Of a stretch of DNA of 64,000 nt, positions 1 through 64,000 are shown piece by piece. The notes below the pieces were generated by a model. It had not been told where the DNA came from. It did no database searches and saw nothing but the letters and a program-made list of their open reading frames with translations. The DNA lies in assembly GCA_947629235.1 (NCBI GenBank), contig CANRCX010000003.1, forward strand, positions 9,069-73,068. Direction: 5' to 3'. A program made the translations under genes and the position numbers. Positions within the stretch are counted from its first letter, which is position 1, and every line of letters begins with the position of its first letter. The stretch is from an uncultured Bacilli bacterium. Its GTDB lineage: Bacteria; Bacillota_I; Bacilli_A; RF39; UBA660.

Positions 1-1010
1 TTGTAGATGCAGTAGGTGGAATTGATGTAGATGTAGACTATGCATTTTGTGAACAAAGTAGTTCAAGAGGATGGGGTAAAAATACAGTATTTGTTGATGC
101 TGGTAGGCAACACTTAAATGGTGAACAAGCACTTGCACTTGCTAGAAATAGACATAAGCCTAATGATGGAAGTAAAACTGGTAAAAAAATGGCACAATAT
201 TGCCCTGATAGAACTTCTGGTAGTAGAAATGACTATCAAAGAGGTAAAAATCAAATGAAAGTCATTATGGGTATAGTAAATGCTGCTACTAAAATAAATG
301 ATCCTAATAAAGCAATAGAAATACTTGAAAAAATCAAATCAAATTTCCAAACTAATATAACTTCAAAAGATGTAATGTCACTTTATAATTTAGGTAAATC
401 ATTAGTAATAACTGATAGTACAAATTTAGTTAATGTACAAAGAATGCAATTAAGTGGATATAGTGTATGGGGTAAAGTATATGATTCAACATCTAAAAGT
501 TATCCTGCTGTTACTATTCCATATAATGGAAGTATAAGTGATATTAAAAAAGAAATCAAAGCAAACTTAAATAATTCTAAAATAACTGCTATTAAAACTA
601 TATCATTTGATATGAGTAATCCATATAAAGATACAGTATTAGGTCAAGATAAATATAGTCAATCTAGTATTGCAACTCTAAAAGATTTATCTTCATCTTC
701 CGTATCAAGCATTAAATCTTATGCAAGTAGTAATGGATTAAAAGTTAAATTTGTTGATATAGATACTAAAGCAGAAGTTAATATTGATGATTGGAGTGAA
801 TATTCATTCTATAGTCAAAAAGAACATAAAGACATTATATTAGATGAACTTGATACAATAACTATTAATGTTAAAAAGAAAGTAGTAAGTACACCAACAG
901 TAGAAGATACAAGTACAAATGATGATACTACTACAGAGACTACACCAAGTGAAAATACTACTACTGAAGAACAACCAGTAGAATCAGATGAAACAGGTGT
1001 TACACAATAG
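1..1010 (+). CDS. LCP (LytR-CpsA-Psr) family cell-wall glycopolymer transferase, 5' end outside window
   Basis: Frame is open from nt 3 (VDAVGGIDVDVDYAFCEQ...VFVDAGRQHLNGEQALALARNRH...GSRNDYQRGKNQ) and continuous with ORF 189..1010. This resembles the conserved LCP domain core. The protein ends in a T/E/S-rich low-complexity tail. Confidence 0.8.
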   Translation, partial: VDAVGGIDVDVDYAFCEQSSSRGWGKNTVFVDAGRQHLNGEQALALARNRHKPNDGSKTGKKMAQYCPDRTSGSRNDYQRGKNQMKVIMGIVNAATKINDPNKAIEILEKIKSNFQTNITSKDVMSLYNLGKSLVITDSTNLVNVQRMQLSGYSVWGKVYDSTSKSYPAVTIPYNGSISDIKKEIKANLNNSKITAIKTISFDMSNPYKDTVLGQDKYSQSSIATLKDLSSSSVSSIKSYASSNGLKVKFVDIDTKAEVNIDDWSEYSFYSQKEHKDIILDELDTITINVKKKVVSTPTVEDTSTNDDTTTETTPSENTTTEEQPVESDETGVTQ

Positions 1011-1031
1011 TCCTAGAAATAGGACTTTTTA
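1009..1031 (+). terminator. intrinsic terminator of LCP gene
   Basis: AGTCCT / AGGACT 6-bp stem overlapping the stop codon, 6-nt loop, then TTTT. Confidence 0.55.
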
Positions 1032-1047
1032 ATTGATTTGGTTGAAA

Positions 1048-1182
1048 TAAAAAAATGATATAACCCCCGGCCAAGTGGCCGAAGACTATATCATTTTATT
1101 ATGAAGAATTAACTTCATATGAGATGTGACCGCGGTAAATTAGTATATATATAAACAAGGTCACCACGACCACATCTCTAAT
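1048..1182 (-). ncRNA. candidate unclassified small RNA (about 134 nt), three hairpins
   Basis: Lies downstream of the orphan minus-strand promoter 1217..1189. Structure: a 16-bp stem (1178..1163 with 1136..1121), a 6-bp hairpin (1118..1101), and an 18-bp GC-rich terminator stem (1094..1077 with 1072..1055) followed by U6AU3. Seven pairs are G-U on the minus-strand RNA but A-C mismatches on the plus strand. No plausible ORF. Confidence 0.5.
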
Positions 1183-1188
1183 AACTAT

Positions 1189-1217
1189 AATATAAAATAA
1201 TTTAACAATTATGTCAA
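1189..1217 (-). promoter_or_regulatory. sigma-A type promoter (TTGACA-17-TATATT) driving the candidate sRNA
   Basis: Reverse complement of 1189..1217 reads TTGACA taattgttaaattattt TATATT. Confidence 0.5.
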
Positions 1218-1330
1218 TAGTAATGTAATACTTTACAATATTAATTCCATATTTATTTATAATTAATAATGAAAAGACTAAAATATTTAAAAATTTAATT
1301 CCTTCTTTTTTTCATTGCCTTTTTAAATAC

Positions 1331-1359
1331 TTGATATAATTTTCTTAATATTATATAAT
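1331..1359 (+). promoter_or_regulatory. promoter of teichoic-acid operon (TTGATA-17-TATAAT)
   Basis: TTGATA 1331..1336, 17-nt spacer, TATAAT 1354..1359. AGGAGG Shine-Dalgarno lies upstream of ATG 1386. Confidence 0.5.
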
Positions 1360-1385
1360 TAATTTAGTGAAAATCAGGAGGTAAA

Positions 1386-2504
1386 ATGATTTTATTTGAT
1401 TATGTAGTTAAATTTACTTGTAATTTTTTATATACTTTTATGAAGTTAAAAAGAACTAATTATAATAAAGTTGTTTTTATAAGTAGATTAAGTAATGAAA
1501 AAACTTTAGATTTTAAATTAATAGAAGAAGAATTAAAGCATCAAAATAAAAATGTTGAATGTGTATTTTTATGTAGAAGAATAGTTAAATTTACTGATGG
1601 TATTTTTAAAAATATTATCTATACTTTAAAGTGTTTATCTAATCTAGCTAATGCTAAAGTATGTATAACAGATTCTTTTACAATAGCAGTATCTTCTGTA
1701 AAACATAAATCTTCATTAAAAGTAATACAAATATGGCATTCAATGGGGGCTATTAAAAAATTTGGATGTCAATCTGTGGATTATGATTTAGGAAGAGATA
1801 AAAAGACATCTAAGATATTGAATATACATGCAAATTATGATTATATAATATCTGGAAGTAAGGAAATGACTAAATATTTTGCTTTAGCATTTGGATATTC
1901 TGAAGATGTATTTTTAAATTATGGACTTCCAAGAATTGATTATTTAATTCATAATCAAGATAAAATTAAAGCTAAAATATTAAAAAAATATAAAGAATTT
2001 AAAAATAAAAAGAATATATTATATGCACCAACTTTTAGAAATTATGAAGTAGATAAAACAAATGAATTAATTGATAGTATTGATAAAGATAAATTTAATT
2101 TAATAATTAAAGCTCATGCTAATCAAAAATTAGATGTAAATAATAGTGTATATACGTGTGATGAGTTTACTGCATTAGATTTACTTTGTGTAAGTGATTA
2201 TGTTATAACTGACTACTCAGGTATAGCAATTGAAGCAGCAAGTATTGATAAGAAAACATTATATTATGTATATGATTATGAACAATATAAAAAAGAAAGT
2301 GGACTTAATATAGATTTATATAAAGAAATGAAAGGTTGTGTGTTTAAAGACTCTAAAGAATTATCAAAATTTTTATCTAAAGATAAATATGATATGCCTA
2401 TATTAAAAAAATATAAAGATAAATATATTGATGTACAAGATGGCTCATCTACTAAAAAAATAGTTAATTTAATTATAGATAATATGAAAGAAGGTAAAGA
2501 ATGA
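1386..2504 (+). CDS. CDP-glycerol glycerophosphotransferase family protein (TagB/TagF family)
   Basis: IQIWHSMGAIKKFG catalytic-His motif and LYAPTFR motif typical of the TagB/TagF family. ATGA overlap with the next gene. Confidence 0.8.
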   Translation: MILFDYVVKFTCNFLYTFMKLKRTNYNKVVFISRLSNEKTLDFKLIEEELKHQNKNVECVFLCRRIVKFTDGIFKNIIYTLKCLSNLANAKVCITDSFTIAVSSVKHKSSLKVIQIWHSMGAIKKFGCQSVDYDLGRDKKTSKILNIHANYDYIISGSKEMTKYFALAFGYSEDVFLNYGLPRIDYLIHNQDKIKAKILKKYKEFKNKKNILYAPTFRNYEVDKTNELIDSIDKDKFNLIIKAHANQKLDVNNSVYTCDEFTALDLLCVSDYVITDYSGIAIEAASIDKKTLYYVYDYEQYKKESGLNIDLYKEMKGCVFKDSKELSKFLSKDKYDMPILKKYKDKYIDVQDGSSTKKIVNLIIDNMKEGKE

Positions 2505-3751
2505 GTAAAGTAATAGAAGTTGTTAAAGGAGTGGCAGTTAAGAATCCATTACTAAGACCAATCGCATATAAAGCAAAATTAGTAAGTCAATCTAATGATT
2601 ATAAAAAATATTATAAAAAATATGAAGTAGATGATAAATTATGTGTTTTTGAAGCTTTTAATGGTAGAAAATATTGTGATAGTCCAAAAGCTATATACTT
2701 AGAAATGTTAAATGATAAAAAATATAAAGATTATAAATTTGTATGGGCATTTAAAGATCCAGAAGAATTTAAATATTTAGAAAAAAATGATAGAACTAAA
2801 ATTGTAAAATATCATTCAAGTGAGTATAAGAAAACTTATGCATCTGCTAAATATTGGTTTACTCCATCTAGACTTCCAGATTATATTAAACCCAAAAAGA
2901 ATCAAGTATATGTTCAATGTTGGCATGGAACACCTCTTAAAAGATTAGGATTTGATATTAAAGTTAAAGGTAAAAATGCAACAAAAAGTGTTAAAGAATG
3001 GAAACAAATTTATGAATATGATGCTAAAAGATATTCATATATGTTATCTCCATCAAAATTTTGTACAGAAAAATTTACAAGTGCATTTAACTTAAAAGAA
3101 ATAGGAAAAGAAGATTGTATAATTGAAGTAGGGTACCCAAGGAATGATGCGCTATTTAAATATAATCAAAAATATGTATCTGATTTAAAGAAAAAATTAA
3201 ACATACCTAAAGATAAAAAAATTATATTATATGCTCCAACTTGGAGAGATGATCAATATAAAGTAGGAGTTGGATATACATATAAATTAGGACTTGATTT
3301 TGATAAATTTAAAAAGAAATTTTCAAAAGATTATGTAATATTATTTAGGACTCATTATTTAGTAGCTTCATCAGTAGATTTATCTAAATATAAAGATTTT
3401 ATTATAGATGTATCAAATTATGATGATATTAATGATTTATATATTCTAGGAGATATATTAATTACAGATTATTCGAGTGTATTCTTTGATTATGCTAATC
3501 TTAAAAAACCAATTTTATATTATATGTATGATTTTGATGATTATAAAAATAATATGAGAGACTTTTATTTTGATATAGATGAGCTTCCAGGACCAATAAT
3601 AAAAACTGAAGAAGAGTTATATAAAGAAATTTCTAATATTGATAAGTATGATGAAAAATATAAAGAAAAATATGAAAAATTTAACAAAAAATTTAATTAT
3701 TTAGATGACGCGTGTGCTAGTAAAAGAGTACTAGATATAGTAATTAAATAA
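2501..3751 (+). CDS. CDP-glycerol glycerophosphotransferase (TagF/TagB family)
   Basis: VQCWHGTPLKRLG and LYAPTWRDD motifs; ITDYSSVFFDY. Confidence 0.85.
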   Translation: MSKVIEVVKGVAVKNPLLRPIAYKAKLVSQSNDYKKYYKKYEVDDKLCVFEAFNGRKYCDSPKAIYLEMLNDKKYKDYKFVWAFKDPEEFKYLEKNDRTKIVKYHSSEYKKTYASAKYWFTPSRLPDYIKPKKNQVYVQCWHGTPLKRLGFDIKVKGKNATKSVKEWKQIYEYDAKRYSYMLSPSKFCTEKFTSAFNLKEIGKEDCIIEVGYPRNDALFKYNQKYVSDLKKKLNIPKDKKIILYAPTWRDDQYKVGVGYTYKLGLDFDKFKKKFSKDYVILFRTHYLVASSVDLSKYKDFIIDVSNYDDINDLYILGDILITDYSSVFFDYANLKKPILYYMYDFDDYKNNMRDFYFDIDELPGPIIKTEEELYKEISNIDKYDEKYKEKYEKFNKKFNYLDDACASKRVLDIVIK

Positions 3752-3768
3752 AAGGAAGGAATTAAAAA

Positions 3769-4224
3769 ATGAAGAGAATATTAACATACGGAACATTTGA
3801 TTTATTACATTATGGACACATAAGATTATTACAAAGAGCTAAAGCTTTAGGAGACTATTTAATAGTGGCTTTGTCTACAGAAGAGTTTAATGAACAAAAG
3901 GGTAAAAAAACATATCATAATTATGAAACAAGAAAGAAAATGTTAGAAGCAATTAGATATGTTGATTTAGTAATACCAGAAGAAAACTGGGAGCAAAAAG
4001 TTAATGATGTTAAAAAATATGAAGTAGATGTAGTCGTTATGGGTAGTGACTGGGCAGGTAGTGATAAATTTGAATACTTAAGAGATTATTGTGATGTAGT
4101 TTATTTAGATAGAACAGAAGGTATATCAACAACTAAAATAAAAGAAGATTTAAAATTGCAAACACCAGTTAATGGAGTAGATCAAATACCAACTCCAAAA
4201 ACTTATAAAAAAACATTAAAATAA
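3769..4224 (+). CDS. tagD: glycerol-3-phosphate cytidylyltransferase
   Basis: ILTYGTFDLLHYGHIRLLQRAKALGDYLIV is near-identical in pattern to the TagD HxGH cytidylyltransferase N-terminus; RTEGISTT. Confidence 0.92.
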   Translation: MKRILTYGTFDLLHYGHIRLLQRAKALGDYLIVALSTEEFNEQKGKKTYHNYETRKKMLEAIRYVDLVIPEENWEQKVNDVKKYEVDVVVMGSDWAGSDKFEYLRDYCDVVYLDRTEGISTTKIKEDLKLQTPVNGVDQIPTPKTYKKTLK

Positions 4225-4238
4225 ATAAAACATTTAAA

Positions 4239-4267
4239 AAACATGCATAATATAAATGTATGTTTTT
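4239..4267 (+). terminator. intrinsic terminator after tagD
   Basis: AAACATGCAT / ATGTATGTTT 10-bp stem (one G-U), 7-nt loop, T-run. Confidence 0.5.
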
Positions 4268-4291
4268 AGTCTGTAAATGAGGTGAATTTTT

Positions 4292-6910
4292 ATGCATAAA
4301 TATTTATTTTCAGTAGTAATTCCAATTTATAATTGTGAAAAATACTTAGATGAAACAATTAATAGTGTTATTAAGCAAACTATAGGATTTGAGAATATTG
4401 AGTTAATATTAGTTAATGATGGTTCAACTGATAATAGTGAAAAAATATGTTTAAAATATAAAAACAAATATAATAATGTTATTTATATAAAACAAAAAAA
4501 TGCTGGAGTATCAGAAGCTAGAAATAGAGGATTAGAAATCGCAACAGGTGAATATATAAATTTCTTAGATAGTGATGATAAGTGGGAAAGAGATGTATTT
4601 AAAAAAGCATATGATCTTTTTACTGGCGATAATGAATTAAATTTTATTGGAGTAAGAGAAAAATTTTTTGAATTTCAACATAATTATCATCCATTAGATT
4701 ATAAATTTGAAAAGAATAAGGATGGAATATATGATATTATAGAACACTTCAATTATATACAAAATAGTGTTTCTAGTTCATTTATAAGAACTAAGATTGC
4801 TAAATTATCAAAATTTGATAAAAGAGTTATGTATAGTGAAGATGCTAAATATTTAAATGAGTTATTTATTAATTCTAAAAGTACAAAATTAGGATTAATA
4901 AGTTCATCACTTTATTTATATAGAAAAAGAAAAGAAGGAAACTCTGCTATTCAAAGCAAAGATTATAGACCAGAGTGGTATAATCAAACAGTTGAATTAT
5001 CTTATAAATATATATTGAATAAATGTGAAAAAGAATTTCCTATATTAAAAAATTATATTCAATATTATATTATGTATGATTATCAATTTAGATTAGAAGC
5101 AAAATTAAATAGATTACAAAATTTAACACCAGAAGATAAAGAAAAATATATTAAGAATTCATTAGAAATAATAAGAAAAATAGATGATAATATTATTTTA
5201 ATTCAAAATAATTTAAAATGGATAAATAAAGAATTATGTTTAATGAAAAAAGATTATACTGAAAAAGAATCTCTAGATAAAATAATGAATTTTTTAGGTA
5301 ATGAAAGTTTTTTATTGGATGCTGATATAAATTTATTAAATATAAAAGAAAATAAATTAATAATTAATGGATTTATTCCACTAATTTATAATAAAAATAT
5401 AAAAGCATTTTATAAATTAAATGGTAGAGAAGAAGAATTAAAATTAACACCACGTCTTTCTTTTACTCATAAAAACATATTTAATGATAATGTAAATGAT
5501 CTTGAATTTAACTGTGAAATCCCATTAACTGATAATAATGAGTTAAGTTTTTATATAAAATATAAAAATAATGAAATAAAGCTATATCCACAATTTGAAT
5601 ATTGGGCAAAAATAGGAAATCATCCAAATGCATATAGACAAATTAATGAATATAATATTACACCTTGTAAAAATATCATAAAAATTAGCAAAAAAGGAAT
5701 GTTAAAAAGCGAAATAAAATTACAAATGTACTTATTAAAAACAAATAAATTAAAATCATTAGTTTATAGAATAGCTTGTTTATTTGCAAAACTTTTTAAA
5801 GGAAAAAAGGAAATTTGGATATTATGTGATAGAAAAAATAAAGCAGGTGATAATGCAGAAGCATTCCTTAAATATTTAAATAAAATAAACAATAATAAAA
5901 TTAAAGTTTATTATGCTATTGATAAGAATTCTCCTGATGAAAAAAGAATTTCAAATTTTGCTAGAGTTTTAAATTTTGGTACTTTAAAATATAAAGTAAT
6001 GTTTACATTAAGTGATAAAATTATATCATCACATGCTGATAAATATGTATTTTCTTGTTTTGGTAAATCTAATCAATATATGTCAAATTTATTAAATTTT
6101 AAATATATATTTTTACAACATGGAATTACGGGAAATGATATGTCAGATTGGTTAAATAAAAATAATTTACCATTTGATATGTTTGTTACATCCCTAAATG
6201 TAGAATACCAAGCAATTATTAGTGATCCAAAATATGGATATGATAAAAATGTAGTAAAATTAACAGGATTTCCTAGATATGATAATTTAATTAATAAGAA
6301 TAAAAAATATCATTCAATATTAATTGCACCTACATGGAGAGCTTACCTTGTTCCACAAATTAAACCAGGTGAACAAGAACGTTTATATAATCCAAATTTT
6401 ATTAACTCAAATTATTATAAATTTTATAATAAACTATTTAATGATGAAGAATTTATTAATACTTTAAAATCATATAATTATAAAATAAAATTTTTCTTAC
6501 ATTATGGCTTAAAAAATCAGTTAAAAGATTTTAAATTAAATGAATATGTAGAAATAATAGAAAATCCTAATTATCAATATGAATTTAATCACAATGATTT
6601 ATTAGTTACTGATTATTCTTCAATATCTTATGATTTTGCATATTTAAAGAAACCTCTAATTTATAATCAATTTGATAAAGAAGAATTTTATAAAGGACAT
6701 ATTTATAATGAAGGTTATTTTAATCATGAAAAAGATGGTTTTGGAAAAGTAGTATATGATTATGATTCTTTGAAAAAAGAAATAATAAATTTAATAAAAA
6801 ATGATTGTAAAAATCCTCAAAAATATGTTGAAAGAGTAGAAAAAACATTTAAGTATACAGATCATAATAATTGTAAAAGAGTATATGAAGAAATATTGAA
6901 ATTAAAATAG
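4292..6910 (+). CDS. bifunctional family-2 glycosyltransferase / CDP-glycerol glycerophosphotransferase fusion
   Basis: N-terminus VVIPIYNCEKYLDETINSV...LVNDGSTDNS...DSDD is GT2. C-terminus FLQHGITGNDMSDW and LIAPTWR, VTDYSSISYDF is TagF-type. Confidence 0.8.
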   Translation: MHKYLFSVVIPIYNCEKYLDETINSVIKQTIGFENIELILVNDGSTDNSEKICLKYKNKYNNVIYIKQKNAGVSEARNRGLEIATGEYINFLDSDDKWERDVFKKAYDLFTGDNELNFIGVREKFFEFQHNYHPLDYKFEKNKDGIYDIIEHFNYIQNSVSSSFIRTKIAKLSKFDKRVMYSEDAKYLNELFINSKSTKLGLISSSLYLYRKRKEGNSAIQSKDYRPEWYNQTVELSYKYILNKCEKEFPILKNYIQYYIMYDYQFRLEAKLNRLQNLTPEDKEKYIKNSLEIIRKIDDNIILIQNNLKWINKELCLMKKDYTEKESLDKIMNFLGNESFLLDADINLLNIKENKLIINGFIPLIYNKNIKAFYKLNGREEELKLTPRLSFTHKNIFNDNVNDLEFNCEIPLTDNNELSFYIKYKNNEIKLYPQFEYWAKIGNHPNAYRQINEYNITPCKNIIKISKKGMLKSEIKLQMYLLKTNKLKSLVYRIACLFAKLFKGKKEIWILCDRKNKAGDNAEAFLKYLNKINNNKIKVYYAIDKNSPDEKRISNFARVLNFGTLKYKVMFTLSDKIISSHADKYVFSCFGKSNQYMSNLLNFKYIFLQHGITGNDMSDWLNKNNLPFDMFVTSLNVEYQAIISDPKYGYDKNVVKLTGFPRYDNLINKNKKYHSILIAPTWRAYLVPQIKPGEQERLYNPNFINSNYYKFYNKLFNDEEFINTLKSYNYKIKFFLHYGLKNQLKDFKLNEYVEIIENPNYQYEFNHNDLLVTDYSSISYDFAYLKKPLIYNQFDKEEFYKGHIYNEGYFNHEKDGFGKVVYDYDSLKKEIINLIKNDCKNPQKYVERVEKTFKYTDHNNCKRVYEEILKLK

Positions 6911-6922
6911 AAAGGTAAAAAT

Positions 6923-7876
6923 ATGAAAGTAAGTATAATAGTACCAGTATATAATACAGAACTTTATTTAAAAGAATGTTTAGATTCTTTATTAAATCAA
7001 ACTATTAAAAATTATGAAGTTATTGTTATTGATGATGGTTCTACTGATAATAGTCTTAAAATAATAAAAGAATATCATGAAAAACATCCCAAAATTATAA
7101 AATATAAATCTATTAAAAATAGTGGTGTTTCAAATGCTAGGAATGTAGGTTTAAGTATGGCAAAAGGTGAATATATAGGTTTTGTTGATAGTGATGATTA
7201 TATAGATAAAGATATGTATTTAAAATTATATAATAAAGCTACTCTAGAAAAATCTGATATAGCACTTTGTGGATATTATAAATCAAATGGTAAAGAATTA
7301 GAATTATGTAAAATGCAAGGAAATAATGAATTTGGAAGTAGTATTAAAAAGAATCCAGAATTAATAAAATATTCGTATGCATTTGCAGCAGTTCATTTAT
7401 TTAAAAAAGAATTAATTGATAAAAATAAAATAATTTTTGAAGACTATAAAATATTTGAAGATTTATTATTTACTTATAAGTCTTATAAACATGCAAATAA
7501 AATAGTTAAAGTATTTGAACCATTATATTATTATAGAACAAGAAATGATGGAACTTCTGTAACACAAGGATTTTCTAAAAATTATACTCAAATATTTGAT
7601 GTTATGAATGAACTAAAAGAATATTATGAAGGTTATATTTCACAAGAATATATAACATATTTAGCATTAAAACATATATTTATAAGATTTAGAACTAAAA
7701 CAAGTTTAAAAAAACTTATTACTAAATATAAATTTGTAAATAAATCATTTAAATATTTAGATGATTTTGATAGTAATTGGAAAGAAAATTCATTTTTTGA
7801 AAGTCATAAGAAAAGTAAACATTTTAGTACTTTATACTGGATTATAGCTCCTATGAAAGTTGGAACTACTAAATAA
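6923..7876 (+). CDS. family-2 glycosyltransferase
   Basis: IIVPVYNTELYLKECLDSLLNQT...VIDDGSTDNS...FVDSDD. Confidence 0.85.
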   Translation: MKVSIIVPVYNTELYLKECLDSLLNQTIKNYEVIVIDDGSTDNSLKIIKEYHEKHPKIIKYKSIKNSGVSNARNVGLSMAKGEYIGFVDSDDYIDKDMYLKLYNKATLEKSDIALCGYYKSNGKELELCKMQGNNEFGSSIKKNPELIKYSYAFAAVHLFKKELIDKNKIIFEDYKIFEDLLFTYKSYKHANKIVKVFEPLYYYRTRNDGTSVTQGFSKNYTQIFDVMNELKEYYEGYISQEYITYLALKHIFIRFRTKTSLKKLITKYKFVNKSFKYLDDFDSNWKENSFFESHKKSKHFSTLYWIIAPMKVGTTK

Positions 7877-7932
7877 TAGGTTTCTTTACAAAGTAATACT
7901 AATATGATAAAATTTAATCGCGAGGAGTTTAT

Positions 7933-8721
7933 ATGAAAAGATTTATAAATGATGTAAAAAAATATAAAAATTATATTATATATGCAACTAAAGCAGAATT
8001 AAAAACAGAAGTTATTAATTCATATTTAGGATGGTTATGGATGATTTTAGAACCTCTTGCTTTTATGCTTATATATATGTTTATAGCAGTAATAGTATTC
8101 AAATCAAAAGTAGAGTATTTTCCAATATTTGTATTTATTGGTTTAACTGTATGGAATTTCTTTAATAAAATGGTAACATCTAGTGTAAAATTAGTATCTA
8201 CAAATAGAGATACAGTTACAAAAGTTTATTTACCTAAATTTGTATTATTATTTGTTAAAATGGGAGTAAACTTATTTAAAATGTTTGTATCATTCTTATT
8301 AGTTGGTATATTTATGATTATATATAAAGTACCAGTGACATGGAATATATTATGGTTTTTACCAATTGTTTTAACTGCAATAGTTGTTACATTTGGTGTA
8401 TGTACGATTATACTTCATTTTGGTGTTTTTGCAGAAGATTTAAGTAATTTAGTAAATATTGCTCTTAGAATGGTATTTTATATGACTGGTATATTTTATG
8501 ATTTAGCAACTAGAATTACAAATCCTGTTTATAGAACAATACTTCTTGATTTAAATCCACTTGCTAATATAATATTTAATTTAAGAAATATATTAATATA
8601 TAGTGCTCCACCAGTTGGACTTTGGACATTAATTTGGTTCTTTATAGGACTATTACTTAGTGCAATTGGAATTAAAACTATATATAAATATGAGAATACA
8701 TATGTGAAGGTGATGAAATAA
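7933..8721 (+). CDS. tagG: teichoic-acid export ABC transporter permease (ABC-2 type)
   Basis: Six-TM ABC-2 permease adjacent to the tagH-like ATPase in a teichoic-acid locus. Confidence 0.75.
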   Translation: MKRFINDVKKYKNYIIYATKAELKTEVINSYLGWLWMILEPLAFMLIYMFIAVIVFKSKVEYFPIFVFIGLTVWNFFNKMVTSSVKLVSTNRDTVTKVYLPKFVLLFVKMGVNLFKMFVSFLLVGIFMIIYKVPVTWNILWFLPIVLTAIVVTFGVCTIILHFGVFAEDLSNLVNIALRMVFYMTGIFYDLATRITNPVYRTILLDLNPLANIIFNLRNILIYSAPPVGLWTLIWFFIGLLLSAIGIKTIYKYENTYVKVMK

Positions 8722-9458
8722 TGAAAAAACAAGAAATAGCAATATCAGTTAATGATTTACATGTGTATTATAGAGATATGAAAAGATTTTCTCTTAAAAA
8801 AGGTTTTAAAGATAAAGGTAGTGGAAAAATATTTAAAGCAGTAAAAGGTGTATCTTTTGAAGTACCAAAAGGTCAGATACTTGGTATTTGTGGTAAAAAT
8901 GGTAGTGGTAAAAGTACATTATTAAGAGCAATATCTGGTATATTTTCACCTGATAAAGGTAGTATTAATTTACATGGTAATTCAATATCATTACTATCTA
9001 TTGGAGTTGGATTTCAAAAACAATTAACTGGATATGAAAATATATATTTATCAGGTATGTTACTTGGTTATAATAAAGCACAAATTGATGAAAAAGTAGA
9101 TGAAATAATAGAGTTTTCTGAACTTGGTGAATTTATATATAGACCAGTTAGAAGTTACTCAAGTGGAATGTACTCAAAACTTGCATTCTCAATAACAGCA
9201 ATATTAGAAACTGATATAATGTTAATTGATGAAGTTCTAAGTGTAGGAGATGTACATTTTAAAGAAAAAAGTTATAATAAAATGAAAGAATTAATAAGTG
9301 ATTCTAATAGAACAGTAGTAATCGTATCACATAGTACAAATACAATAGTAGACTTATGTGATAAAGTTATTTGGCTACATGATGGATTAATAAAAGATGA
9401 AGGTGATCCAGCTAAGATAATGGCTAAATATGAAGAATTTATGAGAGAAAATGCATAA
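8721..9458 (+). CDS. tagH: teichoic-acid export ABC transporter ATP-binding protein
   Basis: Walker A GKNGSGKSTLL, signature YSSGMYSKLAF, Walker B IMLIDEVLSVGD. Confidence 0.8.
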   Translation: MKKQEIAISVNDLHVYYRDMKRFSLKKGFKDKGSGKIFKAVKGVSFEVPKGQILGICGKNGSGKSTLLRAISGIFSPDKGSINLHGNSISLLSIGVGFQKQLTGYENIYLSGMLLGYNKAQIDEKVDEIIEFSELGEFIYRPVRSYSSGMYSKLAFSITAILETDIMLIDEVLSVGDVHFKEKSYNKMKELISDSNRTVVIVSHSTNTIVDLCDKVIWLHDGLIKDEGDPAKIMAKYEEFMRENA

Positions 9459-9474
9459 AAAGTAGGGTGATAAA

Positions 9475-10059
9475 ATGAATATTTATGATTTTGATGGAAC
9501 AATTTATGATGGAGATTCTTGTAAGGATATAGTTAAGTATGGTTTAAAAAAATACTTTAAAATTACTTATGCTTCATTAAAAAAAGCTAAAAGTTTAAAT
9601 AAAGATTATAAAAATGGCTTAGTAGAATTTGAAAAAGTAAAAGAAGAATTATTATCTTTTATATTTAAAATTCCTAATTATCCTAAATTCATAAATGATT
9701 TTGTAAATGCTCATATGAAAAAGATAAAACCATGGTATAATTCTAGAAAAACAGCAAATGATGTAATAGTAAGTGCATCTTATGATTTATGGGTAAAAGT
9801 ATTTGCAAGAAATCTTGGAGTTAATTTTGTTATCGCGACACAAACAGATGCAGAAGGTAAAATAATAGGTAAAAATTGTAAAGGTGAAGAAAAAGTAAGA
9901 AAATTTAGAAATATATTCCAAGATGCTCAAGTATCTTGTGTATATACTGATTCAGCTTCTGATTTACCACTTCTTAAACTTGGAAATACTGCATATGTAG
10001 TAGAAGGAAATAAACTTATAACTTATAACTATAATTATAAATTTAAAAATAATAAATAG
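9475..10059 (+). CDS. HAD-superfamily hydrolase (HAD-IB-like)
   Basis: N-terminal IYDFDGTIYDGDS DxDGT motif and C-terminal YTDSASDLPLL. Confidence 0.6.
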   Translation: MNIYDFDGTIYDGDSCKDIVKYGLKKYFKITYASLKKAKSLNKDYKNGLVEFEKVKEELLSFIFKIPNYPKFINDFVNAHMKKIKPWYNSRKTANDVIVSASYDLWVKVFARNLGVNFVIATQTDAEGKIIGKNCKGEEKVRKFRNIFQDAQVSCVYTDSASDLPLLKLGNTAYVVEGNKLITYNYNYKFKNNK

Positions 10060-10070
10060 CATAATTAAAA

Positions 10071-10108
10071 AGATATGTAAACAAAAAAAGGTTGACATAT
10101 CTTTTTTT
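10071..10108 (+). terminator. intrinsic terminator ending the teichoic-acid operon
   Basis: AGATATGT / ACATATCT stem with flanking A and T runs; overlaps the rpsP -35 box. Confidence 0.45.
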
Positions 10109-10120
10109 ATGTAGTAATAT
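10092..10120 (+). promoter_or_regulatory. rpsP promoter (TTGACA-17-TAATAT)
   Basis: TTGACA 10092..10097, 17-nt spacer, TAATAT 10115..10120. Confidence 0.6.
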
Positions 10121-10147
10121 TATTAAAAAGAGAAGGGAGAGTATATT

Positions 10148-10420
10148 ATGGCAGTTAAAATTAGACTTAAAAGAATGGGAGCTAAAAAAAGACCATACTA
10201 TCGTTTAGTAGTAGCTGATTCAAGAGCTAAAAGAGATGGAAATGTAATTGAATCTATTGGAACTTATATGCCACTAGAAGCAGAAAAATATAATGTTAAT
10301 AAAGAATCTGCATTAAAATGGCTAAAAGAGGGAGCACAACCTACTGATACAGCTAAGAACATTCTAAGTGAAGTAGGTGTTATGGAAGAATTCCATAATT
10401 CTAAAAAATCTAATAAATAA
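10148..10420 (+). CDS. rpsP: 30S ribosomal protein S16
   Basis: [31 protein letters not shown]. Confidence 0.97.
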
Positions 10421-10662
10421 TGAATTTAGTTGAATTTTCAGAATTAGTAGTAAAGAAACTAGTTAAAGAACCAGATCTAGTAAAAGTACAAGAATTTGAA
10501 AGTGATGATGAAACAGTTATTGAAATTGTTGTAGCTGAAAGTGATATGGGTAGAGTAATTGGTAAAAAAGGTAAAATTGCTACTAGTATAAAAACATTAA
10601 TACAAGCAAAAGCTTATAATGATGGAAATAAAAAAGTAAAAGTAAATATAGATTCATTTTAA
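10420..10662 (+). CDS. KH-domain RNA-binding protein (YlqC/UPF0109 family)
   Basis: GRVIGKKGKIATSIKTLI KH GXXG motif; conserved position after rpsP. Confidence 0.85.
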   Translation: MNLVEFSELVVKKLVKEPDLVKVQEFESDDETVIEIVVAESDMGRVIGKKGKIATSIKTLIQAKAYNDGNKKVKVNIDSF

Positions 10663-10668
10663 TAAATT

Positions 10669-10690
10669 GCTAACTTAATTGTTAGCTTTT
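10669..10690 (+). terminator. intrinsic terminator
   Basis: GCTAAC ttaatt GTTAGC followed by TTTT. Confidence 0.6.
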
Positions 10691-10706
10691 ATTATGAAAT
10701 AAAAAC

Positions 10707-10735
10707 TTGAAAAAACATATAAATATATGTATAAT
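10707..10735 (+). promoter_or_regulatory. promoter (TTGAAA-17-TATAAT)
   Basis: TTGAAA 10707..10712, TATAAT 10730..10735. Confidence 0.5.
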
Positions 10736-10760
10736 ACAACTATAAAAAAAGAGGTGCATA

Positions 10761-11258
10761 ATGGATTATTATAATCAAATATTATCTGAGCAATTATACC
10801 CATATTCAAATTTAACATCTGAAGAAAGAGATTTTTATTTAAATTTACTTTTACACACTAAAGAAATTAGTGATAGTCAAAATAAAGTTTCAAAGAACTC
10901 TAGAGCTTGTTATGATATTGAATATTTAAATTTAAATTGCTTTTTAAAAAATGAAACAAAAAGAAATGCATTAATTGATTTTGAAGGAACAATTACAAAT
11001 AGAGATGAAAATAGAATAATAAGAGGTACAATATTTAAACATGGTAATAAATATACTGTTAATACATCTTTTTATAGAACTAGTGGATATATAGATGAAG
11101 AAGAATGTGATTTTAAAGTAATAGATGAATTTACTATAAAAAATGGTAAAACTACAAGAGTGGCAATTTATAGAGATAAAACTTTTGAAGAAGATATATT
11201 ACTTGGAAAAAGAAGTGAAGTAGAAGAATATATAATTAGAAAAGTAAGAAAAATGTAA
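10761..11258 (+). CDS. hypothetical protein
   Basis: 165-aa ORF with GAGGTG Shine-Dalgarno and its own promoter; no motif recognised. Confidence 0.5.
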   Translation: MDYYNQILSEQLYPYSNLTSEERDFYLNLLLHTKEISDSQNKVSKNSRACYDIEYLNLNCFLKNETKRNALIDFEGTITNRDENRIIRGTIFKHGNKYTVNTSFYRTSGYIDEEECDFKVIDEFTIKNGKTTRVAIYRDKTFEEDILLGKRSEVEEYIIRKVRKM

Positions 11259-11268
11259 GTAATTGAAA

Positions 11269-12378
11269 TCAATTACTTTTTTTAAACTTATTTTTTATTT
11301 TATTAAATAATAATACTATTATAGTTAATATAAATAATATACTAAGTGTACTAAATGGATACCATATATATTTATATGATTCTACAAAATCATTTTTTGA
11401 AAATAATAAAGTAGGTATTAAAAATATTATTAACATTATTATAATATTAAATATTCTACTTTTCTTTTTATCTAAATTAAATGTAGATTTAATATTATTA
11501 AATATAAATAAAAGTATCATATTAGATGAGTTAATAATATAAAGTATCCATAGCATAATACTAATATTTTCAATAGAATCTAAAAAGTTAAATAAATTAA
11601 TTCTTTTTAGGGTACTGTAAATAGGATAGTCAAATAAATTGTTAATATTTACACCTGATACACCAATAGTTGTAAACATAGATAAAAATGAAGTTATAAA
11701 TGATAAAGTAAGCATTAAATAATAATGTTTAGTAAATTTATTACTATCAGAAATTTGATTATATTTAATTGCTTGTAAAAAAATTAAAGGAAGTGAAAAG
11801 TATACTGCATAAACTAGTGAAGATATTAATATATTTTTACTACTAGCAGTAATTATTGGTAAAAAGTTTTCAATATTAACTTGTGGTATTAAACTAAAAA
11901 AATCAAACAGAAATATAAATAGTGAAATAAATAATGATATAGTAGAAACCCTAATAGTAGTTTCTATTCCTTTTGAAGCTGTATTAAATGTTACGATTAA
12001 AATAATTAAAAGAATTATAAAATTAGGTGTTTGTATTAAATATTCATTTGATAAAAATAAAGTAAGTCTATATGTTAAAAATATATACATGAGAATAGCA
12101 CCAATTAAAAATAAAATATTTATAATATAAGAAAAAACTTTAAAATCTTTTTTGATACTACTAGCTAAATTTAATTCTTTATGACTTTTAAAAGTTAAAA
12201 GTATAATTGAAGATAAAACTAAACTAATTAGAAATCCAATTAATATTGAAATTAAAGAAGAAGTTTTAGAATAATTTATTATGTAAGCACTAAAAGCACC
12301 ATAAAATGGTGAACTAGTAAGAGCTATTACCATAGTAGATAATCCAAAACTATTTATTTTTTCATCTTTTTCTCTCAT
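11269..12378 (-). CDS. spore germination protein, GerXB-type (amino-acid-permease-like membrane subunit)
   Basis: About 10-TM 369-aa protein overlapping by 4 nt with the upstream GerXC gene in a gerA-type operon. Confidence 0.75.
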   Translation of the reverse strand: MREKDEKINSFGLSTMVIALTSSPFYGAFSAYIINYSKTSSLISILIGFLISLVLSSIILLTFKSHKELNLASSIKKDFKVFSYIINILFLIGAILMYIFLTYRLTLFLSNEYLIQTPNFIILLIILIVTFNTASKGIETTIRVSTISLFISLFIFLFDFFSLIPQVNIENFLPIITASSKNILISSLVYAVYFSLPLIFLQAIKYNQISDSNKFTKHYYLMLTLSFITSFLSMFTTIGVSGVNINNLFDYPIYSTLKRINLFNFLDSIENISIMLWILYIINSSNMILLFIFNNIKSTFNLDKKKSRIFNIIIMLIIFLIPTLLFSKNDFVESYKYIWYPFSTLSILFILTIIVLLFNKIKNKFKKSN

Positions 12379-13463
12379 TTTCTAACTTCTCCTATATATT
12401 TGATAATAGTATCAGTATTTACTTTTACATTAATATCATTTAATTTATTATTCCAATTATTATTTTCAAAATCAAAATATTTTTTATCATGTTTATATAT
12501 ATAATTACCAATACCAATAAAATCAGTTTTATTCTTTTTAGCAATATTAACTATATTATTTATATTTTCATTAATATAATTATTAGAAAGTTTATTTAAT
12601 ATTTCTATTGTTTTACTATCAGATAAATTATATTTACAACTATAGCTATCTATTTTACCAGTTACTTTAGTATTAATATTAAATACTTCATTTTTCCATT
12701 TAAAATTTGAATCTATAAAATAAATATTTAATGAAAAACTTTCTTCTTTATTATCTTTACCTTCACATGGAATATTAATAACAGTTTCTTCTACATTATT
12801 TGTAATAATATTATAAAATACGCCATCTTTATCATCTAAAATAAATTTATTTTTATTATCATCATAAATAACAATACTCTCTAAAAATAGTGTCTCTTCA
12901 TTATTATTCTTTTTTATAGTTAAATTAGGATATATAGGTATTAAACCAACTTCTAATTTCTTATACATATAATCTAAAAATGAAGTAGGGGTAGAAGTTG
13001 AAAATACTTTATTATTAAAATCCATCATATCTTTTATAAATAAAGCAGATCCATCATCTTTTTTATTCATATTAAATATTTTATCTTTATCTTCGTCACT
13101 CACTGTATATAAATAAAAGTTCATTTTAGATTTAGGTTCTCTTAAAAAATAATCATAAAAATCAATATTGTTTTTAATAATACTATCAGTAATAACAACT
13201 ACTTTTAAATGAGATAAAAATATATCTTTATTAGATAATTTTGATATTTCAGCAATACATTCTTCTATAGTATCTCCAGTAGTAGTAAAAACTTTAACAT
13301 TTGTTTTTTCATCATTTTCAATTAATTGAGAAGTTACTTTAAATTTATCATCTTGATAATCTATAATAAGTCCAGTTATAATTACTAAATCATTTACTTC
13401 AACATAATCAAAGCAACCACCTAACATTAAAATTAGACAAACTATAATTAATATTTTTTTCAT
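12375..13463 (-). CDS. Ger(x)C family spore germination lipoprotein
   Basis: Lipobox MKKILIIVCLILMLGGC; size and position between the GerXA and GerXB genes. Confidence 0.75.
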   Translation of the reverse strand: MKKILIIVCLILMLGGCFDYVEVNDLVIITGLIIDYQDDKFKVTSQLIENDEKTNVKVFTTTGDTIEECIAEISKLSNKDIFLSHLKVVVITDSIIKNNIDFYDYFLREPKSKMNFYLYTVSDEDKDKIFNMNKKDDGSALFIKDMMDFNNKVFSTSTPTSFLDYMYKKLEVGLIPIYPNLTIKKNNNEETLFLESIVIYDDNKNKFILDDKDGVFYNIITNNVEETVINIPCEGKDNKEESFSLNIYFIDSNFKWKNEVFNINTKVTGKIDSYSCKYNLSDSKTIEILNKLSNNYINENINNIVNIAKKNKTDFIGIGNYIYKHDKKYFDFENNNWNNKLNDINVKVNTDTIIKYIGEVRK

Positions 13464-13465
13464 AT

Positions 13466-14920
13466 TTAATCCCCTTTATTTATATTTTGTACAAGTAATC
13501 CTTTCTTTATTAGTGTTCTTTTTGATTCATTGAATTTAGGTGCAATAGAATTTAAGAATGGTTTTCCAAATGATTTAATACTACAAAGTTTAGTAATAAT
13601 AAATATAAATCCAAATAGTATTCCAATTATTCCAAAGAATGAAGATAATATCATTAAGAAATATCTATTTACTCTAATAAAAGATTGAAAGTCATGATAT
13701 ACAAAAAATATAGAACAAATAGCAGTAACAGAAATCACTATAACCATAATTGGAGATACTATTCCGGCAGCCACAGCAGCATCACCTAGTACAAGAGCTC
13801 CTAGAATTGAAAGAGAAGTACCTCTCGAAGTTGGAGTAAGTGCATCAGCTTCATATAAAAGTTCAAATGTAAATAATAATATGAAAGCTTCAGTTATCGC
13901 TGGGAATGGAACACCAGATCTTTGAAGAGAAAAATTAACAAGTAAATCAGTAGGTAACATTTGTTGGTCATAAGTAATCAATGAAAGATATACAGAAGGC
14001 GCAAAAATTGTTATAAAAAATGCCATTATTCTTATAAATTTAACAAACAAAGCATATGGTTTTTTCTGGTAATTATCTTCATCATTATAAAAATAATCAA
14101 CAAAAAATGTAGGTATAATTAAAGCATTATTTGAGTTTTCACTAATAATACAAATTTTACCTTCTGTTAAACATTTAGCAATAGTATCAGGCTTTTCAGT
14201 TGATTTAATTGTTGGAAATAATGTTTTATTTTCTTTATTAATTAAATCTTTAATATAATATGTATCTAATATTTTACTAGATTTAATATTTTCAATTTTA
14301 TTTATAACATTATTTAAAAGTTCTTTATTAGCAAGTGAATCCATATACATAATAGAAATTCTAGTTCTTGTTTTACTTCCAAGCACTAGTTCTTTTATAT
14401 GTAAATCTCTATCTTTAATTCTTCTTCTAACAAGACCAATATTAGTATTATAATTTTCATTAAAAGCATCTTTTGGTCCTTTAATAGTGGGTTCACTTGT
14501 TGGTTCAGTGACACCTCTATCTAAAAGTGCTTTTGTTTCCATTGCTATTATTTCATCTTTATAAATAATAATAGTAAATCCATCAAATAAATAATTAAAT
14601 ACTTCACTTTCTTTAATATCAATAAAACTAATAGATGGAACAAAGTTTGATATATCATGCTTTAGTGATGAAATTACTTCACTTTTAAATAAACTTCTAT
14701 CTGCTAGATAATTAAGTACAAAATCATTTGATTGAATAGATGAAGAAACAGTTTGTATATTAACAACATAAACTTTATTCATACCAAAAGACATCTCTTT
14801 TATTTGGATGTCAGGCATAAATTCTTTTGAATTGTATAATTCATCTATTATTTTCATATTATTATTGTGGCTTATATTTATAAAAAAATGTATTTTGTGA
14901 CTAATTTTTCTAAGTTGCAT
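13466..14920 (-). CDS. spore germination protein, GerXA-type subunit (true start possibly ATG at 14857)
   Basis: Core similar to GerAA/GerKA (TEPTSEPTIKGPKDAFNE, VRRRIKD, QRSGVPFPAITEAFILLFTFELLYEA, LGALVLGDAAV). The first 21 codons would leave only 27 bp to cotE. Confidence 0.85.
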   Translation of the reverse strand: MQLRKISHKIHFFINISHNNNMKIIDELYNSKEFMPDIQIKEMSFGMNKVYVVNIQTVSSSIQSNDFVLNYLADRSLFKSEVISSLKHDISNFVPSISFIDIKESEVFNYLFDGFTIIIYKDEIIAMETKALLDRGVTEPTSEPTIKGPKDAFNENYNTNIGLVRRRIKDRDLHIKELVLGSKTRTRISIMYMDSLANKELLNNVINKIENIKSSKILDTYYIKDLINKENKTLFPTIKSTEKPDTIAKCLTEGKICIISENSNNALIIPTFFVDYFYNDEDNYQKKPYALFVKFIRIMAFFITIFAPSVYLSLITYDQQMLPTDLLVNFSLQRSGVPFPAITEAFILLFTFELLYEADALTPTSRGTSLSILGALVLGDAAVAAGIVSPIMVIVISVTAICSIFFVYHDFQSFIRVNRYFLMILSSFFGIIGILFGFIFIITKLCSIKSFGKPFLNSIAPKFNESKRTLIKKGLLVQNINKGD

Positions 14921-14947
14921 ATTTTATTATAGGGAGGGACAAATGTC

Positions 14948-15511
14948 ATGTTTAACAATTATAAAGAAATAGTTACAAAGGCAATTATTGGTAAAGGAAA
15001 AAAGACATTTAAAAACGATTATGAAATTACTATAGATAAGGAAGCTGATACTGTACTTGGTTGTTGGGTTATAAATCATAAACTAAAAGGAGTTAAGGAA
15101 GATGATTATATCAAAATTAATGGAAGTTATGATATAAACATTTGGTATAGTTATGATAATAATACTAAAACTGATGTAGTTAGTAAGAAAATGTTTTATG
15201 AAGAAAAAGTACATGTTCGTATAAAAGATAACTCATCTTTAGATGATGATAGTGAAATTATAATTAGAAGTCTTAAAAATCCTACTTGTATAGATGTAAG
15301 TAATGAAGATAAAACAATTAAATATACTATATCTAAAGAACTTGGTATAGAAATAGTAGGAGATCAAAAAATAAGAATACCAGTATCAAATAATGAAGAT
15401 GATTATGATATTATTATAGATGAAGAAGAAATAAATAAAGAGATAGATAAACAAGTTAATGTTAATTATCTTGAAGATAAAGATAAAGAAAATAATGAAA
15501 ATAAACAGTGA
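14948..15511 (+). CDS. cotE: outer spore coat morphogenetic protein CotE
   Basis: YKEIVTKAIIGKGKK...LGCWVINHK...INGSYDINIWYSYDNNTKTDVV parallels B. subtilis CotE (YREIITKAVVAKGRK...GGWIINHK...YYDINVWYSYADNTKTEVV). Acidic C-terminal tail. Confidence 0.85.
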   Translation: MFNNYKEIVTKAIIGKGKKTFKNDYEITIDKEADTVLGCWVINHKLKGVKEDDYIKINGSYDINIWYSYDNNTKTDVVSKKMFYEEKVHVRIKDNSSLDDDSEIIIRSLKNPTCIDVSNEDKTIKYTISKELGIEIVGDQKIRIPVSNNEDDYDIIIDEEEINKEIDKQVNVNYLEDKDKENNENKQ

Positions 15512-15524
15512 AAACTGTTTTTTT
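15503..15524 (+). terminator. intrinsic terminator of cotE
   Basis: AAACAG tgaaaa CTGTTT followed by TTTT; includes the TGA stop. Confidence 0.55.
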
Positions 15525-15571
15525 AGTGTAATTAATTATAAATGTGATAAAATATATTTATAGGAGTATAT

Positions 15572-15952
15572 ATGAATAGAGAACAAATATTAAAAATATT
15601 AAAGAAATATAATTTTAATCCTAAAAAATATGTAGTGATTAGTGGAGCTGCAATGGTATTATATGGTTTTAGAGAAGAAACACCAGATATAGATATAGCA
15701 GTAACTAAAGAATATTATAATGAACTATTAGAAAAATATGATTGTGTACTTGAAAATATAGATAAAAATGGAAATAAAGCTTATTTAATAGATGATATTG
15801 TTAACTTTGGTACAAACTATTATTGTAGAAGTAAAGAGTATATTGAAAATATACCTGTACAAAGACTAAAAGACTTAATTGCATTAAAACAAAAATTAAA
15901 TAGAACTAAAGATAAAAAAGATTTAAAATTAATATTTGAGAAAATGAAATAG
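15572..15952 (+). CDS. hypothetical protein, possible minimal nucleotidyltransferase fold
   Basis: ISGAAMVLYGFREETPDIDIAV resembles the GS-x9-DxD nucleotidyltransferase signature. Confidence 0.4.
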   Translation: MNREQILKILKKYNFNPKKYVVISGAAMVLYGFREETPDIDIAVTKEYYNELLEKYDCVLENIDKNGNKAYLIDDIVNFGTNYYCRSKEYIENIPVQRLKDLIALKQKLNRTKDKKDLKLIFEKMK

Positions 15953-15963
15953 TAGGGAGAAAA

Positions 15964-17148
15964 ATGAAAAATAAACAACAAAGAAATATAAAAAAAATAA
16001 GTGATAGTATATTTTTAATAGTTATTACAATTATAATTGTTATTGGATTTTCTACATTATTTATGAAACCTAAAAAAAGATCTGAAGTAGAAAATAGAAA
16101 TTTAGATAAATTTGAAATTCCAACAATAAAAACATTTATTAATGGTAGCTTTCAAGATAATTTAGAAAGTGCTCTTGCAGATCAATTTATAGCAAGTAGA
16201 AAAATTAAAATAATAGCAAATAAAATATTTAATAATATTGATATAAAAAATATTAATAAAAAAATATGTGAAAATAAGTATGTTTATTTAAATACAGAAC
16301 ATGCATCTTTTGATTGTGATAATTCAATTATAAATACTCCTACAAATATAGACAATTATACTAAAAATATTAACAAGCAATTAGAATATTTTAGTAAAGT
16401 TAATACTTTAAAAGATACATATTATTATGTTATAGATAGTGGATATGCATATGACTATGAAAATCAAAAATATATAGTAGATACATTTTCAATTTTAAAA
16501 GATAATTTAAAAAATAAATATAAAATATCAAAGCTTGAAGTAAATAATTATGATGAATATAAAAATTATTTTTATAAAACAGATCATCATTGGAATTTAA
16601 ATGGTTCTTATCAAGGATATAAAGATATTATTAAAATGATTTATCCTAATGATAAAGTTTTAGTACCAGTGGGAACAAAAACAATAAAGAAATATAAATT
16701 TAATGGTAGTAATTCTAGAGCATCAAAATATATTAAATTAAATGAAGAATTTAAATATTATGATTTTGAATTACCAGAACATTATGAATATGTTAATGGA
16801 TATTTAGATAATTATGGAAATTATACTAATCCAGAAAGTGACTTAAAGCCTTATAGAAATATATATGGTATAGTGTATGGTGAAGATTATAAAGAAATAG
16901 TTTTTGATTTTAAAAATCCTAAAAAAGAAAATTTGCTTTTAATAGCATCTTCATATTCAAATCCAATTAATCGTTTAATAGCAAGTCATTTTGATAAAAC
17001 ATATGTAGTTGATTTTAGACATTATGAAAATTTTAATATTGAAGAGTATTTAAAAGCACATGATATTGATAAAATATTAGTTATAGCATCAACTGATGTT
17101 TTAATAGAAGAAGATTTTACTCTAGGGGATGATAATAATGTTATTTAG
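15964..17148 (+). CDS. DHHW-motif protein (partner of MBOAT O-acyltransferase)
   Basis: N-terminal TM segment and FYKTDHHWNLNGSYQGY motif; overlaps the MBOAT gene. Confidence 0.75.
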   Translation: MKNKQQRNIKKISDSIFLIVITIIIVIGFSTLFMKPKKRSEVENRNLDKFEIPTIKTFINGSFQDNLESALADQFIASRKIKIIANKIFNNIDIKNINKKICENKYVYLNTEHASFDCDNSIINTPTNIDNYTKNINKQLEYFSKVNTLKDTYYYVIDSGYAYDYENQKYIVDTFSILKDNLKNKYKISKLEVNNYDEYKNYFYKTDHHWNLNGSYQGYKDIIKMIYPNDKVLVPVGTKTIKKYKFNGSNSRASKYIKLNEEFKYYDFELPEHYEYVNGYLDNYGNYTNPESDLKPYRNIYGIVYGEDYKEIVFDFKNPKKENLLLIASSYSNPINRLIASHFDKTYVVDFRHYENFNIEEYLKAHDIDKILVIASTDVLIEEDFTLGDDNNVI

Positions 17149-18541
17149 TAGTTTGACATTTTTAATTATATTTTTACCTATTTTATTAATTTTATATTAT
17201 ATATCAAAAGATAAATATAGAAATATTATATTATTTATATTTTCACTGTTATTTTATGCTTGGGGTGAACCAAAATATATATTTTTGATGTTATTATCTA
17301 TTGTAATAAATTATTTTTTAGCAATATTTATTGATAAATTTAAAAGTAAAAATAATAAAAGAATTATAATGATTCTAGCAGTTATATTTAATGTATCATT
17401 ATTATTTGTATTTAAATATCTTAATTTCTTTATAACAAATATAAATAGTTTATTTAATACAAATTTAGGGTTATTAAAAGTAACACTACCAATTGGAATA
17501 AGTTTTTATACATTTCAAATATTATCTTATGTAATAGATGTATATAAAAAAGAAGTAAGTGTTCAGAAAAACATTATATCACTCGGTACTTATATTGCAT
17601 TATTTCCACAATTAATAGCAGGACCAATTGTAAGATATAGTACTATTGAAGAAGAGTTAAATAATAGAAAAGTTACATATGATAAATTTATAAGTGGAGT
17701 TAAAAGATTTATAATTGGTTTATCTAAAAAAGTAATAATAGCTAATAATATGGCTATGATAGCAGATACTATTTTTAATAGTCCAAGTGTTAGTGAATAT
17801 AATTTCTTATTAATTCTACTTGCAACACTTTCTTATACATTCCAGATATATTTTGATTTTAGTGGATACTCTGATATGGCTATTGGTTTAGGAAAAATGT
17901 TTGGATTTGAATTTTTAGAAAACTTTAATTATCCTTATATATCAAAAAGTATAACTGAATTTTGGAGAAGATGGCATATATCACTATCAACATGGTTTAG
18001 AGATTATGTATATATACCACTTGGAGGCAATAGATGTTCTAAACCAAGATGGATATTTAATACATTTATTGTATGGCTTTTAACAGGTTTATGGCATGGA
18101 GATAGTTGGAATTTTATAATATGGGGACTTTATTTCTTTGTATTATTAATGATAGAAAAATTATTTTTACATAAATTATTAGATAAATTACCAAAATTTA
18201 TTAATTGGATTTACTCATTCATATTAATTAATTTTGGATGGCTTATATTTAGAGTAGAGAATGTAAACACATTATTTACATTAATTAAAAATATATTTAC
18301 ATTTAATAAAGGAAATCTATATTTAGAAATAGCACATAATTATTATTTAATACAATATTTACCATTTTTATTATTAGCATTTATATTTAGTATGCCAATA
18401 ATTAAATATTTAGATAGTAAAATAACTAATAATAATTTTAAATCAATTGTTTCAAATATAACTTTAATTTTATTATTTATAACTTGTATTATATTTTTAA
18501 TAAATAATAGTTATAATCCATTTATATATTTTAGATTTTAA
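17138..18541 (+). CDS. MBOAT family O-acyltransferase (AlgI/DltB-like)
   Basis: MLFSSLTF start typical of AlgI-like proteins; FWRRWHISLSTWFRDYVYIPLGGNR and LLTGLWHG catalytic His motifs. The ORF track start at 17129 is 3 codons upstream. Confidence 0.85.
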   Translation: MLFSSLTFLIIFLPILLILYYISKDKYRNIILFIFSLLFYAWGEPKYIFLMLLSIVINYFLAIFIDKFKSKNNKRIIMILAVIFNVSLLFVFKYLNFFITNINSLFNTNLGLLKVTLPIGISFYTFQILSYVIDVYKKEVSVQKNIISLGTYIALFPQLIAGPIVRYSTIEEELNNRKVTYDKFISGVKRFIIGLSKKVIIANNMAMIADTIFNSPSVSEYNFLLILLATLSYTFQIYFDFSGYSDMAIGLGKMFGFEFLENFNYPYISKSITEFWRRWHISLSTWFRDYVYIPLGGNRCSKPRWIFNTFIVWLLTGLWHGDSWNFIIWGLYFFVLLMIEKLFLHKLLDKLPKFINWIYSFILINFGWLIFRVENVNTLFTLIKNIFTFNKGNLYLEIAHNYYLIQYLPFLLLAFIFSMPIIKYLDSKITNNNFKSIVSNITLILLFITCIIFLINNSYNPFIYFRF

Positions 18542-18566
18542 TGCATAAAATATATTAAAAGTCAAA

Positions 18567-18594
18567 TTGACAAATTTATAAATAGTTGTATAAT
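18567..18594 (+). promoter_or_regulatory. promoter (TTGACA-16-TATAAT)
   Basis: TTGACA 18567..18572, TATAAT 18589..18594. Confidence 0.5.
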
Positions 18595-18636
18595 AATTTT
18601 CAATCACTTAAAGTGATGAAAGGAAAACAATAATAT

Positions 18637-19671
18637 ATGCAAAATAGTAAATGTATCAAGGAATGTCTTGATAAGCTATTAAGTAGTAATGATACAGTAT
18701 TTATAGTGCCACATAATAGACCAGATTTTGATGCATTAGGAGCTTCTATTGGTATGTCTTTAATTTGTAAAAGAAATAAAAAAAGAAATTATATAGTAAT
18801 AGATGATAATTATGAAACACTTACATCTAGTACTAAGAAAATGATATATGATATAAAGTCAGATTTTGATTTAATAAAATCTGATGAAATAAATAATTTA
18901 ATAACTGATAAATCTTTGTTAATAGCAGTAGATGTAAATAAAGATTATCTAGTACCAGTAAGAAAATATTTAGAAAACTTTAATGATATTTTTGTACTTG
19001 ATCATCATTCTCCTGATGAACATACTATAAAAACTCCTTATACATTTATTGATCCAAAACTTTCTAGTACAAGTGAAGAAGTTAGTAGGTTAGTATTCCT
19101 TAATGGAGCAAAATTAACTCCAAATTATGCTAATTATTTACTTGCAGGTATTATATTAGATACTAATAAGTTAAGTAAAAATACAGCTGCTAGTACTTTA
19201 TCAGTTGCTGCAAAGCTAGTTGAAAAAGGTGCTGATGCTACTATTGCAAATAATTTATTTTTAGAAGATTATGAACATGATAGAGCAATACAAAGACTTG
19301 TTGACAATACAGATTTTCCTACATATGTTTATGCAATAGCAACAGACTCTGATAATAGTTTAAAATTATATCAATCTGAAGATATTGCTAAAGCTGCAGA
19401 TTATTTACTTAAATATAATGTAAATGCAACATTTGCAATAGCTAGAATAGATGAAGATACTATTTCTATTAGTGCAAGAGGTAAAGGAAGCATAGATGTA
19501 TCTAAAATAATGAGATTATTTGGTGGTGGTGGAAATGAATTCTCCGCAGCAGCAAGAGTAAAAGGTAAAAGTATTAGTGAAATAAAAGAAGAATTAAATG
19601 AAATATTAAATCCATCAAATTATTTAATATGTGAAAAGTTAGATAAACAATTGACACTTTCTTTAAATTAA
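18637..19671 (+). CDS. DHH/DHHA1 family phosphoesterase (NrnA/GdpP-catalytic-domain-like)
   Basis: VPHNRPDFDALGAS (motif I), VDVN, VLDHHSP (DHH), and a DHHA1 glycine motif present as FGGGGNEFSAAA. Confidence 0.7.
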   Translation: MQNSKCIKECLDKLLSSNDTVFIVPHNRPDFDALGASIGMSLICKRNKKRNYIVIDDNYETLTSSTKKMIYDIKSDFDLIKSDEINNLITDKSLLIAVDVNKDYLVPVRKYLENFNDIFVLDHHSPDEHTIKTPYTFIDPKLSSTSEEVSRLVFLNGAKLTPNYANYLLAGIILDTNKLSKNTAASTLSVAAKLVEKGADATIANNLFLEDYEHDRAIQRLVDNTDFPTYVYAIATDSDNSLKLYQSEDIAKAADYLLKYNVNATFAIARIDEDTISISARGKGSIDVSKIMRLFGGGGNEFSAAARVKGKSISEIKEELNEILNPSNYLICEKLDKQLTLSLN

Positions 19672-19791
19672 TAATTTATATGTAAAAATATGTAAAATAA
19701 AATTGTAATTAAAAAATTAAAATGATAACATATAAATATGGGTGTGGTAATATGAAGTATTTTAATTCCATAATTATATTTAAAAAATTAT

Positions 19792-19816
19792 AGAGTATTT
19801 TTGAATACTCTTTTTT
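19792..19816 (+). terminator. intrinsic terminator 18 nt upstream of the prs start (terminator of the DHH gene and/or prs leader attenuator)
   Basis: AGAGTATT tttg AATACTCT followed by TTTTT. Confidence 0.6.
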
Positions 19817-19834
19817 AGTGGAAAGGAAGAAAAA

Positions 19835-20968
19835 ATGAAAAGTCAAATTGAAAATGAAAAATTAAGACTCATGGTATTTAAAAGTGCATTAGAATTAGGA
19901 AAGAAAGTAGATAATTATTTACTTGATATGTATAATCTTGATAAAGATAAATATACATTTATAGTTCCAATTAAAGAAAACTTTTTTGAAGATGGACATT
20001 TAAAAGTAGAAATTAATGAAACTGTAAGGGGAAAAGATTTATTCATGCTAACTGATATTGGTAATTGTTCAATTGAATACAATATGCGTGGATTCATAAA
20101 TCATACAAGCCCAAATGATTTAATAGCAGAATTAAAAGATGGTATTGGAGCTTGTAGTTGTCATGCTGAAAAAGTAAATATTATAATGCCACTTTTATAT
20201 GCAGGAAGACAACATAGAAGAAATAATAGAGAAAATTTGACTTGTGGAGCTACTTTAAGAGAACTTGATAGTATGAGTAGAGTAAAGAGTTTTATTACAT
20301 TTGATGCTCATGATCAAGGAGTAGAGCATGCTATTCAAAATATGGAATTTAATAATTTTTATGCCACTAATAATATACTTGCATATTTTATAAATGATTT
20401 ATCAAAAGAAGATTTAAAAGAGTTAGTTTTCGTAGCTCCTGATAATGGAGCAACTGGAAGAAGAAATGTTTATTTAAATTCATTTAATAGTCCTTATATT
20501 AAAAGAGAAGCAGGTAGTTTTATAAAACAAAGAGATTATAATAATTTTGTTGATGGAAAATATCCAATAATATCACATGATTATTCAGGAAATAATGATT
20601 TAACAGGAAAAACTGCTATTGTAACAGATGATATGATATCAAGTGGTGGTAGTATGTTTGATGTAATAGATGAACTTAGAAAAAGAAATATAAATAAAAT
20701 ATATTTAATTGTAACTTATGCTTTATTTACAAAAGGTGTAGATATGTTTGATAAATATTATAAAGAAGGTAAATTAAATGGAGTATATACAACAAATTTA
20801 TCATATATAAATGATGAGTATAAAGATAGAGAATGGTTACATGTATGTGATTGCTCTAATACAATTGCTGAAATAATTTATAATATTCATAATGATGCAT
20901 CAATAACAAATATTTTAAGAGATAGATCAGCTCCAGTAAAATTATTAGAAAAGAAATTTAAACAATAA
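19835..20968 (+). CDS. prs: ribose-phosphate pyrophosphokinase (long form)
   Basis: ITFDAHDQGVEHA, VAPDNGATGRR, and PRPP-binding loop IVTDDMISSGGSM. Confidence 0.75.
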   Translation: MKSQIENEKLRLMVFKSALELGKKVDNYLLDMYNLDKDKYTFIVPIKENFFEDGHLKVEINETVRGKDLFMLTDIGNCSIEYNMRGFINHTSPNDLIAELKDGIGACSCHAEKVNIIMPLLYAGRQHRRNNRENLTCGATLRELDSMSRVKSFITFDAHDQGVEHAIQNMEFNNFYATNNILAYFINDLSKEDLKELVFVAPDNGATGRRNVYLNSFNSPYIKREAGSFIKQRDYNNFVDGKYPIISHDYSGNNDLTGKTAIVTDDMISSGGSMFDVIDELRKRNINKIYLIVTYALFTKGVDMFDKYYKEGKLNGVYTTNLSYINDEYKDREWLHVCDCSNTIAEIIYNIHNDASITNILRDRSAPVKLLEKKFKQ

Positions 20969-21047
20969 AAAGTGTAAACAATAAAAACAAATTCAAAATA
21001 TAAAAACATTTATGATATAATTATTTATATTATAGAGGTGTATGAGT

Positions 21048-21659
21048 ATGAATAATTGTCCTAGATGTGGTTCAAAAGTAAATGTAGGAGAATCTTTTTG
21101 TACTAATTGTGGAATGAAACTTCCAATACAAAATAGTACATTAAATCAAAATACAAATTCAAGTGTTAATACAGATACAAACATAGTAATAGATAGTGAA
21201 TTATTATCTGCATATATTGGAAGTAATGTTGAAAAATTTACAGATGGTGGCTTTTCTTCTTGTGCATTCTTCTTTGCATTTATGTATGCGTTTTATAGAA
21301 AAATGTGGTTATTAGGTATTACTTGGTTTGTTGCTTTATTTATATTTTCAAACTTTTTACCATCATATTATGAAATAATTGCTTTTATAATTAGTATAGT
21401 GTTAGGAAATAAATTTAAAACAATATATATTAAGTATGTTTATGAACAAATAAATAAAATAATAAGACAAAATCCATATTCATCACGTGAAGAAATAATT
21501 GAAATATGTAGAAAAAAAGGTGGAACAAGTGTAATTCATATATTAATAATATGTGCTATAATTTTAGTTGCTTTTGTTATAGCTTTTATTCATAATAGTT
21601 CTGAAAAAGACTTAAATACTTCTGAATTTATAATAAATGAAATTGAAAGAGGTGTTTAA
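21048..21659 (+). CDS. zinc-ribbon plus DUF2628-like membrane protein
   Basis: N-terminal CPRCG-x11-CTNCG zinc ribbon, then FFFAFMYAFYRKMWLLG typical of DUF2628. ATG 21048 has better Shine-Dalgarno spacing than 21042. Confidence 0.6.
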   Translation: MNNCPRCGSKVNVGESFCTNCGMKLPIQNSTLNQNTNSSVNTDTNIVIDSELLSAYIGSNVEKFTDGGFSSCAFFFAFMYAFYRKMWLLGITWFVALFIFSNFLPSYYEIIAFIISIVLGNKFKTIYIKYVYEQINKIIRQNPYSSREEIIEICRKKGGTSVIHILIICAIILVAFVIAFIHNSSEKDLNTSEFIINEIERGV

Positions 21660-21661
21660 TT

Positions 21662-22444
21662 ATGTTAAATGAATTATTACTATTTGTTGTTTCTATTTTA
21701 CCAGTATTTTTAATAGGATTATATATTTATAAAAAAGATAAAGAAAAAGAACCTTTAAGATTATTAGTTAAATTATTTCTAGGTGGATTTGCATCTTGTA
21801 TTTTAACATTAATTATAAGTATGGTAATGAATCTTATTCCAATATTCGCAGCAGATACAAGCAATTTAAATTTATTTGAATTAATTATTAATGTTTTTAT
21901 AGGAGTAGCATTAGTTGAAGAGTTTTCTAAATGGATAATGGCTTATTTAATTTCTTATAATGAAGAAGCTTTTGATTATTTATATGATGCGATTTTGTAT
22001 TGTGTATTTGTATCTCTAGGATTTGCTTGCTTTGAAAATTTATTATATGTAGCTGAAAATGGTCTTTTTGTAGGAATAATTAGAGCAATATCAGCAGTAC
22101 CTGGTCATGCATGTGATGGTATATTTATGGGATATTATTTAGGATTATCAAAACTTGGTAGTTTAAATAATAGAAAAGATTTAAAAACTAAATATCTTAT
22201 ATTAAGTATAATTGTTCCAACAATAACTCATGGTATTTATGATTATTGTTTATTTAGTGGAAAAGTAATATTTATAATATTATTCTTTGTATTTATTATA
22301 CTAATGTATATTTATGTTATTAAAAAAGTTAAAAAAGTAGCAAATATTAATAGAAAAATGAAATATAAAAATAATTATTGTCCTAATTGTGGACATATTG
22401 TTGATGGAAATTTTTGTCCAGTATGTGGAAGAAAAAATGAATAA
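21662..22444 (+). CDS. PrsW family intramembrane metalloprotease with C-terminal zinc ribbon
   Basis: LVEEFSKW, CFENLLY, HACDGIFMGYY, THGIYDY motifs; C-terminal CPNCG-x8-CPVCG. Confidence 0.75.
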   Translation: MLNELLLFVVSILPVFLIGLYIYKKDKEKEPLRLLVKLFLGGFASCILTLIISMVMNLIPIFAADTSNLNLFELIINVFIGVALVEEFSKWIMAYLISYNEEAFDYLYDAILYCVFVSLGFACFENLLYVAENGLFVGIIRAISAVPGHACDGIFMGYYLGLSKLGSLNNRKDLKTKYLILSIIVPTITHGIYDYCLFSGKVIFIILFFVFIILMYIYVIKKVKKVANINRKMKYKNNYCPNCGHIVDGNFCPVCGRKNE

Positions 22445-22450
22445 TGAAAT

Positions 22451-22475
22451 AAAGGCTATTAAATGGCCTTTTTGT
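22451..22475 (+). terminator. intrinsic terminator after the PrsW gene
   Basis: AAAGGC ... GCCTTT stem followed by a T-run. Confidence 0.5.
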
Positions 22476-22504
22476 TTGACAAAATCATAAGAATTTGCTA
22501 TAAT
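22476..22504 (+). promoter_or_regulatory. consensus promoter (TTGACA-17-TATAAT) of the four-gene operon
   Basis: TTGACA 22476..22481, 17-nt spacer, TATAAT 22499..22504; GGGGGT Shine-Dalgarno upstream of ATG 22530. Confidence 0.65.
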
Positions 22505-22529
22505 ATCAAATACTTTTATAGGGGGTATA

Positions 22530-23456
22530 ATGGAAAATATTTTTTTAGAAGATTTATTTAAACAAAAATTAGAGCAAGGTATAGATACTAATGAATTAAT
22601 AGTAAAATTAGTTAATAAAGATATATTATCAGTTAAAACATTAATTAATTATGCAATTGAAACAGGAAATAGAGATTATCTTCATTTTTTAATATGTAAT
22701 TTTAATGGAATTCCAATAGAACAATTAGTTAGTGCTTATATTGATACACTTGGTACAACTCTTGATGATACTACTCAAATTACAAGAGTTTTAGATGCAA
22801 TTTTATTAAAATTAAAAACTGATAATACACAAACTTTAAGAAATTTATTTGCAAAATTATTTTTAGAATTTATAAGTTATGATCTTTTTTTACCTCATCC
22901 ATATGCTAATATATCAATATCACTTGCATATTATAATCATAGAGATTCAGTTCAGATATTTGATTTAATATATAATGTAGATATAAATATTTTAAATGAT
23001 AGAGAAAAATATGGATTAATGGTCTTTTTAAGTAGTCGTGATAACCATGAATATAAAGAAAAACTTATGGAATATAAAGATGAGTTTGTTAAGGTAATAA
23101 ATAAAGATTATAAAGAAGAAAGTGATAATACTATTAGAAAAATAGAAGATCCATTTTTAAATGCTGTATATAGTTTATATAATAGTATAGAAGTATCAAG
23201 ATTATTAAATGAAAAAAATGAACAATTTAAACAAGAATTAAAAGGCTTAATGGCTTCATATATGGATGAACTAAATAAAGAATTAAATAAAGATTATGAA
23301 AATGCTAATAATTTAGTAAATAAAAATACAATTATAGAAAACTATATGATTAAATTAATTCATTTATGTGATGAATATAGATTAAATAGTAATAATTATA
23401 ATAGCTATAATGAAACTTTTAATGAATATAAATATGTACTTAAAAATATGTGCTAA
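22530..23456 (+). CDS. hypothetical protein (helical, no recognised domain), operon gene 1
   Basis: 308-aa ORF, first gene after the consensus promoter. Confidence 0.55.
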   Translation: MENIFLEDLFKQKLEQGIDTNELIVKLVNKDILSVKTLINYAIETGNRDYLHFLICNFNGIPIEQLVSAYIDTLGTTLDDTTQITRVLDAILLKLKTDNTQTLRNLFAKLFLEFISYDLFLPHPYANISISLAYYNHRDSVQIFDLIYNVDINILNDREKYGLMVFLSSRDNHEYKEKLMEYKDEFVKVINKDYKEESDNTIRKIEDPFLNAVYSLYNSIEVSRLLNEKNEQFKQELKGLMASYMDELNKELNKDYENANNLVNKNTIIENYMIKLIHLCDEYRLNSNNYNSYNETFNEYKYVLKNMC

Positions 23457-23482
23457 TATTTTATATATAAAAGGGGGTTACA

Positions 23483-24799
23483 ATGCAAATATATTATACA
23501 GATAAATTATTAATAGATATAAATAATATTAAGAATTTGCAAGCTGTTTGGTTAGAAAATATAACTCAAGCAAAAATAAATAATAAATTTATATATTATC
23601 CAAGTCTATGTATTTCTTATGATGGTGGTAAGTTTTTATCACTTATGTATAATGAAAAATATTTTGATTCATTTGTAAAAAAAGTAACAGAAGTTTATAA
23701 TGATGAAAAAGATAATGTTTATGAAGATAAATTATTAGATCCATTTAATTTACATTCTAAAATAAATATAGATGATTATACAAAAGAAGTGTTAGAAAAA
23801 GGATATTTATCTAATTTAAATGAACTATATAAATTTTATGAAAATAAGTTTTCATATAATAACTCATTATTATTTGAAAATAATGAACTAGAATTTATTA
23901 TGCCTATTATAAAATATCATTTAGAAGATTTCTTTAAACATACAGATACAGTATTTAAAATGAATGATTCTATTTATGGATATAGAACACTTTATAATAC
24001 TAATGCAATTATTGATGGAAAAGAAAAAACTATATTATTAAACTATAATAAAGAAAATGAAAATGAATATTCAATAAAAATATCAAATATATTTGAAAAT
24101 AATGATGAGACAGAAATTAATATTAAATTTGATAATTATAAAATAAAAGTTACTATTGAAAATAAACAATATAATTTATATTCAGAATATGAATATTTAA
24201 TGAATGAACAAAATATTAAACAAATAATATCAATATATAAAAATTCATTAATATTACATCATTCTAATAAAGATTTAGATAGTACAGATAATGTAAATAA
24301 AAATATAACTGATTTTGATGCTTCTACATCATTTAAATGGTTTATATTACCATGGAATGCTTTATGGGGTATTAATAATAAAGTAGAAAATATAAATGAA
24401 AATGAAAAAGTATTACAAATGCATTCAATGTATTTATTAGTAAAAAATAATTCATTTAATAAAAGAGAAAATTATACAAATAAAAAAATAATAAAAGAAA
24501 CACCTAATACAAAAGGTATGCCACTTGTATTAGATGAAATGAATAAAAATACAACATGTATATGTATAAGTCCAAATGATAATTTATATGTAATTGAAAC
24601 AGCTTTTTTAGATACTGATAATTCAAATGGATATTATAAAGAAAATTTAAATAATAAATATTTTTATCATACTTTTATAAGTGATGATTTAAATAAAGAA
24701 ATAGAAAGATTAGTAAATATAACAAATAATGATGTTATTGAAAAACCTGATTTATTTAATAAATTAAAAATATTAGGTTTAGTAAAGGGGGATAAATAA
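23483..24799 (+). CDS. hypothetical protein, operon gene 2
   Basis: 438-aa ORF with AGGGGG Shine-Dalgarno; 1-nt gap to the next gene. Confidence 0.55.
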   Translation: MQIYYTDKLLIDINNIKNLQAVWLENITQAKINNKFIYYPSLCISYDGGKFLSLMYNEKYFDSFVKKVTEVYNDEKDNVYEDKLLDPFNLHSKINIDDYTKEVLEKGYLSNLNELYKFYENKFSYNNSLLFENNELEFIMPIIKYHLEDFFKHTDTVFKMNDSIYGYRTLYNTNAIIDGKEKTILLNYNKENENEYSIKISNIFENNDETEINIKFDNYKIKVTIENKQYNLYSEYEYLMNEQNIKQIISIYKNSLILHHSNKDLDSTDNVNKNITDFDASTSFKWFILPWNALWGINNKVENINENEKVLQMHSMYLLVKNNSFNKRENYTNKKIIKETPNTKGMPLVLDEMNKNTTCICISPNDNLYVIETAFLDTDNSNGYYKENLNNKYFYHTFISDDLNKEIERLVNITNNDVIEKPDLFNKLKILGLVKGDK

Positions 24800-24800
24800 A

Positions 24801-27002
24801 ATGGATTTTAGAGGAATGTTAAGAGCAATTAGAAATTCACAAGTATTAGATTATGATGGTAAAGAATATTTACTTAATTATGTTAATGGAATCAAAAATG
24901 GAACAAGAGAAAATGAATTTTTTGATTTTGATATTTTGAATGCTTTTATACTTAAATTTGCAAATGGAAATATTAGTTGTGCAGATGAAACACAAACACA
25001 AGCATCAGTAATAGAAGATAAATTAAAAAAAATTATTAATAATATTAAAATACAATTACCACTTGGAGTTAAAACTGAAGATTATGAAAGTATTAAAGCT
25101 AGTATTATAAATACAAATGGTGAATTTAATAAAAAATTATTTTTATTATTAGAAAACAAATATGATTATACACAAATATTAAATTTAATTAATGAAAAAT
25201 ATAATTCATATGAAAAAGAAGTAATATCAAATTATGCAGTTAATGTTTGTCCATATTGTGTAAACCAAAAACAATTAAAAGCAGAAATAATATCATTTAT
25301 TAATGGATTAGATAATCTAGCTGGAAGTGTTAATGAATATAGTGAAAAAAGATTAGCAGAAGCTAAAAAGAGAGTAGGAATATATCCACTTGATGAAGCA
25401 AGTATTGCAAATATTTCATTAACTGCTTCAAGAGCACAAAGTTTAATTAAAAAATTAGAAAATATGGAAACTAGAGTAAATACTTTTGAAGAAAGAATTA
25501 AAAGAGAAACTGATACTGGAATTAAAACAATAGATAAACATATTAAAGATTCTTCTTCTGAATTACAAATAATTGTTAATGCAGAAAGAGATAGAATAGT
25601 TAAAGTATTGGATGAATATTTAAAAGATTTAGAAACTGCTCTTAAGAAAAATAGTGATATTATATTTAATCAAATACTTGAAAATGCACAAAATGAACTT
25701 AAAACAATAAAATTATATGCTGAGAGTTTAAGTACAACTACTACAGCTGACTTAATTAAAATAAAATCATCTACTGAAGAAAGTATTAATGCAATGAAAG
25801 AATATATTCAAGATGAACCAATGATAAAGAATCTTGTAGAAAGTTATACTTCATCAAATGAATTTAAAACAGCAATGCTTCAAATGAGTCAAAATAAACC
25901 AAAAGTTATTGCAGTAGATAGTGTTGAAAGTCCATCTAAAGTTATTTTAAATCCAATATCTAATTCATCTTTAGAACCATTGCCTGCTGTAGTAATACCA
26001 GTAGATAGTATTGATAGAACTATACTTCCTTCATATGATACAAAAATACCATTTAAAGAAAGATATGAAAAAGTATTAAAAAGACTTGAAGAAAGAGAAA
26101 AAAATGGAGAAGTATTTCATAAATCAATAAAAGAAATAATTACTAATATTATGGTAGGAGATTGGGTACATTTATATGGACCATCTGGAACAGGAAAAAG
26201 TACACTTATTGAACAAGCAATTGATTTAATAGGTTCTGAAATAGTAGATAATGGAAAAATACTTGATAGTTATTCTATCCTTGCATATAATGATCCACAT
26301 GGTAGATTTAGACCAACTCCAACATTTGATGCAGTATTAAAAGGAAAAGCATTGTTATTTGAAGAAATGGATAGTGGGGATCCTGATACTGAAGTTGTTT
26401 TAGGAAGTATATATTCTAAAATGAAAAAATTATATAAAAATCCAGATCAAATTTTATATACAACATTTGGAGAAAGAATATCTACGCCAATCCATCCTAA
26501 CTTTAGAATGCTTGCTACATCAAATACTAATGGTGGAGGAGCAAATAGTGTATATTCTGCTCGTAGTAAAATGGATGAAGCTATATTACAAAGACTAATA
26601 CCAACAGAAGTTGATTATGATAAAAATATAGAAAAGAAAATATTTAATGGTTATACTGCTTGGAATAAAGTATTTGAACACTTTAGAGATGCATGTAATA
26701 GATATGCTAAAACTGAATTACATTTAGAATCAACTCCAGGTGTTATAACAACTAGAGATGCATCTGATATAGTTGATTATATTAATCAAAAATGTAAAGG
26801 AGTAGACCAAATAATTAGAGAAAAATTTATTCAAACTAAGAATAGAAATTATTTAGAAAGTATTTATTCTTATTTAGAAAATATATATCATTTAGAAAGT
26901 GAATTATCAAATCCACTAGAAGCTCAGATGGATCCATCAACTGTAGATGAAAAACAATTAGCTAAATGTTTAATGTATAGATGTAAAAATCCAAAATTTT
27001 AG
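24801..27002 (+). CDS. coiled-coil protein with C-terminal AAA+ ATPase module of the CobS/MoxR (AAA_5) type, operon gene 3
   Basis: Walker A LYGPSGTGKST (about 26178..26204), Walker B ALLFEEMDSG, sensor-1 region FRMLATSNTNGGGANSVYSARSKMDEAILQRL resembling the CobS pattern FRlfATaNT-G-GD...Y.G...N.A..DR. About 430 aa of K/E/L-rich N-terminal region. Confidence 0.65.
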   Translation: MDFRGMLRAIRNSQVLDYDGKEYLLNYVNGIKNGTRENEFFDFDILNAFILKFANGNISCADETQTQASVIEDKLKKIINNIKIQLPLGVKTEDYESIKASIINTNGEFNKKLFLLLENKYDYTQILNLINEKYNSYEKEVISNYAVNVCPYCVNQKQLKAEIISFINGLDNLAGSVNEYSEKRLAEAKKRVGIYPLDEASIANISLTASRAQSLIKKLENMETRVNTFEERIKRETDTGIKTIDKHIKDSSSELQIIVNAERDRIVKVLDEYLKDLETALKKNSDIIFNQILENAQNELKTIKLYAESLSTTTTADLIKIKSSTEESINAMKEYIQDEPMIKNLVESYTSSNEFKTAMLQMSQNKPKVIAVDSVESPSKVILNPISNSSLEPLPAVVIPVDSIDRTILPSYDTKIPFKERYEKVLKRLEEREKNGEVFHKSIKEIITNIMVGDWVHLYGPSGTGKSTLIEQAIDLIGSEIVDNGKILDSYSILAYNDPHGRFRPTPTFDAVLKGKALLFEEMDSGDPDTEVVLGSIYSKMKKLYKNPDQILYTTFGERISTPIHPNFRMLATSNTNGGGANSVYSARSKMDEAILQRLIPTEVDYDKNIEKKIFNGYTAWNKVFEHFRDACNRYAKTELHLESTPGVITTRDASDIVDYINQKCKGVDQIIREKFIQTKNRNYLESIYSYLENIYHLESELSNPLEAQMDPSTVDEKQLAKCLMYRCKNPKF

Positions 27003-27012
27003 GAGATAAGTT

Positions 27013-28011
27013 ATGAAAAATAAAGAAGACTTATTACCACATAATTATCTACGATATAAAGATAATATATTACCACCTAGAACTATAGAAATAAATGATC
27101 AAGAATATAAACTTTTTATGGCAACTTTTGAAAATTTAGAAAATTTATATAATTATTTAAAAAGTAATCCTAAAATAAATAAATCAACATTTATTCGTGA
27201 AGCAAGTATATCAAATCCATCTCATTTTTCTGGAAAACCATATTCAGAAGCTTTAGAAGATTTAATAAAACCAGCTAGTAAAGAGTATACAGAATTATTA
27301 AAATTACAAGAAAAAATAAATTATATTGCTCAAATAGAAATGGATAAATTTAAAACATATCAAAAAGTAACAGGTGGACACTTAAATACACTTGCATATT
27401 CTAAAGGAAGCCCACTTTGTTATGAAAAAAGACAAAGAATTAATGTTCCTAAGTTTGTAAGATTAAATTTAGTTTTATCTTATAATATAACAGAATTTGC
27501 ATCATCATTAATAAATAGAGCAGTAATATTATTAAATATAATTAATGCATTAGAAAATTCTGGATATAATGTTGATATTAATGCATTTTCATTAGATAAA
27601 AATACATCAGTAAATGATAAAGAAATAGCTTATATAAATATTCAAATGAAAAGACATGGAGAAAAAGTAAATTTAGAAAATTTAAGTAAAATATTATTTA
27701 ATATAGAATTTAGAAGAAGAATATTATTTAGAGTTTTAGAAACATTAGATGTTAATAATAGTTGGGGTAGTGATTATGGAAATGTATGTAATAAAGAAAT
27801 AGCTCAAAATGTATTACATATAGAAAAAAATGATTTATATTTTGGTTATCCATATGAAATGAATATCTTGGGTTTTGATTTAATAAAAGATTTTAAAAAT
27901 GCGATTAATGCATTAAATTTAGAAGATAAAATTGATGTAGATAGATCAATTGAAGATTTAAATAATGAAGAATTAGTATTAAAAATAAAAGACTTACAAA
28001 GAAAGTTTTAA
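27013..28011 (+). CDS. hypothetical protein, possible CobT-like vWA fold lacking the MIDAS motif, operon gene 4
   Basis: KFVRLNLVLSYNITEFASSLINRAVILLNIINALENSGYNVDINAFS aligns by eye to the CobT vWA segment TVVTLLIDNSGSMRG...ILARTLERCGVKVEILGFT, but DxSxS is replaced by LSYNI. Confidence 0.35.
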   Translation: MKNKEDLLPHNYLRYKDNILPPRTIEINDQEYKLFMATFENLENLYNYLKSNPKINKSTFIREASISNPSHFSGKPYSEALEDLIKPASKEYTELLKLQEKINYIAQIEMDKFKTYQKVTGGHLNTLAYSKGSPLCYEKRQRINVPKFVRLNLVLSYNITEFASSLINRAVILLNIINALENSGYNVDINAFSLDKNTSVNDKEIAYINIQMKRHGEKVNLENLSKILFNIEFRRRILFRVLETLDVNNSWGSDYGNVCNKEIAQNVLHIEKNDLYFGYPYEMNILGFDLIKDFKNAINALNLEDKIDVDRSIEDLNNEELVLKIKDLQRKF

Positions 28012-28033
28012 GACAAATCTTAAAACTTTTTTT
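28004..28033 (+). terminator. intrinsic terminator of the four-gene operon
   Basis: AGTTTTAAG acaaat CTTAAAACT perfect 9-bp stem followed by T6; includes the stop codon. Confidence 0.7.
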
Positions 28034-28053
28034 ATAAAAAAATTAAAATTTAA

Positions 28054-28082
28054 TTGATAACAATTTAATAATAGTTTATATT
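28054..28082 (+). promoter_or_regulatory. promoter (TTGATA-17-TATATT) of tsaC-trxB
   Basis: TTGATA 28054..28059, TATATT 28077..28082. Confidence 0.5.
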
Positions 28083-28101
28083 ATATTTAAGGAGAATTAT
28101 T

Positions 28102-28692
28102 ATGTTAGATATTGATAAATTATTAAAAGTATTAAATGATGGAGAAATTGCATTATTACCTAGTGATACAGTTTATGGTTTATTTGCAGATGCTACAAAT
28201 AGTGAATCTATTAAAAGAATAGATAATGCTAAAAAAAGTAATAAACCACATCTAATTGTTGTATCAAGTTTAGAAATGTTAAAAGAATATACTAGTGAAA
28301 TTAATGATTTACAAAAGAAAATAATTGATAAATATTGGCCTAATACATTAACTATATTATTTAAAAAGAATGATAAAATAGATGATAATTTAACTAAAGG
28401 TAGTGAATATATTGGTATTAGAATGCCAAATAATGAATTTTTATTAGATTTATTAAATAAATTTAATAAACCATTAATATCTAGTAGTGCAAATATAACA
28501 AATGAAAAAGTAATTACTAGTATTGATTTACTTGATGAAGAGTTAAAAAAGCATATTTCATATATTTATGATGTAGGTAAGTTAAATGATATAGCATCTA
28601 CTTTAATAAAAGTAGAGAATAATAAAATAACAATATTAAGAAGTGGTTTACTTGCAGATAAAATAAAAGAAGACTTTAAAGAATATATGTAA
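28102..28692 (+). CDS. tsaC: L-threonylcarbamoyladenylate synthase (YrdC/TsaC family)
   Basis: LLPSDTVYGLFADATN, GIRMPNN, PLISSSANI motifs. Confidence 0.8.
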   Translation: MLDIDKLLKVLNDGEIALLPSDTVYGLFADATNSESIKRIDNAKKSNKPHLIVVSSLEMLKEYTSEINDLQKKIIDKYWPNTLTILFKKNDKIDDNLTKGSEYIGIRMPNNEFLLDLLNKFNKPLISSSANITNEKVITSIDLLDEELKKHISYIYDVGKLNDIASTLIKVENNKITILRSGLLADKIKEDFKEYM

Positions 28693-28704
28693 GGAGGAAA
28701 TATT

Positions 28705-29610
28705 ATGTATGATATAGTAGTTGTTGGTGCTGGTCCATCTGGACTTACTGCTTCTATTTATGCAAGAATGTCAAATAAAAATGTTTTAGTATTAGAAGCA
28801 AATTCTTATGGTGGTCAAATTATAAATACTTTAAATATAAAGAATTATCCAGCAGAAAAAAATATTAGTGGATATGATTTTGCTACTAAAGTTTATAATC
28901 AAGCATTAGATTTAGGAGCTAAAATTATATTTGAAAAAGTTATTGATATAAAAGATTATAAAGACTATAAAGAAGTTATAACAAATAAAAATACTTATAA
29001 AACAAAAACTATTATTTTAGCAACTGGATCAGATAATAGAAAATTAAATATTGAAGGTGAAAAAGAATTACTTGGAAAAGGTATATCTTATTGTGCTACT
29101 TGTGATGGTAATTTTTATAAGAATAAAGTAGTAGCAGTTATAGGTAGTGGTATGACTGCCATAGAAGATGCAATATATTTAAGTGATATTGTAAACAAAG
29201 TATATTTAATTAATAGAAGTGATAAATTTAAAGTAGAAGAAAATTTATTAAATGAATTAAATAATAAAAGTAATATAGAAATAATATTAAATACTAATAT
29301 AACTAAATTAAATGGTAAAGAATATCTTGAAAGTATTGAAATTTCTAAAGATAATAATACTTCAGTATTAAATGTATCATGTTTATTTGTAGCTGTTGGT
29401 AGAATACCAGAAAATCAAAATTTTGCTAAATTAATTAATTTAGATGATAAAGGTTATGTAATAGCAGATGAAAATTGTCATACAAATGTAGATGGAATTT
29501 TTGTATCAGGAGATAATAGAACTAAAAGTTTAAGACAATTAGTTACTGCTACAAGCGATGGGGCAGTATCTGCAATGGAAGCAATAAAATATATAAATAA
29601 AATGAAATAA
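28705..29610 (+). CDS. trxB: thioredoxin-disulfide reductase
   Basis: VVVGAGPSGLTASIYA FAD motif, redox CATCDG, second GxGxxA VIGSGMTAIEDA, FVSGD. Confidence 0.9.
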   Translation: MYDIVVVGAGPSGLTASIYARMSNKNVLVLEANSYGGQIINTLNIKNYPAEKNISGYDFATKVYNQALDLGAKIIFEKVIDIKDYKDYKEVITNKNTYKTKTIILATGSDNRKLNIEGEKELLGKGISYCATCDGNFYKNKVVAVIGSGMTAIEDAIYLSDIVNKVYLINRSDKFKVEENLLNELNNKSNIEIILNTNITKLNGKEYLESIEISKDNNTSVLNVSCLFVAVGRIPENQNFAKLINLDDKGYVIADENCHTNVDGIFVSGDNRTKSLRQLVTATSDGAVSAMEAIKYINKMK

Positions 29611-29647
29611 CATATTACACAAAAAATGTAAAATTATAAATATATAT

Positions 29648-29676
29648 TTGACTAACTTATTTTTATATGATAAAAT
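29648..29676 (+). promoter_or_regulatory. promoter (TTGACT-17-TAAAAT)
   Basis: TTGACT 29648..29653, TAAAAT 29671..29676. Confidence 0.5.
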
Positions 29677-29722
29677 TTTATAGAAAATAGTTTAATAATA
29701 GAAAAGAAATGGAAGTGTAAAT

Positions 29723-30898
29723 ATGAATTGTAAAAAATGTGGAACTCTTTTATCTCCTACAGATACAGTTTGTAGTAATTGTGGAGAACCTGTTAATGCT
29801 CAACCAACGTTAACACCAGAAGTAAATATTCAACCAGAAGTACAAAATGTAAATCCAATGCCTACTGAACAACCAGTACAAGCAGATGTAAATAATTTAC
29901 CTACAATGGATAGTGTTATTCAAAGTGAGACTGCCCCAGTAGTAGGAGCTGTAGAAACACCTGTTAATCCAATTTCAACTGTTGATCTTAATGCAGCAAA
30001 TATGAATCCAACACCAGTTACAGAAACTCCAGTATCTGTAACACCAACTATAGATACTAATGTAACTAATCCAGTAAGTGAAGTTGCAAGTGCACCTGTA
30101 CAACCAATGAGTAGTCCAACACCAGAACCAGTAAGTGCACCAAATCCTATGGGAAATCAAATGAATATGCAACAAAATAATATGACTCAAGAACAACCAA
30201 AAAATAATAAAACATTATTTATTGTAATAGTAGTTGTTTTAGTAGTAGCTATTGCTGTACTTGGATACTTTATAGTAAGTAAAAAACTTACAAATAACAA
30301 CACAAATAATACAAACAACAATACAAATAATAACACAAACACAAATACAAATACACCAACAAATACAAATACTAACAATAATCAAGTATCAGAAAATTCG
30401 TTAAAATATGAAGATTTTGAATTTAGTATTCCTAAAAATTATGAAGGAGAAGTAACATCTAGTCGTATACAACTTATAAATAATACTGACAGATTAATAG
30501 TTGTAGTTGTTCCACATGAATATGTATTATTTGAAGATTTTAAAGCAATTAAAGATGACTATAAAAATAGTTTTTCAACATCAGATTATAATATAACAAG
30601 TCTTACTGAAAAAAATGTTTCTAATATTGATTGGATAGTATTAACTGGTTCTTTCAATGCAGAAGGTGTAGAAATTCCATGTATGTTTGCAGTAGCTGCT
30701 TTAGGACAATATCATACGATAGAAATTGGTGTCTTAAATTATGGAAGCAAATCAAATGATGAAATATTAAATGATATGGCTCAAATTGTTAATTCAGCTA
30801 AATATAAAGGAACAGTTAATTTCTCACCAAGTGAAGAAAAGAATCCAGTTGAATTTAGTGAAGAAATAAAAAATATTAAAAATTCTAGTTTAGATTAA
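29723..30898 (+). CDS. zinc-ribbon / single-TM protein with P/T-rich and N/T-repeat linkers
   Basis: MNCKKCG-x11-CSNCG, P/T/V-rich 130 aa, TM LFIVIVVVLVVAIAVLGYFIV, (N/T)n tract, about 170-aa C-terminal domain. Confidence 0.6.
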   Translation: MNCKKCGTLLSPTDTVCSNCGEPVNAQPTLTPEVNIQPEVQNVNPMPTEQPVQADVNNLPTMDSVIQSETAPVVGAVETPVNPISTVDLNAANMNPTPVTETPVSVTPTIDTNVTNPVSEVASAPVQPMSSPTPEPVSAPNPMGNQMNMQQNNMTQEQPKNNKTLFIVIVVVLVVAIAVLGYFIVSKKLTNNNTNNTNNNTNNNTNTNTNTPTNTNTNNNQVSENSLKYEDFEFSIPKNYEGEVTSSRIQLINNTDRLIVVVVPHEYVLFEDFKAIKDDYKNSFSTSDYNITSLTEKNVSNIDWIVLTGSFNAEGVEIPCMFAVAALGQYHTIEIGVLNYGSKSNDEILNDMAQIVNSAKYKGTVNFSPSEEKNPVEFSEEIKNIKNSSLD

Positions 30899-30904
30899 GA
30901 GTAA

Positions 30905-30926
30905 AAAGAGTAATTTACTCTTTTTA
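30905..30926 (+). terminator. intrinsic terminator
   Basis: AAGAGTA att TACTCTT followed by TTT. Confidence 0.55.
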
Positions 30927-30927
30927 A

Positions 30928-30956
30928 TTGCAATAAATTTTTTACAATGATATAAT
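30928..30956 (+). promoter_or_regulatory. promoter (TTGCAA-17-TATAAT)
   Basis: TTGCAA 30928..30933, TATAAT 30951..30956. Confidence 0.5.
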
Positions 30957-30984
30957 TTAATAAAAGAATGGTAGTGTGATATTA

Positions 30985-32967
30985 ATGAATTGTAAAAAAT
31001 GTGGTAAACAAATAAATAGTACATCAAAATTTTGTCCATATTGTGGTGAATCAATAACAGATAATAGTTTTTTATCAAAGACACAAAAAATAATAATTAT
31101 TTCTTTATTATCAGTAATAATTGTGTTTTTATCAATAATATTATTTTTGCCTGATAAGTATTTCAAAAAAGATGATACAAGAACTATAATGATTTATATA
31201 GTTGGAAGTGATTTAGAAACAGATGCTGGAATTGTAACATATGATCTTTCAGTAATAGATCCTGCTAAGATTGATTTAACTAAAACTAATATATTATTGT
31301 ATACTGGTGGTACAACTAAATGGCAAAATTTTATAAGTAATGAAGAAAATCAAATCTATATATTAAAAGAAAATGGTTTTGAAAAAATTGAATCTCAAAG
31401 TCAATTAAACATGGGAGATCCAGATACATTAACAAACTTTATGAAATATTGTTATGATAATTATAAAACGAGTAGATATGATTTAGTTCTTTATGATCAT
31501 GGTGGAGCAATAGATGGAGCTATATATGATGATTTTACTGATGATAATTTATCATTAGAAGATATGGAAACAGCTTTAAAAAATAGTCCATTTAATAAAA
31601 ATAATAAATTAGAAGCAGTTCTTTTTAGAACATGTTTAAATGGTACTATTGAAATTGCTAATGTATTTAATGATTATTCAGAGTATTTAATAGCTTCTGA
31701 AGAAACTTCTTGGGGATCACCTTATACTGATGTTTTAGGTTTTTTAAATGATCTTATACCAGAAGATAATGGATTAGAGTTTGGAAAGAAATTTGTTGAG
31801 TCATATGATGAACAAATGAAAATATTAAATAGGACTGGTGATATTGTACAAACTTACTCTGTTATTGATTTAACAAAAATAGATGATTTAAATGCAAAGT
31901 TGGATAGCTATATAAAATCACTTGATATTAATAAAAATTATAAAAATATAGTTCAAATACGTAGTAGTATTTATCAATATGGTGTATCAGGTAATGATGG
32001 TAGTTATGATATGATTGATTTATATGAATTCATTGATAAAACATCAAAATATGCTACTGAAGATGCAAGTGATTTATTAAAAATAATAGAAGAAACTGTA
32101 AAATATAATAGTTCAAATAGAAATGATGCACATGGATTATCAATATATTTTCCTTTTAATGGTGTAAAAAATGCAAAAGCTTATTTCTTAAGAGTTTATA
32201 ATAATTTAGATTACTCAAACGAATATAAAAATTTTATAGAAACTTTTAATAGTATGCAACAATCTCCAGATGGTTATACATTTAGTTTTTCTAATAATAA
32301 ATTAACTTCTTCTGCTTCTAATAATAGTTTTTCTATTACATTAACTAATGAACAATTAAATACATTCTCAGCTGGTTTATTTGCAATATTTGAAAAAGAT
32401 CCAGAACATCCAAATTATTATAAACCAATATTTAGTTCAGATGATACAACATTAGAAAATAATGTATTAAAAGCCAACATTAATAATAAAATGTTAAAAA
32501 TAAAAGATGATGATGGAAAAGAATATTATGTGCTTACATATTATAGAAAAAATGGTAATATTACAAGAAGAGTTGGTGGATTCTTATACAAAAAAGATTC
32601 AAAAATATTTGATGAAGGATATATGAATTCAGTAGACTTTATTATATCAGATGATAAAGGTACACCATTTATTTCAGCAGCAAAATTAATAAGTAAAAAT
32701 GATAGAATAAATGGTACATTATTAAATTTAGAAGATTACTATGATCTTGAAATTACATCAAACAGTTTTGGAATTTTAGATAGTAAGGGAAATGTAATTG
32801 ATGATTGGGAAGCATCTCCAGTAGTTACTGGATATTCAACTAATCTTAATGAAATAGAATTAAAAAATTCAGGACTTGATAAAGGGGATAATTATTATGG
32901 ATTATTTATATTAAAAGATATTTATGGTAATAGTAGTTATTCAAAATTAGTAAAGATAGGAGAGTAA
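30985..32967 (+). CDS. zinc-ribbon-anchored membrane protein with clostripain-like (peptidase C11) domain
   Basis: MNCKKCG-x11-CPYCG, TM segment, then IMIYIVGSDLE, LVLYDHGGAIDG (catalytic His) and VLFRTCLNGTIE (catalytic Cys) as in C11 peptidases. The ORF track start at 30976 is a GTG 3 codons upstream. Confidence 0.7.
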   Translation: MNCKKCGKQINSTSKFCPYCGESITDNSFLSKTQKIIIISLLSVIIVFLSIILFLPDKYFKKDDTRTIMIYIVGSDLETDAGIVTYDLSVIDPAKIDLTKTNILLYTGGTTKWQNFISNEENQIYILKENGFEKIESQSQLNMGDPDTLTNFMKYCYDNYKTSRYDLVLYDHGGAIDGAIYDDFTDDNLSLEDMETALKNSPFNKNNKLEAVLFRTCLNGTIEIANVFNDYSEYLIASEETSWGSPYTDVLGFLNDLIPEDNGLEFGKKFVESYDEQMKILNRTGDIVQTYSVIDLTKIDDLNAKLDSYIKSLDINKNYKNIVQIRSSIYQYGVSGNDGSYDMIDLYEFIDKTSKYATEDASDLLKIIEETVKYNSSNRNDAHGLSIYFPFNGVKNAKAYFLRVYNNLDYSNEYKNFIETFNSMQQSPDGYTFSFSNNKLTSSASNNSFSITLTNEQLNTFSAGLFAIFEKDPEHPNYYKPIFSSDDTTLENNVLKANINNKMLKIKDDDGKEYYVLTYYRKNGNITRRVGGFLYKKDSKIFDEGYMNSVDFIISDDKGTPFISAAKLISKNDRINGTLLNLEDYYDLEITSNSFGILDSKGNVIDDWEASPVVTGYSTNLNEIELKNSGLDKGDNYYGLFILKDIYGNSSYSKLVKIGE

Positions 32968-32968
32968 T

Positions 32969-33967
32969 ATGAATTGTCAAAAATGTGGTAATAATTTAAA
33001 CCCAAACGAAGAATTTTGTTCAAATTGTGGAGAAAAAGTAAATAGAAATAATACTGTTAATACAACAACTGAAAATAATACTAAAAAAAGTAATAAAATT
33101 ATAGTTATAGTAGCATTTATAGTAGTATTTGTAATAGCAACATTATTAGGAATATTTATTGGTAAAAAACTAGAGAAAGATGATTGTAATGAATTACTAA
33201 ATAAATGTGAAAATAGTAAAACTGAAAATAATAATGTGAATAACAATAATGATAAAGATGATGAAGATGAAGAAGATGATAATGATATTTTAAATCAAAA
33301 ATATACTTATAAATTATATAATACTAAAATGCCAAAAGAGGCAAATTCTACTAATGATTTAACAAAGAATATAGAAATATATAGTATTTTCTTTAATCCA
33401 GAAAATACTAGTGGTAAATATGCAAGAGCATATATTTATGGTAAAAATAAAAATAATGTTCCAGTAAGTCTTAATTTATTTGTAGATTATTATGATTCTG
33501 AAAATTATAGAATAGATGAAGATAGTGTTTATGATTTAAGTGTAAAAGCTAATAGTGAGTTTGTAGCCGAAATAAGTGCTAGTGATGATAGTTTAAACTA
33601 TAAAACTTCAAAATTATTATATTCAGCTAGTAATTTTAAATCATATAATATAGATATAGATAATAAAGATATAAAAGTAGAAGATACTTTAGTTGAAGAT
33701 TATTCAGGTAAAGATATAGATATAACATTAAAAAACAATTCAAAATTATCTATAAAATCAGGAACTATAGCTTGTATATATTATAAAAATAAAAATATTG
33801 TTTTTGCAACAGATGCTTATGTAAGTAAAATTGATGCTGGTAAAGCTGGTAAATCAACTTGCTATGGTCATCAATTAGCATTAGATGAAAATTATAAATC
33901 TTATATAGAATATGATGACTATAAAGTAGTATTATTTTCAGCATATGGTTATGATGATAACTACTAG
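32969..33967 (+). CDS. zinc-ribbon / single-TM protein with acidic linker and beta-rich C-terminal domain
   Basis: MNCQKCG-x11-CSNCG, TM IIVIVAFIVVFVIATLLGIFIG, DKDDEDEEDDND linker; 1-nt gap after the C11 gene. Confidence 0.55.
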   Translation: MNCQKCGNNLNPNEEFCSNCGEKVNRNNTVNTTTENNTKKSNKIIVIVAFIVVFVIATLLGIFIGKKLEKDDCNELLNKCENSKTENNNVNNNNDKDDEDEEDDNDILNQKYTYKLYNTKMPKEANSTNDLTKNIEIYSIFFNPENTSGKYARAYIYGKNKNNVPVSLNLFVDYYDSENYRIDEDSVYDLSVKANSEFVAEISASDDSLNYKTSKLLYSASNFKSYNIDIDNKDIKVEDTLVEDYSGKDIDITLKNNSKLSIKSGTIACIYYKNKNIVFATDAYVSKIDAGKAGKSTCYGHQLALDENYKSYIEYDDYKVVLFSAYGYDDNY

Positions 33968-33972
33968 TAACG

Positions 33973-34007
33973 AAACAATAATTCACTGTGAATTATTGTT
34001 TTTTTTA
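33973..34007 (+). terminator. intrinsic terminator
   Basis: ACAATAATTCA ctg TGAATTATTGT 11-bp stem followed by T7. Confidence 0.7.
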
Positions 34008-34040
34008 TGTTAATCATTTATAATATTTTTGTGATGTAAA

Positions 34041-35033
34041 ATGATTTTAAGTATTTGTGATGATCCAGATGTTTTAAGTGTAATGAGAATAATTATAATA
34101 GTTATTAATATTGTAAAAATAATAGTTCCAATAATATTAATAATAACTGGTATGATTTCATTTACTAAAGCAGTAGTTGATAGTGACTATCAAAAACCAT
34201 TAAAACAATTAGTTACTAAAGTAGTAGCAGCCATACTTGTATTTTTTATTCCAACGTTTGTTTCAATTGTAGTAAACATATTTGATACAAAAGATATATA
34301 TTATAGTTGTATTGAAAATGCAACAAAAGAAAAAATTGAAGAAGGTTATGTAAATAGAGCAAAACTATATGTTTTAAATGCTAAAAATAGTTTAAGTATT
34401 AGTTATTATCAATATGCTGTTGGTAAAGTAAATAAATTAAAAAATTCAAGTGCAAAAGAAGAATTAACAAATGAATTAAATTCTGTTTATGAAGAAATAC
34501 AAGCTGCAATGAAAGAAAGAGAAGAGAAAAAGAAACAAGGAACATCAGGTAAAATAAATCCTGATGGAGAATATTCTAAAGTTGATGTTATTGATATGGA
34601 TGAACAAAGAGTAAGAGACATGACAAATGAAGAATTTATTGAATTTATGGCAAGTAACGCAAGACTTGTATATGCAGAATATGGTGGAGTTCTTCCAAGT
34701 ATTACAATAGCACAAGCTATACTTGAATCAGGTTGGGGTAATAGTTTTGAATCAACTTCTCATAATTTATTTGGTTTAATTGGATATCCAGGTGAAAAAC
34801 CAAAAGTGAATAAACTTAGAAAATTTGATAATTTTTATGAAGCAACATATTATCATTATGCATATTTTCAAAATTATTCAAATGTTTATGGTAATTTCTT
34901 AAATTTATGTGCCAGTGGTGATGCAATTGGGGCATCACAATATTTATATGCTTATGCAGGTGGATCTCAAACATATGCACCAAAAATTATTTCATTAATT
35001 AATCAATATAATTTAACACAATATGATCATTAG
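34041..35033 (+). CDS. membrane-anchored N-acetylglucosaminidase-domain peptidoglycan hydrolase
   Basis: Two N-terminal TM segments. The C-terminal ITIAQAILESGWGNS...HNLFGL motif is typical of the mannosyl-glycoprotein endo-beta-N-acetylglucosaminidase domain. Confidence 0.7.
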   Translation: MILSICDDPDVLSVMRIIIIVINIVKIIVPIILIITGMISFTKAVVDSDYQKPLKQLVTKVVAAILVFFIPTFVSIVVNIFDTKDIYYSCIENATKEKIEEGYVNRAKLYVLNAKNSLSISYYQYAVGKVNKLKNSSAKEELTNELNSVYEEIQAAMKEREEKKKQGTSGKINPDGEYSKVDVIDMDEQRVRDMTNEEFIEFMASNARLVYAEYGGVLPSITIAQAILESGWGNSFESTSHNLFGLIGYPGEKPKVNKLRKFDNFYEATYYHYAYFQNYSNVYGNFLNLCASGDAIGASQYLYAYAGGSQTYAPKIISLINQYNLTQYDH

Positions 35034-35141
35034 GATGTTAGTAACTATTACTAAATAAATATTGTTTAAAATAATATATAATGATAAAATATGTACGTTA
35101 TTTATTAAATATAGTTAATAATATAAGTAGGAAGTGATATT

Positions 35142-37094
35142 ATGTTTAAATTAGTATCAAAATATAAACCAAGTGGAGATCAACCAAATGCTATTAAAGA
35201 ATTAGTTGATGGACTTAATAGTGGTAAAAAAGATCAAGTATTACTTGGAGCTACTGGTACTGGTAAAACTTTTACTATTGCAAATGTTATAGAGAAAGTT
35301 AATAAGCCAACATTAGTTCTTGCTCATAATAAGACTCTAGCAGGACAACTATATGCAGAATTTAAAGAATTATTTCCAGAAAATAAAGTAGAATATTTTG
35401 TTTCTTATTATGACTATTATCAACCAGAAGCATATGTTCCTTCTAAAGACTTGTATATAGAAAAAGATTCATCTATTAATGATGAAATAGATGAATTAAG
35501 ACATGCAGCAGTATCAGCAATTATTGATAGAAGAGATACTATTATTGTATCTAGTGTATCTTGTATATATAATATAGGTGAAAAAGAAGAATATATAAAT
35601 AAGATGTTAAATTTATCAGTAGGACAAATTATTAATAGAGATGATATATTAGAAAAATTAGTTAGTATGCAATATGAAAGAAATACTATTGATTTTAAAA
35701 GAGGTACTTTTAGAGTAAATGGAGACATAATAGAATTAATACCTATTGGTGAAAAGAAAAATGGTATTAGAATTGAAATGTTTGATGATGAAATAGAGAA
35801 GATTAGTTTATTTGAACCACTTACAGGAAGACTTATAAATAATGTTAAAACTATTAGTATATTTCCAGCATCATTATTTGTAACTAGTGATGAAAAAATG
35901 AAAGAAGCAACTAGTAGAATAGAAAAAGAATTAGTATCTAGATTAAAAGAACTACATGAAAATGGAAAACTTTTAGAAGAACAAAGATTAAAAGAAAGAA
36001 CTATGTATGACTTAGAAATGTTAAAAGAAACAGGATTTTGTCATGGCATAGAAAATTATAGTAGACATTTAAGTTTAAGAGATGCAGGTGAAACACCAAC
36101 TACATTAATAGACTTTTTCCCAGATGATTTTTTACTTGTAATTGATGAAAGCCATGTTACACTTCCACAAGTAAGGGGAATGTATAATGGAGATCATATG
36201 AGAAAACAAACTCTTGTTGATTATGGATTTAGACTACCTAGTGCAATGGATAATAGACCACTTAAATTTGATGAATTTAGAAGTAAATTAAATCAAACAA
36301 TTTATGTATCCGCAACCCCTGGAGATTATGAATTATCTCTTGTAGATAAACAAGTAGAACAAATAATTAGACCAACTGGGTTACTTGATCCAATTATTGA
36401 AGTTAGACCTACTAAAAATCAAATAGATAACATATTAGATGAAATAAATGATAGAATTTCTAAAAATGAAAGAGTATTAATTACAACACTTACTATTCGT
36501 ATGAGTGAAGAATTAACGTCTTATTTAAAAGAACTAGGATATAAAGTAACTTACTTGCATAATGAAATTAAAACTTTAGAAAGATTAAATATTATTAGAA
36601 ATTTAAGACTTGGTAAAATAGATATAATAGTAGGAATAAACTTATTAAGAGAAGGACTTGATATTCCAGAAGTATCATTAATATGTATAATGGATGCTGA
36701 TAAACAAGGATTCTTAAGAAGTGATAGAAGTTTAATTCAAACTATAGGTCGTGCTGCCAGAAACGCAAATGGTAAAGTAATTATGTATGCTGATTATGTG
36801 AGTGATGCGATGAGAGTAGCGATTGATGAAACATCAAGAAGAAGAAGTATTCAAGAAAAATATAATAAAGAACATAACATAACTCCAAAAACAATAGTAA
36901 AAGATATAAGTGAATCTATATCAAATGAAGTAGAAGAAGAAAAAATAGATAAGAAAAAATATTCTAAGAAAGAAATTAATGATATGGTACATAAACTTGA
37001 AATTGAAATGCGTGAAGCAGCTAGTAAACTTGATTTTGAAAGAGCAACTGAACTTAGAGATATTATATTTGAACTTAAAAGTTTAGATGATTAA
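35142..37094 (+). CDS. uvrB: excinuclease ABC subunit B
   Basis: [38 protein letters not shown]-terminal UVR domain FERATELRD. Confidence 0.97.
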
Positions 37095-37124
37095 AAAATG
37101 GCTTTAAAAAAGCCATTTTATTTT
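37095..37124. terminator. bidirectional intrinsic terminator between uvrB and the convergent small gene
   Basis: AAAATGGCTTT aaa AAAGCCATTTT perfect stem flanked by A and T runs. Confidence 0.7.
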
Positions 37125-37414
37125 GTTAATTTCTTTGTAAATCCATTAGAACTTTTAAATTTACAATAATCTTTTAAATCATTATATTCCATTTCTTCTC
37201 TATCTTTAATATGATTATAAACAATATCATATATTTGTGGATATTTTCTATAAAGACAATTTAATGTTGTAATAAAAGCTCCATAATCATTAACTGGTGT
37301 ACTAAATACAAATTGTCCTTCTACTGCTTTAGCATCAAAAAAAGTAATAGTGCCATCATCATTTAATATTATGCCTGTACTTAATTCATCTGTATATTTA
37401 ATTTCAAATTTCAT
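37118..37414 (-). CDS. hypothetical protein
   Basis: ORF 37118..37462. The likely start is MKFEIKY at 37414, preceded by AAAGGAAA Shine-Dalgarno. Confidence 0.45.
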   Translation of the reverse strand: MKFEIKYTDELSTGIILNDDGTITFFDAKAVEGQFVFSTPVNDYGAFITTLNCLYRKYPQIYDIVYNHIKDREEMEYNDLKDYCKFKSSNGFTKKLTK

Positions 37415-37528
37415 ATTATTTTCCTTTCTTTTTAATATATTATAATTAAAAGTAAAATTCATGTCAAATAAATTTATCTATCATAATATAGCAAATTATG
37501 TTATAATACACCTTGGAGTTGATGTAGT

Positions 37529-38950
37529 ATGAAAACACCAAATATGCTTAATGCTAAAAAGAGAAATGTTAAAGCACCAGAATATGTTTCTTATGATAAA
37601 AAATATGATAAATTTGGTAAGAATAAAAAATATTATGTAAGAACTTATGGTTGCCAAATGAATGAACATGATAGTGAAAAGATAAAAGGTATGTTAGAAA
37701 GTGTAGGATTTACTTCATGTGAAAGTGAGAAAGATGCAGATATAGTAATATTAAATACTTGTGCTATTAGAGAAAATGCACATGATAAAGTATTTGGTTT
37801 TTTAGGTGTATTAAAACATTTAAAAGATACTACTAAACCTAATTTACTAGTTGGTGTTTGTGGATGTATGTCTCAAGAAGAAGTAGTAGTTAAAGAAATA
37901 TTAAATAAATATAAATATGTTGATTTTGTTTGTGGAACACATAATTTAGATAATTTACTTACAATTATTAAAAATAAAATAGATACTAATCAAATGCAAG
38001 TAGAAGTTGAAAGTTATGAAGGAGATATTGTTGAAAATATACCAGTTGATAGGGATAGTAAATATTCTGCTTGGGTTGATATTATTTATGGTTGCGATAA
38101 GTTTTGTACTTATTGCATAGTTCCATACACTAGGGGTAGTCAAAGAAGTAGAAAAAAAGAAGATATTTTAGAAGAAATTAAAAAATTAAAAGAAGATGGA
38201 TATAAAGAAGTAACATTACTAGGACAAAATGTTAATGCTTATGGAAAAGATTTATATGATGATTATAATCTTGCTAATTTACTTAAAGATGTAAGTGATA
38301 TTGGAATAGATAGAATTAGATTTGTAACATCTCATCCATGGGATTTCACTGATGAAATGGTAGATGTTATCGCAGAATGTGATAATATAATGCCATATAT
38401 TCATTTACCACTTCAATCAGGAAGTAATAAAATATTAAAATTAATGAATAGAAGATATACAAAAGAAGAATATTTAAAATTATATAATTCTATTCGTGAA
38501 AAAGTTAAAAATTCTAGTATTACAACAGATATAATAGTAGGTTTTCCAGGTGAAACAGAAGAAGATTTTGAAGAAACACTTGATGTTGTAAATAAATGTA
38601 AATTTGACGGGGCTTTTACATTTGCATTTTCTAAAAGAGAAAATACACCAGCTGCATTAATGAAAGAAACTGTAAGTGAAGAAGAAAAATTAGATAGACT
38701 TCATAGATTAAATGAAGTAGTTAATAAATATAGCAATATGGCTAATAAAAAAATGATGGGTAAAATAGTTAAATGCTTAGTAACATCACTTAGTGATAAA
38801 GATAAAAATAAAGTATGTGGTTATACTGAAAATATGAAACTTGTTAATATTAAAGGAGATAAATCATTAATAGGTAAAATAGTTGATGTTAAAATAACTG
38901 ATACTAAGAGTTTCTCACTTGATGGAGAGTATGTAAAAAAAGATATTTAA
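37529..38950 (+). CDS. miaB: tRNA (N6-isopentenyl adenosine(37)-C2)-methylthiotransferase
   Basis: YVRTYGCQMNEHDSE, radical-SAM CDKFCTYCIVPYTRG, C-terminal TRAM domain. Confidence 0.93.
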   Translation: MKTPNMLNAKKRNVKAPEYVSYDKKYDKFGKNKKYYVRTYGCQMNEHDSEKIKGMLESVGFTSCESEKDADIVILNTCAIRENAHDKVFGFLGVLKHLKDTTKPNLLVGVCGCMSQEEVVVKEILNKYKYVDFVCGTHNLDNLLTIIKNKIDTNQMQVEVESYEGDIVENIPVDRDSKYSAWVDIIYGCDKFCTYCIVPYTRGSQRSRKKEDILEEIKKLKEDGYKEVTLLGQNVNAYGKDLYDDYNLANLLKDVSDIGIDRIRFVTSHPWDFTDEMVDVIAECDNIMPYIHLPLQSGSNKILKLMNRRYTKEEYLKLYNSIREKVKNSSITTDIIVGFPGETEEDFEETLDVVNKCKFDGAFTFAFSKRENTPAALMKETVSEEEKLDRLHRLNEVVNKYSNMANKKMMGKIVKCLVTSLSDKDKNKVCGYTENMKLVNIKGDKSLIGKIVDVKITDTKSFSLDGEYVKKDI

Positions 38951-38962
38951 TATCTTTTTTTA
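38935..38962 (+). terminator. intrinsic terminator of miaB
   Basis: AAAAAAGATA tttaa TATCTTTTTTT. Confidence 0.55.
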
Positions 38963-39039
38963 ATTGATTGAATTACAAAAAAATGTTACTATCAATATAT
39001 AAAATATTACAAATTAATATTTTTAGAAGGAGAAAAATT

Positions 39040-39612
39040 ATGAAAATTGCTATAACTAAAAAAAGTTTAATTCCATTATTAGTTTTAATTTTTGCTTCCC
39101 CAATAATTATATCAATAGTTATGATATTTCAATGGAATCCTGAAAATGGGATTTTAATGGGAGTTATAATAGGAATAATATGGGCGTTTGCTTTTTTCAC
39201 ATCATACATTTGTATTAAAGAAGTAAAAAATAATCCTTATCCTTTTTCATATTTATTAGATTATGAAACATTAATTAAATATATGAAAGAAGAAGAAAAA
39301 TTTAGTTTTGATAATAAATTAGAAGGTGGATTTCATTATTATTTATATCAAAATAATGAGAAGATAGAAGTACAAGCTTGGTATTATACTTTCTCTAGTA
39401 TTGAAAGTGAAAAAGAAAAAGGAAATATATATTATTGGAATAAAGAAGAATTTAATTCATTAGATAGCCTTATAGAAAATAAAATAAAAAGATTTGATGG
39501 TTATATTTTAATTGAATTAATTGATAGTGATAATAAAATGCTTAATGATTTTAAAGAAACTCATAAAGAGTTAGATGTAGTTAAATATATAGAAAATTTA
39601 AATATTAAATAG
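39040..39612 (+). CDS. hypothetical membrane protein
   Basis: AAGGAG Shine-Dalgarno upstream of ATG 39040 (MKIAITKK); two TM segments. The ORF track start at 38968 lacks a Shine-Dalgarno. Confidence 0.5.
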   Translation: MKIAITKKSLIPLLVLIFASPIIISIVMIFQWNPENGILMGVIIGIIWAFAFFTSYICIKEVKNNPYPFSYLLDYETLIKYMKEEEKFSFDNKLEGGFHYYLYQNNEKIEVQAWYYTFSSIESEKEKGNIYYWNKEEFNSLDSLIENKIKRFDGYILIELIDSDNKMLNDFKETHKELDVVKYIENLNIK

Positions 39613-39624
39613 TTTATTTTTATT

Positions 39625-39646
39625 AAGAGTGAAATCACTCTTTTTA
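39625..39646 (+). terminator. intrinsic terminator
   Basis: AAGAGTGA aa TCACTCTT followed by TTT. Confidence 0.55.
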
Positions 39647-39713
39647 TTAGTAACAAAATAAATCATTTGACAAAATATTATCAAAATATTATATTGTTTA
39701 TAGAGGTAATTTT

Positions 39714-40235
39714 ATGAGAAGATTATATATTGATTTTGATGGAGTAGTTATGGATACTATTCCTACATTATATAGAGATTTAGAAAAGAAAGGTATATCA
39801 CTTGATGATGATGAAAGTGTAAGAACTGCTTTTTTTGCTGAATATGATTTTAGTCAAGTTATTAAAGATAAATATATTTTAAATGATTCAATTAATTGTA
39901 TTAACAAATTAATTAAAAGTAAAAGATTTGAAATAAGTTTTTTATCACATATTAATTCTTTAAGAGAAGGTACAGTTAAAATAAGATATTTAAGAAGACA
40001 TTTTAAAAATATAACAATTATTCTAGTACCAAAGGGAGTATCTAAAACTAAAATGGTTCATAGTAAAGATGCTATATTAGTAGATGATTTTAGTGGTAAC
40101 TTAAGAGAATGGAATGAAACAGGTGGTATAGCAGTTAGATTTTCTAAAGATTTAGAATCAAAAGGATATAAAGTTATAGATAGATTAGATAAACTTTTAG
40201 ATATGTTTGATAAAAATGGAGATTTAATATGTTAA
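39714..40235 (+). CDS. HAD-superfamily hydrolase, 5'(3')-deoxyribonucleotidase-like
   Basis: LYIDFDGVVMDT DxDxV motif; ILVDDFSGNLREW. Confidence 0.5.
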   Translation: MRRLYIDFDGVVMDTIPTLYRDLEKKGISLDDDESVRTAFFAEYDFSQVIKDKYILNDSINCINKLIKSKRFEISFLSHINSLREGTVKIRYLRRHFKNITIILVPKGVSKTKMVHSKDAILVDDFSGNLREWNETGGIAVRFSKDLESKGYKVIDRLDKLLDMFDKNGDLIC

Positions 40236-40756
40236 ATATTATTACTATTAAAAATGGTATGTTAGAAGAAAATTGCTATATTGTACATAAAAATTCAAAA
40301 GCAATTATAATAGATCCAGGAAGTGAAGCAGAAAAAATTGTAAATGAAATAGAAAAAAATAAATTAAAAGTTGTTAAAATATTAATTACACATTATCATT
40401 TTGATCATATCGGAGCACTTAAAGATTTAAAAGAAAAATATAATGTAGAAGTTATTGATTATAAAAATAATGGAGTTATTAAATTTAATGATTTTGAATT
40501 TAAAATAATAAAAAATTATGGTCATACTCTTGATAGTGTTTCTTATTATTTTGAAAAAGAAAAAATAATGTTTAGTGGAGACTTTATATTTAGAGATACA
40601 ATTGGAAACTATGACATAGAAAATGAAGAAGTAATGATTGAAAGTCTTAAATCATTTATGAAGTTACCAAATGATATAAAGATTTATCCAGGTCATGGTA
40701 TATCTACAACTACAGATTATGAATTTAAAAACAATCCATATTTAAGAGGTATTTAA
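40229..40756 (+). CDS. MBL-fold metallo-hydrolase
   Basis: ITHYHFDHIG HxHxDH motif, GHTLDS, PGHG. Confidence 0.8.
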   Translation: MLNIITIKNGMLEENCYIVHKNSKAIIIDPGSEAEKIVNEIEKNKLKVVKILITHYHFDHIGALKDLKEKYNVEVIDYKNNGVIKFNDFEFKIIKNYGHTLDSVSYYFEKEKIMFSGDFIFRDTIGNYDIENEEVMIESLKSFMKLPNDIKIYPGHGISTTTDYEFKNNPYLRGI

Positions 40757-42912
40757 TGTTAGCAAGTGTTGTTATTGAATATTCAGTAAAATCACTAAAT
40801 AAAGTATTTGATTATATAATACCTAATGAATTAAAGAATATTATTAAAATAGGTCATAAAGTTATTGTTCCTTTTGCTTCAAAAGAAGTAGAGGGTTTTG
40901 TTTTAAATATACATAATAATAAAGATAATAATATTGAATATAGAAGTATTATTAAAATACAAGATAGTGATTTTTATTTAAATAGTGAATTACTCGAATT
41001 AGGTAAATATATGAGTAATTCTTTATTATGCAATTTAATAAGTTGTTATCAAATAATGCTTCCAAAAGCATTAAAAGCATCTATTAAAACTAATATAAAT
41101 AAAAAATATGAAATAAAGGTATCATTAAATAAAGAAGCAGATGTTGATAAATATATAGAAGAACATAAAAGAAGAGTAAAAGAAATAGAAATAATTAATT
41201 TATTAAAAGAAAAAGAATTATTAAAAAAAGATATATCTAGTCCTTCATTAAATAATTTAATTAAAGAAGGAATTGTTATTTTAAATAAATATGAAGTTAA
41301 TAGAGAAGTTTTTGTAGAAAAAGAGAATGATAAAACTATTAATTTAACAGAAGAACAAAGAAATGCAGTAAATGAAATATTAAAAAGTAAAGATAGTAAG
41401 TTTTTATTATATGGGGTTACTGGAAGTGGTAAAACTGAAGTATATATAGAACTTATTAGAAAATGTTTAATGAGTAATAAAACTGCTATTGTATTAGTAC
41501 CTGAAATATCATTAACACCACAAATAGTATCAAGATTTAAAAATGTATTTGGTGATAATGTAGCAGTGTTTCATAGTTCCCTAAGTGAAGGTGAAAAGTA
41601 TGATGAATATAGAAGAATTATGAAAGGTGAAGTATCTTTAGTAGTAGGTGCTAGAAGTGCAATATTTTCACCACTTAAAAATATTGGATTAATAATATTA
41701 GATGAATGTCAAAGTCAAACATATAAACAAGAAAGTACTCCTAAATATTCAGCAATAGATATTGCATATAAAAGAAGTGAATATAATCATGCAAAAGTAG
41801 TTTTAGGAAGTGCAACTCCTGCTTTAGAAGAATATGCAAGAGGTAAAAAAGGAGTTCTTCATTTAGTAGAATTAACTAAAAGAATTAGTGGTAAACTTCC
41901 TAATATTGAACTTGTTGATATGGAAATTGAAGCTAAAAAACATAATTATATAATTAGTGAAAAATTAGATATTGAAATTAATAAGGCTCTAGCTAGTAAA
42001 CATCAAGTAATTTTACTATTAAATAGGCGTGGTTACTCTACATTTTTATCATGTACTAATTGTGGTTATGTTTATAAATGTCCTAATTGTGATATATCTT
42101 TAATTTATCATAAGAGTAGTAACTCATATTCTTGTCATTATTGTGGATATAGATGTGAAAGGAATGATGTTTGTCCAAAATGTCATGAACAAGCAATTAA
42201 AGATTTAGGACTTGGTACTGAAAAATTAGAAAGTTTAATTGAGAAAAAATATAATACTAAAGTACTTAGAATGGATGCTGATACTACTAGTACTAAAAAT
42301 GCTCATCAAAAATTAATTAAAGAATTTAGTAGCGGAAATTATAATATTCTTGTTGGTACACAAATGATTTCAAAAGGATTAAATTTTGAAAATGTAAGTT
42401 TAGTTGGAATAATAAATCCAGATTCACTTCTTTCAATACCTGATTTTAGAAGTGCTGAAAGAACTTATGAATTATTAAGTCAAACATCTGGTAGAGTTGG
42501 AAGATTTGATCTTGATGGTAAAGTAATTATTCAAACATATAATAAAGATAATTATGTTTATAAGTGTGTTTTAAAAAATGACTTTAATTCATTCTTTAAT
42601 TATGAAATGAATATAAGAAAGAAATTAAAGTATCCACCTTACTATTATATTTGTAATATACTAGTAACTAGTAGTGAATTTAAAGTTGCAGGGGACTCTG
42701 CTAATAAAGTAAAAAAATTCTTAGATAGTAAATTAGATAGTGAATATATTGTAATTGGACCTAGTGTATCTAATATAGTAAAACTTAATAATAAATATAG
42801 ATTTAATATTATGATAAAATATAAAAATAAAGATAATTTATATAAAGTTTTAAATGAACTTAATAATATAGTTATTAAAAATGTAAATATTGATATTAAC
42901 ATAAATATTTAA
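40756..42912 (+). CDS. priA: primosomal replication restart helicase PriA
   Basis: LLYGVTGSGKTEVY, ILDECQ (DExx), Cys-rich insert CTNCG..CPNC..CHYCG..CPKC, GTQMISKGLNF. Confidence 0.95.
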   Translation: MLASVVIEYSVKSLNKVFDYIIPNELKNIIKIGHKVIVPFASKEVEGFVLNIHNNKDNNIEYRSIIKIQDSDFYLNSELLELGKYMSNSLLCNLISCYQIMLPKALKASIKTNINKKYEIKVSLNKEADVDKYIEEHKRRVKEIEIINLLKEKELLKKDISSPSLNNLIKEGIVILNKYEVNREVFVEKENDKTINLTEEQRNAVNEILKSKDSKFLLYGVTGSGKTEVYIELIRKCLMSNKTAIVLVPEISLTPQIVSRFKNVFGDNVAVFHSSLSEGEKYDEYRRIMKGEVSLVVGARSAIFSPLKNIGLIILDECQSQTYKQESTPKYSAIDIAYKRSEYNHAKVVLGSATPALEEYARGKKGVLHLVELTKRISGKLPNIELVDMEIEAKKHNYIISEKLDIEINKALASKHQVILLLNRRGYSTFLSCTNCGYVYKCPNCDISLIYHKSSNSYSCHYCGYRCERNDVCPKCHEQAIKDLGLGTEKLESLIEKKYNTKVLRMDADTTSTKNAHQKLIKEFSSGNYNILVGTQMISKGLNFENVSLVGIINPDSLLSIPDFRSAERTYELLSQTSGRVGRFDLDGKVIIQTYNKDNYVYKCVLKNDFNSFFNYEMNIRKKLKYPPYYYICNILVTSSEFKVAGDSANKVKKFLDSKLDSEYIVIGPSVSNIVKLNNKYRFNIMIKYKNKDNLYKVLNELNNIVIKNVNIDININI

Positions 42913-42934
42913 TATAATTTAGGTGGTGGTTAAA

Positions 42935-43867
42935 ATGAAAGATAAAAGAGTAGTATTTATGGGGACACCAGAATTTAGTATTCCTGTATTAGAAATGTTA
43001 ATTAAGGAAACTAATGTTGTCTTAGTAGTGACACAAAAAGATGCTAAAGTTGGAAGACGCCAAGAACTTAGAATGTCACCTATTAAAGAAGTGGCATTAA
43101 AAAATAATATTGAAGTATTTACTCCTGATAAAATAAGAGAAGATTATAATAGAATTTTAGAAGTAAAGCCAGATATTATTATAACTTGTGCTTATGGACA
43201 AATAATACCAAAAATATTACTTGAAACACCAAAGTATAAAGCTATTAATGTTCATGCATCACTTCTTCCTAAATTAAGAGGTGGAAGTCCACTTCATAAA
43301 TGCTTAATTGATGGTTATAGTGAAACTGGGGTAACAATTATGTATATGGCAGAAGGAATGGATGATGGAGATATTATCAAACAAAGAAGTATTAAAATAT
43401 TAGATAGTGATAATGTAGGAAGTATTCATGATAAATTAAGTATAATTGGAAGAGATTTATTATTAGAAGTATTACCAAGTATATTTAGTGAAACTAATGA
43501 TAGAATTAAACAAGATGAGAGTGAAGTAACTTTTGCATATAACATTAAAAGAGAAGAAGAAAAACTAGATTTTAATAAAACAGCAAGAGAAGTATTTAAT
43601 CAAATAAGAGGAATGTATCCATATCCTGTTAGTTATATGACATTAAATCAAGAAGAAATTAAAGTATGTGAAAGTAAAATAGGTGAAAGTACTAAAGGAG
43701 ATGCTGGAACTATTACTAATTTATATAGTGATGGTATTGGTATAAAATGTAGTGATAAAGAAATAATAATAACTAGATTAAAACCTAGTGGTAAAAAAGA
43801 AATGTCAGCAAAAGATTATTTAAATGGAAAAAAGAATGTTAATTTAATTGGGGTTAAAGTATGTTAA
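42935..43867 (+). CDS. fmt: methionyl-tRNA formyltransferase
   Basis: VVFMGTPEFSIPVL, NVHASLLPKLRGGSPL. ATG 42935 follows AGGTGGTGG Shine-Dalgarno; the ORF track start at 42923 is a GTG inside that Shine-Dalgarno. Confidence 0.93.
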   Translation: MKDKRVVFMGTPEFSIPVLEMLIKETNVVLVVTQKDAKVGRRQELRMSPIKEVALKNNIEVFTPDKIREDYNRILEVKPDIIITCAYGQIIPKILLETPKYKAINVHASLLPKLRGGSPLHKCLIDGYSETGVTIMYMAEGMDDGDIIKQRSIKILDSDNVGSIHDKLSIIGRDLLLEVLPSIFSETNDRIKQDESEVTFAYNIKREEEKLDFNKTAREVFNQIRGMYPYPVSYMTLNQEEIKVCESKIGESTKGDAGTITNLYSDGIGIKCSDKEIIITRLKPSGKKEMSAKDYLNGKKNVNLIGVKVC

Positions 43868-44586
43868 AAGATGCAAAAAAAATAAAAAAATTTTATAAAG
43901 AAAATAAAAAATTAATATATTTTGGTTTATTTTTCATAATTATTATATTTGTATTATTAGTATCTCCTAATGATAGTAATAATAATAAAATAAAACATTA
44001 TGTTTCTAAAGATAATATGGTTGAATTATTTAATAAAATAAATAATAATTATAGTCTTACTATTGAAGAAAATATTAATGGAGATTTAAAAACTTTAGAA
44101 TATTCAAATGATTCAAAAATTATATTATATGAAGGAAGTAAAACTGATAATAATGGATATTTACTATATAATAATAATTTATATTTATTAAATTCTGATA
44201 ATGCAAAATTAACAAAAGTAAAAAATATACCAAGTTTTGTAAATGATAGATTGTATGATTTAAATTTACTTAAAAAAGTAATTCCTTATTGTGAATTTGA
44301 TTATATAAATGAAGTAAAAGCTAATTGTAAAATGAATTTAAGTAGTTATATTAATGAATATAATCAATTATATAATGAAAATATTAGTGTAGAAGAAGAT
44401 AAAGAAATTATTTTTGAAATAATACACTATAGTTATAGAATAGGTAAAATTAATGTTGATTATACACCTATAAATAAATTAATAAATAATAATGATGATA
44501 ATGTATTTTATGGTATTAAAATATATAATATAGATTCAAATGATTTTAGTGAAATCTTAGAACATTACAAAGACATTCTAAAGTAA
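43861..44586 (+). CDS. hypothetical membrane-anchored protein
   Basis: One N-terminal TM segment; overlaps the fmt stop. Confidence 0.5.
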   Translation: MLKDAKKIKKFYKENKKLIYFGLFFIIIIFVLLVSPNDSNNNKIKHYVSKDNMVELFNKINNNYSLTIEENINGDLKTLEYSNDSKIILYEGSKTDNNGYLLYNNNLYLLNSDNAKLTKVKNIPSFVNDRLYDLNLLKKVIPYCEFDYINEVKANCKMNLSSYINEYNQLYNENISVEEDKEIIFEIIHYSYRIGKINVDYTPINKLINNNDDNVFYGIKIYNIDSNDFSEILEHYKDILK

Positions 44587-44752
44587 AAATATATCTAGTT
44601 TTGTCGAACTTGATGAAATAAATATTAATATGTTTTATTATTAATTTATGGAGGTGTTATAGTAAAAGATATTAATAAAAGTTTTAAAGAATTATATGAA
44701 GAAGTAAGTTTATGTATTTTAAATTATGAGAGTGGGATATAAAACCATTCTA

Positions 44753-44781
44753 AAAAAATAAAGCCATTATGGCTTTTTTTA
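44753..44781. terminator. bidirectional intrinsic terminator
   Basis: AAAGCCA tta TGGCTTT flanked by A7 and T7. Confidence 0.65.
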
Positions 44782-44815
44782 ATAAAATAAACACTATGTG
44801 TTTTTAAAATAAATC

Positions 44816-45085
44816 TCAATGAGATCCTGTTTCAATTAATACTATAATTAATTTATCATTAAAATATTGATATACAAGTAACCAATCAGGTTCAATATGA
44901 CATTCGTAACAATTTTTAAATTTTTTACTATTCTGTAAAATATGATTTTTGTACTTTATATCTAAATTATCACCATTTATAAGCTTATTAATTATTTTAT
45001 CTAACTTATTGAGATCCTTTCCTTGTTTTTTTATTTTTTTATATTGTTGTTTAAATTTTGATGTATAACTAACTTTATATTTCAT
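44816..45085 (-). CDS. yafQ: type II toxin, YafQ/RelE-family mRNA interferase
   Basis: FKQQYKKIKKQGKDL...HILQNSKKFKNCYECHIEPDWLLVYQY...IVLIETGSH matches the YafQ pattern (HPL.G....R..HI.PDWLLIY......L.L.RTGTH). Confidence 0.8.
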   Translation of the reverse strand: MKYKVSYTSKFKQQYKKIKKQGKDLNKLDKIINKLINGDNLDIKYKNHILQNSKKFKNCYECHIEPDWLLVYQYFNDKLIIVLIETGSH

Positions 45086-45373
45086 TTATTTATCTAAATC
45101 TTCAAACAATTCTTTTGTATTATCATACCATTTATAATTTTGAGGATTCTTTGACATCTTTTTTGCTTCTTTTAATGCACTTAATAAATCTTTATTTGAT
45201 GTATCTTCTCTAATTTCAAATGGTATTGCTTGTTCTCTTACACTTTGAGATAAAAATACATTAATAGCACTACTCATATTTAAACCTAATCTTTTAAATA
45301 ATTCATCAGCTTCTTTTTTTAATTTACTATCAACTCTAATATTTAGATTAGTTGAACTAGATATATTTTCCAT
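45086..45373 (-). CDS. dinJ: type II antitoxin, RelB/DinJ family
   Basis: LNIRVDSKLKKEADELFKRLGLNMSSAINVFLSQSVREQAIPFEI ribbon-helix-helix DinJ signature; abuts the toxin gene. Confidence 0.8.
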   Translation of the reverse strand: MENISSSTNLNIRVDSKLKKEADELFKRLGLNMSSAINVFLSQSVREQAIPFEIREDTSNKDLLSALKEAKKMSKNPQNYKWYDNTKELFEDLDK

Positions 45374-45418
45374 TTTTATTCTCCTTTGTTTATATAATTA
45401 TATAAAAATATATATTTA

Positions 45419-45449
45419 ATTGTCAATACATTCTTATCACATTGTCAAT
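45419..45449 (-). promoter_or_regulatory. two copies of ATTGnCAAT inverted repeat (candidate DinJ-YafQ operator) overlapping minus-strand TTGACA boxes
   Basis: ATTGTCAAT at 45419..45427 and 45441..45449, 22 nt apart, upstream of dinJ. On the minus strand the proximal TTGACA lies 18 nt from a TATAAT. Confidence 0.4.
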
Positions 45450-45505
45450 AATATTATATGCAAATTAATAATTTTTAATATAAAATTATAAATTTACTAA
45501 CTAAT

Positions 45506-45534
45506 TTGACAAAATCATATAAATGTAATAAAAT
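45506..45534 (+). promoter_or_regulatory. gpsB promoter (TTGACA-17-TAAAAT)
   Basis: TTGACA 45506..45511, TAAAAT 45529..45534. The TTG that the ORF track uses as a start is the -35 box. Confidence 0.6.
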
Positions 45535-45559
45535 TATCGTGGAAGAGAGGCTAAAAAAG

Positions 45560-45877
45560 ATGTATGAAGACAAAAGAATGTTAACTGCTAAGGAGATACT
45601 AGAAAAGGATTTTAAGGTTGATGCTAGGGGATATAGACCACAAGAAGTGGATCAATTTCTTGATATAGTAATTAAAGATTATGTAACTAGTGAAAATAAT
45701 GAAAAAAAATTAATAAATGAAATTAGAGCATTAGAAAATGATAATGCTAAATTAAAATCTGAAATTAGAAAGCTTAAAGCATCTTTAGATATAGCTGGCT
45801 CTAACAAAGGAATTACTAATGTTGACTTATTAAAACGAATTAGTGATTTAGAAAAAGTAGTATATGGAGAAGAATAA
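45560..45877 (+). CDS. gpsB: cell-cycle protein GpsB (DivIVA-domain)
   Basis: LTAKEILEKDFKVDARGYRPQEVDQFLDIVIKDY and C-terminal DLLKRISDLEKVVYG parallel B. subtilis GpsB. ATG 45560 follows GGAAGAGAGG. Confidence 0.88.
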   Translation: MYEDKRMLTAKEILEKDFKVDARGYRPQEVDQFLDIVIKDYVTSENNEKKLINEIRALENDNAKLKSEIRKLKASLDIAGSNKGITNVDLLKRISDLEKVVYGEE

Positions 45878-46222
45878 TTCTTTAGACAAACGCTGCATAT
45901 AATGTAGAGGAAAGTCCATGCTCACTCATTCTGGAATGAATGGTAATGTTCGTGCTAAGGGAAAAAATAACCTTAGGTAATATAGAAATATATTAACGGC
46001 TTTGAAATAATCAAGACCTGATTAGAGTAAATATAAAAGTGCCATAGAGACGATAATTATTAGGAATAATAATGGTGGAACGAGGTAAACCCCACGAGTG
46101 AGAAACCTAAATTTGGTAAGGGAACTCTTACGAATGAATAATAAAGGAGTAAGGGAAAGAGAAATCTTTAGATAAATGTTTGTCGCCCATTTATGGGTAC
46201 AGAACATGGCTTATTAAGAATT
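45878..46222 (+). ncRNA. rnpB: RNase P RNA, bacterial type B
   Basis: GAGGAAAGTCCATGCTC at 45907, GGTGGAACGAGGTAAACCCCACGAGTGAGAAACCTAAATTTGGTAAGGGAAC, and 3' ACAGAACATGGCTTATTAAGAA all parallel B. subtilis rnpB. It lies directly downstream of gpsB, as in B. subtilis. Ends are approximate, within about 5 nt. Confidence 0.9.
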
Positions 46223-46242
46223 ATTATTAATATAGGAGAACA

Positions 46243-46746
46243 ATGAAAGAAATAGGACAAAGTTTTAAAGAAGCAAGAGAGACAATTGGTATTTCTAAAA
46301 GTGAAGTAATTAAAGACTTAAATATAACAGAAAGTCAGTTAGATAATTTAGAAGATGGAAATATAAATGCATTTAAAGATATATTTTTTTTAAAAGAAAC
46401 AATAAAAAAATATTCTAAATATTTAAATCTTGATGAAGATGACATTATGGATAAGTTTAATGATTTCATGTTTGGTTATACTTCAAGAATACCAATTGAA
46501 GATATTTTAGAGCAAACAAAAGAAATAAAAATATTAGAAAAACAAAATGAAGTTAATAGAGTAGTATCACCATATACAATTAAAAGAAAGAAAAATAATA
46601 ATGTAAAATATATTATTATTTATTTATTATCAGTAGTAGTTTTAATTGTTTTAGTTATACTTATTGTTAAATTTATAACAGATAAACAAATAGAGAAAAA
46701 ACAACTTGTTAATAATTTTTATGAGGTAATTGAAAAGGAGTATTAG
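46243..46746 (+). CDS. rodZ: RodZ-like helix-turn-helix membrane protein (short form)
   Basis: N-terminal HTH IGQSFKEARETIGISKSEVIKDLNI, single TM segment; positioned directly upstream of pgsA like B. subtilis ymfM/rodZ. Confidence 0.6.
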   Translation: MKEIGQSFKEARETIGISKSEVIKDLNITESQLDNLEDGNINAFKDIFFLKETIKKYSKYLNLDEDDIMDKFNDFMFGYTSRIPIEDILEQTKEIKILEKQNEVNRVVSPYTIKRKKNNNVKYIIIYLLSVVVLIVLVILIVKFITDKQIEKKQLVNNFYEVIEKEY

Positions 46747-46747
46747 T

Positions 46748-47338
46748 ATGAATGTACCAAATAGAATAACAATTTGTAGAATAATTTTAGCAGTAATATT
46801 ACTTATTTTAATGACATTTCCATTAAATAGAATAGGATTTGATTTTCCTGAAATTATGATTAATCAAGAATTTATAATAGATAGTAAATATTTAATATGT
46901 GGAGTTATATTTTTAATAGCTGCAGTTACTGATTTCTTAGATGGATTTTTAGCAAGAAAATATAATTTAGTTACTGACTTTGGTAAAGTGACTGATGCAA
47001 TTGCTGATAAAGTACTTGTAAATGGAGTATTAGTAGTACTTGCATGTGAAGGATATATTAGTGTTATTATTCCAGTAGTAATTGTATCAAGAGATATGTT
47101 TGTTGATTCAATTAAGATGATAGCTGGACAAAAAAATGAAGTAGTTGCTGCATCAAAAACTGGTAAAGCAAAAACAGTATTTATGTTAGTTGGTATTACA
47201 TTAATATTATTTTATAATTTACCATTTTCATTATTTGGAGTATATCCAGCAAGAGTACTCATCATGATAGCAACAGTATTATCAATACTTAGTGCAATAG
47301 AGTATTATACTAAGAATAAAAAGTATTTAACTAAATAA
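46748..47338 (+). CDS. pgsA: CDP-diacylglycerol--glycerol-3-phosphate 3-phosphatidyltransferase
   Basis: MNVPNRITICRI start, DFLDGFLARKYNLVTDFGKVTDAIADK CDP-alcohol phosphatidyltransferase motif, AAGGAG Shine-Dalgarno. Confidence 0.92.
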   Translation: MNVPNRITICRIILAVILLILMTFPLNRIGFDFPEIMINQEFIIDSKYLICGVIFLIAAVTDFLDGFLARKYNLVTDFGKVTDAIADKVLVNGVLVVLACEGYISVIIPVVIVSRDMFVDSIKMIAGQKNEVVAASKTGKAKTVFMLVGITLILFYNLPFSLFGVYPARVLIMIATVLSILSAIEYYTKNKKYLTK

Positions 47339-47364
47339 CAAATTTAATGTTTGTTATTTTTTTT
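47336..47364 (+). terminator. intrinsic terminator of pgsA
   Basis: TAACAAA tttaatg TTTGTTA followed by T8. Confidence 0.6.
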
Positions 47365-47484
47365 AATTTAATTAACTTTTTAATTTTGAATAATATATTT
47401 TAATATAAAATTTAATTTTGAAGTACTAGTTTTTACTTAAAATTTTCTTTTAAAAAGGGTATTTTATTAATAATTGAATTTTAA

Positions 47485-47500
47485 ACAAACAAAAGTTTGT
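47485..47500. promoter_or_regulatory. perfect 6-4-6 palindrome ACAAAC-AAAA-GTTTGT, possible divergent LexA (Cheo-like) box
   Basis: Lies 10 nt upstream of the recA -35 box. It resembles the GAAC-N4-GTTC core with AAAC/GTTT half-sites. Confidence 0.3.
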
Positions 47501-47509
47501 AAAAAGTTA

Positions 47510-47538
47510 TTGACAAAGAATTTTTTTTAGTTTAAAAT
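47510..47538 (+). promoter_or_regulatory. recA promoter (TTGACA-17-TAAAAT)
   Basis: TTGACA 47510..47515, TAAAAT 47533..47538. Confidence 0.6.
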
Positions 47539-47563
47539 TAAAAATGTTAGAAGGAGAATACTT

Positions 47564-48595
47564 ATGAAAAAAGAAAAAGATAAAACTTTAGATCAAGTAC
47601 TTGCCGATATTGAAAAACAATTTGGTAAGGGTGCTATTATGAAATTAGGAGAAAAAGGAGTTAAAAATATAGATGTAGTATCAAGTGGTTCAATTGCACT
47701 TGATCAAGCACTTGGTGTAGGTGGTTATCCAAAAGGAAGAATTATTGAAATATTTGGTCCTGAATCAAGTGGTAAAACAACTCTTGCATTACATGCAATT
47801 GCTGAAGTACAAAAAACTGGTGGAAGAGCTGCTTTTATAGATGCAGAGCATGCATTAGATCCAGTATATGCTAAAAAACTAGGAGTTGATACTGATGAAC
47901 TTTTATTAAGCCAACCAGATACTGGAGAACAAGCATTAGAAATAGTTGAAGCATTAGTTAGAAGTGAAGCTATGAGTATTATAGTAATAGATTCAGTTGC
48001 AGCACTAGTACCACAAGCTGAAATTGAAGGTGAAATGGGAGATTCTCATGTTGGACTTCAAGCAAGATTAATGAGTCAAGCATTAAGAAAATTAAGTGGT
48101 ATTATAAATAAAACAAATACTATATGTATATTTATAAATCAATTAAGAGAAAAAGTTGGAATTATGTTTGGTAATCCTGAAACAACACCTGGTGGAAGAG
48201 CACTAAAGTTTTATTCAACAGTAAGATTAGATGTAAGACGTGGTGAACAAATTAAAGTAAATGGAGATGTTATTGGAAATAAAACTATTGTTAAAGTAGT
48301 TAAAAATAAAGTAGCTCCACCATTTAAAACAGCTGAACTTGAAATTATGTATGGAGAAGGAATATCTAAATCTGGTGAAGTTATTGATATTGCGTCTAAT
48401 TTAGGAATTATTGATAAGAGTGGTGCTTGGTTTAGTTATAAAGGAGAAAAAATAGGTCAAGGAAAAGAAAATGTAAAACTTGTATTTAAAAATAATCCAG
48501 CCTTATATAAAGAAATAGAAGATAAAGTTAGAAATGATTTATTTACTTTAGATACTAAAGAAGACAAAAAAGAAGAACCAAAAGAAGAAAAATAA
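47564..48595 (+). CDS. recA: recombinase RecA
   Basis: [47 protein letters not shown]. Confidence 0.98.
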
Positions 48596-48606
48596 TTAAA
48601 AAATAT

Positions 48607-48639
48607 GTCAGAATTTGAATAATAAATTTTGACTTTTTA
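48607..48639 (+). terminator. intrinsic terminator of recA
   Basis: GTCAGAATTT / AAATTTTGAC 10-bp stem (one G-U) followed by T5. Confidence 0.6.
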
Positions 48640-48687
48640 ATTTAAAAATATATAAATATTTGATACAATAGATATGGTGAAGAATAA

Positions 48688-49638
48688 ATGGTTGTTAAAA
48701 AATTTAATTATGTTAGATTTATTAGTGTTATAGTAGGATTAATAGCTATTTTAGGGGTTATAATATTTGGAATAGTATCTTTAGTAAAACATATTAATTA
48801 TACTAAAACATATGATTATAAATTAGAGCAAATAGGATATAATGAAAGTGAAATTAAAGTAATTAAAAGTAAATTAAAAGATGAATATATTGATAAAATA
48901 TTAAAGCAAAAATATAATAGTGAATTATCTGAACTTTTAAAAGAAAAATATTTTATATTTGATAATATGGATAAATATATTGAATATAAAAAAGAAAATG
49001 ACGATGATGATTATACTAAAGTGATAGCTATTATAAATAGTGAAGCTAATATTGAATGGATGGATAATGAAAGAGACGCAGATATATCTAAAAATGAATT
49101 AATGCTTGTAAATAGAATATATGGTCTTAGTAAAGATTATGAACCAGAAGATATTATAGATGTTCCATCTAAATATGCATATAGTGGTAAAAAAATAAGT
49201 GAAAGTATAATGGAAGATATTATATCTTTAATATCTGCTGGAAAAGAAGCAGGATATACATTTGTAGTATCTGATGGATATAGATCATATAGTGAACAAG
49301 AAAAAATATATAATAGTTATGTTAGTAGTTATGGACAAAGTGAAGCTGATGAAATAGTGGCTCGTCCAGGACATTCTGAATATCAAACAGGCTTATCTTT
49401 TGATTTAATGCCATATAATAAAGTTTATGAAGATCCTAAAATAAGTGAAGAGTATTTATGGCTTAAAGATAATGCTTATAAATATGGCTTTATATTTAGA
49501 TATGAAACTGGTAAAGAAGATTTAACAGGCTTTAAAGCATCTACTTGGAGACTTAGATATGTAGGTGTAAGTGCTGCAACTCTTATATATAATGAAAATA
49601 TAACATTTGAAGAATATTATGCATATTTTGTTAAATAA
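48688..49638 (+). CDS. M15B D-alanyl-D-alanine carboxypeptidase (VanY family), membrane-anchored
   Basis: SDGYRSYSEQEKIY, ARPGHSEYQTGLSFD, WRLRYVG motifs; N-terminal TM segment. Confidence 0.85.
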   Translation: MVVKKFNYVRFISVIVGLIAILGVIIFGIVSLVKHINYTKTYDYKLEQIGYNESEIKVIKSKLKDEYIDKILKQKYNSELSELLKEKYFIFDNMDKYIEYKKENDDDDYTKVIAIINSEANIEWMDNERDADISKNELMLVNRIYGLSKDYEPEDIIDVPSKYAYSGKKISESIMEDIISLISAGKEAGYTFVVSDGYRSYSEQEKIYNSYVSSYGQSEADEIVARPGHSEYQTGLSFDLMPYNKVYEDPKISEEYLWLKDNAYKYGFIFRYETGKEDLTGFKASTWRLRYVGVSAATLIYNENITFEEYYAYFVK

Positions 49639-49641
49639 TTG

Positions 49642-49667
49642 AAAATGAGTAATTCTCATTTTTTTTG
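49642..49667 (+). terminator. intrinsic terminator
   Basis: AAAATGAG taatt CTCATTTT followed by a T-run. Confidence 0.6.
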
Positions 49668-49689
49668 TTCATAACTAATTTTATTTTTC

Positions 49690-49718
49690 TTGTAAAAGAA
49701 AAATACTTAGTTTATAAT
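49690..49718 (+). promoter_or_regulatory. promoter (TTGTAA-17-TATAAT) of the giant gene
   Basis: TTGTAA 49690..49695, TATAAT 49713..49718. Confidence 0.5.
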
Positions 49719-49754
49719 TATATTAAAGATAGAGACATGTTTGGTGGTGTTGTA

Positions 49755-52700
49755 ATGATAAAAAAATTAACTTTAGAAGAATTTCAACAACTAAGAAATC
49801 AAATAGAAAATTTTATCAATCAGATATTAGAATATATTAATGTTCATAAAAATGATGATAATTTTGATTCAAATACATATCAGCAAGAAATGCTTGAGCA
49901 AATTTTTTCATTGCAAAATAATTTGTTAAGTTATGATTTAAGTGATATTCCATTTGAAGCATGGAAAGGTTTTTCTATATTTTCTGATAAAGATCATATA
50001 GTTGATTTTTCTAAAACTAAAGCAAATATTGATTTTGAATTAGTAAATTATACTCCAGATGCTGAAAACTTAAATTATAATTTTAAAGGTTGTAATATTA
50101 GAAATTTATATATATTAGCAGGTGAAAGATTAATTCCAGATAGATTTGATGAAGAAACAATAAAAAAGAATCCATCTTTATTTTTGACAGATATATTTAG
50201 TGAAGAAATTAAAGATAGATATTATAGTCATTCTTTAACTTTAGATGATTTAGTAACTTTATCAAATGAACAATTGAGTGAAATAAAACAAAAAAATTAT
50301 AATTCTAATCGTTGGAAAAAAGAAATAAATGACAAATTATTAGAAACATTTGGTCTTGATAAAATTATTGAATTAATTAAATATTCCAAAGAAGACTACC
50401 TTGCTATTAACGATATAATAGAATCTTTAAAACTAGGTGATTTTATTTTTTCTTATTGGGATTATGAATATGATCCTGTATTTTTAAAATTTTTAGAAAG
50501 TGTTAAAAATACAGAATTTTCAAAACTAAAAAATATTTTTTATGATTTTGCTAGAGATATTTTAACAGGGAAAATCCAAATAGATAACTTTTCTGGGACT
50601 CAAATTATTAATGAAAAAATTTTTCCAGAACAATTTGTTAAAGAAAATCCTGATTTATTTTTGATAAATATTAATGTACCTGACGAAGTTAAAAACAGAT
50701 TTTTTGAAAAAAAATTAACTTATCAAGATTATATTAATTATATGGAAGAATTTAAAAATGTTCCTGTAGATTATTTTACAGAGTTCAAGAATATTTTTAT
50801 ATTTGTAGTTAACAATAATTATGATATAGATGAATTTCATAATATATTACAAAGACATTCTGATTTATTTTTACACATATCTGAGAATCATGAATTTTCA
50901 GCATTTTTCCAATTTTTTAAACAAGGTGGGGATTTAAATAGTGTTTTTACTAATGCAGTTAAAGAATATTTTTATAAATATAGTATGCCAGATGATTTTA
51001 GAATTGTAGAAGCAGATGGTCAAGTTAAATTTAATGTTCCAGATTGGTTATCATCTATGAATTTTAAATTTGTAGATAAAATTAATACTTCAGAGGAATT
51101 ATTAAAATGTGATGGTTCAGTTTTTGTAATAGATGAAGATCAAAGAAGAGTTTTAGATACACTTAATATACAAAACATAAAAAGATTTGAACAAGAAACA
51201 GGATTTTTTACTCATAAAGTTTATGAATGGTCAAAAGATTTAGAAATGTTTAATCTATTTGGTCTTTATTTAAAATCTCACAACTTAAATTCATTAGGAA
51301 TAGATTTTAAAAATGGAAATTTAACATATGAAGATTTTTTAGATCAATTAGCTAAATGTTTAGATAACATGAGAAAAAATAATGTTTTTAGTGATTATCC
51401 AAATTATGATTGGATTCAGGGTGAATTTAGAAATGCTCATCCAGAAATATTTATAGATCCAAATGCACCAAAAGAATTGAAAGATGCATTTTATAAAAAT
51501 CGAATAACTCCAGATTTTTTATTTCAACAAGAAAAATATATTCCATATTTAGTTGATAAAAATTTATCTAATACTTTAAAAGTGGAAATTAAAATAATAT
51601 TACCTGGATTAGAAAATGAGTATTCTTTATTACCAAATTATTTAGATTTTATAGATGAATATGCTTCAAGATATGGAAATGAAAAGTTGTTAAAATTAAT
51701 AACTGAATATGGTGAAATGCTTTCTAATATTACTATATCTAGTATAAATAATGAAATAGAAGATGAGCAGGCTATAAAAAAGTCATTACGAAATTCTATT
51801 TATAAAAAAATAATAGCAGGAAAAATGAATTATTCTTATTTAAGTAATATTCCAGAAATGGTTGAAGAGTATCCTGATATATTTGTAAATTTTGATTCAT
51901 TAACAAATATTCCACAAGAAGAAAGAGTAAGATTAACTAATGCATTTTATAATAGAAAATTTCAATTTAATGATATAAAAAAATATCCAGAATTGGTATC
52001 TATTCTTAAAGATAAGAACTTGCTTATTGCTTTTGGGAGTAAAGATGGTGAACATAAAAATGGTAGAATAATAATACCATCAACATATTCTAGAGATGAA
52101 AAATATAGTGATTTAGAATTATTATCAGTATTTGGTAATGATAAATTTTTGCAATTATGTTCTAAATATGGTAGATATTTAGATGATATTACCCAATATT
52201 TAAATAAAGAAGTTACTATAAAAGATGGAAAATATATTGATTCTAGTAGTGGAAAATCAGAAGAATTAACAATTGATGAAATAGAAAATAGAATAATAAA
52301 TATAATAAAAAAAGAAAGTAAACGTGGTAATATTGATTATCTTCCAGATGATGCCCCTGATTTTTTAAAAGAAAGTCATCCTGAACTATTTTTAAGTGAT
52401 GATGCCCCAGAAGAATTAAAGAATTATTTTTATAATAAGCAGCATTTGACATTTGATGTATTACATGCTCATAAAGAATGGCTACCATATTTAAAAGGTA
52501 AATCAATAGTAACTCCGTTACTTAGAGCTAATATATTAAAAAAAGATTTAATTAAATTTATAGAAATATTTGGTGAAGAAAAAGCAATAAAACTTGGAAT
52601 TAATAGATCAGAAACAGTTATGGAGATGATAAAATCACATCAAGTTGATTTAATGAAAAAATGGTATGATAAAACAGGTGGTAAATTTATTCCTGATTTT

Positions 52701-54689
52701 GTTGTAATGCAAAATTTTAACATTGAAGAAGCAGATAAATTTTTAATATCTGGATCAAATTGGAGTAATTTGATGAAAATTCAAAGTTTTGCTGAAACTA
52801 GAGAGTCAAGAGATGCTATGTTAAAACTTGCATATTCTTTTGGTGCTTTTGATCAAGATAAAAGAGGATTTAAAAAATTACAAGATTTATTAACTGGTCT
52901 ACCAAGAACTATTAATGCAAGTTATTCCCATATTATAGAAAGTTTTCCATCATTAGAAAAGTTGCAGTCTGAAGATAATTTTACTGAATTATTTGGATAT
53001 GATAAATATATAAAATTAGGTGAAACATTAAGTAAAGAAGGATTTTCATTTGATTCAGGGAAAAACTTAATAAGTCAAATATATAGAAAAAATGCAGATG
53101 GTTCTTATTCTTTAACAATTAATCCTCAAAGTTATCCAAAATCCAGTCAGTTAATTAGAAGTATTATGGAGATGTATCCAGATTCTCCTATTTTAACACC
53201 AACTAAAGCACATAAATTCTTTGGTGGTTTTAAAATGGAGTATAATCCTGACTTTAGAGAGTTCTTTCTAAAAAATTATGATATTATCATTAATAATAGT
53301 GATTATTTGTCAAAAATTTCTGCTGTGCAACGTAGATTTAATGAAATTAAAACTGTGTATTCTAATGTTAATTTAACACTAGATTTAGCAGTCAGTTATA
53401 TTGACAGTAATAGATATGAAAAAGTTAATGTTGGAAACGAAAGAGTTGCTACAGCAGCAGCAGTACAAAATTATTCACAGCAAGAGTTTGAAACTCTTCA
53501 AACTATTTACAATTATGGTAAGCAGAGAACCTTTAGTAGTATTCCTAGAGTTGAGTCAAAAAGTGAAGTAAGTCTTCCAACAGGTAGTTATTACTATGAA
53601 ATGTTGAGACTTGATGATCCTAGAGCTATGTCAATAGGATTTGAAAGTGATTGTTGTCAACGCTTAAGTGAGCCAGCAGAACTTTGTATGGAACATAGTA
53701 TGGTTGATAAAAATGGTAGAGTATTTGTTATTACTAATAAGAAAGGTGAAATTGTAGCTCAAAGTTGGGTGTGGAGAAATAAAGATGTTTTATGCTTTGA
53801 TAACATTGAAATACCAGATCAAAAAATGTGGGATAATGGGGTTCCAAGAGGAAAGGAAGATTCAGGAATAAGAAATCAGTTTACTGATGATGTATTGTCT
53901 ATTTATAAGATGGTAGCTTCAGAATTGATTACTAAAGATGAAAAAATCTATAAGGAACTTTTAGAAAGTGGGAAAATAACCAAGGAACAATATGATGGAT
54001 TAAGACTAGGAAAAATTACAACAGGGCTTGGTTATAGCAACATAAAAGGTTCTTTAAGAACGTTACCTATTGATAACTCAGCTATATCAAGACCATTGCC
54101 TTTTTATGAACCTGTAAAATTGTCTAAAGGGCTTTATATAAACGATTCTACTACTCAATTTATTTTAGAAGAGAGAAAAGATAGAAAAAAAATAGATGGT
54201 GAAACACTTGCAGTACATAGTGATGATTATATAGAATATAATGATTCTAACTTTACAGAAAAATCTTTGCATTCTTTAGAAAAATTAGAAGCAATAACTA
54301 AAGATAATCCTAGATATTTAGATACTTCAATAGATGATGAACCTGAAAAGTTAGAACATATAGTATCTAATATAGCAAGAAATTATCAATTAAATCCTGA
54401 AACAACAAGAATAGTAATGAATCCAAATTTTGCTATTATATATGATGTTAACAATAATAAATTGAAAATAGGAGATTTATTATTTAATACTAAAGTAGAT
54501 AATGACACCCAACAATTAGATATAGAACATGCAGTTGTTATGCAAATTAAATTGGCTTTAGATCAAATTGCTAATGGTAAAGAAATTGATATTTCATCTT
54601 TAAGTGAAAAACAACAAGAAATGTATGAAAAAGCAATTTTATTAAAAGATGAAATAGATAAAGAAAGAGGTGTTGGACATGTTAGATGA
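49755..54689 (+). CDS. giant (1644 aa) uncharacterised cytoplasmic protein with divergent tandem repeat modules and a Cys/His-containing C-terminal domain
   Basis: Uninterrupted ORF. ATG 49755 is preceded by GGTGGTG Shine-Dalgarno; upstream codons of the ORF track start overlap the terminator and promoter. Recurrent motif hP(E/D)(L/I)F...(A/V)P(E/D)E(L/V)K..(F/Y)(F/Y) at 50166, 50643, 51432, 51867 and 52374. No signal peptide or TM segment. Confidence 0.7.
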   Translation: MIKKLTLEEFQQLRNQIENFINQILEYINVHKNDDNFDSNTYQQEMLEQIFSLQNNLLSYDLSDIPFEAWKGFSIFSDKDHIVDFSKTKANIDFELVNYTPDAENLNYNFKGCNIRNLYILAGERLIPDRFDEETIKKNPSLFLTDIFSEEIKDRYYSHSLTLDDLVTLSNEQLSEIKQKNYNSNRWKKEINDKLLETFGLDKIIELIKYSKEDYLAINDIIESLKLGDFIFSYWDYEYDPVFLKFLESVKNTEFSKLKNIFYDFARDILTGKIQIDNFSGTQIINEKIFPEQFVKENPDLFLININVPDEVKNRFFEKKLTYQDYINYMEEFKNVPVDYFTEFKNIFIFVVNNNYDIDEFHNILQRHSDLFLHISENHEFSAFFQFFKQGGDLNSVFTNAVKEYFYKYSMPDDFRIVEADGQVKFNVPDWLSSMNFKFVDKINTSEELLKCDGSVFVIDEDQRRVLDTLNIQNIKRFEQETGFFTHKVYEWSKDLEMFNLFGLYLKSHNLNSLGIDFKNGNLTYEDFLDQLAKCLDNMRKNNVFSDYPNYDWIQGEFRNAHPEIFIDPNAPKELKDAFYKNRITPDFLFQQEKYIPYLVDKNLSNTLKVEIKIILPGLENEYSLLPNYLDFIDEYASRYGNEKLLKLITEYGEMLSNITISSINNEIEDEQAIKKSLRNSIYKKIIAGKMNYSYLSNIPEMVEEYPDIFVNFDSLTNIPQEERVRLTNAFYNRKFQFNDIKKYPELVSILKDKNLLIAFGSKDGEHKNGRIIIPSTYSRDEKYSDLELLSVFGNDKFLQLCSKYGRYLDDITQYLNKEVTIKDGKYIDSSSGKSEELTIDEIENRIINIIKKESKRGNIDYLPDDAPDFLKESHPELFLSDDAPEELKNYFYNKQHLTFDVLHAHKEWLPYLKGKSIVTPLLRANILKKDLIKFIEIFGEEKAIKLGINRSETVMEMIKSHQVDLMKKWYDKTGGKFIPDFVVMQNFNIEEADKFLISGSNWSNLMKIQSFAETRESRDAMLKLAYSFGAFDQDKRGFKKLQDLLTGLPRTINASYSHIIESFPSLEKLQSEDNFTELFGYDKYIKLGETLSKEGFSFDSGKNLISQIYRKNADGSYSLTINPQSYPKSSQLIRSIMEMYPDSPILTPTKAHKFFGGFKMEYNPDFREFFLKNYDIIINNSDYLSKISAVQRRFNEIKTVYSNVNLTLDLAVSYIDSNRYEKVNVGNERVATAAAVQNYSQQEFETLQTIYNYGKQRTFSSIPRVESKSEVSLPTGSYYYEMLRLDDPRAMSIGFESDCCQRLSEPAELCMEHSMVDKNGRVFVITNKKGEIVAQSWVWRNKDVLCFDNIEIPDQKMWDNGVPRGKEDSGIRNQFTDDVLSIYKMVASELITKDEKIYKELLESGKITKEQYDGLRLGKITTGLGYSNIKGSLRTLPIDNSAISRPLPFYEPVKLSKGLYINDSTTQFILEERKDRKKIDGETLAVHSDDYIEYNDSNFTEKSLHSLEKLEAITKDNPRYLDTSIDDEPEKLEHIVSNIARNYQLNPETTRIVMNPNFAIIYDVNNNKLKIGDLLFNTKVDNDTQQLDIEHAVVMQIKLALDQIANGKEIDISSLSEKQQEMYEKAILLKDEIDKERGVGHVR

Positions 54690-55767
54690 TAATGATATTA
54701 GTAAAATAATTTCAAATGCTTTGCAAGTAAATAAAGAATTATTGAGTGAAAATATAACTGCAATAGTAGATCAAATTAAAACAACTTTAAAAAATAATAA
54801 AGAAACCATAAAACAAGCAAATGAAATTGATAAAAAAAATAATAATGGTTTTATATTAGATTTTAATGTTATTAATAATATATTTTCAAATTTAGAAAAA
54901 GAAAATTTATTTTATGGTGATGTTACACTTTCACAGAAAGATGAAGAAAGCAATATAATATATGGAACTCAAATAATGGATTATGGAAATGTAGTAATTA
55001 TAAATGATGGGAATCCATATATAATAATAGAAATGATAGTTAGAAATATAATGGCTGGAAATACAACAATATTTTCAAATGATGGTTTTATGCTTGGAAC
55101 AAATCAATTATTAATACAAATAGTTCAGAGTGTATTAGAACAATTTAATATATCTAAATATTTGATACAAATATATATATCAGAGAAATTTGATGAATTA
55201 TTATCAAATTATGCAAATATTGATTTAGTTGTTTGTATTGGAAATAATGATTTACAAAATCTTATTTTAAGAAAATCAAAAAATAGGACTATTATTAGTG
55301 GTTATGAAAATTTTGATTTATATATTGAAGATGATTCACATATAGAATTTTTAAATAAAATATTAAATACAGGATTAAATATTCAATTGTATGTGAATAA
55401 TAATATTGATTTAGATTATTCAAATACTATAATAGTAGATGATCTAGAAGAAGCAATTTCTCAGATAAATTATAATGGTAGTGGATATAGTTGTGCTATA
55501 TTTACAAGTTCAACAGAAAATGCATCTAAATTTATTAGAGAAGTAAAATCAAAAATAGTGACTGTTAATACTAGTCCTACTATTGAAAGAATAATTGATA
55601 TTAAACAAAATGATTTAATTAATGAAAAAACTATAATATATCCATTTAGTTTTAAATTAGATGGTAATACTATAGATATAAAAGAAAATGAAAAATTAGA
55701 TAAAAAAAATAATGTTACTAAATTTAAAGAATTAAATAATCAAGATAGCGAAGATATAAAAAATTAA
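54679..55767 (+). CDS. gamma-glutamyl-phosphate-reductase-like (ProA/ALDH-fold) protein, apparently lacking the catalytic Cys segment
   Basis: [31 protein letters not shown] vs ProA [46 protein letters not shown] vs [59 protein letters not shown] vs VDSLDEAIDHINTYGTGHSESIVT..AQRFLNEVDAAAVYVNAST. ATG 54679 follows an AAGAGG Shine-Dalgarno and overlaps the giant ORF by 11 nt. Confidence 0.45.
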   Translation: [362 protein letters not shown]

Positions 55768-55806
55768 TAAATTTGTTTAAAATAAATGAAAAAATAACGA
55801 TTTTAC

Positions 55807-55836
55807 TTGACTTAATGCCTAAAATTATGGTAGTAT
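55807..55836 (+). promoter_or_regulatory. tRNA-Ala promoter (TTGACT-18-TAGTAT with TGn extension)
   Basis: TTGACT 55807..55812, TGGTAGTAT ending at 55836. Confidence 0.4.
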
Positions 55837-55872
55837 TAATATGCTTGATTGTTATCAAGTGCCTACCTTAAT

Positions 55873-55949
55873 GGGGAATTAGCTCAGTTGGCTAGAGCAT
55901 CTGCCTTGCACGCAGGAGGTCGCGGGTTCAAGTCCCACATTCTCCACCA
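55873..55949 (+). tRNA. tRNA-Ala (anticodon UGC), CCA encoded
   Basis: Cloverleaf by hand: acceptor GGGGAAT/ATTCTCC with the G3-U70 Ala identity pair, D arm GCTC/GAGC, anticodon stem TCTGC/GCAGG with loop CTTGCAC, T arm GCGGG-TTCAAGT-CCCAC (one C-A mismatch), discriminator A, CCA. Confidence 0.9.
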
Positions 55950-55959
55950 ATTAGAAACT

Positions 55960-55990
55960 AAACCCGAAATCTTAAATTTCGGGTTTTATA
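55960..55990 (+). terminator. intrinsic terminator after tRNA-Ala
   Basis: AAACCCGAAAT cttaa ATTTCGGGTTT 11-bp stem followed by T and AT-rich sequence. Confidence 0.6.
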
Positions 55991-55997
55991 AATAAAC

Positions 55998-56191
55998 AAA
56001 GAGAAAGAAATAGTAGTGTGTCCTCTTGTTTCAGTGAGTTGCCGGTAAGTGCAAGGCAATAATAATGACATATGAATGAATCTTTTGAGTTTAAATGTAA
56101 TATCTGCATTAAAGATAAATGAGTGCATAGAAATTCTATGAAATAAGGTGGTACCGCGTATTCCACGTCCTTATATTTATAGAATTTTTTT
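55998..56191 (+). promoter_or_regulatory. T-box riboswitch leader of argS
   Basis: Stem I elements (AGAGA K-turn region 56000, AGTA S-turn 56012, AGTGA bulge 56032). Conserved T-box sequence AAATAAGGTGGTACCGCG at 56141..56158. Terminator TTCTATGAAATAAGG (56134..56148) / CCTTATATTTATAGAA (56169..56184) followed by T7. Confidence 0.85.
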
Positions 56192-56208
56192 CTTTTAAAG
56201 GAGAGAAT

Positions 56209-57870
56209 ATGAAAGAATATATTAGTTTAAAAATTAAAGAATTATTAAATGCAAAAGAAATTAAAGTAGAAATACCACCTAAAGATGATATGGGAGATTA
56301 TAGTGTACAATGTGCATCTTTAAGAAATGAAGAGCATAATAATCCAGTTGAAATAGCTAATTATATAAAAGAAAACTTTAATGATGATAAAAAATATTTT
56401 AATGAAATTAAAACAATTGGTCCTTATGTAAATTTCTATTTAGATTATAATGTATTTAATAAAAATATTATTAATGAAATAGAAAATTCTAAAAAATATG
56501 GATCATTAAATCAAGGAAATAATGAAGAATTATTAATAGAACATACATCAATTAATCCAAATGCTGAGCCACATATTGGAAGATGTAGAAATAGTTTAAT
56601 CGGTGACTTTATGAGTAATTTATATAAATTTACTGGATATAAAGTACAAAGACATTATTTTATAAATGATTTAGGTAAAAAAATAGCTTTATTAGTAATT
56701 GGTATAGAAAAATATGGACTTACAAATGCTGATTTTTCTTCAATATTAGATGTATATGTAAAAATAAGTGATGAAGCTAAGAATGATGAAAAAATTGAAG
56801 CACAAGCTTTTGATTATTTAGAACTTGTTGAAAATGGAAATAAAGAAATGATAGATAAATTCAAAAGTATTACAGATAAATGTGTAGAAGGTCAAATGAA
56901 AATATTTGATGAATTAAATATACATTTTGATGTATTTACTCATGAATCTGATTATGTTTATAATAAATATTTAAAAAATATATTAGATAAATTAAATGAA
57001 AAAGGTAAATTAAAGGAAGATGAGTTAGGTAGATATTATGTTGATTTAAGTGATTATAATATTCCAACTAAAGAACCAGTATTAGTACTTACTCGTTCTA
57101 ATAAAACATCATTATATCCAATTAAAGATATAGCTTATACTATGCATAAAATGGACTTAAATAGTAAAAACAATTTTATAGTTCTTGGAGAAGATCAAGA
57201 AGTTTATATGCAACAAATAAGTGCAGTATTAGATATTTTAGGATATAAAGCTCCAGAACTTATAAGTTATTCATATGTATTACTAGATGGAGATAAAATG
57301 AGTACATCAAATGGTACTGTAGTTTTAGTTACTGATTTTATGGCCGCTGTAAAAGAAACGTTACTTAAAGAATTTGAAAAGAGAAACACTAAGATTTCAG
57401 AAGATAAATTAAAAATATTATGTAATGCTTGTATTAAATTTACTATGTTAAATGTTTCTAAACAAAAAATAGTTAATTTTAATTTAGAAAATGCAACAAG
57501 TTTTAATGGTGAATCAGGTATTTATATTTTATATAGCTTAGCAAGAATAAATTCAATATTAAAAAATAATGATATAAAATTAACAGATGAAATTAAATTT
57601 AATTATGATATAGAAAATAAAATAATAAAGGAACTTTCTTATTTTAGAGAAGTTGTAAACGAGTTATTAACATCTCATGAATCTTCACATTTAACAAAAT
57701 ATATATTTAATTTAACTCAAGAGTTTTCAAGATTTTATGAACAAGTTAATATATCAAATGAAGAAGATCCAGTATTAAAATCATCTAGAATTAAATTATT
57801 AAGATGTATTAGTAAAGTTATTAATGAATCTCTTAGTATTTTAGGTATAGAAAGTGTAGATTATTTATAA
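56209..57870 (+). CDS. argS: arginine--tRNA ligase
   Basis: GDYSVQCA, IGPYVNFYL, EHTSINPNAEPHIGRCRNSLIGD...GYKVQRHYFINDLGKKI (class I HIGH region of ArgRS), DKMSTSNG, C-terminal anticodon-binding domain. Confidence 0.9.
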   Translation: MKEYISLKIKELLNAKEIKVEIPPKDDMGDYSVQCASLRNEEHNNPVEIANYIKENFNDDKKYFNEIKTIGPYVNFYLDYNVFNKNIINEIENSKKYGSLNQGNNEELLIEHTSINPNAEPHIGRCRNSLIGDFMSNLYKFTGYKVQRHYFINDLGKKIALLVIGIEKYGLTNADFSSILDVYVKISDEAKNDEKIEAQAFDYLELVENGNKEMIDKFKSITDKCVEGQMKIFDELNIHFDVFTHESDYVYNKYLKNILDKLNEKGKLKEDELGRYYVDLSDYNIPTKEPVLVLTRSNKTSLYPIKDIAYTMHKMDLNSKNNFIVLGEDQEVYMQQISAVLDILGYKAPELISYSYVLLDGDKMSTSNGTVVLVTDFMAAVKETLLKEFEKRNTKISEDKLKILCNACIKFTMLNVSKQKIVNFNLENATSFNGESGIYILYSLARINSILKNNDIKLTDEIKFNYDIENKIIKELSYFREVVNELLTSHESSHLTKYIFNLTQEFSRFYEQVNISNEEDPVLKSSRIKLLRCISKVINESLSILGIESVDYL

Positions 57871-58044
57871 TAGAAAAAAGTGTTGAATTTTAAAACTCAA
57901 TTAATTCTATGTTTAATATTTAGTATAGAAACGGACACGTTTGAATAGTTGTACGCGTGTATGGAAAAATTTTTAGAATTTTATTTACGGAATTAGGTGG
58001 TAATCAATTTTGTATAATTAAAAACTTTAATGTATACAATATAA

Positions 58045-58073
58045 TTGACAAGTATTAAATCTTATGTTAATAT
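58045..58073 (+). promoter_or_regulatory. orphan promoter (TTGACA-17-TAATAT) pointing at the 3' end of the DUF3800 gene
   Basis: TTGACA 58045..58050, 17-nt spacer, TAATAT 58068..58073. Confidence 0.55.
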
Positions 58074-58079
58074 TTAGTC

Positions 58080-58154
58080 ATGGAAGCACAATGCGGCTTC
58101 GGGGTACGTTGTATAGCGTACGGGAAATAGATGATTTATTCATCTTTTTCTTTT
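58080..58154 (+). ncRNA. candidate small RNA (about 75 nt), convergent with and overlapping the DUF3800 3' end
   Basis: Two GC-rich 5-bp hairpins with 8-nt loops (GAAGC/GCTTC 58083..58100; GTACG/CGTAC 58104..58121), then AGATGA tttat TCATCT (58129..58145) plus TTTTCTTTT. Lies downstream of the orphan promoter. Confidence 0.4.
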
Positions 58155-58993
58155 GGGAAAATTTTTAAACCTTTATTTACAAAATTAGGATAACAATCAA
58201 TTTTGTTTTTAATTAAATTAAATGCCTTATTTTCTTTTTTATATTTTATGTATTGATGTATAGGGTAAGAAAATAAATCAGTAATTTCTAAACCAGCAAA
58301 AGTTGAAGAATGATCATCATACCATTTAGGGTTAAAATATACACCAATTATTTTTGTTTTTAATTCTTTTGTAGAAATTTTATTATTTCCTTTATTATAA
58401 ATAATTTCATAAATATGTTTTAATAATTCTTCATCATCTTTTTTTCCACGTGATTCTAGTATTATAATTCCTTTTTTATAATTATCAGTAGCATAAATAT
58501 ATCTTTCTAATATTAAATCAAATGCTTTTTCATAGATATTATCACTATATCCTTTTTTTATATACTCTTCCATATTGATTGTTACAGAAATAATTTTACA
58601 ATTAATTTTAGATAAAACGTTACTTAAATTAAACATAAAACTATCATAATTAATAATACTATCATTAAATGCGTTATCATGTCGTCTTATATCTCTTGAA
58701 TGAAAACACACATATCTTGATTCATTATGATTATTATCAAAATAATATCCATCTTTCCAATATTTTTCTTTCAATTTACGTATATTATTTCTCATAATGG
58801 AATAATCATATTTTTTAAAAATACAGCCTGTTACTGTAAAATATTTTTCATCATTATCGATTATAATTTCATTTTGAATTTTTTTAGATATATTATTTAT
58901 ACTTCCACTATGTCCATTTTCATCAATAAACATAACATAATCAATATTATTTTTCCAATTTTTAATTTTTTGTGGTTGATTATACCATTCCAT
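58136..58993 (-). CDS. DUF3800 family protein
   Basis: VMFIDENGHSG N-terminal acidic motif and ILESRGKKDDEEL, typical of DUF3800; isolated gene. Confidence 0.6.
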   Translation of the reverse strand: MEWYNQPQKIKNWKNNIDYVMFIDENGHSGSINNISKKIQNEIIIDNDEKYFTVTGCIFKKYDYSIMRNNIRKLKEKYWKDGYYFDNNHNESRYVCFHSRDIRRHDNAFNDSIINYDSFMFNLSNVLSKINCKIISVTINMEEYIKKGYSDNIYEKAFDLILERYIYATDNYKKGIIILESRGKKDDEELLKHIYEIIYNKGNNKISTKELKTKIIGVYFNPKWYDDHSSTFAGLEITDLFSYPIHQYIKYKKENKAFNLIKNKIDCYPNFVNKGLKIFPKEKDE

Positions 58994-59300
58994 TTTTAAT
59001 CATCTCCATATGAATTTTTAATTTTATATACAAAAAAGTAACATATAATAGAGACTTTAAACATAAAAAGACTAATACTAAAAAAGCATTTATTATTAAA
59101 AATTGACTAGCAAAAAAAGCTTAGAAATTAATATTAATTTCAAACTCTATTATATTAAAATAAAAATATTATAAAAAGAATAACTCCTACTAAAAATATT
59201 GTATCATTTAATTTTTATCTTGTAAACAAATTATCAAGTTTATGTATATTTATTTACAAATTAAATTTATTATTATAATATTTAAAATAGAGGTGAAAAT

Positions 59301-59825
59301 ATGAATCCACAAAATAAAACTAAAAAAGAAATAGTAAAAATGTTACTTAAAAACAAATCTCTTGATAATGAAGATGAAAATGATTTAATGGAGATATTAT
59401 TTAATGAACCAATAGCTATTGATGTTGATAAACAAGCAGAAGATTCAGCAACATGGAAAGATAAACTAGCTGATAGTGTAACAGAAAAATGTGGTAGTTG
59501 GGGATTTATAATATCATTTGTAATTATTTTAATCTTATGGATGATTATTAATATAATAATGGACAAATTTTATTATGGCTCTGCATTTGATCCATATCCA
59601 TTTATATTATTAAATCTAGTGTTATCATGTATTGCTGCTATACAAGCACCTATAATCATGATGAGTCAAAATAGGGCAGCTAAAAAAGATTCACTTAGAG
59701 GTAAAAATGATTATAAAACAGATTTAAAAAGTGAATTAATATTAGAAGAATTACATGATCAAATGTCTAAAATACAATCAAATCAAGCTAAAATAATAAG
59801 ATTACTACAAGATGATGATAAATAG
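59301..59825 (+). CDS. DUF1003 family membrane protein
   Basis: GSWGFIISFVIILILWMIIN...FDPYPFILLNLVLSCIAAIQAPIIMMSQNRAAKKD. Confidence 0.75.
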   Translation: MNPQNKTKKEIVKMLLKNKSLDNEDENDLMEILFNEPIAIDVDKQAEDSATWKDKLADSVTEKCGSWGFIISFVIILILWMIINIIMDKFYYGSAFDPYPFILLNLVLSCIAAIQAPIIMMSQNRAAKKDSLRGKNDYKTDLKSELILEELHDQMSKIQSNQAKIIRLLQDDDK

Positions 59826-59836
59826 GAGTAGTAAAA

Positions 59837-61258
59837 ATGAAAAGAAAGAATAAAAGTATATTTTGGTTTTTTATTAAAATGGCTTTCATATTTGTAATTA
59901 TAGATTTTACTATAACTATGATGGCTAATGTATTAACAGGGACATCATTTGTATATAAATATGGAACAGAATTAATAGTTGAAATATTTTATGCATTATT
60001 AGTACTAATAGTTATGCTATTATTTAAAAACTCATATGTATTTACTAATAAACAAGAAAAATTTAAATCTTCTTTATTATTAGGTTTTCCAATGATAATA
60101 GTAGCTATAATAAATTTAACTAGTAGTATACGTAGTTTAACAAGTTTTTCTATACCTAACTTTATAAATGTATTAATCTTTTGTATATTTATTGGTATAG
60201 CTGAAGAATTCTTATGTAGGGGTTGGATACAAAATGAATTTATAGAAAGATATTCTAAAGATAAAAAGAGTGTTATTTTATCAATAGTATTATCATCATT
60301 AATATTTGGACTTATGCATATTACTAATTTAGCAAGTCAAACATTATTAGAAACATTATTACAAATAGTAAATGCTACTGCAGTTGGAGTATTACTTGGA
60401 AGTATATATTATAAAACTAAAAATATTTGGGGAGTTATTTTCTTACATGCATTTTATGATTTTTCTATATTTTTAGGAGAAATGAATTTAATTAAAGATT
60501 GTACTTATAATACACCAACTACAGCAATTATTATTGTTAATTCAATTAACATATTAATAGTTAGTTTATATTGGATATTTAGTGCATTACTTGTAATTAA
60601 AAATACAGATTATAAAGATGAAAAAGCAAATTTAGAAAATAAAAATACTGGTATTAAAGTATCAATAATAGTATTATTTATATTATCATTTGTACCAATA
60701 CAAGCTTTTGTACCTGAATATGATAATTATATGGTATGTTATGATTATGAAGAAATAGAAGGAGCAAAAAATTATGTACTTCATTTTCCAAGTAATAAAA
60801 CATATGAAATAAATGAAACTAGAGAAGACTTAAATTATATAGAAAATGATATTCAAGAAGAAGGTATAGCTGATGATAACTTTGCATTTGAATTAGGGCT
60901 TAAAAAAGATAAATTATATATGAAAAATAAAATTACTGGATATGAAACTATGTTAGATTTTGAAAATGTATATAGCTATGAAATAGTTGAAGATATGGGA
61001 GTATATATGATACTTATAGAAACATATGATACATCATCAACATTATATTATAGTGATTATATAACAAAATATAATATGTCTAATGATAATGAATACTTGA
61101 AAGAATTAAAAGCATCATTTATTAAATTTGATGTACCAGATTTAGAAAGAATTGGTTATATTACAATAGATGGTAAATCTAAAAAATATCCATATGTAGA
61201 ATCAATTGCTAATGATAAATTCATGATAGTAGATAGAAAAATATATCTAGTTAAATAA
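59837..61258 (+). CDS. CPBP family intramembrane glutamic endopeptidase with about 190-aa C-terminal extension
   Basis: GIAEEFLCRGW, FGLMHI, FLHAFYDF motifs. Confidence 0.75.
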   Translation: MKRKNKSIFWFFIKMAFIFVIIDFTITMMANVLTGTSFVYKYGTELIVEIFYALLVLIVMLLFKNSYVFTNKQEKFKSSLLLGFPMIIVAIINLTSSIRSLTSFSIPNFINVLIFCIFIGIAEEFLCRGWIQNEFIERYSKDKKSVILSIVLSSLIFGLMHITNLASQTLLETLLQIVNATAVGVLLGSIYYKTKNIWGVIFLHAFYDFSIFLGEMNLIKDCTYNTPTTAIIIVNSINILIVSLYWIFSALLVIKNTDYKDEKANLENKNTGIKVSIIVLFILSFVPIQAFVPEYDNYMVCYDYEEIEGAKNYVLHFPSNKTYEINETREDLNYIENDIQEEGIADDNFAFELGLKKDKLYMKNKITGYETMLDFENVYSYEIVEDMGVYMILIETYDTSSTLYYSDYITKYNMSNDNEYLKELKASFIKFDVPDLERIGYITIDGKSKKYPYVESIANDKFMIVDRKIYLVK

Positions 61259-61261
61259 AAT

Positions 61262-61294
61262 AAAACAGATACTATTAAGTTAGTATCTGTTTTT
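61262..61294. terminator. bidirectional intrinsic terminator (CPBP gene / rnj)
   Basis: ACAGATACTA ttaagt TAGTATCTGT perfect 10-bp stem flanked by A and T runs. Confidence 0.7.
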
Positions 61295-61296
61295 AA

Positions 61297-62967
61297 CTAT
61301 TTTACATTTAATATCATTGGTATAATCATAGGTCTTCTACCAGTAAGTTCAATTACATAAGAATTTATTTCTAAAATAATTCTATTTTTTAAATCAGTTA
61401 AACTAAAATTATCTTTTTCAAGTTCATTTAATGTAATAATATTTGTTTTATCTTGTATTTTCTTTATTAATTCTTGATTATCATTTACAACTACAAATCC
61501 ACGAGTAGTTATATTTGGTTCAATAACCATTTTTTTATTTTCTAAATCAAGATTTAATATTACAACAAGAACACCATCAGTTGACATTATCTTTCTATCT
61601 TTAATAAGAGAAACACCAACATCACCAATTCTACTACCATCAACATATATATCATTAATAGGAATAGAACCTTTTCTATATACTTCACCATCCTTCATAG
61701 CTAGTATATCTCCATTTTTATTAATAAATGTATTTTCTTCTTTTACATCACATAGAGTAGCTAGATTTGCATGAGATGCTAGCATTCTATATTCACCATG
61801 CATTGGCATAAAATATTTAGGTCTAATAAGTCTTAATAATAATTTAAGTTCATCTTGTCTAGCATGACCACTAGTATGAACATTTGATTCACTTGCATTA
61901 GTATAAACTTTAGCACCTTTTAAATATAATTTATTTATTATTCTATTTATTGACATTGCATTTCCTGGAATAGGGGAAGATGAGAATATTACTGTATCAT
62001 TTGGCATTAATGTAATATTTCTATCATTTCCATTAGCTATTCTTGATAATGCAGCAAGTGGTTCTCCTTGACTACCAGTACAAAGTAAACATACTTTTGA
62101 TGGTGGTAATTTATTTGCTTCTTCGCTACTAATAAATATATCTTTATCTTTTATATATCCACATTCCATAGCAATTTCAATACTTGTATTCATACTTCTT
62201 CCAAATATAACTATTTTTCTATTATTTTCTTTACAAGTTTCAACTATATGAGTAAGTCTATATATATTACTTGCAAATGTAGCAAGAATAATTCTAGAAG
62301 TAGTATTTTCAGCAAATATTTCAGCTAGTGCTTCATCTACAACACTTTCACTATTAGAAAAACCTGGAAGTAGCGCGTTAGTTGAATCTGCTAAAAGTAA
62401 AGTAACACCTTCATTTCCAATTCTAGCCATTTTCCCCATATTAGCAACAGGTCCAATTGGTGTTAAATCAAATTTAAAATCTCCTGTTTCAACAATAGTA
62501 CCATTTTTAGTAGTAATAGCCATTCCAAATGAATCTGGAATAGAGTGAGTAGTTGTAAAAAATTCAATATTAAAATATTTTGTTTTAATAATTAAATCTT
62601 CATTAACTGTTACCATTTTAGGTACTTTTATATTTCTTTCACTTAGTTTATTCTTTATTAATTTACTTGCTATATTAGGTGTATAAATAACAGGTATTTC
62701 TATATTTTGTAATAAGAATGGTATACCACCTATATGATCTTCATGACCATGAGTTATAATTAAACCTTTTATTTTATTTTGCATAGTTTTTAAAATAGAA
62801 TAATCTGCAAGTACATAATCTATTCCCATTAAATCATCTTCTGGAAACATAACTCCACAATCTATAATAAATAACTCATCTTCATGCATTACTACATACA
62901 TGTTTTTACCAACTTCACCAAGCCCACCTAAAGCACAAATTAAAGTTTCCCCATTTTTACTGTTCAT
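61297..62967 (-). CDS. rnj: ribonuclease J
   Basis: LGGLGEVGKNMYV, ITHGHEDHIGG, beta-CASP region, HTSGHARQDELK. Confidence 0.93.
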   Translation of the reverse strand: MNSKNGETLICALGGLGEVGKNMYVVMHEDELFIIDCGVMFPEDDLMGIDYVLADYSILKTMQNKIKGLIITHGHEDHIGGIPFLLQNIEIPVIYTPNIASKLIKNKLSERNIKVPKMVTVNEDLIIKTKYFNIEFFTTTHSIPDSFGMAITTKNGTIVETGDFKFDLTPIGPVANMGKMARIGNEGVTLLLADSTNALLPGFSNSESVVDEALAEIFAENTTSRIILATFASNIYRLTHIVETCKENNRKIVIFGRSMNTSIEIAMECGYIKDKDIFISSEEANKLPPSKVCLLCTGSQGEPLAALSRIANGNDRNITLMPNDTVIFSSSPIPGNAMSINRIINKLYLKGAKVYTNASESNVHTSGHARQDELKLLLRLIRPKYFMPMHGEYRMLASHANLATLCDVKEENTFINKNGDILAMKDGEVYRKGSIPINDIYVDGSRIGDVGVSLIKDRKIMSTDGVLVVILNLDLENKKMVIEPNITTRGFVVVNDNQELIKKIQDKTNIITLNELEKDNFSLTDLKNRIILEINSYVIELTGRRPMIIPMILNVK

Positions 62968-63030
62968 TTTATAATCATTCCCTTCAAAAAGTTAAATCAG
63001 TAATAAACATTATAGCAGAATATTAGATAT

Positions 63031-63059
63031 TTGTCAAAAATTAAGTTTTATATTATAAT
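63031..63059 (+). promoter_or_regulatory. ftsY promoter (TTGTCA-17-TATAAT)
   Basis: TTGTCA 63031..63036, TATAAT 63054..63059. Confidence 0.5.
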
Positions 63060-63112
63060 TATTAAAGAAAGAGAAAATATATTTAATAAAATTATAATAG
63101 TGGGTGATGTTA

Positions 63113-64000
63113 TGGGATTTTTTAGTAAAATTAAAAATATATTTAATAAAAAAGAAGAAGAAATAGAAAATAATGAAGAAGTAACAATAGAAGAAAAACA
63201 AGAAGTAGAAGATACTAATAAATATGTAGAAGGACTTTCTAAATCAAGAGATAACTTTGTTAATAAATTATCAGTATTAGGTATTAAATATACTAAAATT
63301 AGTGAAGACTTTTATGATGAATTAGAAGAAATATTAATAACTGCTGATATTGGTGTTAATACAGTTATGGATTTTGTTGATAAATTAAGAAAAAGAGTTA
63401 AAGAAGAACATATAGAAGATTTTGAATATTTAAAAGAAGTAATTGTAGATGAATTATTTATGATATATGTAGGAGATCAAATATTATCATCTAAATTAAA
63501 TCTAGTAGATAATACAACTAATGTAATATTATTTGTTGGTGTAAATGGTGTAGGTAAAACTACAAGTATAGCAAAAATAGCTAATAGATTAAAACAAGAA
63601 GGTAAAAAAATAATGCTAATAGCAGGGGACACATTTAGAGCAGGAGCAGTAACACAATTAGATGAATGGGCTAAAAAAATAGGTGTATCCTTTTATGGAG
63701 ATGATAGAAAAGATCCATCTGCTGTTATATATGATGGACTAAAAAAAGCTAAAGAAGAAAATTATGATGTAGTACTTGTTGATACAGCAGGAAGACTTCA
63801 AAATAAAGTTAATTTAATGAAAGAACTTGAAAAAATGAATAGAGTTATTAGTGAAATAATACCAAATAATCCAATTGAAACATTACTTGTAATAGATGCT
63901 ACTACTGGACAAAATGGAATTAGTCAAGCTAAAAGCTTTAAAGAAATTACTAATATTACAGGAATAGTATTAACTAAACTTGATGGTACTGCTAAAGGTG
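63113..64000 (+). CDS. ftsY: signal recognition particle receptor FtsY, 3' end outside window
   Basis: Not in the ORF track because there is no stop in the window. ATG 63113 gives MGFFSKIKNIFNKKEEE..., an acidic N-domain, FVGVNGVGKTTSIAK, GDTFRAGA, DTAGRLQNK, and remains in frame to nt 64000. Confidence 0.92.

Follow-up and report, generated by a model that had tools for sequence, protein, structure and literature searches.

In MoxR-vWA pairs, a chaperone and its co-chaperone work together to restructure a third component (PMC7159879). Described examples are CobS-CobT, NorQ-NorD, CbbQ-CbbO and RavA-ViaA, with CobN, NorB and Rubisco among the third proteins. Related ternary conflict systems of the VMAP, iSTAND, FtsH and beta-propeller types (Kaur et al. 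2020, PMC7159879) combine an AAA+ ATPase, a vWA protein, a distinct and variable third protein and variable accessory genes, and threat sensing has been proposed and recently shown for them (PMC7159879; PMC13622651). For viral MoxR-vWA pairs, a role as chaperones in virion assembly has been suggested (PMC7824862). An AAA_5 motor and a vWA-type domain are likewise combined in midasin/Rea1, where a long linker joins them within a single eukaryotic polypeptide that carries six AAA domains and a true MIDAS. The Ter/TelA sets include vWA proteins (TerY/TerF), and TelA has been considered alongside vWA proteins as a sub-membrane stress component (PMC7824862). Finally, lytic Firmicutes phages carry an adjacent AAA_5/DUF7192 pair (PHROGs 249 and 1909) without known function. 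The locus described here contains an ATPase of the same AAA_5 clade as the MoxR-class pairs, a vWA-like protein and a third protein, together with several features that set it apart from all of these systems.

The window, a stretch of 64,000 nucleotides, carries at this locus four ORFs on the plus strand, g1 (308 aa, 22530..23456), g2 (438 aa, 23483..24799), g3 (733 aa, 24801..27002) and g4 (332 aa, 27013..28011), separated by the gaps of 26, 1 and 10 nt that the first-pass annotation had given. They lie, as it had also stated, between housekeeping genes, encoding PrsW (PF13367) and a Sua5/YciO/YrdC protein of the TsaC type. An intrinsic terminator of prsW (22451..22471, plus strand), found in a terminator scan as a 9-bp stem with a T run behind it, insulates the cassette from transcription upstream. 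Just behind it stands the predicted consensus sigma-A-type promoter TTGACA-17-TATAAT (22476..22504, plus strand; 12/12 match), which also has an extended -10 TG. It is the sole 12/12 site within 21.5–29 kb, and the window contains three exact copies of the pattern where 0.18 would be expected. The operon lacks a leader, and its strong promoter looks constitutive. At its end, the expected terminator takes the form of a 16-bp AT-rich hairpin with a U run (27998..28033, plus strand) that overlaps the stop codon of g4; its folding energy is -14 kcal/mol (z = -6.33) and none of 200 shuffled sequences was as stable. A simple terminator scanner passed over this hairpin because its stem is AT-rich. 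The GC content is level across the window, with no compositional island.

These transcription signals agree with a self-contained four-gene operon in this genome; in relatives, however, the conserved unit is three genes, g2-g3-g4, and not four. Their order is the same in all 30 complete related loci, with ORFs that overlap or nearly touch, and the hosts of all triad loci are low-GC uncultured Bacilli known from gut MAGs. Pairwise identities are correlated among the three proteins (r = 0.91–0.94) and dN/dS lies between 0.08 and 0.33, which shows a triad that co-evolves as a unit under purifying selection. When co-occurrence was compared across these genomes, only g1 was missing. The first-pass annotation had counted g1 as part of the system, but it is an orphan restricted to this species and lies outside the conserved unit: no homologue was found in 35 related loci, nor by tblastn in the phage collection, nor in close relatives covered by a metagenome scan, and it forms a singleton cluster. 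As had been anticipated for both g1 and g2, searches for a recognisable family found none, for g1 in Pfam, NCBIfam, PHROG and PADLOC. The gene adjoins prsW in every same-species contig. Judged by its position it is co-transcribed with the triad, to whose transcript it would be a species-specific addition.

Judged by its sequence, g3 is an intact AAA_5 ATPase with an N-terminal extension. The core (aa 431–615, 26091..26645) matches PF07728 over aa 458–584 (E 1.7e-7; 31.8 bits, gathering score 22) and phrog_249 (2.7e-26), and agreement with PDB profile matches supports the CobS/MoxR-type assignment made earlier. The motifs on which that assignment rested, GPSGTGKS (Walker A, 26178–26201), LLFEEMD (Walker B, 26352–26372) and FRMLATSNT...DEAILQRL, all occur in g3, and the key residues in them do not vary within the family. 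K466, E522, D524, the sensor-1 residue N575, D592, E593 and the conserved arginine R598 are found in all 30 homologues, and the other conserved arginine, R588, in 29 of them. The C-terminal helical, lid-like region (26646..27002) is also conserved and contains a TTRDA motif (aa 650–654) whose R652 is kept in 29/30. In the PDB the nearest relatives of the AAA module, by profile, are midasin, CobS (8.9e-9), CbbQ (2e-5) and NorQ (3e-3). Midasin is the best-scoring sequence match, with a high score that is additive over repeats, being summed over six AAA_5 domains; the best single domain reaches about 27 bits only. The protein falls far below the equivalog cutoffs for CobS (17.5 vs 558 bits) and GvpN (32 vs 267). 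The N-terminal extension had been read as about 430 aa of coiled coil, which proved too much. The signal is confined to a stalk of about aa 170–340 (25309..25820), with a crude heptad score highest at aa 200–330 and weak matches to coiled-coil families only (Apolipoprotein, aa 215–335; JetC/MukB, 172–332; Exonuc_VII_L, 212–334). Residues 1–170 (24801..25310) form a separate, family-conserved region according to the conservation profile, with no Pfam match, and the profile of aa 1–200 matched nothing in the PDB.

The partner protein g4 could be placed in a named family, Pfam DUF7192 (PF23822, 4.9e-21; phrog_1909, 8e-20), so the view of it as an unnamed protein was discarded; the literature search found DUF7192 mentioned in no paper. 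Its confident model (pLDDT 89, pTM 0.83) contains a vWA-like core at roughly aa 137–301 (27421–27915). The best Foldseek match is the vWA domain of NorD in the NorQ-NorD complex (9qh6_G; E 4.4e-4, prob 0.99), followed by those of Ku, Sec23/24, Rpn10 and vWF-A, in line with the vWA likeness first noticed by eye; with TM-scores of only about 0.2 to vWA domains, the match is a local one, and the sequence matches no vWA family in Pfam. The MIDAS motif DxSxS, predicted to be lacking, was indeed not found in the alignment, where the family consensus after strand β1 is LSYxWGTS. The most conserved motif is EFxRRILFRVLE (aa 232–243). Sequence similarity indicates that the g3-g4 core shares ancestry with the AAA/DUF7192 pair of lytic Firmicutes phages, in which both the ATPase module and its partner are homologous and adjacent. 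In Staphylococcus Kayvirus (e.g. phage A5W / K / G1) the neighbouring ORF029 and ORF028 match g3 (27% identity, E 5e-21) and g4 (27% identity, E 2e-12; DUF7192), respectively, and in Clostridium phage CS266P3 the pair is adjacent in reversed order, the ATPase having 29% identity to g3 and an hhalign probability of 99.95. The phage ATPases, however, are about 370 aa long and lack the roughly 430-aa N-terminal domain and coiled coil of g3, and the phages have no g2 homologue.

The first gene of the triad, g2, lies directly upstream of g3 in all complete loci, and an exhaustive HMM search recovered homologues in 261 representative clusters. Its confident model (pLDDT 84.7, pTM 0.78) shows a small N-terminal alpha/beta region and a large beta-rich body, a fold that found no match in the PDB or BFVD. 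No Pfam match of any kind and no PDB profile match were obtained; VMAP, iSTAND, FtsH and beta-propeller families went undetected. Invariant residues are mostly aromatic, Gly or Pro, and do not follow the Cys/His/Asp pattern of a metal site.

Conflict systems had been named in the first-pass annotation; the reading that the triad is an NTP-dependent conflict system (anti-phage or abortive-infection) of the MoxR-vWA ternary type, with g2 as sensor or effector and g1, small ORFs and TelA as accessory modules, appears unlikely. It would fit the threat sensing shown for such systems and the presence of the AAA/DUF7192 pair in lytic phages, since phage-host exchange is typical of conflict genes. The rate of evolution of all three triad genes is several times that of Der or ThrRS, highest in g2 (dN/dS up to 0.33), and the gene immediately upstream of g2 varies among loci. 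One triad (L001) adjoins AbiEii and a reverse transcriptase, and another locus (L011) carries a second paralogous pair. Against this, defence neighbours are absent at 29 of the 30 loci, dN/dS stays far under 1, and dS is about the same as in the housekeeping genes alongside. Such genes flank the triad in related loci, and synteny is kept within subclades (e.g. der-c4-triad, ABC-TelA-triad); its context is stable rather than island-like and its inheritance looks vertical. Variation between close strains, which the first-pass annotation had thought worth checking, was not seen: wherever a same-species contig includes the flanking gene, the cassette is there too, with no presence/absence polymorphism. 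PADLOC gave no significant match and no known defence family for the four proteins, consistent with a system not described before. No effector domain, whether nuclease, protease, TIR or other, turned up in them, and the vWA-like protein lacks the C-terminal effector domains of the ternary systems. Those systems are also found in multicellular actinobacteria or cyanobacteria, unlike the small low-GC gut Bacilli that host the triad, and their third components are of recognised types, unlike g2.

Related loci add two features, each in 5 of about 30 loci and neither in the window itself. Five loci show translational coupling between the triad and a TelA-family gene, with the g2 start overlapping or abutting that gene; TelA (PF05816) was matched at 36 and 43 bits (gathering score 30) in two of these five homologous upstream genes. 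The likeness to the Ter/TelA sets is one of context only, as no TerB, TerC, TerD or TerY gene occurs at the five loci and no TelA gene in the window operon. In L004, L017, L021, L026 and L028, a promoter and a leader of ~150 nt with a terminator precede g2. Covariation in two helices (compensatory changes in 8 pairs) indicates a structured RNA, and the 3' strand of P1, as read from the sequence, overlaps the 5' arm of the terminator. The leader resembles a Mn2+/Ca2+ riboswitch with ON-type terminator logic, its identity and ligand being putative. The nearest Rfam families, both far below gathering, are RF02617 (SSRC10; E 0.0018) for L028 and RF00080 (Mn2+ riboswitch; E 0.011) for L042, a metagenome instance of the motif; the leader does not pass as RF00080 at the Rfam threshold. 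SSRC10 precedes a putative Ca transporter gene (PMC3675131), and yybP-ykoY is a Mn(II)/Ca(II) ON switch (PMC11672702). In related metagenomic contigs, leaders of this kind stand before a wide mix of genes (SPFH, PfkB, AdoMet decarboxylase and lipoprotein genes), which makes the ligand uncertain. Metagenome matches to a GC-richer version lie before P-type ATPases and, by eye, Na/Ca-exchanger-like genes. In related genomes, the genes next to the triad point tentatively to a function in ion or envelope stress.

The leader also bears on whether the triad inserts a metal or cofactor strictly as CobST-CobN, NorQD-NorB and CbbQO-Rubisco do, with g2 as a metalloprotein or metal carrier loaded or unloaded at high Mn2+/Ca2+. 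The nearest single-domain solved relatives of g3 (CobS, CbbQ and NorQ), the NorD match of g4 and the P-type ATPases behind the GC-richer motif would all suit such a system. We nevertheless consider it improbable, given the missing MIDAS site of g4, the distance of g3 from the CobS cutoff, the putative ligand of the leader and the invariant residues of g2. The N-terminal coiled-coil extension of g3 and the unrecognised fold of g2 likewise depart from the MoxR-class pairs, and no chelatase, NOR or Rubisco gene lies near the triad, nor a CobN-, NorB- or Rubisco-like gene in related loci. Very improbable is a domesticated phage assembly chaperone that builds a large cellular structure such as the spore coat or envelope with g2 as structural subunit, for although g3-g4 homologues occur in phages, virion assembly is proposed for viral pairs, g2 is beta-rich like many structural proteins and cotE precedes the triad, by two genes in L007 and L008 and by 7 kb in the window, g2 has neither a phage homologue nor a structural match to virion proteins, no other phage genes are near, the cotE adjacency is limited to one lineage and the window promoter is sigma-A-like, not of a sporulation-sigma type.

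A protein-remodelling machine is the preferred reading, with g3 as its motor. A ring is the most likely assembly of its CobS/MoxR-class AAA_5 module, and the N-terminal domain and coiled-coil stalk may dimerise g3, tether it or bring in partners. The vWA-like g4 would dock on this ring as a co-chaperone or adaptor, as NorD, CbbO and CobT do; since it has no MIDAS site, we propose that a protein surface, possibly the helix with the invariant RR...E, mediates its partner binding in place of a metal-bridged acidic residue. We infer that g2 is the client or specificity subunit, which ATP hydrolysis would remodel, assemble or release, although it could instead be an effector. The TelA coupling and the riboswitch-like leader of relatives favour a response to cation or envelope stress. 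For these gut Bacilli, it is about an even call that g2-g4 constitute a lineage-specific, vertically inherited AAA+/vWA-type protein-remodelling machine, whose favoured role would be in cation or envelope stress.

Genes g1-g4 lie on one strand of the window at 22530-23456, 23483-24799, 24801-27002 and 27013-28011 (+), encode proteins of 308, 438, 733 and 332 aa and are separated by gaps of 26, 1 and 10 nt. Directly 3' of the prsW terminator (22451-22471), they are preceded by a TTGACA-17-TATAAT promoter (22476-22504) that fits the consensus perfectly and carries an extended -10 TG, and a terminator consisting of a 16-bp AT-rich hairpin and a U run closes the array (27998-28033; fold -14 kcal/mol, z = -6.3). 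The flanking genes encode PrsW and a Sua5/YciO/YrdC protein of the TsaC type. The promoter, the packing of the ORFs and the identity of the flanks had been read correctly in the first-pass annotation, and together with the terminator they make g1-g4 look like one transcription unit in this genome. The exact TTGACA-N17-TATAAT consensus occurs three times in the window, 0.18 being expected, with the two other copies at 37439-37467 (-) and 63009-63037 (-); weaker promoter-like sites are not enriched (80 found, 83 expected from shuffled sequence). A near-consensus site of this kind (TTGATA-17-TATAAT, 11 of 12 positions) is seen at 26263-26291, within the AAA module of g3 and about 720 nt 5' of g4. 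The composition scan gave a GC content of about 22% throughout the window with no break at g1-g4, and the flat profile (0.20-0.25) rules out a compositional island at this place.

The same annotation had taken the four genes as a self-contained operon. This holds for the transcription unit of the window but not for the conserved unit, which comprises three genes, g2-g3-g4 (the triad). The comparison covered the contexts of g3 homologues and 26 loci from species-representative genomes, analyzed by BLAST and ORF clustering; the first homology search with g3, which under-represented the family, returned at least nine proteins, and the searches with g4 and g2 gave 87 and 48 clusters, respectively. 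The order g2-g3-g4 is kept in all 30 loci with a complete region (30/30), with ORFs touching or overlapping. All hosts are represented by metagenome-assembled genomes from the gut of rabbit, mouse, goat or human; they are uncultured Bacilli or 'Firmicutes' with a low GC content (22-34%), and spore genes, cotE and gerA among them, occur in some. A homologue of cotE, which encodes an outer spore coat morphogenetic protein, is found 7 kb upstream in the window (14948-15511), and in loci L007 and L008 cotE lies two genes 5' of the triad.

Gene g1 has no homologue in any compared related locus by BLAST or ORF clustering, no match in Pfam, NCBIfam, PHROGs or PADLOC, no phage match by tblastn and no close relative in the metagenome scan, and its cluster is a singleton. 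Alignment with hhalign to the other upstream gene families found nothing, and paralogy among g1, g2 and the families c4, c5 and c16, located 5' of the triad in relatives, is ruled out (probability ≤ 1%). The gene directly 5' of g2 differs between lineages: this slot is occupied by g1 in the window and by two small ORFs in L001, the locus of the closest g3 relative, and it is empty in at least 11 loci, where a terminator is found and a strong promoter of the sigma-A type is placed 35-55 nt before g2. Upstream in L001 (3672-7150) an AbiEii toxin gene and a reverse transcriptase are seen, and downstream (13231-22163) a set of five to six paralogues, each about 555 aa long, with a faint WG_beta_rep match.

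The flanks of the triad are housekeeping genes (der, thrS, uvrB/uvrA, relA/dtd/gmk, PBP and ABC transporter genes) and the synteny around it is conserved inside subclades. When loci are compared in pairs, the identities of g2, g3 and g4 are correlated (r = 0.91-0.94), and the dS of the triad is similar to that of the adjoining der or thrS. The dN/dS ratios are 0.21-0.33 for g2, 0.16-0.28 for g3 and 0.08-0.16 for g4, with Der and ThrRS at 0.03-0.10; positive selection on the triad is unsupported by this range (0.08-0.33). A PrsW identical to that of the window was found in eight contigs from other samples, with g1 adjoining in 8/8, and an identical TsaC-type protein in three, with g4 adjoining in 3/3. 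These features are those of a unit inherited vertically under moderate constraint and not of a mobile island. Among other features of the window, short zinc-ribbon motifs (CPxCG...CxxCG) occur in several neighbouring membrane or secreted proteins (21042-21659, 22350-22444, 29723-30898 and 30976-32967), PrsW having its copy at the C-terminus and three others, one of them a clostripain (C11) peptidase, at the N-terminus. The window also contains an RNase P RNA of class B (45878-46218) and a tRNA (55873-55946) that is immediately followed by a T-box leader (55990-56175).

The AAA_5 assignment proposed for g3 was borne out by Pfam (PF07728, aa 458-584; 31.8 bits, gathering score 22), and the protein also matches the phage 'CobS' family phrog_249 (2.7e-26). 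The PDB matches of the AAA-module profile are headed by midasin, with a score summed over six domains, followed by CobS (8.9e-9), CbbQ and NorQ. The Walker A Lys, the Walker B Glu, the sensor-1 Asn and several Arg residues are all intact in g3. In the alignment of 30 homologues K466, E522, D524, N575 and R598 are invariant and R588 and R652 are present in 29, the first acidic residue of Walker B being Asp in 26 and Glu in four. Judged from the invariance of these Walker, sensor and Arg residues, g3 is predicted to be an active motor that should hydrolyse ATP. Segments with the length of the helix-2 and pre-sensor-1 beta-hairpin inserts can be seen by eye in the alignment. The assignment to CobS itself (TIGR01650) was rejected at 17.5 bits (cutoff 558.55), and neither the window nor any of 35 loci contains a gene of the CobN or CobT family; GvpN (TIGR02640) was likewise discarded (32 bits, cutoff 266.8), with no gvp genes nearby. 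Preceding the module, residues 1-170 are conserved in the family and match nothing known, the N-terminal profile has no PDB match, and residues from about 170 to 340 give weak coiled-coil-type matches only, together with a heptad signal.

Gene g4 belongs to DUF7192 (PF23822; 75.7 bits, gathering score 27) and matches phrog_1909 (8.3e-20). Its AlphaFold model (pLDDT 89, pTM 0.83) displays the vWA alpha/beta fold suspected earlier: the top Foldseek match is the NorD vWA domain of the NorQ-NorD complex (9qh6_G; E 4.4e-4, probability 0.99) and nearly all the next ones are vWA domains as well (Ku70/80, Sec23/24, Rpn10, vWF A1 and factor B), the structural match being local only, with a TM of about 0.2. 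By sequence no vWA Pfam family is matched, DUF7192 being alone at E ≤ 1, and there is no PDB profile match. The MIDAS motif DxSxS...T...D, already reported as missing, is indeed absent, and the family consensus after strand beta1 reads LSYxWGTS with no conserved Asp. Homologues of g4 measure 300-365 aa and contain the DUF7192 domain alone.

For g2 the model is confident (pLDDT 84.7, pTM 0.78) and combines a small alpha/beta part at the N-terminus with a large body rich in beta strands. As first noted, the protein has no recognisable family (no Pfam match at E ≤ 1 and no PADLOC match); Foldseek gave no significant match to its fold (best E 0.012 in the PDB and 0.003 in BFVD, TM ≤ 0.21) and profile search no PDB match. 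An exhaustive HMM search gathered 261 representative clusters, all of similar length; the g2 family is real, though confined.

In a distant subclade (L032-L036) a TelA-family gene precedes the triad (L032:3258-4547, L033:3231-4541, L034:3443-4621, L035:2268-3458 and L036:3292-4617), and since its stop codon runs into or directly adjoins the g2 start, the operon in this subclade is read as TelA-g2-g3-g4. The TelA profile (PF05816) is matched over nearly its full length in L034 (36 bits) and L035 (43 bits; gathering 30), and the other three upstream genes are TelA homologues by BLAST clustering, below threshold individually. The TelA family is tied to tellurite and envelope-stress resistance. 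Family c4, of about 620 aa, sits between der and the triad (L004:4726-8498, two copies; also L012, L013, L015, L016, L017, L021 and L025) and was not counted in the system because between it and g2 there are a terminator and a promoter. It evolves very fast (dN/dS 0.34-0.55; identity 52-63% where Der shows 91-99%). A Cys...His...Asp transglutaminase-like motif was seen in it by eye only, and its assignment as a transglutaminase-like protein lacks Pfam support.

In five triad loci the g2 homologue is separated from a sigma-A-like promoter by a conserved, structured leader RNA of about 150 nt that ends in an intrinsic terminator (L004:8505-8660, L017:4065-4230, L021:4070-4235, L026:4430-4590 and L028:4020-4165); no copy is present in the window by regular expression or covariance model R1. 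The conserved strands are GGGAGUAGUU, (U)CGUCAnnACG, CCGG and GAACAAGACUUUU, and a pattern search with GGGAGUAGUU...RAGACUUU retrieved at least 120 further metagenome instances (L037-L156). An alignment of 22 sequences supports the closing helix P1 and an internal helix (P3), with compensatory changes at eight pairs. The 3' strand of P1 doubles as the 5' arm of the terminator, so that a ligand-stabilised P1 would give read-through, the logic of an ON switch. The architecture looked for in comparison with the published yybP-ykoY aptamer was a P1 closing helix, conserved GGGAGUAG and CAAGAC strands, an internal helix with covariation and an ON-switch overlap with the terminator, and the leader may resemble that aptamer. 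The model of the Mn2+ riboswitch (RF00080) matched none of the five triad loci or 20 metagenome loci at gathering; on L042, a GC-richer metagenome instance, it scored 15.7 bits against the 45 required (E 0.011), and on L017 and L028 it had no match at E ≤ 10. The leader is not accepted as a canonical Mn riboswitch because RF00080 falls far under threshold and, as none of the 20 loci reaches gathering, it may be a riboswitch variant or subclass missed by current Rfam models. Along with RF00080 on L042, the nearest Rfam family is RF02617 (SSRC10), matched on the L028 triad leader (E 0.0018, far below gathering); the 'sRNA' of this family may be one and the same cis-element as the leader. In S. 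pyogenes, SSRC10 is located 5' of a putative calcium transporter gene (PMC3675131), and yybP-ykoY is an ON switch responsive to Mn(II)/Ca(II) (PMC11672702). GC-richer instances of the leader are placed 5' of P-type ATPases and, by eye, of Na/Ca-exchanger-like genes; the AT-rich, triad-like instances precede SPFH/Band_7, PfkB, AdoMet decarboxylase, lipoprotein and unknown genes.

A two-gene relative of the triad is borne by phages. The tblastn search with g4 matched 259 phage records, among them 235 of Staphylococcus Kayvirus, 22 of mycobacteriophages and one of a Clostridium phage. In phage A5W, ORF029 (an AAA ATPase of 372 aa) and the adjoining ORF028 (DUF7192) are homologous to g3 and g4, respectively, and keep their order; Clostridium phage CS266P3 carries the pair in reversed order, and the DUF7192 gene of mycobacteriophage Whirlwind has no adjoining ORF large enough for such an ATPase. 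Gene g2 is absent from the phages searched. In one genome an extra pair of AAA_5 (577 aa; 44 bits to the AAA_5 profile) and DUF7192 (297 aa) genes is found directly 5' of a full triad (L011:1511-4140).

Taken together, the pairing of an AAA_5 ATPase with a vWA-like protein, the tight co-evolution with g2 and published work on MoxR-vWA pairs, which act as chaperone/co-chaperone units restructuring a third component (PMC7159879), give best support to a mechanism in which g2, g3 and g4 would operate as a remodelling machine of three parts. The condition in which it would act is suggested by two contextual clues that come from relatives and are missing in the window: TelA coupling and a leader of riboswitch type both point towards cation or envelope stress. 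A role in defence is possible, as phage homologues, the faster evolution of the triad and the variable genes 5' of it would fit such a task, but effector domains, an island context, patchiness and PADLOC hits are all lacking; no component has a significant match in PADLOC-DB 2.0 (best E 0.0012-0.02, to P-loop or coiled-coil segments only). In the MoxR-vWA ternary conflict systems of Kaur et al. 2020 a VMAP, iSTAND, FtsH-type AAA or beta-propeller protein serves as third component, none of which was detected in g2 by Pfam or by fold, and variable effector domains are fused to the vWA or third component, whereas g4 homologues have DUF7192 as their only domain and the g2 homologues are uniform in length. 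With no MIDAS site in g4 and no metalloprotein partner recognised, the case for a strict chelatase-like role is weakened.

An AAA_5 motor with a vWA-type adaptor and a third protein is already known as a kind, and no description of this triad was found in the literature searched. New in the triad, read as a remodelling machine, are the stalked motor, the MIDAS-less DUF7192 adaptor and the third subunit of unrecognised fold. AAA_5/vWA pairs serve very different processes, among them the insertion of metals, the activation of Rubisco, the maturation of ribosomes and the signalling of threats, the task being set by the third partner, and here that partner, though confidently modelled, has no relative detected among known structures. 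Testable conditions for a phenotype, Mn2+/Ca2+ or envelope stress, are suggested by the TelA coupling and the leader. The AAA/DUF7192 pair is likewise uncharacterised in the Staphylococcus phage K group, whose therapeutic phages are well studied, and, the motor and adaptor being homologous there, a function found for either version would annotate the other. We consider it rather unlikely that the triad represents a hitherto undescribed class of AAA_5/vWA-like ternary machines, built from a stalked motor and a third subunit of new fold, dedicated to cation or envelope stress in an uncultured clade of gut Bacilli, switched on in some species by a divergent riboswitch of the yybP-ykoY type and having a core exchanged with lytic phages. 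If true, the regulon of this yybP-ykoY-type variant would reach beyond transporters to SPFH proteins and the triad machine, and phages of this kind, Staphylococcus phage K for one, would use their homologous pair to manipulate the very process that the machine serves in the host.

Follow-up and report, generated by a model that had tools for sequence, protein, structure and literature searches.

The analysis of a 64,000-nucleotide window of DNA from an uncultured Bacilli bacterium revealed that a gene coding for a giant protein of 1644 amino acids (aa) and the ProA-like gene that follows it make up a real two-gene module with cytoplasmic products, conserved by vertical descent in uncultured gut Bacillota of low G+C content. 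The giant protein consists of an array of divergent helical repeat modules and a C-terminal core which is predicted, with moderate confidence, to be GNAT-like in fold, and its superfamily is unrecognised by the domain and structure databases searched, having neither a Pfam model nor a solved structure. All features described here lie on the forward strand, and positions are counted from the first letter of the window.

The open reading frame (ORF) of the giant gene (49755..54689, 1644 aa plus stop) is intact and is kept full-length in relatives; it starts at TTG 49665 or ATG 49755 and stops at 54687-54689, and a Shine-Dalgarno-like run GGTGGTG precedes the ATG that yields the 1644-aa product. 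In agreement with the earlier note, which was made from the sequence before this analysis, no other ORF in the window is as large, the second largest coding for 872 aa, and its product has no signal peptide or transmembrane segment: the best 19-residue Kyte-Doolittle mean is 0.87 and the N-terminus is charged. The same note had assigned the gene its own promoter. Plausible promoter-like hexamers, TTGTAA-17-TATAAT, are indeed present at 49690..49718 with matches at 10 of 12 positions; however, they are indistinguishable from chance, since the number of such sites in the region (72) is practically that of shuffled sequences (71.3) at 22% G+C. The stretch that separates the giant gene from the vanY-like gene contains a weak terminator-like element, an AU-rich hairpin of 9 bp with a T-run behind it (49641..49668; -7.6 kcal/mol, z -2.5), which was missed by the terminator scan, a method that demands G+C. 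This hairpin after vanY is in keeping with transcription of the giant gene from a start of its own. The indexed sequencing runs are DNA runs from rabbit and other gut metagenomes, with no RNA-seq runs among them.

Protein searches returned 221 homologues of the giant protein. Among the 120 listed, identity was 40-63% and most spanned 1,400-1,800 aa, several shorter ones covering 57-87% of the query. Relatives are encoded in 138 species-level genomes and include CAG:914, CAG:710 and 'Mycoplasma sp. CAG:877'-like organisms. The gene usually occurs once per locus, and the housekeeping genes around it differ between genomes. The C-terminal core alone defines a wider superfamily, which at 50% identity falls into about 2,100 clusters; in it, the core is constant and the N-terminal arrays vary, comprising one to seven modules or, instead, DUF4116 repeats. 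The view that no known family could be assigned held throughout: scans of the whole protein against Pfam and NCBIfam (E up to 1) gave no significant match, PHROGs and PADLOC searches of the whole protein gave no family, and PDB sequence searches with full-length and core-only profiles (E up to 10) gave chance matches only, among them epsilon antitoxin (E 0.09) and CFAP141 (E 0.7). A homologue search with a diverse core profile yielded short fragments and no new architectures. Pfam analysis of 13 distant or long relatives recognized DUF4116 in three of them plus one weak SHOCT match, and nothing else. Moreover, no characterised relative of the family was found in the databases searched or in the literature searched on giant proteins, RF39, DUF4116 and PcfJ.

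The partner gene (54679..55767, 362 aa, start ATG 54679) encodes a truncated, probably non-catalytic homologue of ProA, the glutamate-5-semialdehyde dehydrogenase of the ALDH superfamily. The two genes share 11 nt, from the partner's ATG to the end of the giant gene, an overlap that is itself conserved, and the partner's Shine-Dalgarno sequence GAAAGAGGTG (54663..54672) lies within giant-gene codons 1637-1640 and is conserved in most loci. The DNA coding for the last residues of the giant protein, E-R-G-V-G-H, also carries the ribosome binding site (RBS) and the start codon of the partner, and 37 + 10 of the 61 distinct loci have kept this junction. Judged by this 11-nt overlap and by the RBS inside the giant gene, the partner is translationally coupled to the giant gene. 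Inspection of the ProA-like neighbour, as suggested in the earlier note, showed that it adjoins the giant gene in 69 of 82 loci, down to a giant-protein identity of 30%, and that a ProA-like gene also adjoins DUF4116-type and other distant relatives of the giant gene. When the ORFs of the neighbourhoods were clustered, only the giant gene (84 loci) and the partner (70 loci) recurred; a third conserved gene was rejected, as the next cluster reached 13 loci only, and recA, vanY and argS were never conserved neighbours in the 82 loci.

Homology of the partner to ProA extends over two stretches (NCBIfam NF001221, E 5e-19; PDB matches 8zok, 4ghk and 1o20), and the C-terminal block ...S-x-IFT...A-x-x-F...V-x-x-N-x-S... 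is retained. By contrast, the scores remain far below the family cut-offs (NF001221, 68.2 bits against 289; TIGR00407, 62.5 against 317), and members of the partner family are about 335-365 aa long as compared to about 415-445 aa for ProA, some 60-80 residues having been lost. Aligned to 8zok, the partner has Asn at the position of the catalytic Cys. A set of 60 partner sequences, the window's own and 59 from loci, contains no Cys position with a conservation of 90% or more. Furthermore, it is the giant gene, and not proB, that the partner accompanies (about 70 of 84 loci); linkage to proB or proC was not seen in any locus. The ProA-like protein is probably a pseudoenzyme.

The N-terminal part of the giant protein, for which an AlphaFold2 model of aa 1-995 was obtained (pLDDT 86.8), begins with two long predicted helices (aa 1-58, 49755..49928; H7-31 and H39-58) followed by a conserved beta-rich stretch with short strands in the model (aa 59-120, 49929..50114; YDLSDIPFE...DFSKTKANIDF...NFKGCNIRNL), in which D61, L62, S63, I65, W70, S86, A90, N91, D93, F94 and C113 are invariant. 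By eye, this stretch looks like a short pentapeptide-type solenoid; Pfam pentapeptide profiles did not match it at E up to 1. Five repeat modules follow, all detected by hhalign and by a module HMM: module 1 (aa 131-212, 50145..50390) with NPSLFL...EEIKDRYY...LTLDDL...FGLDKIIELIKY, module 2 (aa 290-367, 50622..50855) with NPDLFL...DEVKNRFF...LTYQDY, module 3 (aa 555-653, 51417..51713) with HPEIFID..APKELKDAFY...YGNEKLLKLITEYG, module 4 (aa 700-806, 51852..52172) with YPDIFVNF...RLTNAFY...FGNDKFLQLCSKYG and module 5 (aa 867-950, 52353..52604) with HPELFLSDDAPEELKNYFY...FGEEKAIKLGI. Fold matches of the N-terminal 995 aa to karyopherin-like proteins were noise, with probabilities of 0.03 or less.

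A motif recurring five times had been noticed before, and all five peptides as well as the four FG-x-(E/D)K segments were found in frame, at the positions given for them except for one that was a single residue off. The pattern [HNY]Px[ILV]F[ILV] occurs five times in the protein, compared to a mean of 0.025 and a maximum of 2 in 5000 shuffles. Self-BLASTP gave no internal matches, the repeats being visible only with Smith-Waterman alignment combined with shuffles and with profiles: Smith-Waterman z-scores between modules reached 14, and hhalign of the module family sub-alignments gave E values of 3.5e-11 (modules 1 and 2), 7e-21 (3 and 4), 1.6e-16 (3 and 5) and 1.7e-11 (4 and 5), as compared to 0.07-0.7 for alignments of the same modules with the C-terminal parts. 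The module HMM detected exactly five significant copies (aa 131-184, 290-343, 555-607, 700-758 and 867-920) and a sixth, marginal one after module 2 (aa 367-411, E 0.04). Tandem divergent modules are thus statistically supported, and, as had been supposed, one homologous unit comprises both the HP-x-hF / AP-x-ELK-x-x-FY motif and the FG-x-EK...YG segment that comes after it. The proposed module length of about 150 aa was not borne out as a regular period: the alignable unit covers about 55-115 aa, with variable inserts and a motif spacing of 144-264 aa. The five modules are helical, divergent and unrecognised by Pfam or the other libraries searched.

The conserved core begins with a very conserved helical region (aa 958-1050, 52626..52904; WYDKTGGKFIPDFVVMQNF...AMLKLAYSFGAFDQD...LLTGLP) of about 80% mean family identity, of which F978, P980, F996, W1003, G1030, F1032 and P1050 are retained in the distant set. 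A second helical region (aa 1100-1270, 53052..53564) ends in an invariant ...R-x-x-S-S-I-P... and is followed by the Cys/His core domain (aa 1272-1475, 53568..54179). A last alpha/beta domain (aa 1480-1644, 54192..54686) is present in the window protein's own, probably RF39-type, family and replaced by an acidic tail in DUF4116-type relatives. The Cys/His stretch had been singled out as a distinct region; it is a separate domain, and the protein has its two peaks of conservation here and at aa 961-1040, although its quoted beginning at about 53577 has to be corrected, since YYYEMLRL... starts at 53589. The signature of the domain reads DCCQ (1299-1302), C-M-E-H-S (1311-1315), GR (1321-1322), QSWxWRN (1336-1342), CFDNIE (1347-1352), T-x-G-x-G (1422-1426) and Y-x-x-D-S-x-x-Q (1461-1468). 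Four of the eight Cys of the giant protein are located here, and C1300, C1301, C1311 and C1347 are all invariant within the window protein's family. In distant relatives, position 1311 is Cys or Ser about equally, so the conserved set does not comprise all four Cys; the conserved constellation consists of C1300/C1301, H1314, R1322, W1338, W1340, R1341, C1347, D1349 and E1352. Even in the most diverged set, which includes a cyanophage protein, C1301, W1338, W1340, C1347, D1349, E1352, T1422, G1424 and D1464 are invariant.

In the AlphaFold2 model of aa 940-1644 (pLDDT 87.8), DSSP assigned, in the numbering of the model, the elements E338-344/H350-353/H370-378/E382-389/E394-403/E406-409/H436-465/E481-485/H492-495/E529-534. 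Their order in the core domain, beta1-alpha1-alpha2-beta2-beta3-beta4-alpha3-beta5-alpha4-beta6, is that of the GNAT fold as seen in Gcn5/PCAF, NatD, RimI, RibT and the tandem-GNAT VipF, and GNAT proteins were the sole consistent structural matches. All 50 of the 50 best Foldseek matches in the PDB were GNAT acetyltransferases, with a TM score on target of 0.4-0.6 and probabilities up to 0.99, but with E values of only 0.05-0.3, and GNAT proteins also recurred among the viral fold matches. Going by the order of the secondary-structure elements, the invariant residues would map to the alpha1-alpha2 loop, alpha2 and beta4 and form the walls of what is the substrate and catalytic site in GNAT enzymes. 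The core nevertheless differs from GNAT proteins in having its own signature (CCQ / MxHS / QSWxWRN / CFDNxE) and in being preceded by a helical scaffold of 1,270 residues, and sequence profiles gave no significant match to GNAT families (Pfam and NCBIfam, E up to 1; PDB profiles, E up to 10). In GNAT enzymes, the pyrophosphate of acetyl-CoA is bound by motif A, Q/R-x-x-G-x-G/A, located in the beta4-alpha3 loop. The core does not have it: in the window, the loop after CFDNIE reads IPDQKMWDNGVPRGKEDSGIRNQF, and throughout the superfamily this loop varies, contains many gaps and has no conserved G-x-G/A. The MYST acetyltransferases (Esa1/MOF) carry a zinc-binding Cys/His element beside a GNAT-like core and use a catalytic Cys and Glu, with motif A kept. 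The core is reminiscent of them in combining a Cys/His cluster with an acetyltransferase-like core and in the presence, near beta4, of a Cys and a Glu that are invariant. The resemblance is no more than an analogy; the matches listed included no MYST protein by sequence or fold, and the core is devoid of motif A.

Proteins with DUF4116 (Pfam PF13475) are distant members of the core superfamily which carry DUF4116 arrays in place of the five modules. The modules themselves show no detectable homology to DUF4116: a relationship was rejected on the basis of hhalign of each module with the DUF4116 repeats of the relatives (probability 0.3% or less), and no Pfam match was obtained. A function of DUF4116 was not found in the literature searched. 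Three phage proteins of the PcfJ-like type (Pfam PF14284, pCF10 PcfJ) were among the weak viral fold matches of the core (probability 0.2-0.3) and share with it a similar strand run after an M/R-H-C/S motif; a relationship was rejected, given an hhalign probability of 0.2% with pCF10 PcfJ and no Pfam match. A homologue search seeded with the cyanophage protein, which encodes the core motif, returned its close relatives only.

We propose, tentatively and at somewhat less than an even chance, that the giant protein and its partner constitute a scaffold-tethered, Cys-dependent complex for acyl transfer or ligand binding. The two proteins would form a stoichiometric complex, a physical interaction that we infer from gene linkage and translational coupling only. 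The repeat array would act as an interaction scaffold placing a macromolecular target or partner, and the GNAT-like core would be the working part, providing an acyl-transfer site or an acyl- or nucleotide-ligand site lined with invariant Cys, His, Asp and Glu. Since motif A is absent and two Cys are invariant, the usual acetyl-CoA chemistry would not be expected, but either a donor of a non-canonical kind or a ping-pong mechanism with a covalent Cys-acyl intermediate. The role of the ProA-like subunit may be non-catalytic, either in ligand binding or in structure. A more specific version of this proposal, to which we give only a small chance, is a new type of enzyme complex in which a GNAT-derived domain has had its acetyl-CoA site swapped for a Cys/His/Asp/Glu centre and performs thioester acyl transfer onto a scaffold-held macromolecule, possibly with a gamma-glutamyl-type donor from the ProA-like subunit.

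As read from the sequence, the invariant Cys and His could equally be a structural metal site. It is conceivable, if rather unlikely, that C1300/C1301, H1314 and C1347 form a structural zinc site in a degenerate GNAT-derived binding domain, and that the giant protein is, with its pseudo-ProA, a large cytoplasmic adaptor or architectural protein that catalyses nothing itself. The loss of motif A, a partner that is itself a probable pseudoenzyme and the fact that helical repeats or helical domains account for >75% of the giant protein would all be in line with such a role, as would the Cys-Cys...C-x2-H...C spacing, which is compatible with a Cys3His site, and a weak SHOCT-like segment in the core (E 0.15 in the window protein, 6e-4 in P0255). 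However, about half of the distant relatives have Ser in place of C1311, the phage homologue carries Tyr instead of H1314, and the invariant D1349 and E1352, along with R1322, R1341 and two Trp, resemble a ligand or active site more than a structural knot. An amino-acid enzyme pair of the glutamate/proline type is highly improbable. In that case, the partner would still have NADPH or a gamma-glutamyl-phosphate-like acyl phosphate as its ligand, and the thiol lost from ProA would be supplied in trans by a Cys of the giant protein. The ProA mechanism proceeds via a Cys thioester, the partner has no conserved Cys whereas the giant core has two that are invariant, and the two genes are tightly coupled. 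Nevertheless, the idea is purely speculative, the match of the shortened partner to ProA is fragmentary, proB and proC are linked to it nowhere, and a 1644-residue scaffold would be unexpected for a metabolic step.

A role in biological conflict was also considered, with the variable N-terminal arrays as sensors and the core as effector of an anti-phage defence or counter-defence pair. The variability of the arrays would fit this, as would the occurrence of the core motif in a cyanophage and the best viral fold match of the core, an uncharacterised phage protein (E 3.9e-9). Additionally, on one contig at least five giant-protein paralogues stand in tandem alongside just one ProA-like gene, and another contig has a tandem duplicate. 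We regard this explanation as clearly improbable: PADLOC and PHROGs gave no match, no relatives were found in IMG/VR contigs scanned with two patterns (CMEHSM and CFDNI) or by tblastn in plasmids, and none of the usual effector domains, such as an ATPase or a nuclease, was found. Furthermore, the giant gene is mostly single per locus and conserved at full length in 138 species amid changing housekeeping neighbours.

The reduced-genome Bacillota to which the module belongs are frequent inhabitants of the guts of humans and animals and have yet to be cultured. A 5-kb gene that is kept intact in at least 138 species with small genomes is unlikely to be dispensable. The pair is an instructive case of a probable pseudoenzyme, a ProA homologue that has lost its cysteine, recruited as a dedicated partner of another protein. 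If thioester acyl transfer were indeed its function, the CCQ...QSWxWRN...CFDNxE domain would found a new catalytic family, extending over the roughly 2,100 clusters of the superfamily and some phages.

The open reading frame 49665/49755..54689 is the largest in the window, the G+C content of which lies at 20–28% throughout, and all peptides quoted from it in the earlier note were recovered in frame, either exactly at the positions assigned to them or shifted by no more than a few residues. ATG 49755 was taken as the start because of the GGTGGTG run just upstream, giving a predicted protein of 1644 aa. In line with the proposed absence of a signal peptide or transmembrane segment, 19-residue Kyte-Doolittle windows detected no hydrophobic segment (maximum mean 0.87), and since the N-terminus is moreover charged, the protein is predicted to be cytoplasmic. 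The string at 49690..49718 that had been read as the gene's own promoter does exist, but promoter-like strings are no more frequent here than expected (72 observed vs 71.3 in shuffled sequence), and the assignment is not distinguishable from chance. A weak AU-rich hairpin followed by a T-run, located 3' of the vanY-like gene, would be compatible with a separate transcript.

The comparisons argue that the repeats of the giant protein are real. A simple regular expression for the motif matched five times as against 0.025 in 5000 shuffles, and Smith-Waterman z-scores between module pairs reached 10.9 and 14.1. The window protein and 81 full-length relatives were aligned with MAFFT, the alignment was divided into module sub-alignments, and hhalign matched modules M1 with M2 (E 3.5e-11), M2 with M4 (E 9e-10), M3 with M4 (E 6.9e-21), M3 with M5 (E 1.6e-16) and M4 with M5 (E 1.7e-11), bearing out the tandem divergent modules suggested previously; no match was obtained between the modules and the two C-terminal blocks (E ≥ 0.07). 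The recurrence of the motif HP-x-hF / AP-x-ELK-x-x-FY together with the LT..D segment and the later (F/Y)G-x-EK...L...YG segment was likewise confirmed, the alignments placing these parts at opposite ends of one unit, separated by a variable beta-hairpin insert. An HMM built from the motif half of this unit recognized exactly five significant copies, at aa 131-184, 290-343, 555-607, 700-758 and 867-920, and a marginal sixth at aa 367-411. Copy number among relatives ranges from 1 to 7, five being the commonest. For aa 1-995, AlphaFold2 gave a confident, mostly helical model (pLDDT 86.8), to which the fold search returned no meaningful PDB match. Identification of the modules as DUF4116 repeats was rejected, homology not being detectable.

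Protein searches retrieved 221 homologues of the giant protein. The 120 listed show 40-63% identity and lengths of mostly 1,400-1,800 aa, several shorter ones covering only 57-87% of the query, and none carries a Pfam domain or a name beyond 'hypothetical protein'. When one genome was scanned for each GTDB species, 138 encoding loci emerged, nearly all in gut MAGs labelled as uncultured Bacilli, 'Tenericutes' or Mycoplasmatota; Clostridium sp. CAG:914, CAG:710 and CAG:571 and Mycoplasma sp. CAG:877 are among them, and from the record titles we infer RF39-type hosts. Contigs near-identical to the window come from gut metagenomes, those of rabbit among them. Two distinct copies of the giant gene are present in some MAGs (L004/L075, L019/L022 and L036/L063), owing either to genuine paralogy or to mixed bins; the L004/L075 copies share 60% and 33% identity with the window protein and are accompanied by one ProA-like gene each. 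Mean identity is highest, at about 0.75-0.8, in aa 961-1040 and aa 1281-1360, the latter overlapping the Cys/His region that had been singled out as distinct; conservation remains high as far as the C-terminal end and has its minimum in modules 1-2. Most relatives carry an insert of 20-50 residues between the conserved helical region and the helical block that follows it; this insert is missing from the window protein (aa 1051-1100, nt 52905-53054).

A profile of the conserved core (aa 940-1644) matched 2,101 clusters at E ≤ 1e-3 and 297 at E ≤ 1e-30 among 1.84 billion cluster representatives. Distant members retain the helical region and the Cys/His domain (aa 1272-1475) and differ at both ends: DUF4116 repeats replace the five modules in some, and an acidic tail stands in place of the last domain (aa ~1480-1644). 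The core motif, with the signature CCQ...QSWxW...CFDNxE, is also present in the unannotated 697-aa protein ORF68 of the Microcystis phage MaMV-DC (L087, 2519-4612); the 8-kb stretch inspected there contains no gene annotated as ProA-like. The giant protein is modular: its core stays constant while its repeat scaffold varies. In agreement with the earlier view that it could not be assigned to a known family, no description was found in Pfam, NCBIfam, PHROGs, PADLOC, PDB or the literature searched.

The fold of the core, modelled with AlphaFold2 for aa 940-1644 (pLDDT 87.8, pTM 0.77), appears to derive from a known superfamily. In the model, the element order of aa 1272-1475 (beta1-alpha1-alpha2-beta2-beta3-beta4-alpha3-beta5-alpha4-beta6) is that of the GNAT fold, and all of the best 50 PDB Foldseek matches are GNAT acetyltransferases, among them the SAGA HAT module, NatD, Gcn5/PCAF, RimI, RibT and SpeG as well as tandem-GNAT VipF and Eis-like proteins, although the similarity is weak throughout (E 0.05-0.3; TM on target 0.4-0.6). 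GNAT proteins recur in the viral library, in which an uncharacterised protein from a phage ranks first (E 3.9e-9 over 583 columns). By contrast, the relationship is invisible to every sequence method applied (Pfam, NCBIfam and PDB sequence searches), and the acetyl-CoA pyrophosphate-binding motif A is absent from the beta4-alpha3 loop, the sequence of which varies between superfamily members. The core is therefore assigned a GNAT-like predicted fold with moderate confidence. A weak SHOCT-like segment (ELLESGKITKEQYDGL) at aa 1397-1414 (nt 53943-53996), between alpha3 and beta5, recurs in distant relatives (E 0.15 in the window protein, 6e-4 at aa 865-891 of the distant relative P0255).

The core bears an unusual invariant Cys/His/Asp/Glu set. 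C1301, W1338, W1340, C1347, D1349, E1352, T1422, G1424 and D1464 are invariant in the most diverged set and Y1281, D1288, Q1302, H1314, S1315, G1321 and R1322 nearly so, as are C1300, R1341 and N1342 in a larger distant set; about one in two distant relatives has Ser instead of C1311, and MaMV-DC ORF68 has Tyr instead of H1314. By secondary-structure position, the conserved residues would map to the alpha1-alpha2 loop, helix alpha2 and strands beta3 and beta4. In GNAT enzymes, these elements serve acceptor binding and placement of the catalytic base.

The ProA-like partner gene (54679..55767, 362 aa) starts at ATG 54679, 11 nt inside the giant gene; GTG 54670, given in the mechanical ORF list, is probably wrong. 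The giant C-terminus E-R-G-V-G-H-x-R (54663-54689) is dual-coding, its codons holding the partner ATG and, in those for E-R-G-V, the Shine-Dalgarno sequence GAAAGAGGTG, and the ...ERGVGH(A/V)R terminus is conserved partly because the junction carries these signals. The 11-nt overlap recurs in 37 of 61 distinct loci and a 14-nt overlap in ten more. As the earlier note had proposed checking, the adjacency is conserved: in 69 of 82 loci, with giant-protein identities as low as ~30%, the partner lies directly downstream of the giant gene. Where the giant proteins of two genomes share 52% identity, the partners share 78%. In these 82 loci, recA, vanY and argS are never conserved neighbours. All-against-all clustering of neighbourhood ORFs identified no more than two recurrent genes, the giant gene in 84 loci and the partner in 70, the next cluster reaching 13 loci. 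Giant gene and partner form a self-contained module of two genes linked by translational coupling.

ProA-like genes are found with other architectures as well: upstream of one DUF4116-type gene, inside a paralogue array (L085) and, on a contig that encodes SpoIVA, 3' of two DUF4116-core genes in tandem (L083, 4650-11949). The L083 genes have almost identical C-terminal halves and different repeat arrays, which suggests a recent duplication or gene conversion with repeat diversification. The array (1-19669 of a 337-kb contig, ENA ERZ28019037) holds at least five giant paralogues head to tail (1872, 1305, 1222, 1615 and 1693 aa) and only one ProA-like gene, which follows the first of them. This is a striking local expansion, given that loci of the window's family usually hold one copy.

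Homology of the partner to ProA was evident (NF001221 at E 5e-19; PDB 8zok, 4ghk and 1o20), but it scores far below the family threshold, is ~60-80 residues shorter and has Asn at the position of the catalytic Cys, and its family has no conserved Cys. The gene is not a stray proA; most simply, the partner is a pseudoenzyme.

The operon appears to be closed by tRNA-Ala(UGC) (55873-55949), a perfect 12-bp palindromic hairpin (55960-55986) and a T-box leader (55990-56175) directly upstream of argS (56209-57870). This leader and a class-B bacterial RNase P RNA (45878-46218, 240 bits), directly after a DivIVA-domain ORF (45506-45877), are Bacillota markers, and the latter confirms a low-G+C Bacillota origin. 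GC skew, almost uniformly positive over the preceding 58 kb, drops to about zero at 58-64 kb, where a DUF3800 protein is encoded (58136-58993, minus strand); this stretch is possibly an inserted or strand-switched segment.

Taken together, giant protein and partner may form a complex in which the repeats would serve as interaction scaffold, and we tentatively favor a core that provides an acyl-transfer or ligand-binding site with non-canonical, possibly Cys-covalent, chemistry, a reading we hold at somewhat less than even chances. That the protein is purely a structural, zinc-stabilised scaffold seems rather unlikely. A conflict system with the repeats as variable sensors is a distinctly less probable explanation, given the lack of PADLOC or PHROG hits, the housekeeping contexts that change among loci and the conservation across 138 species. 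Least of all would we expect a real glutamate/proline-type enzyme with its thiol supplied in trans. The acyl-transfer or ligand-binding reading concerns a family that, without annotation in the resources searched, is large, conserved and testable and comes with an unusual, putatively pseudoenzymatic partner.
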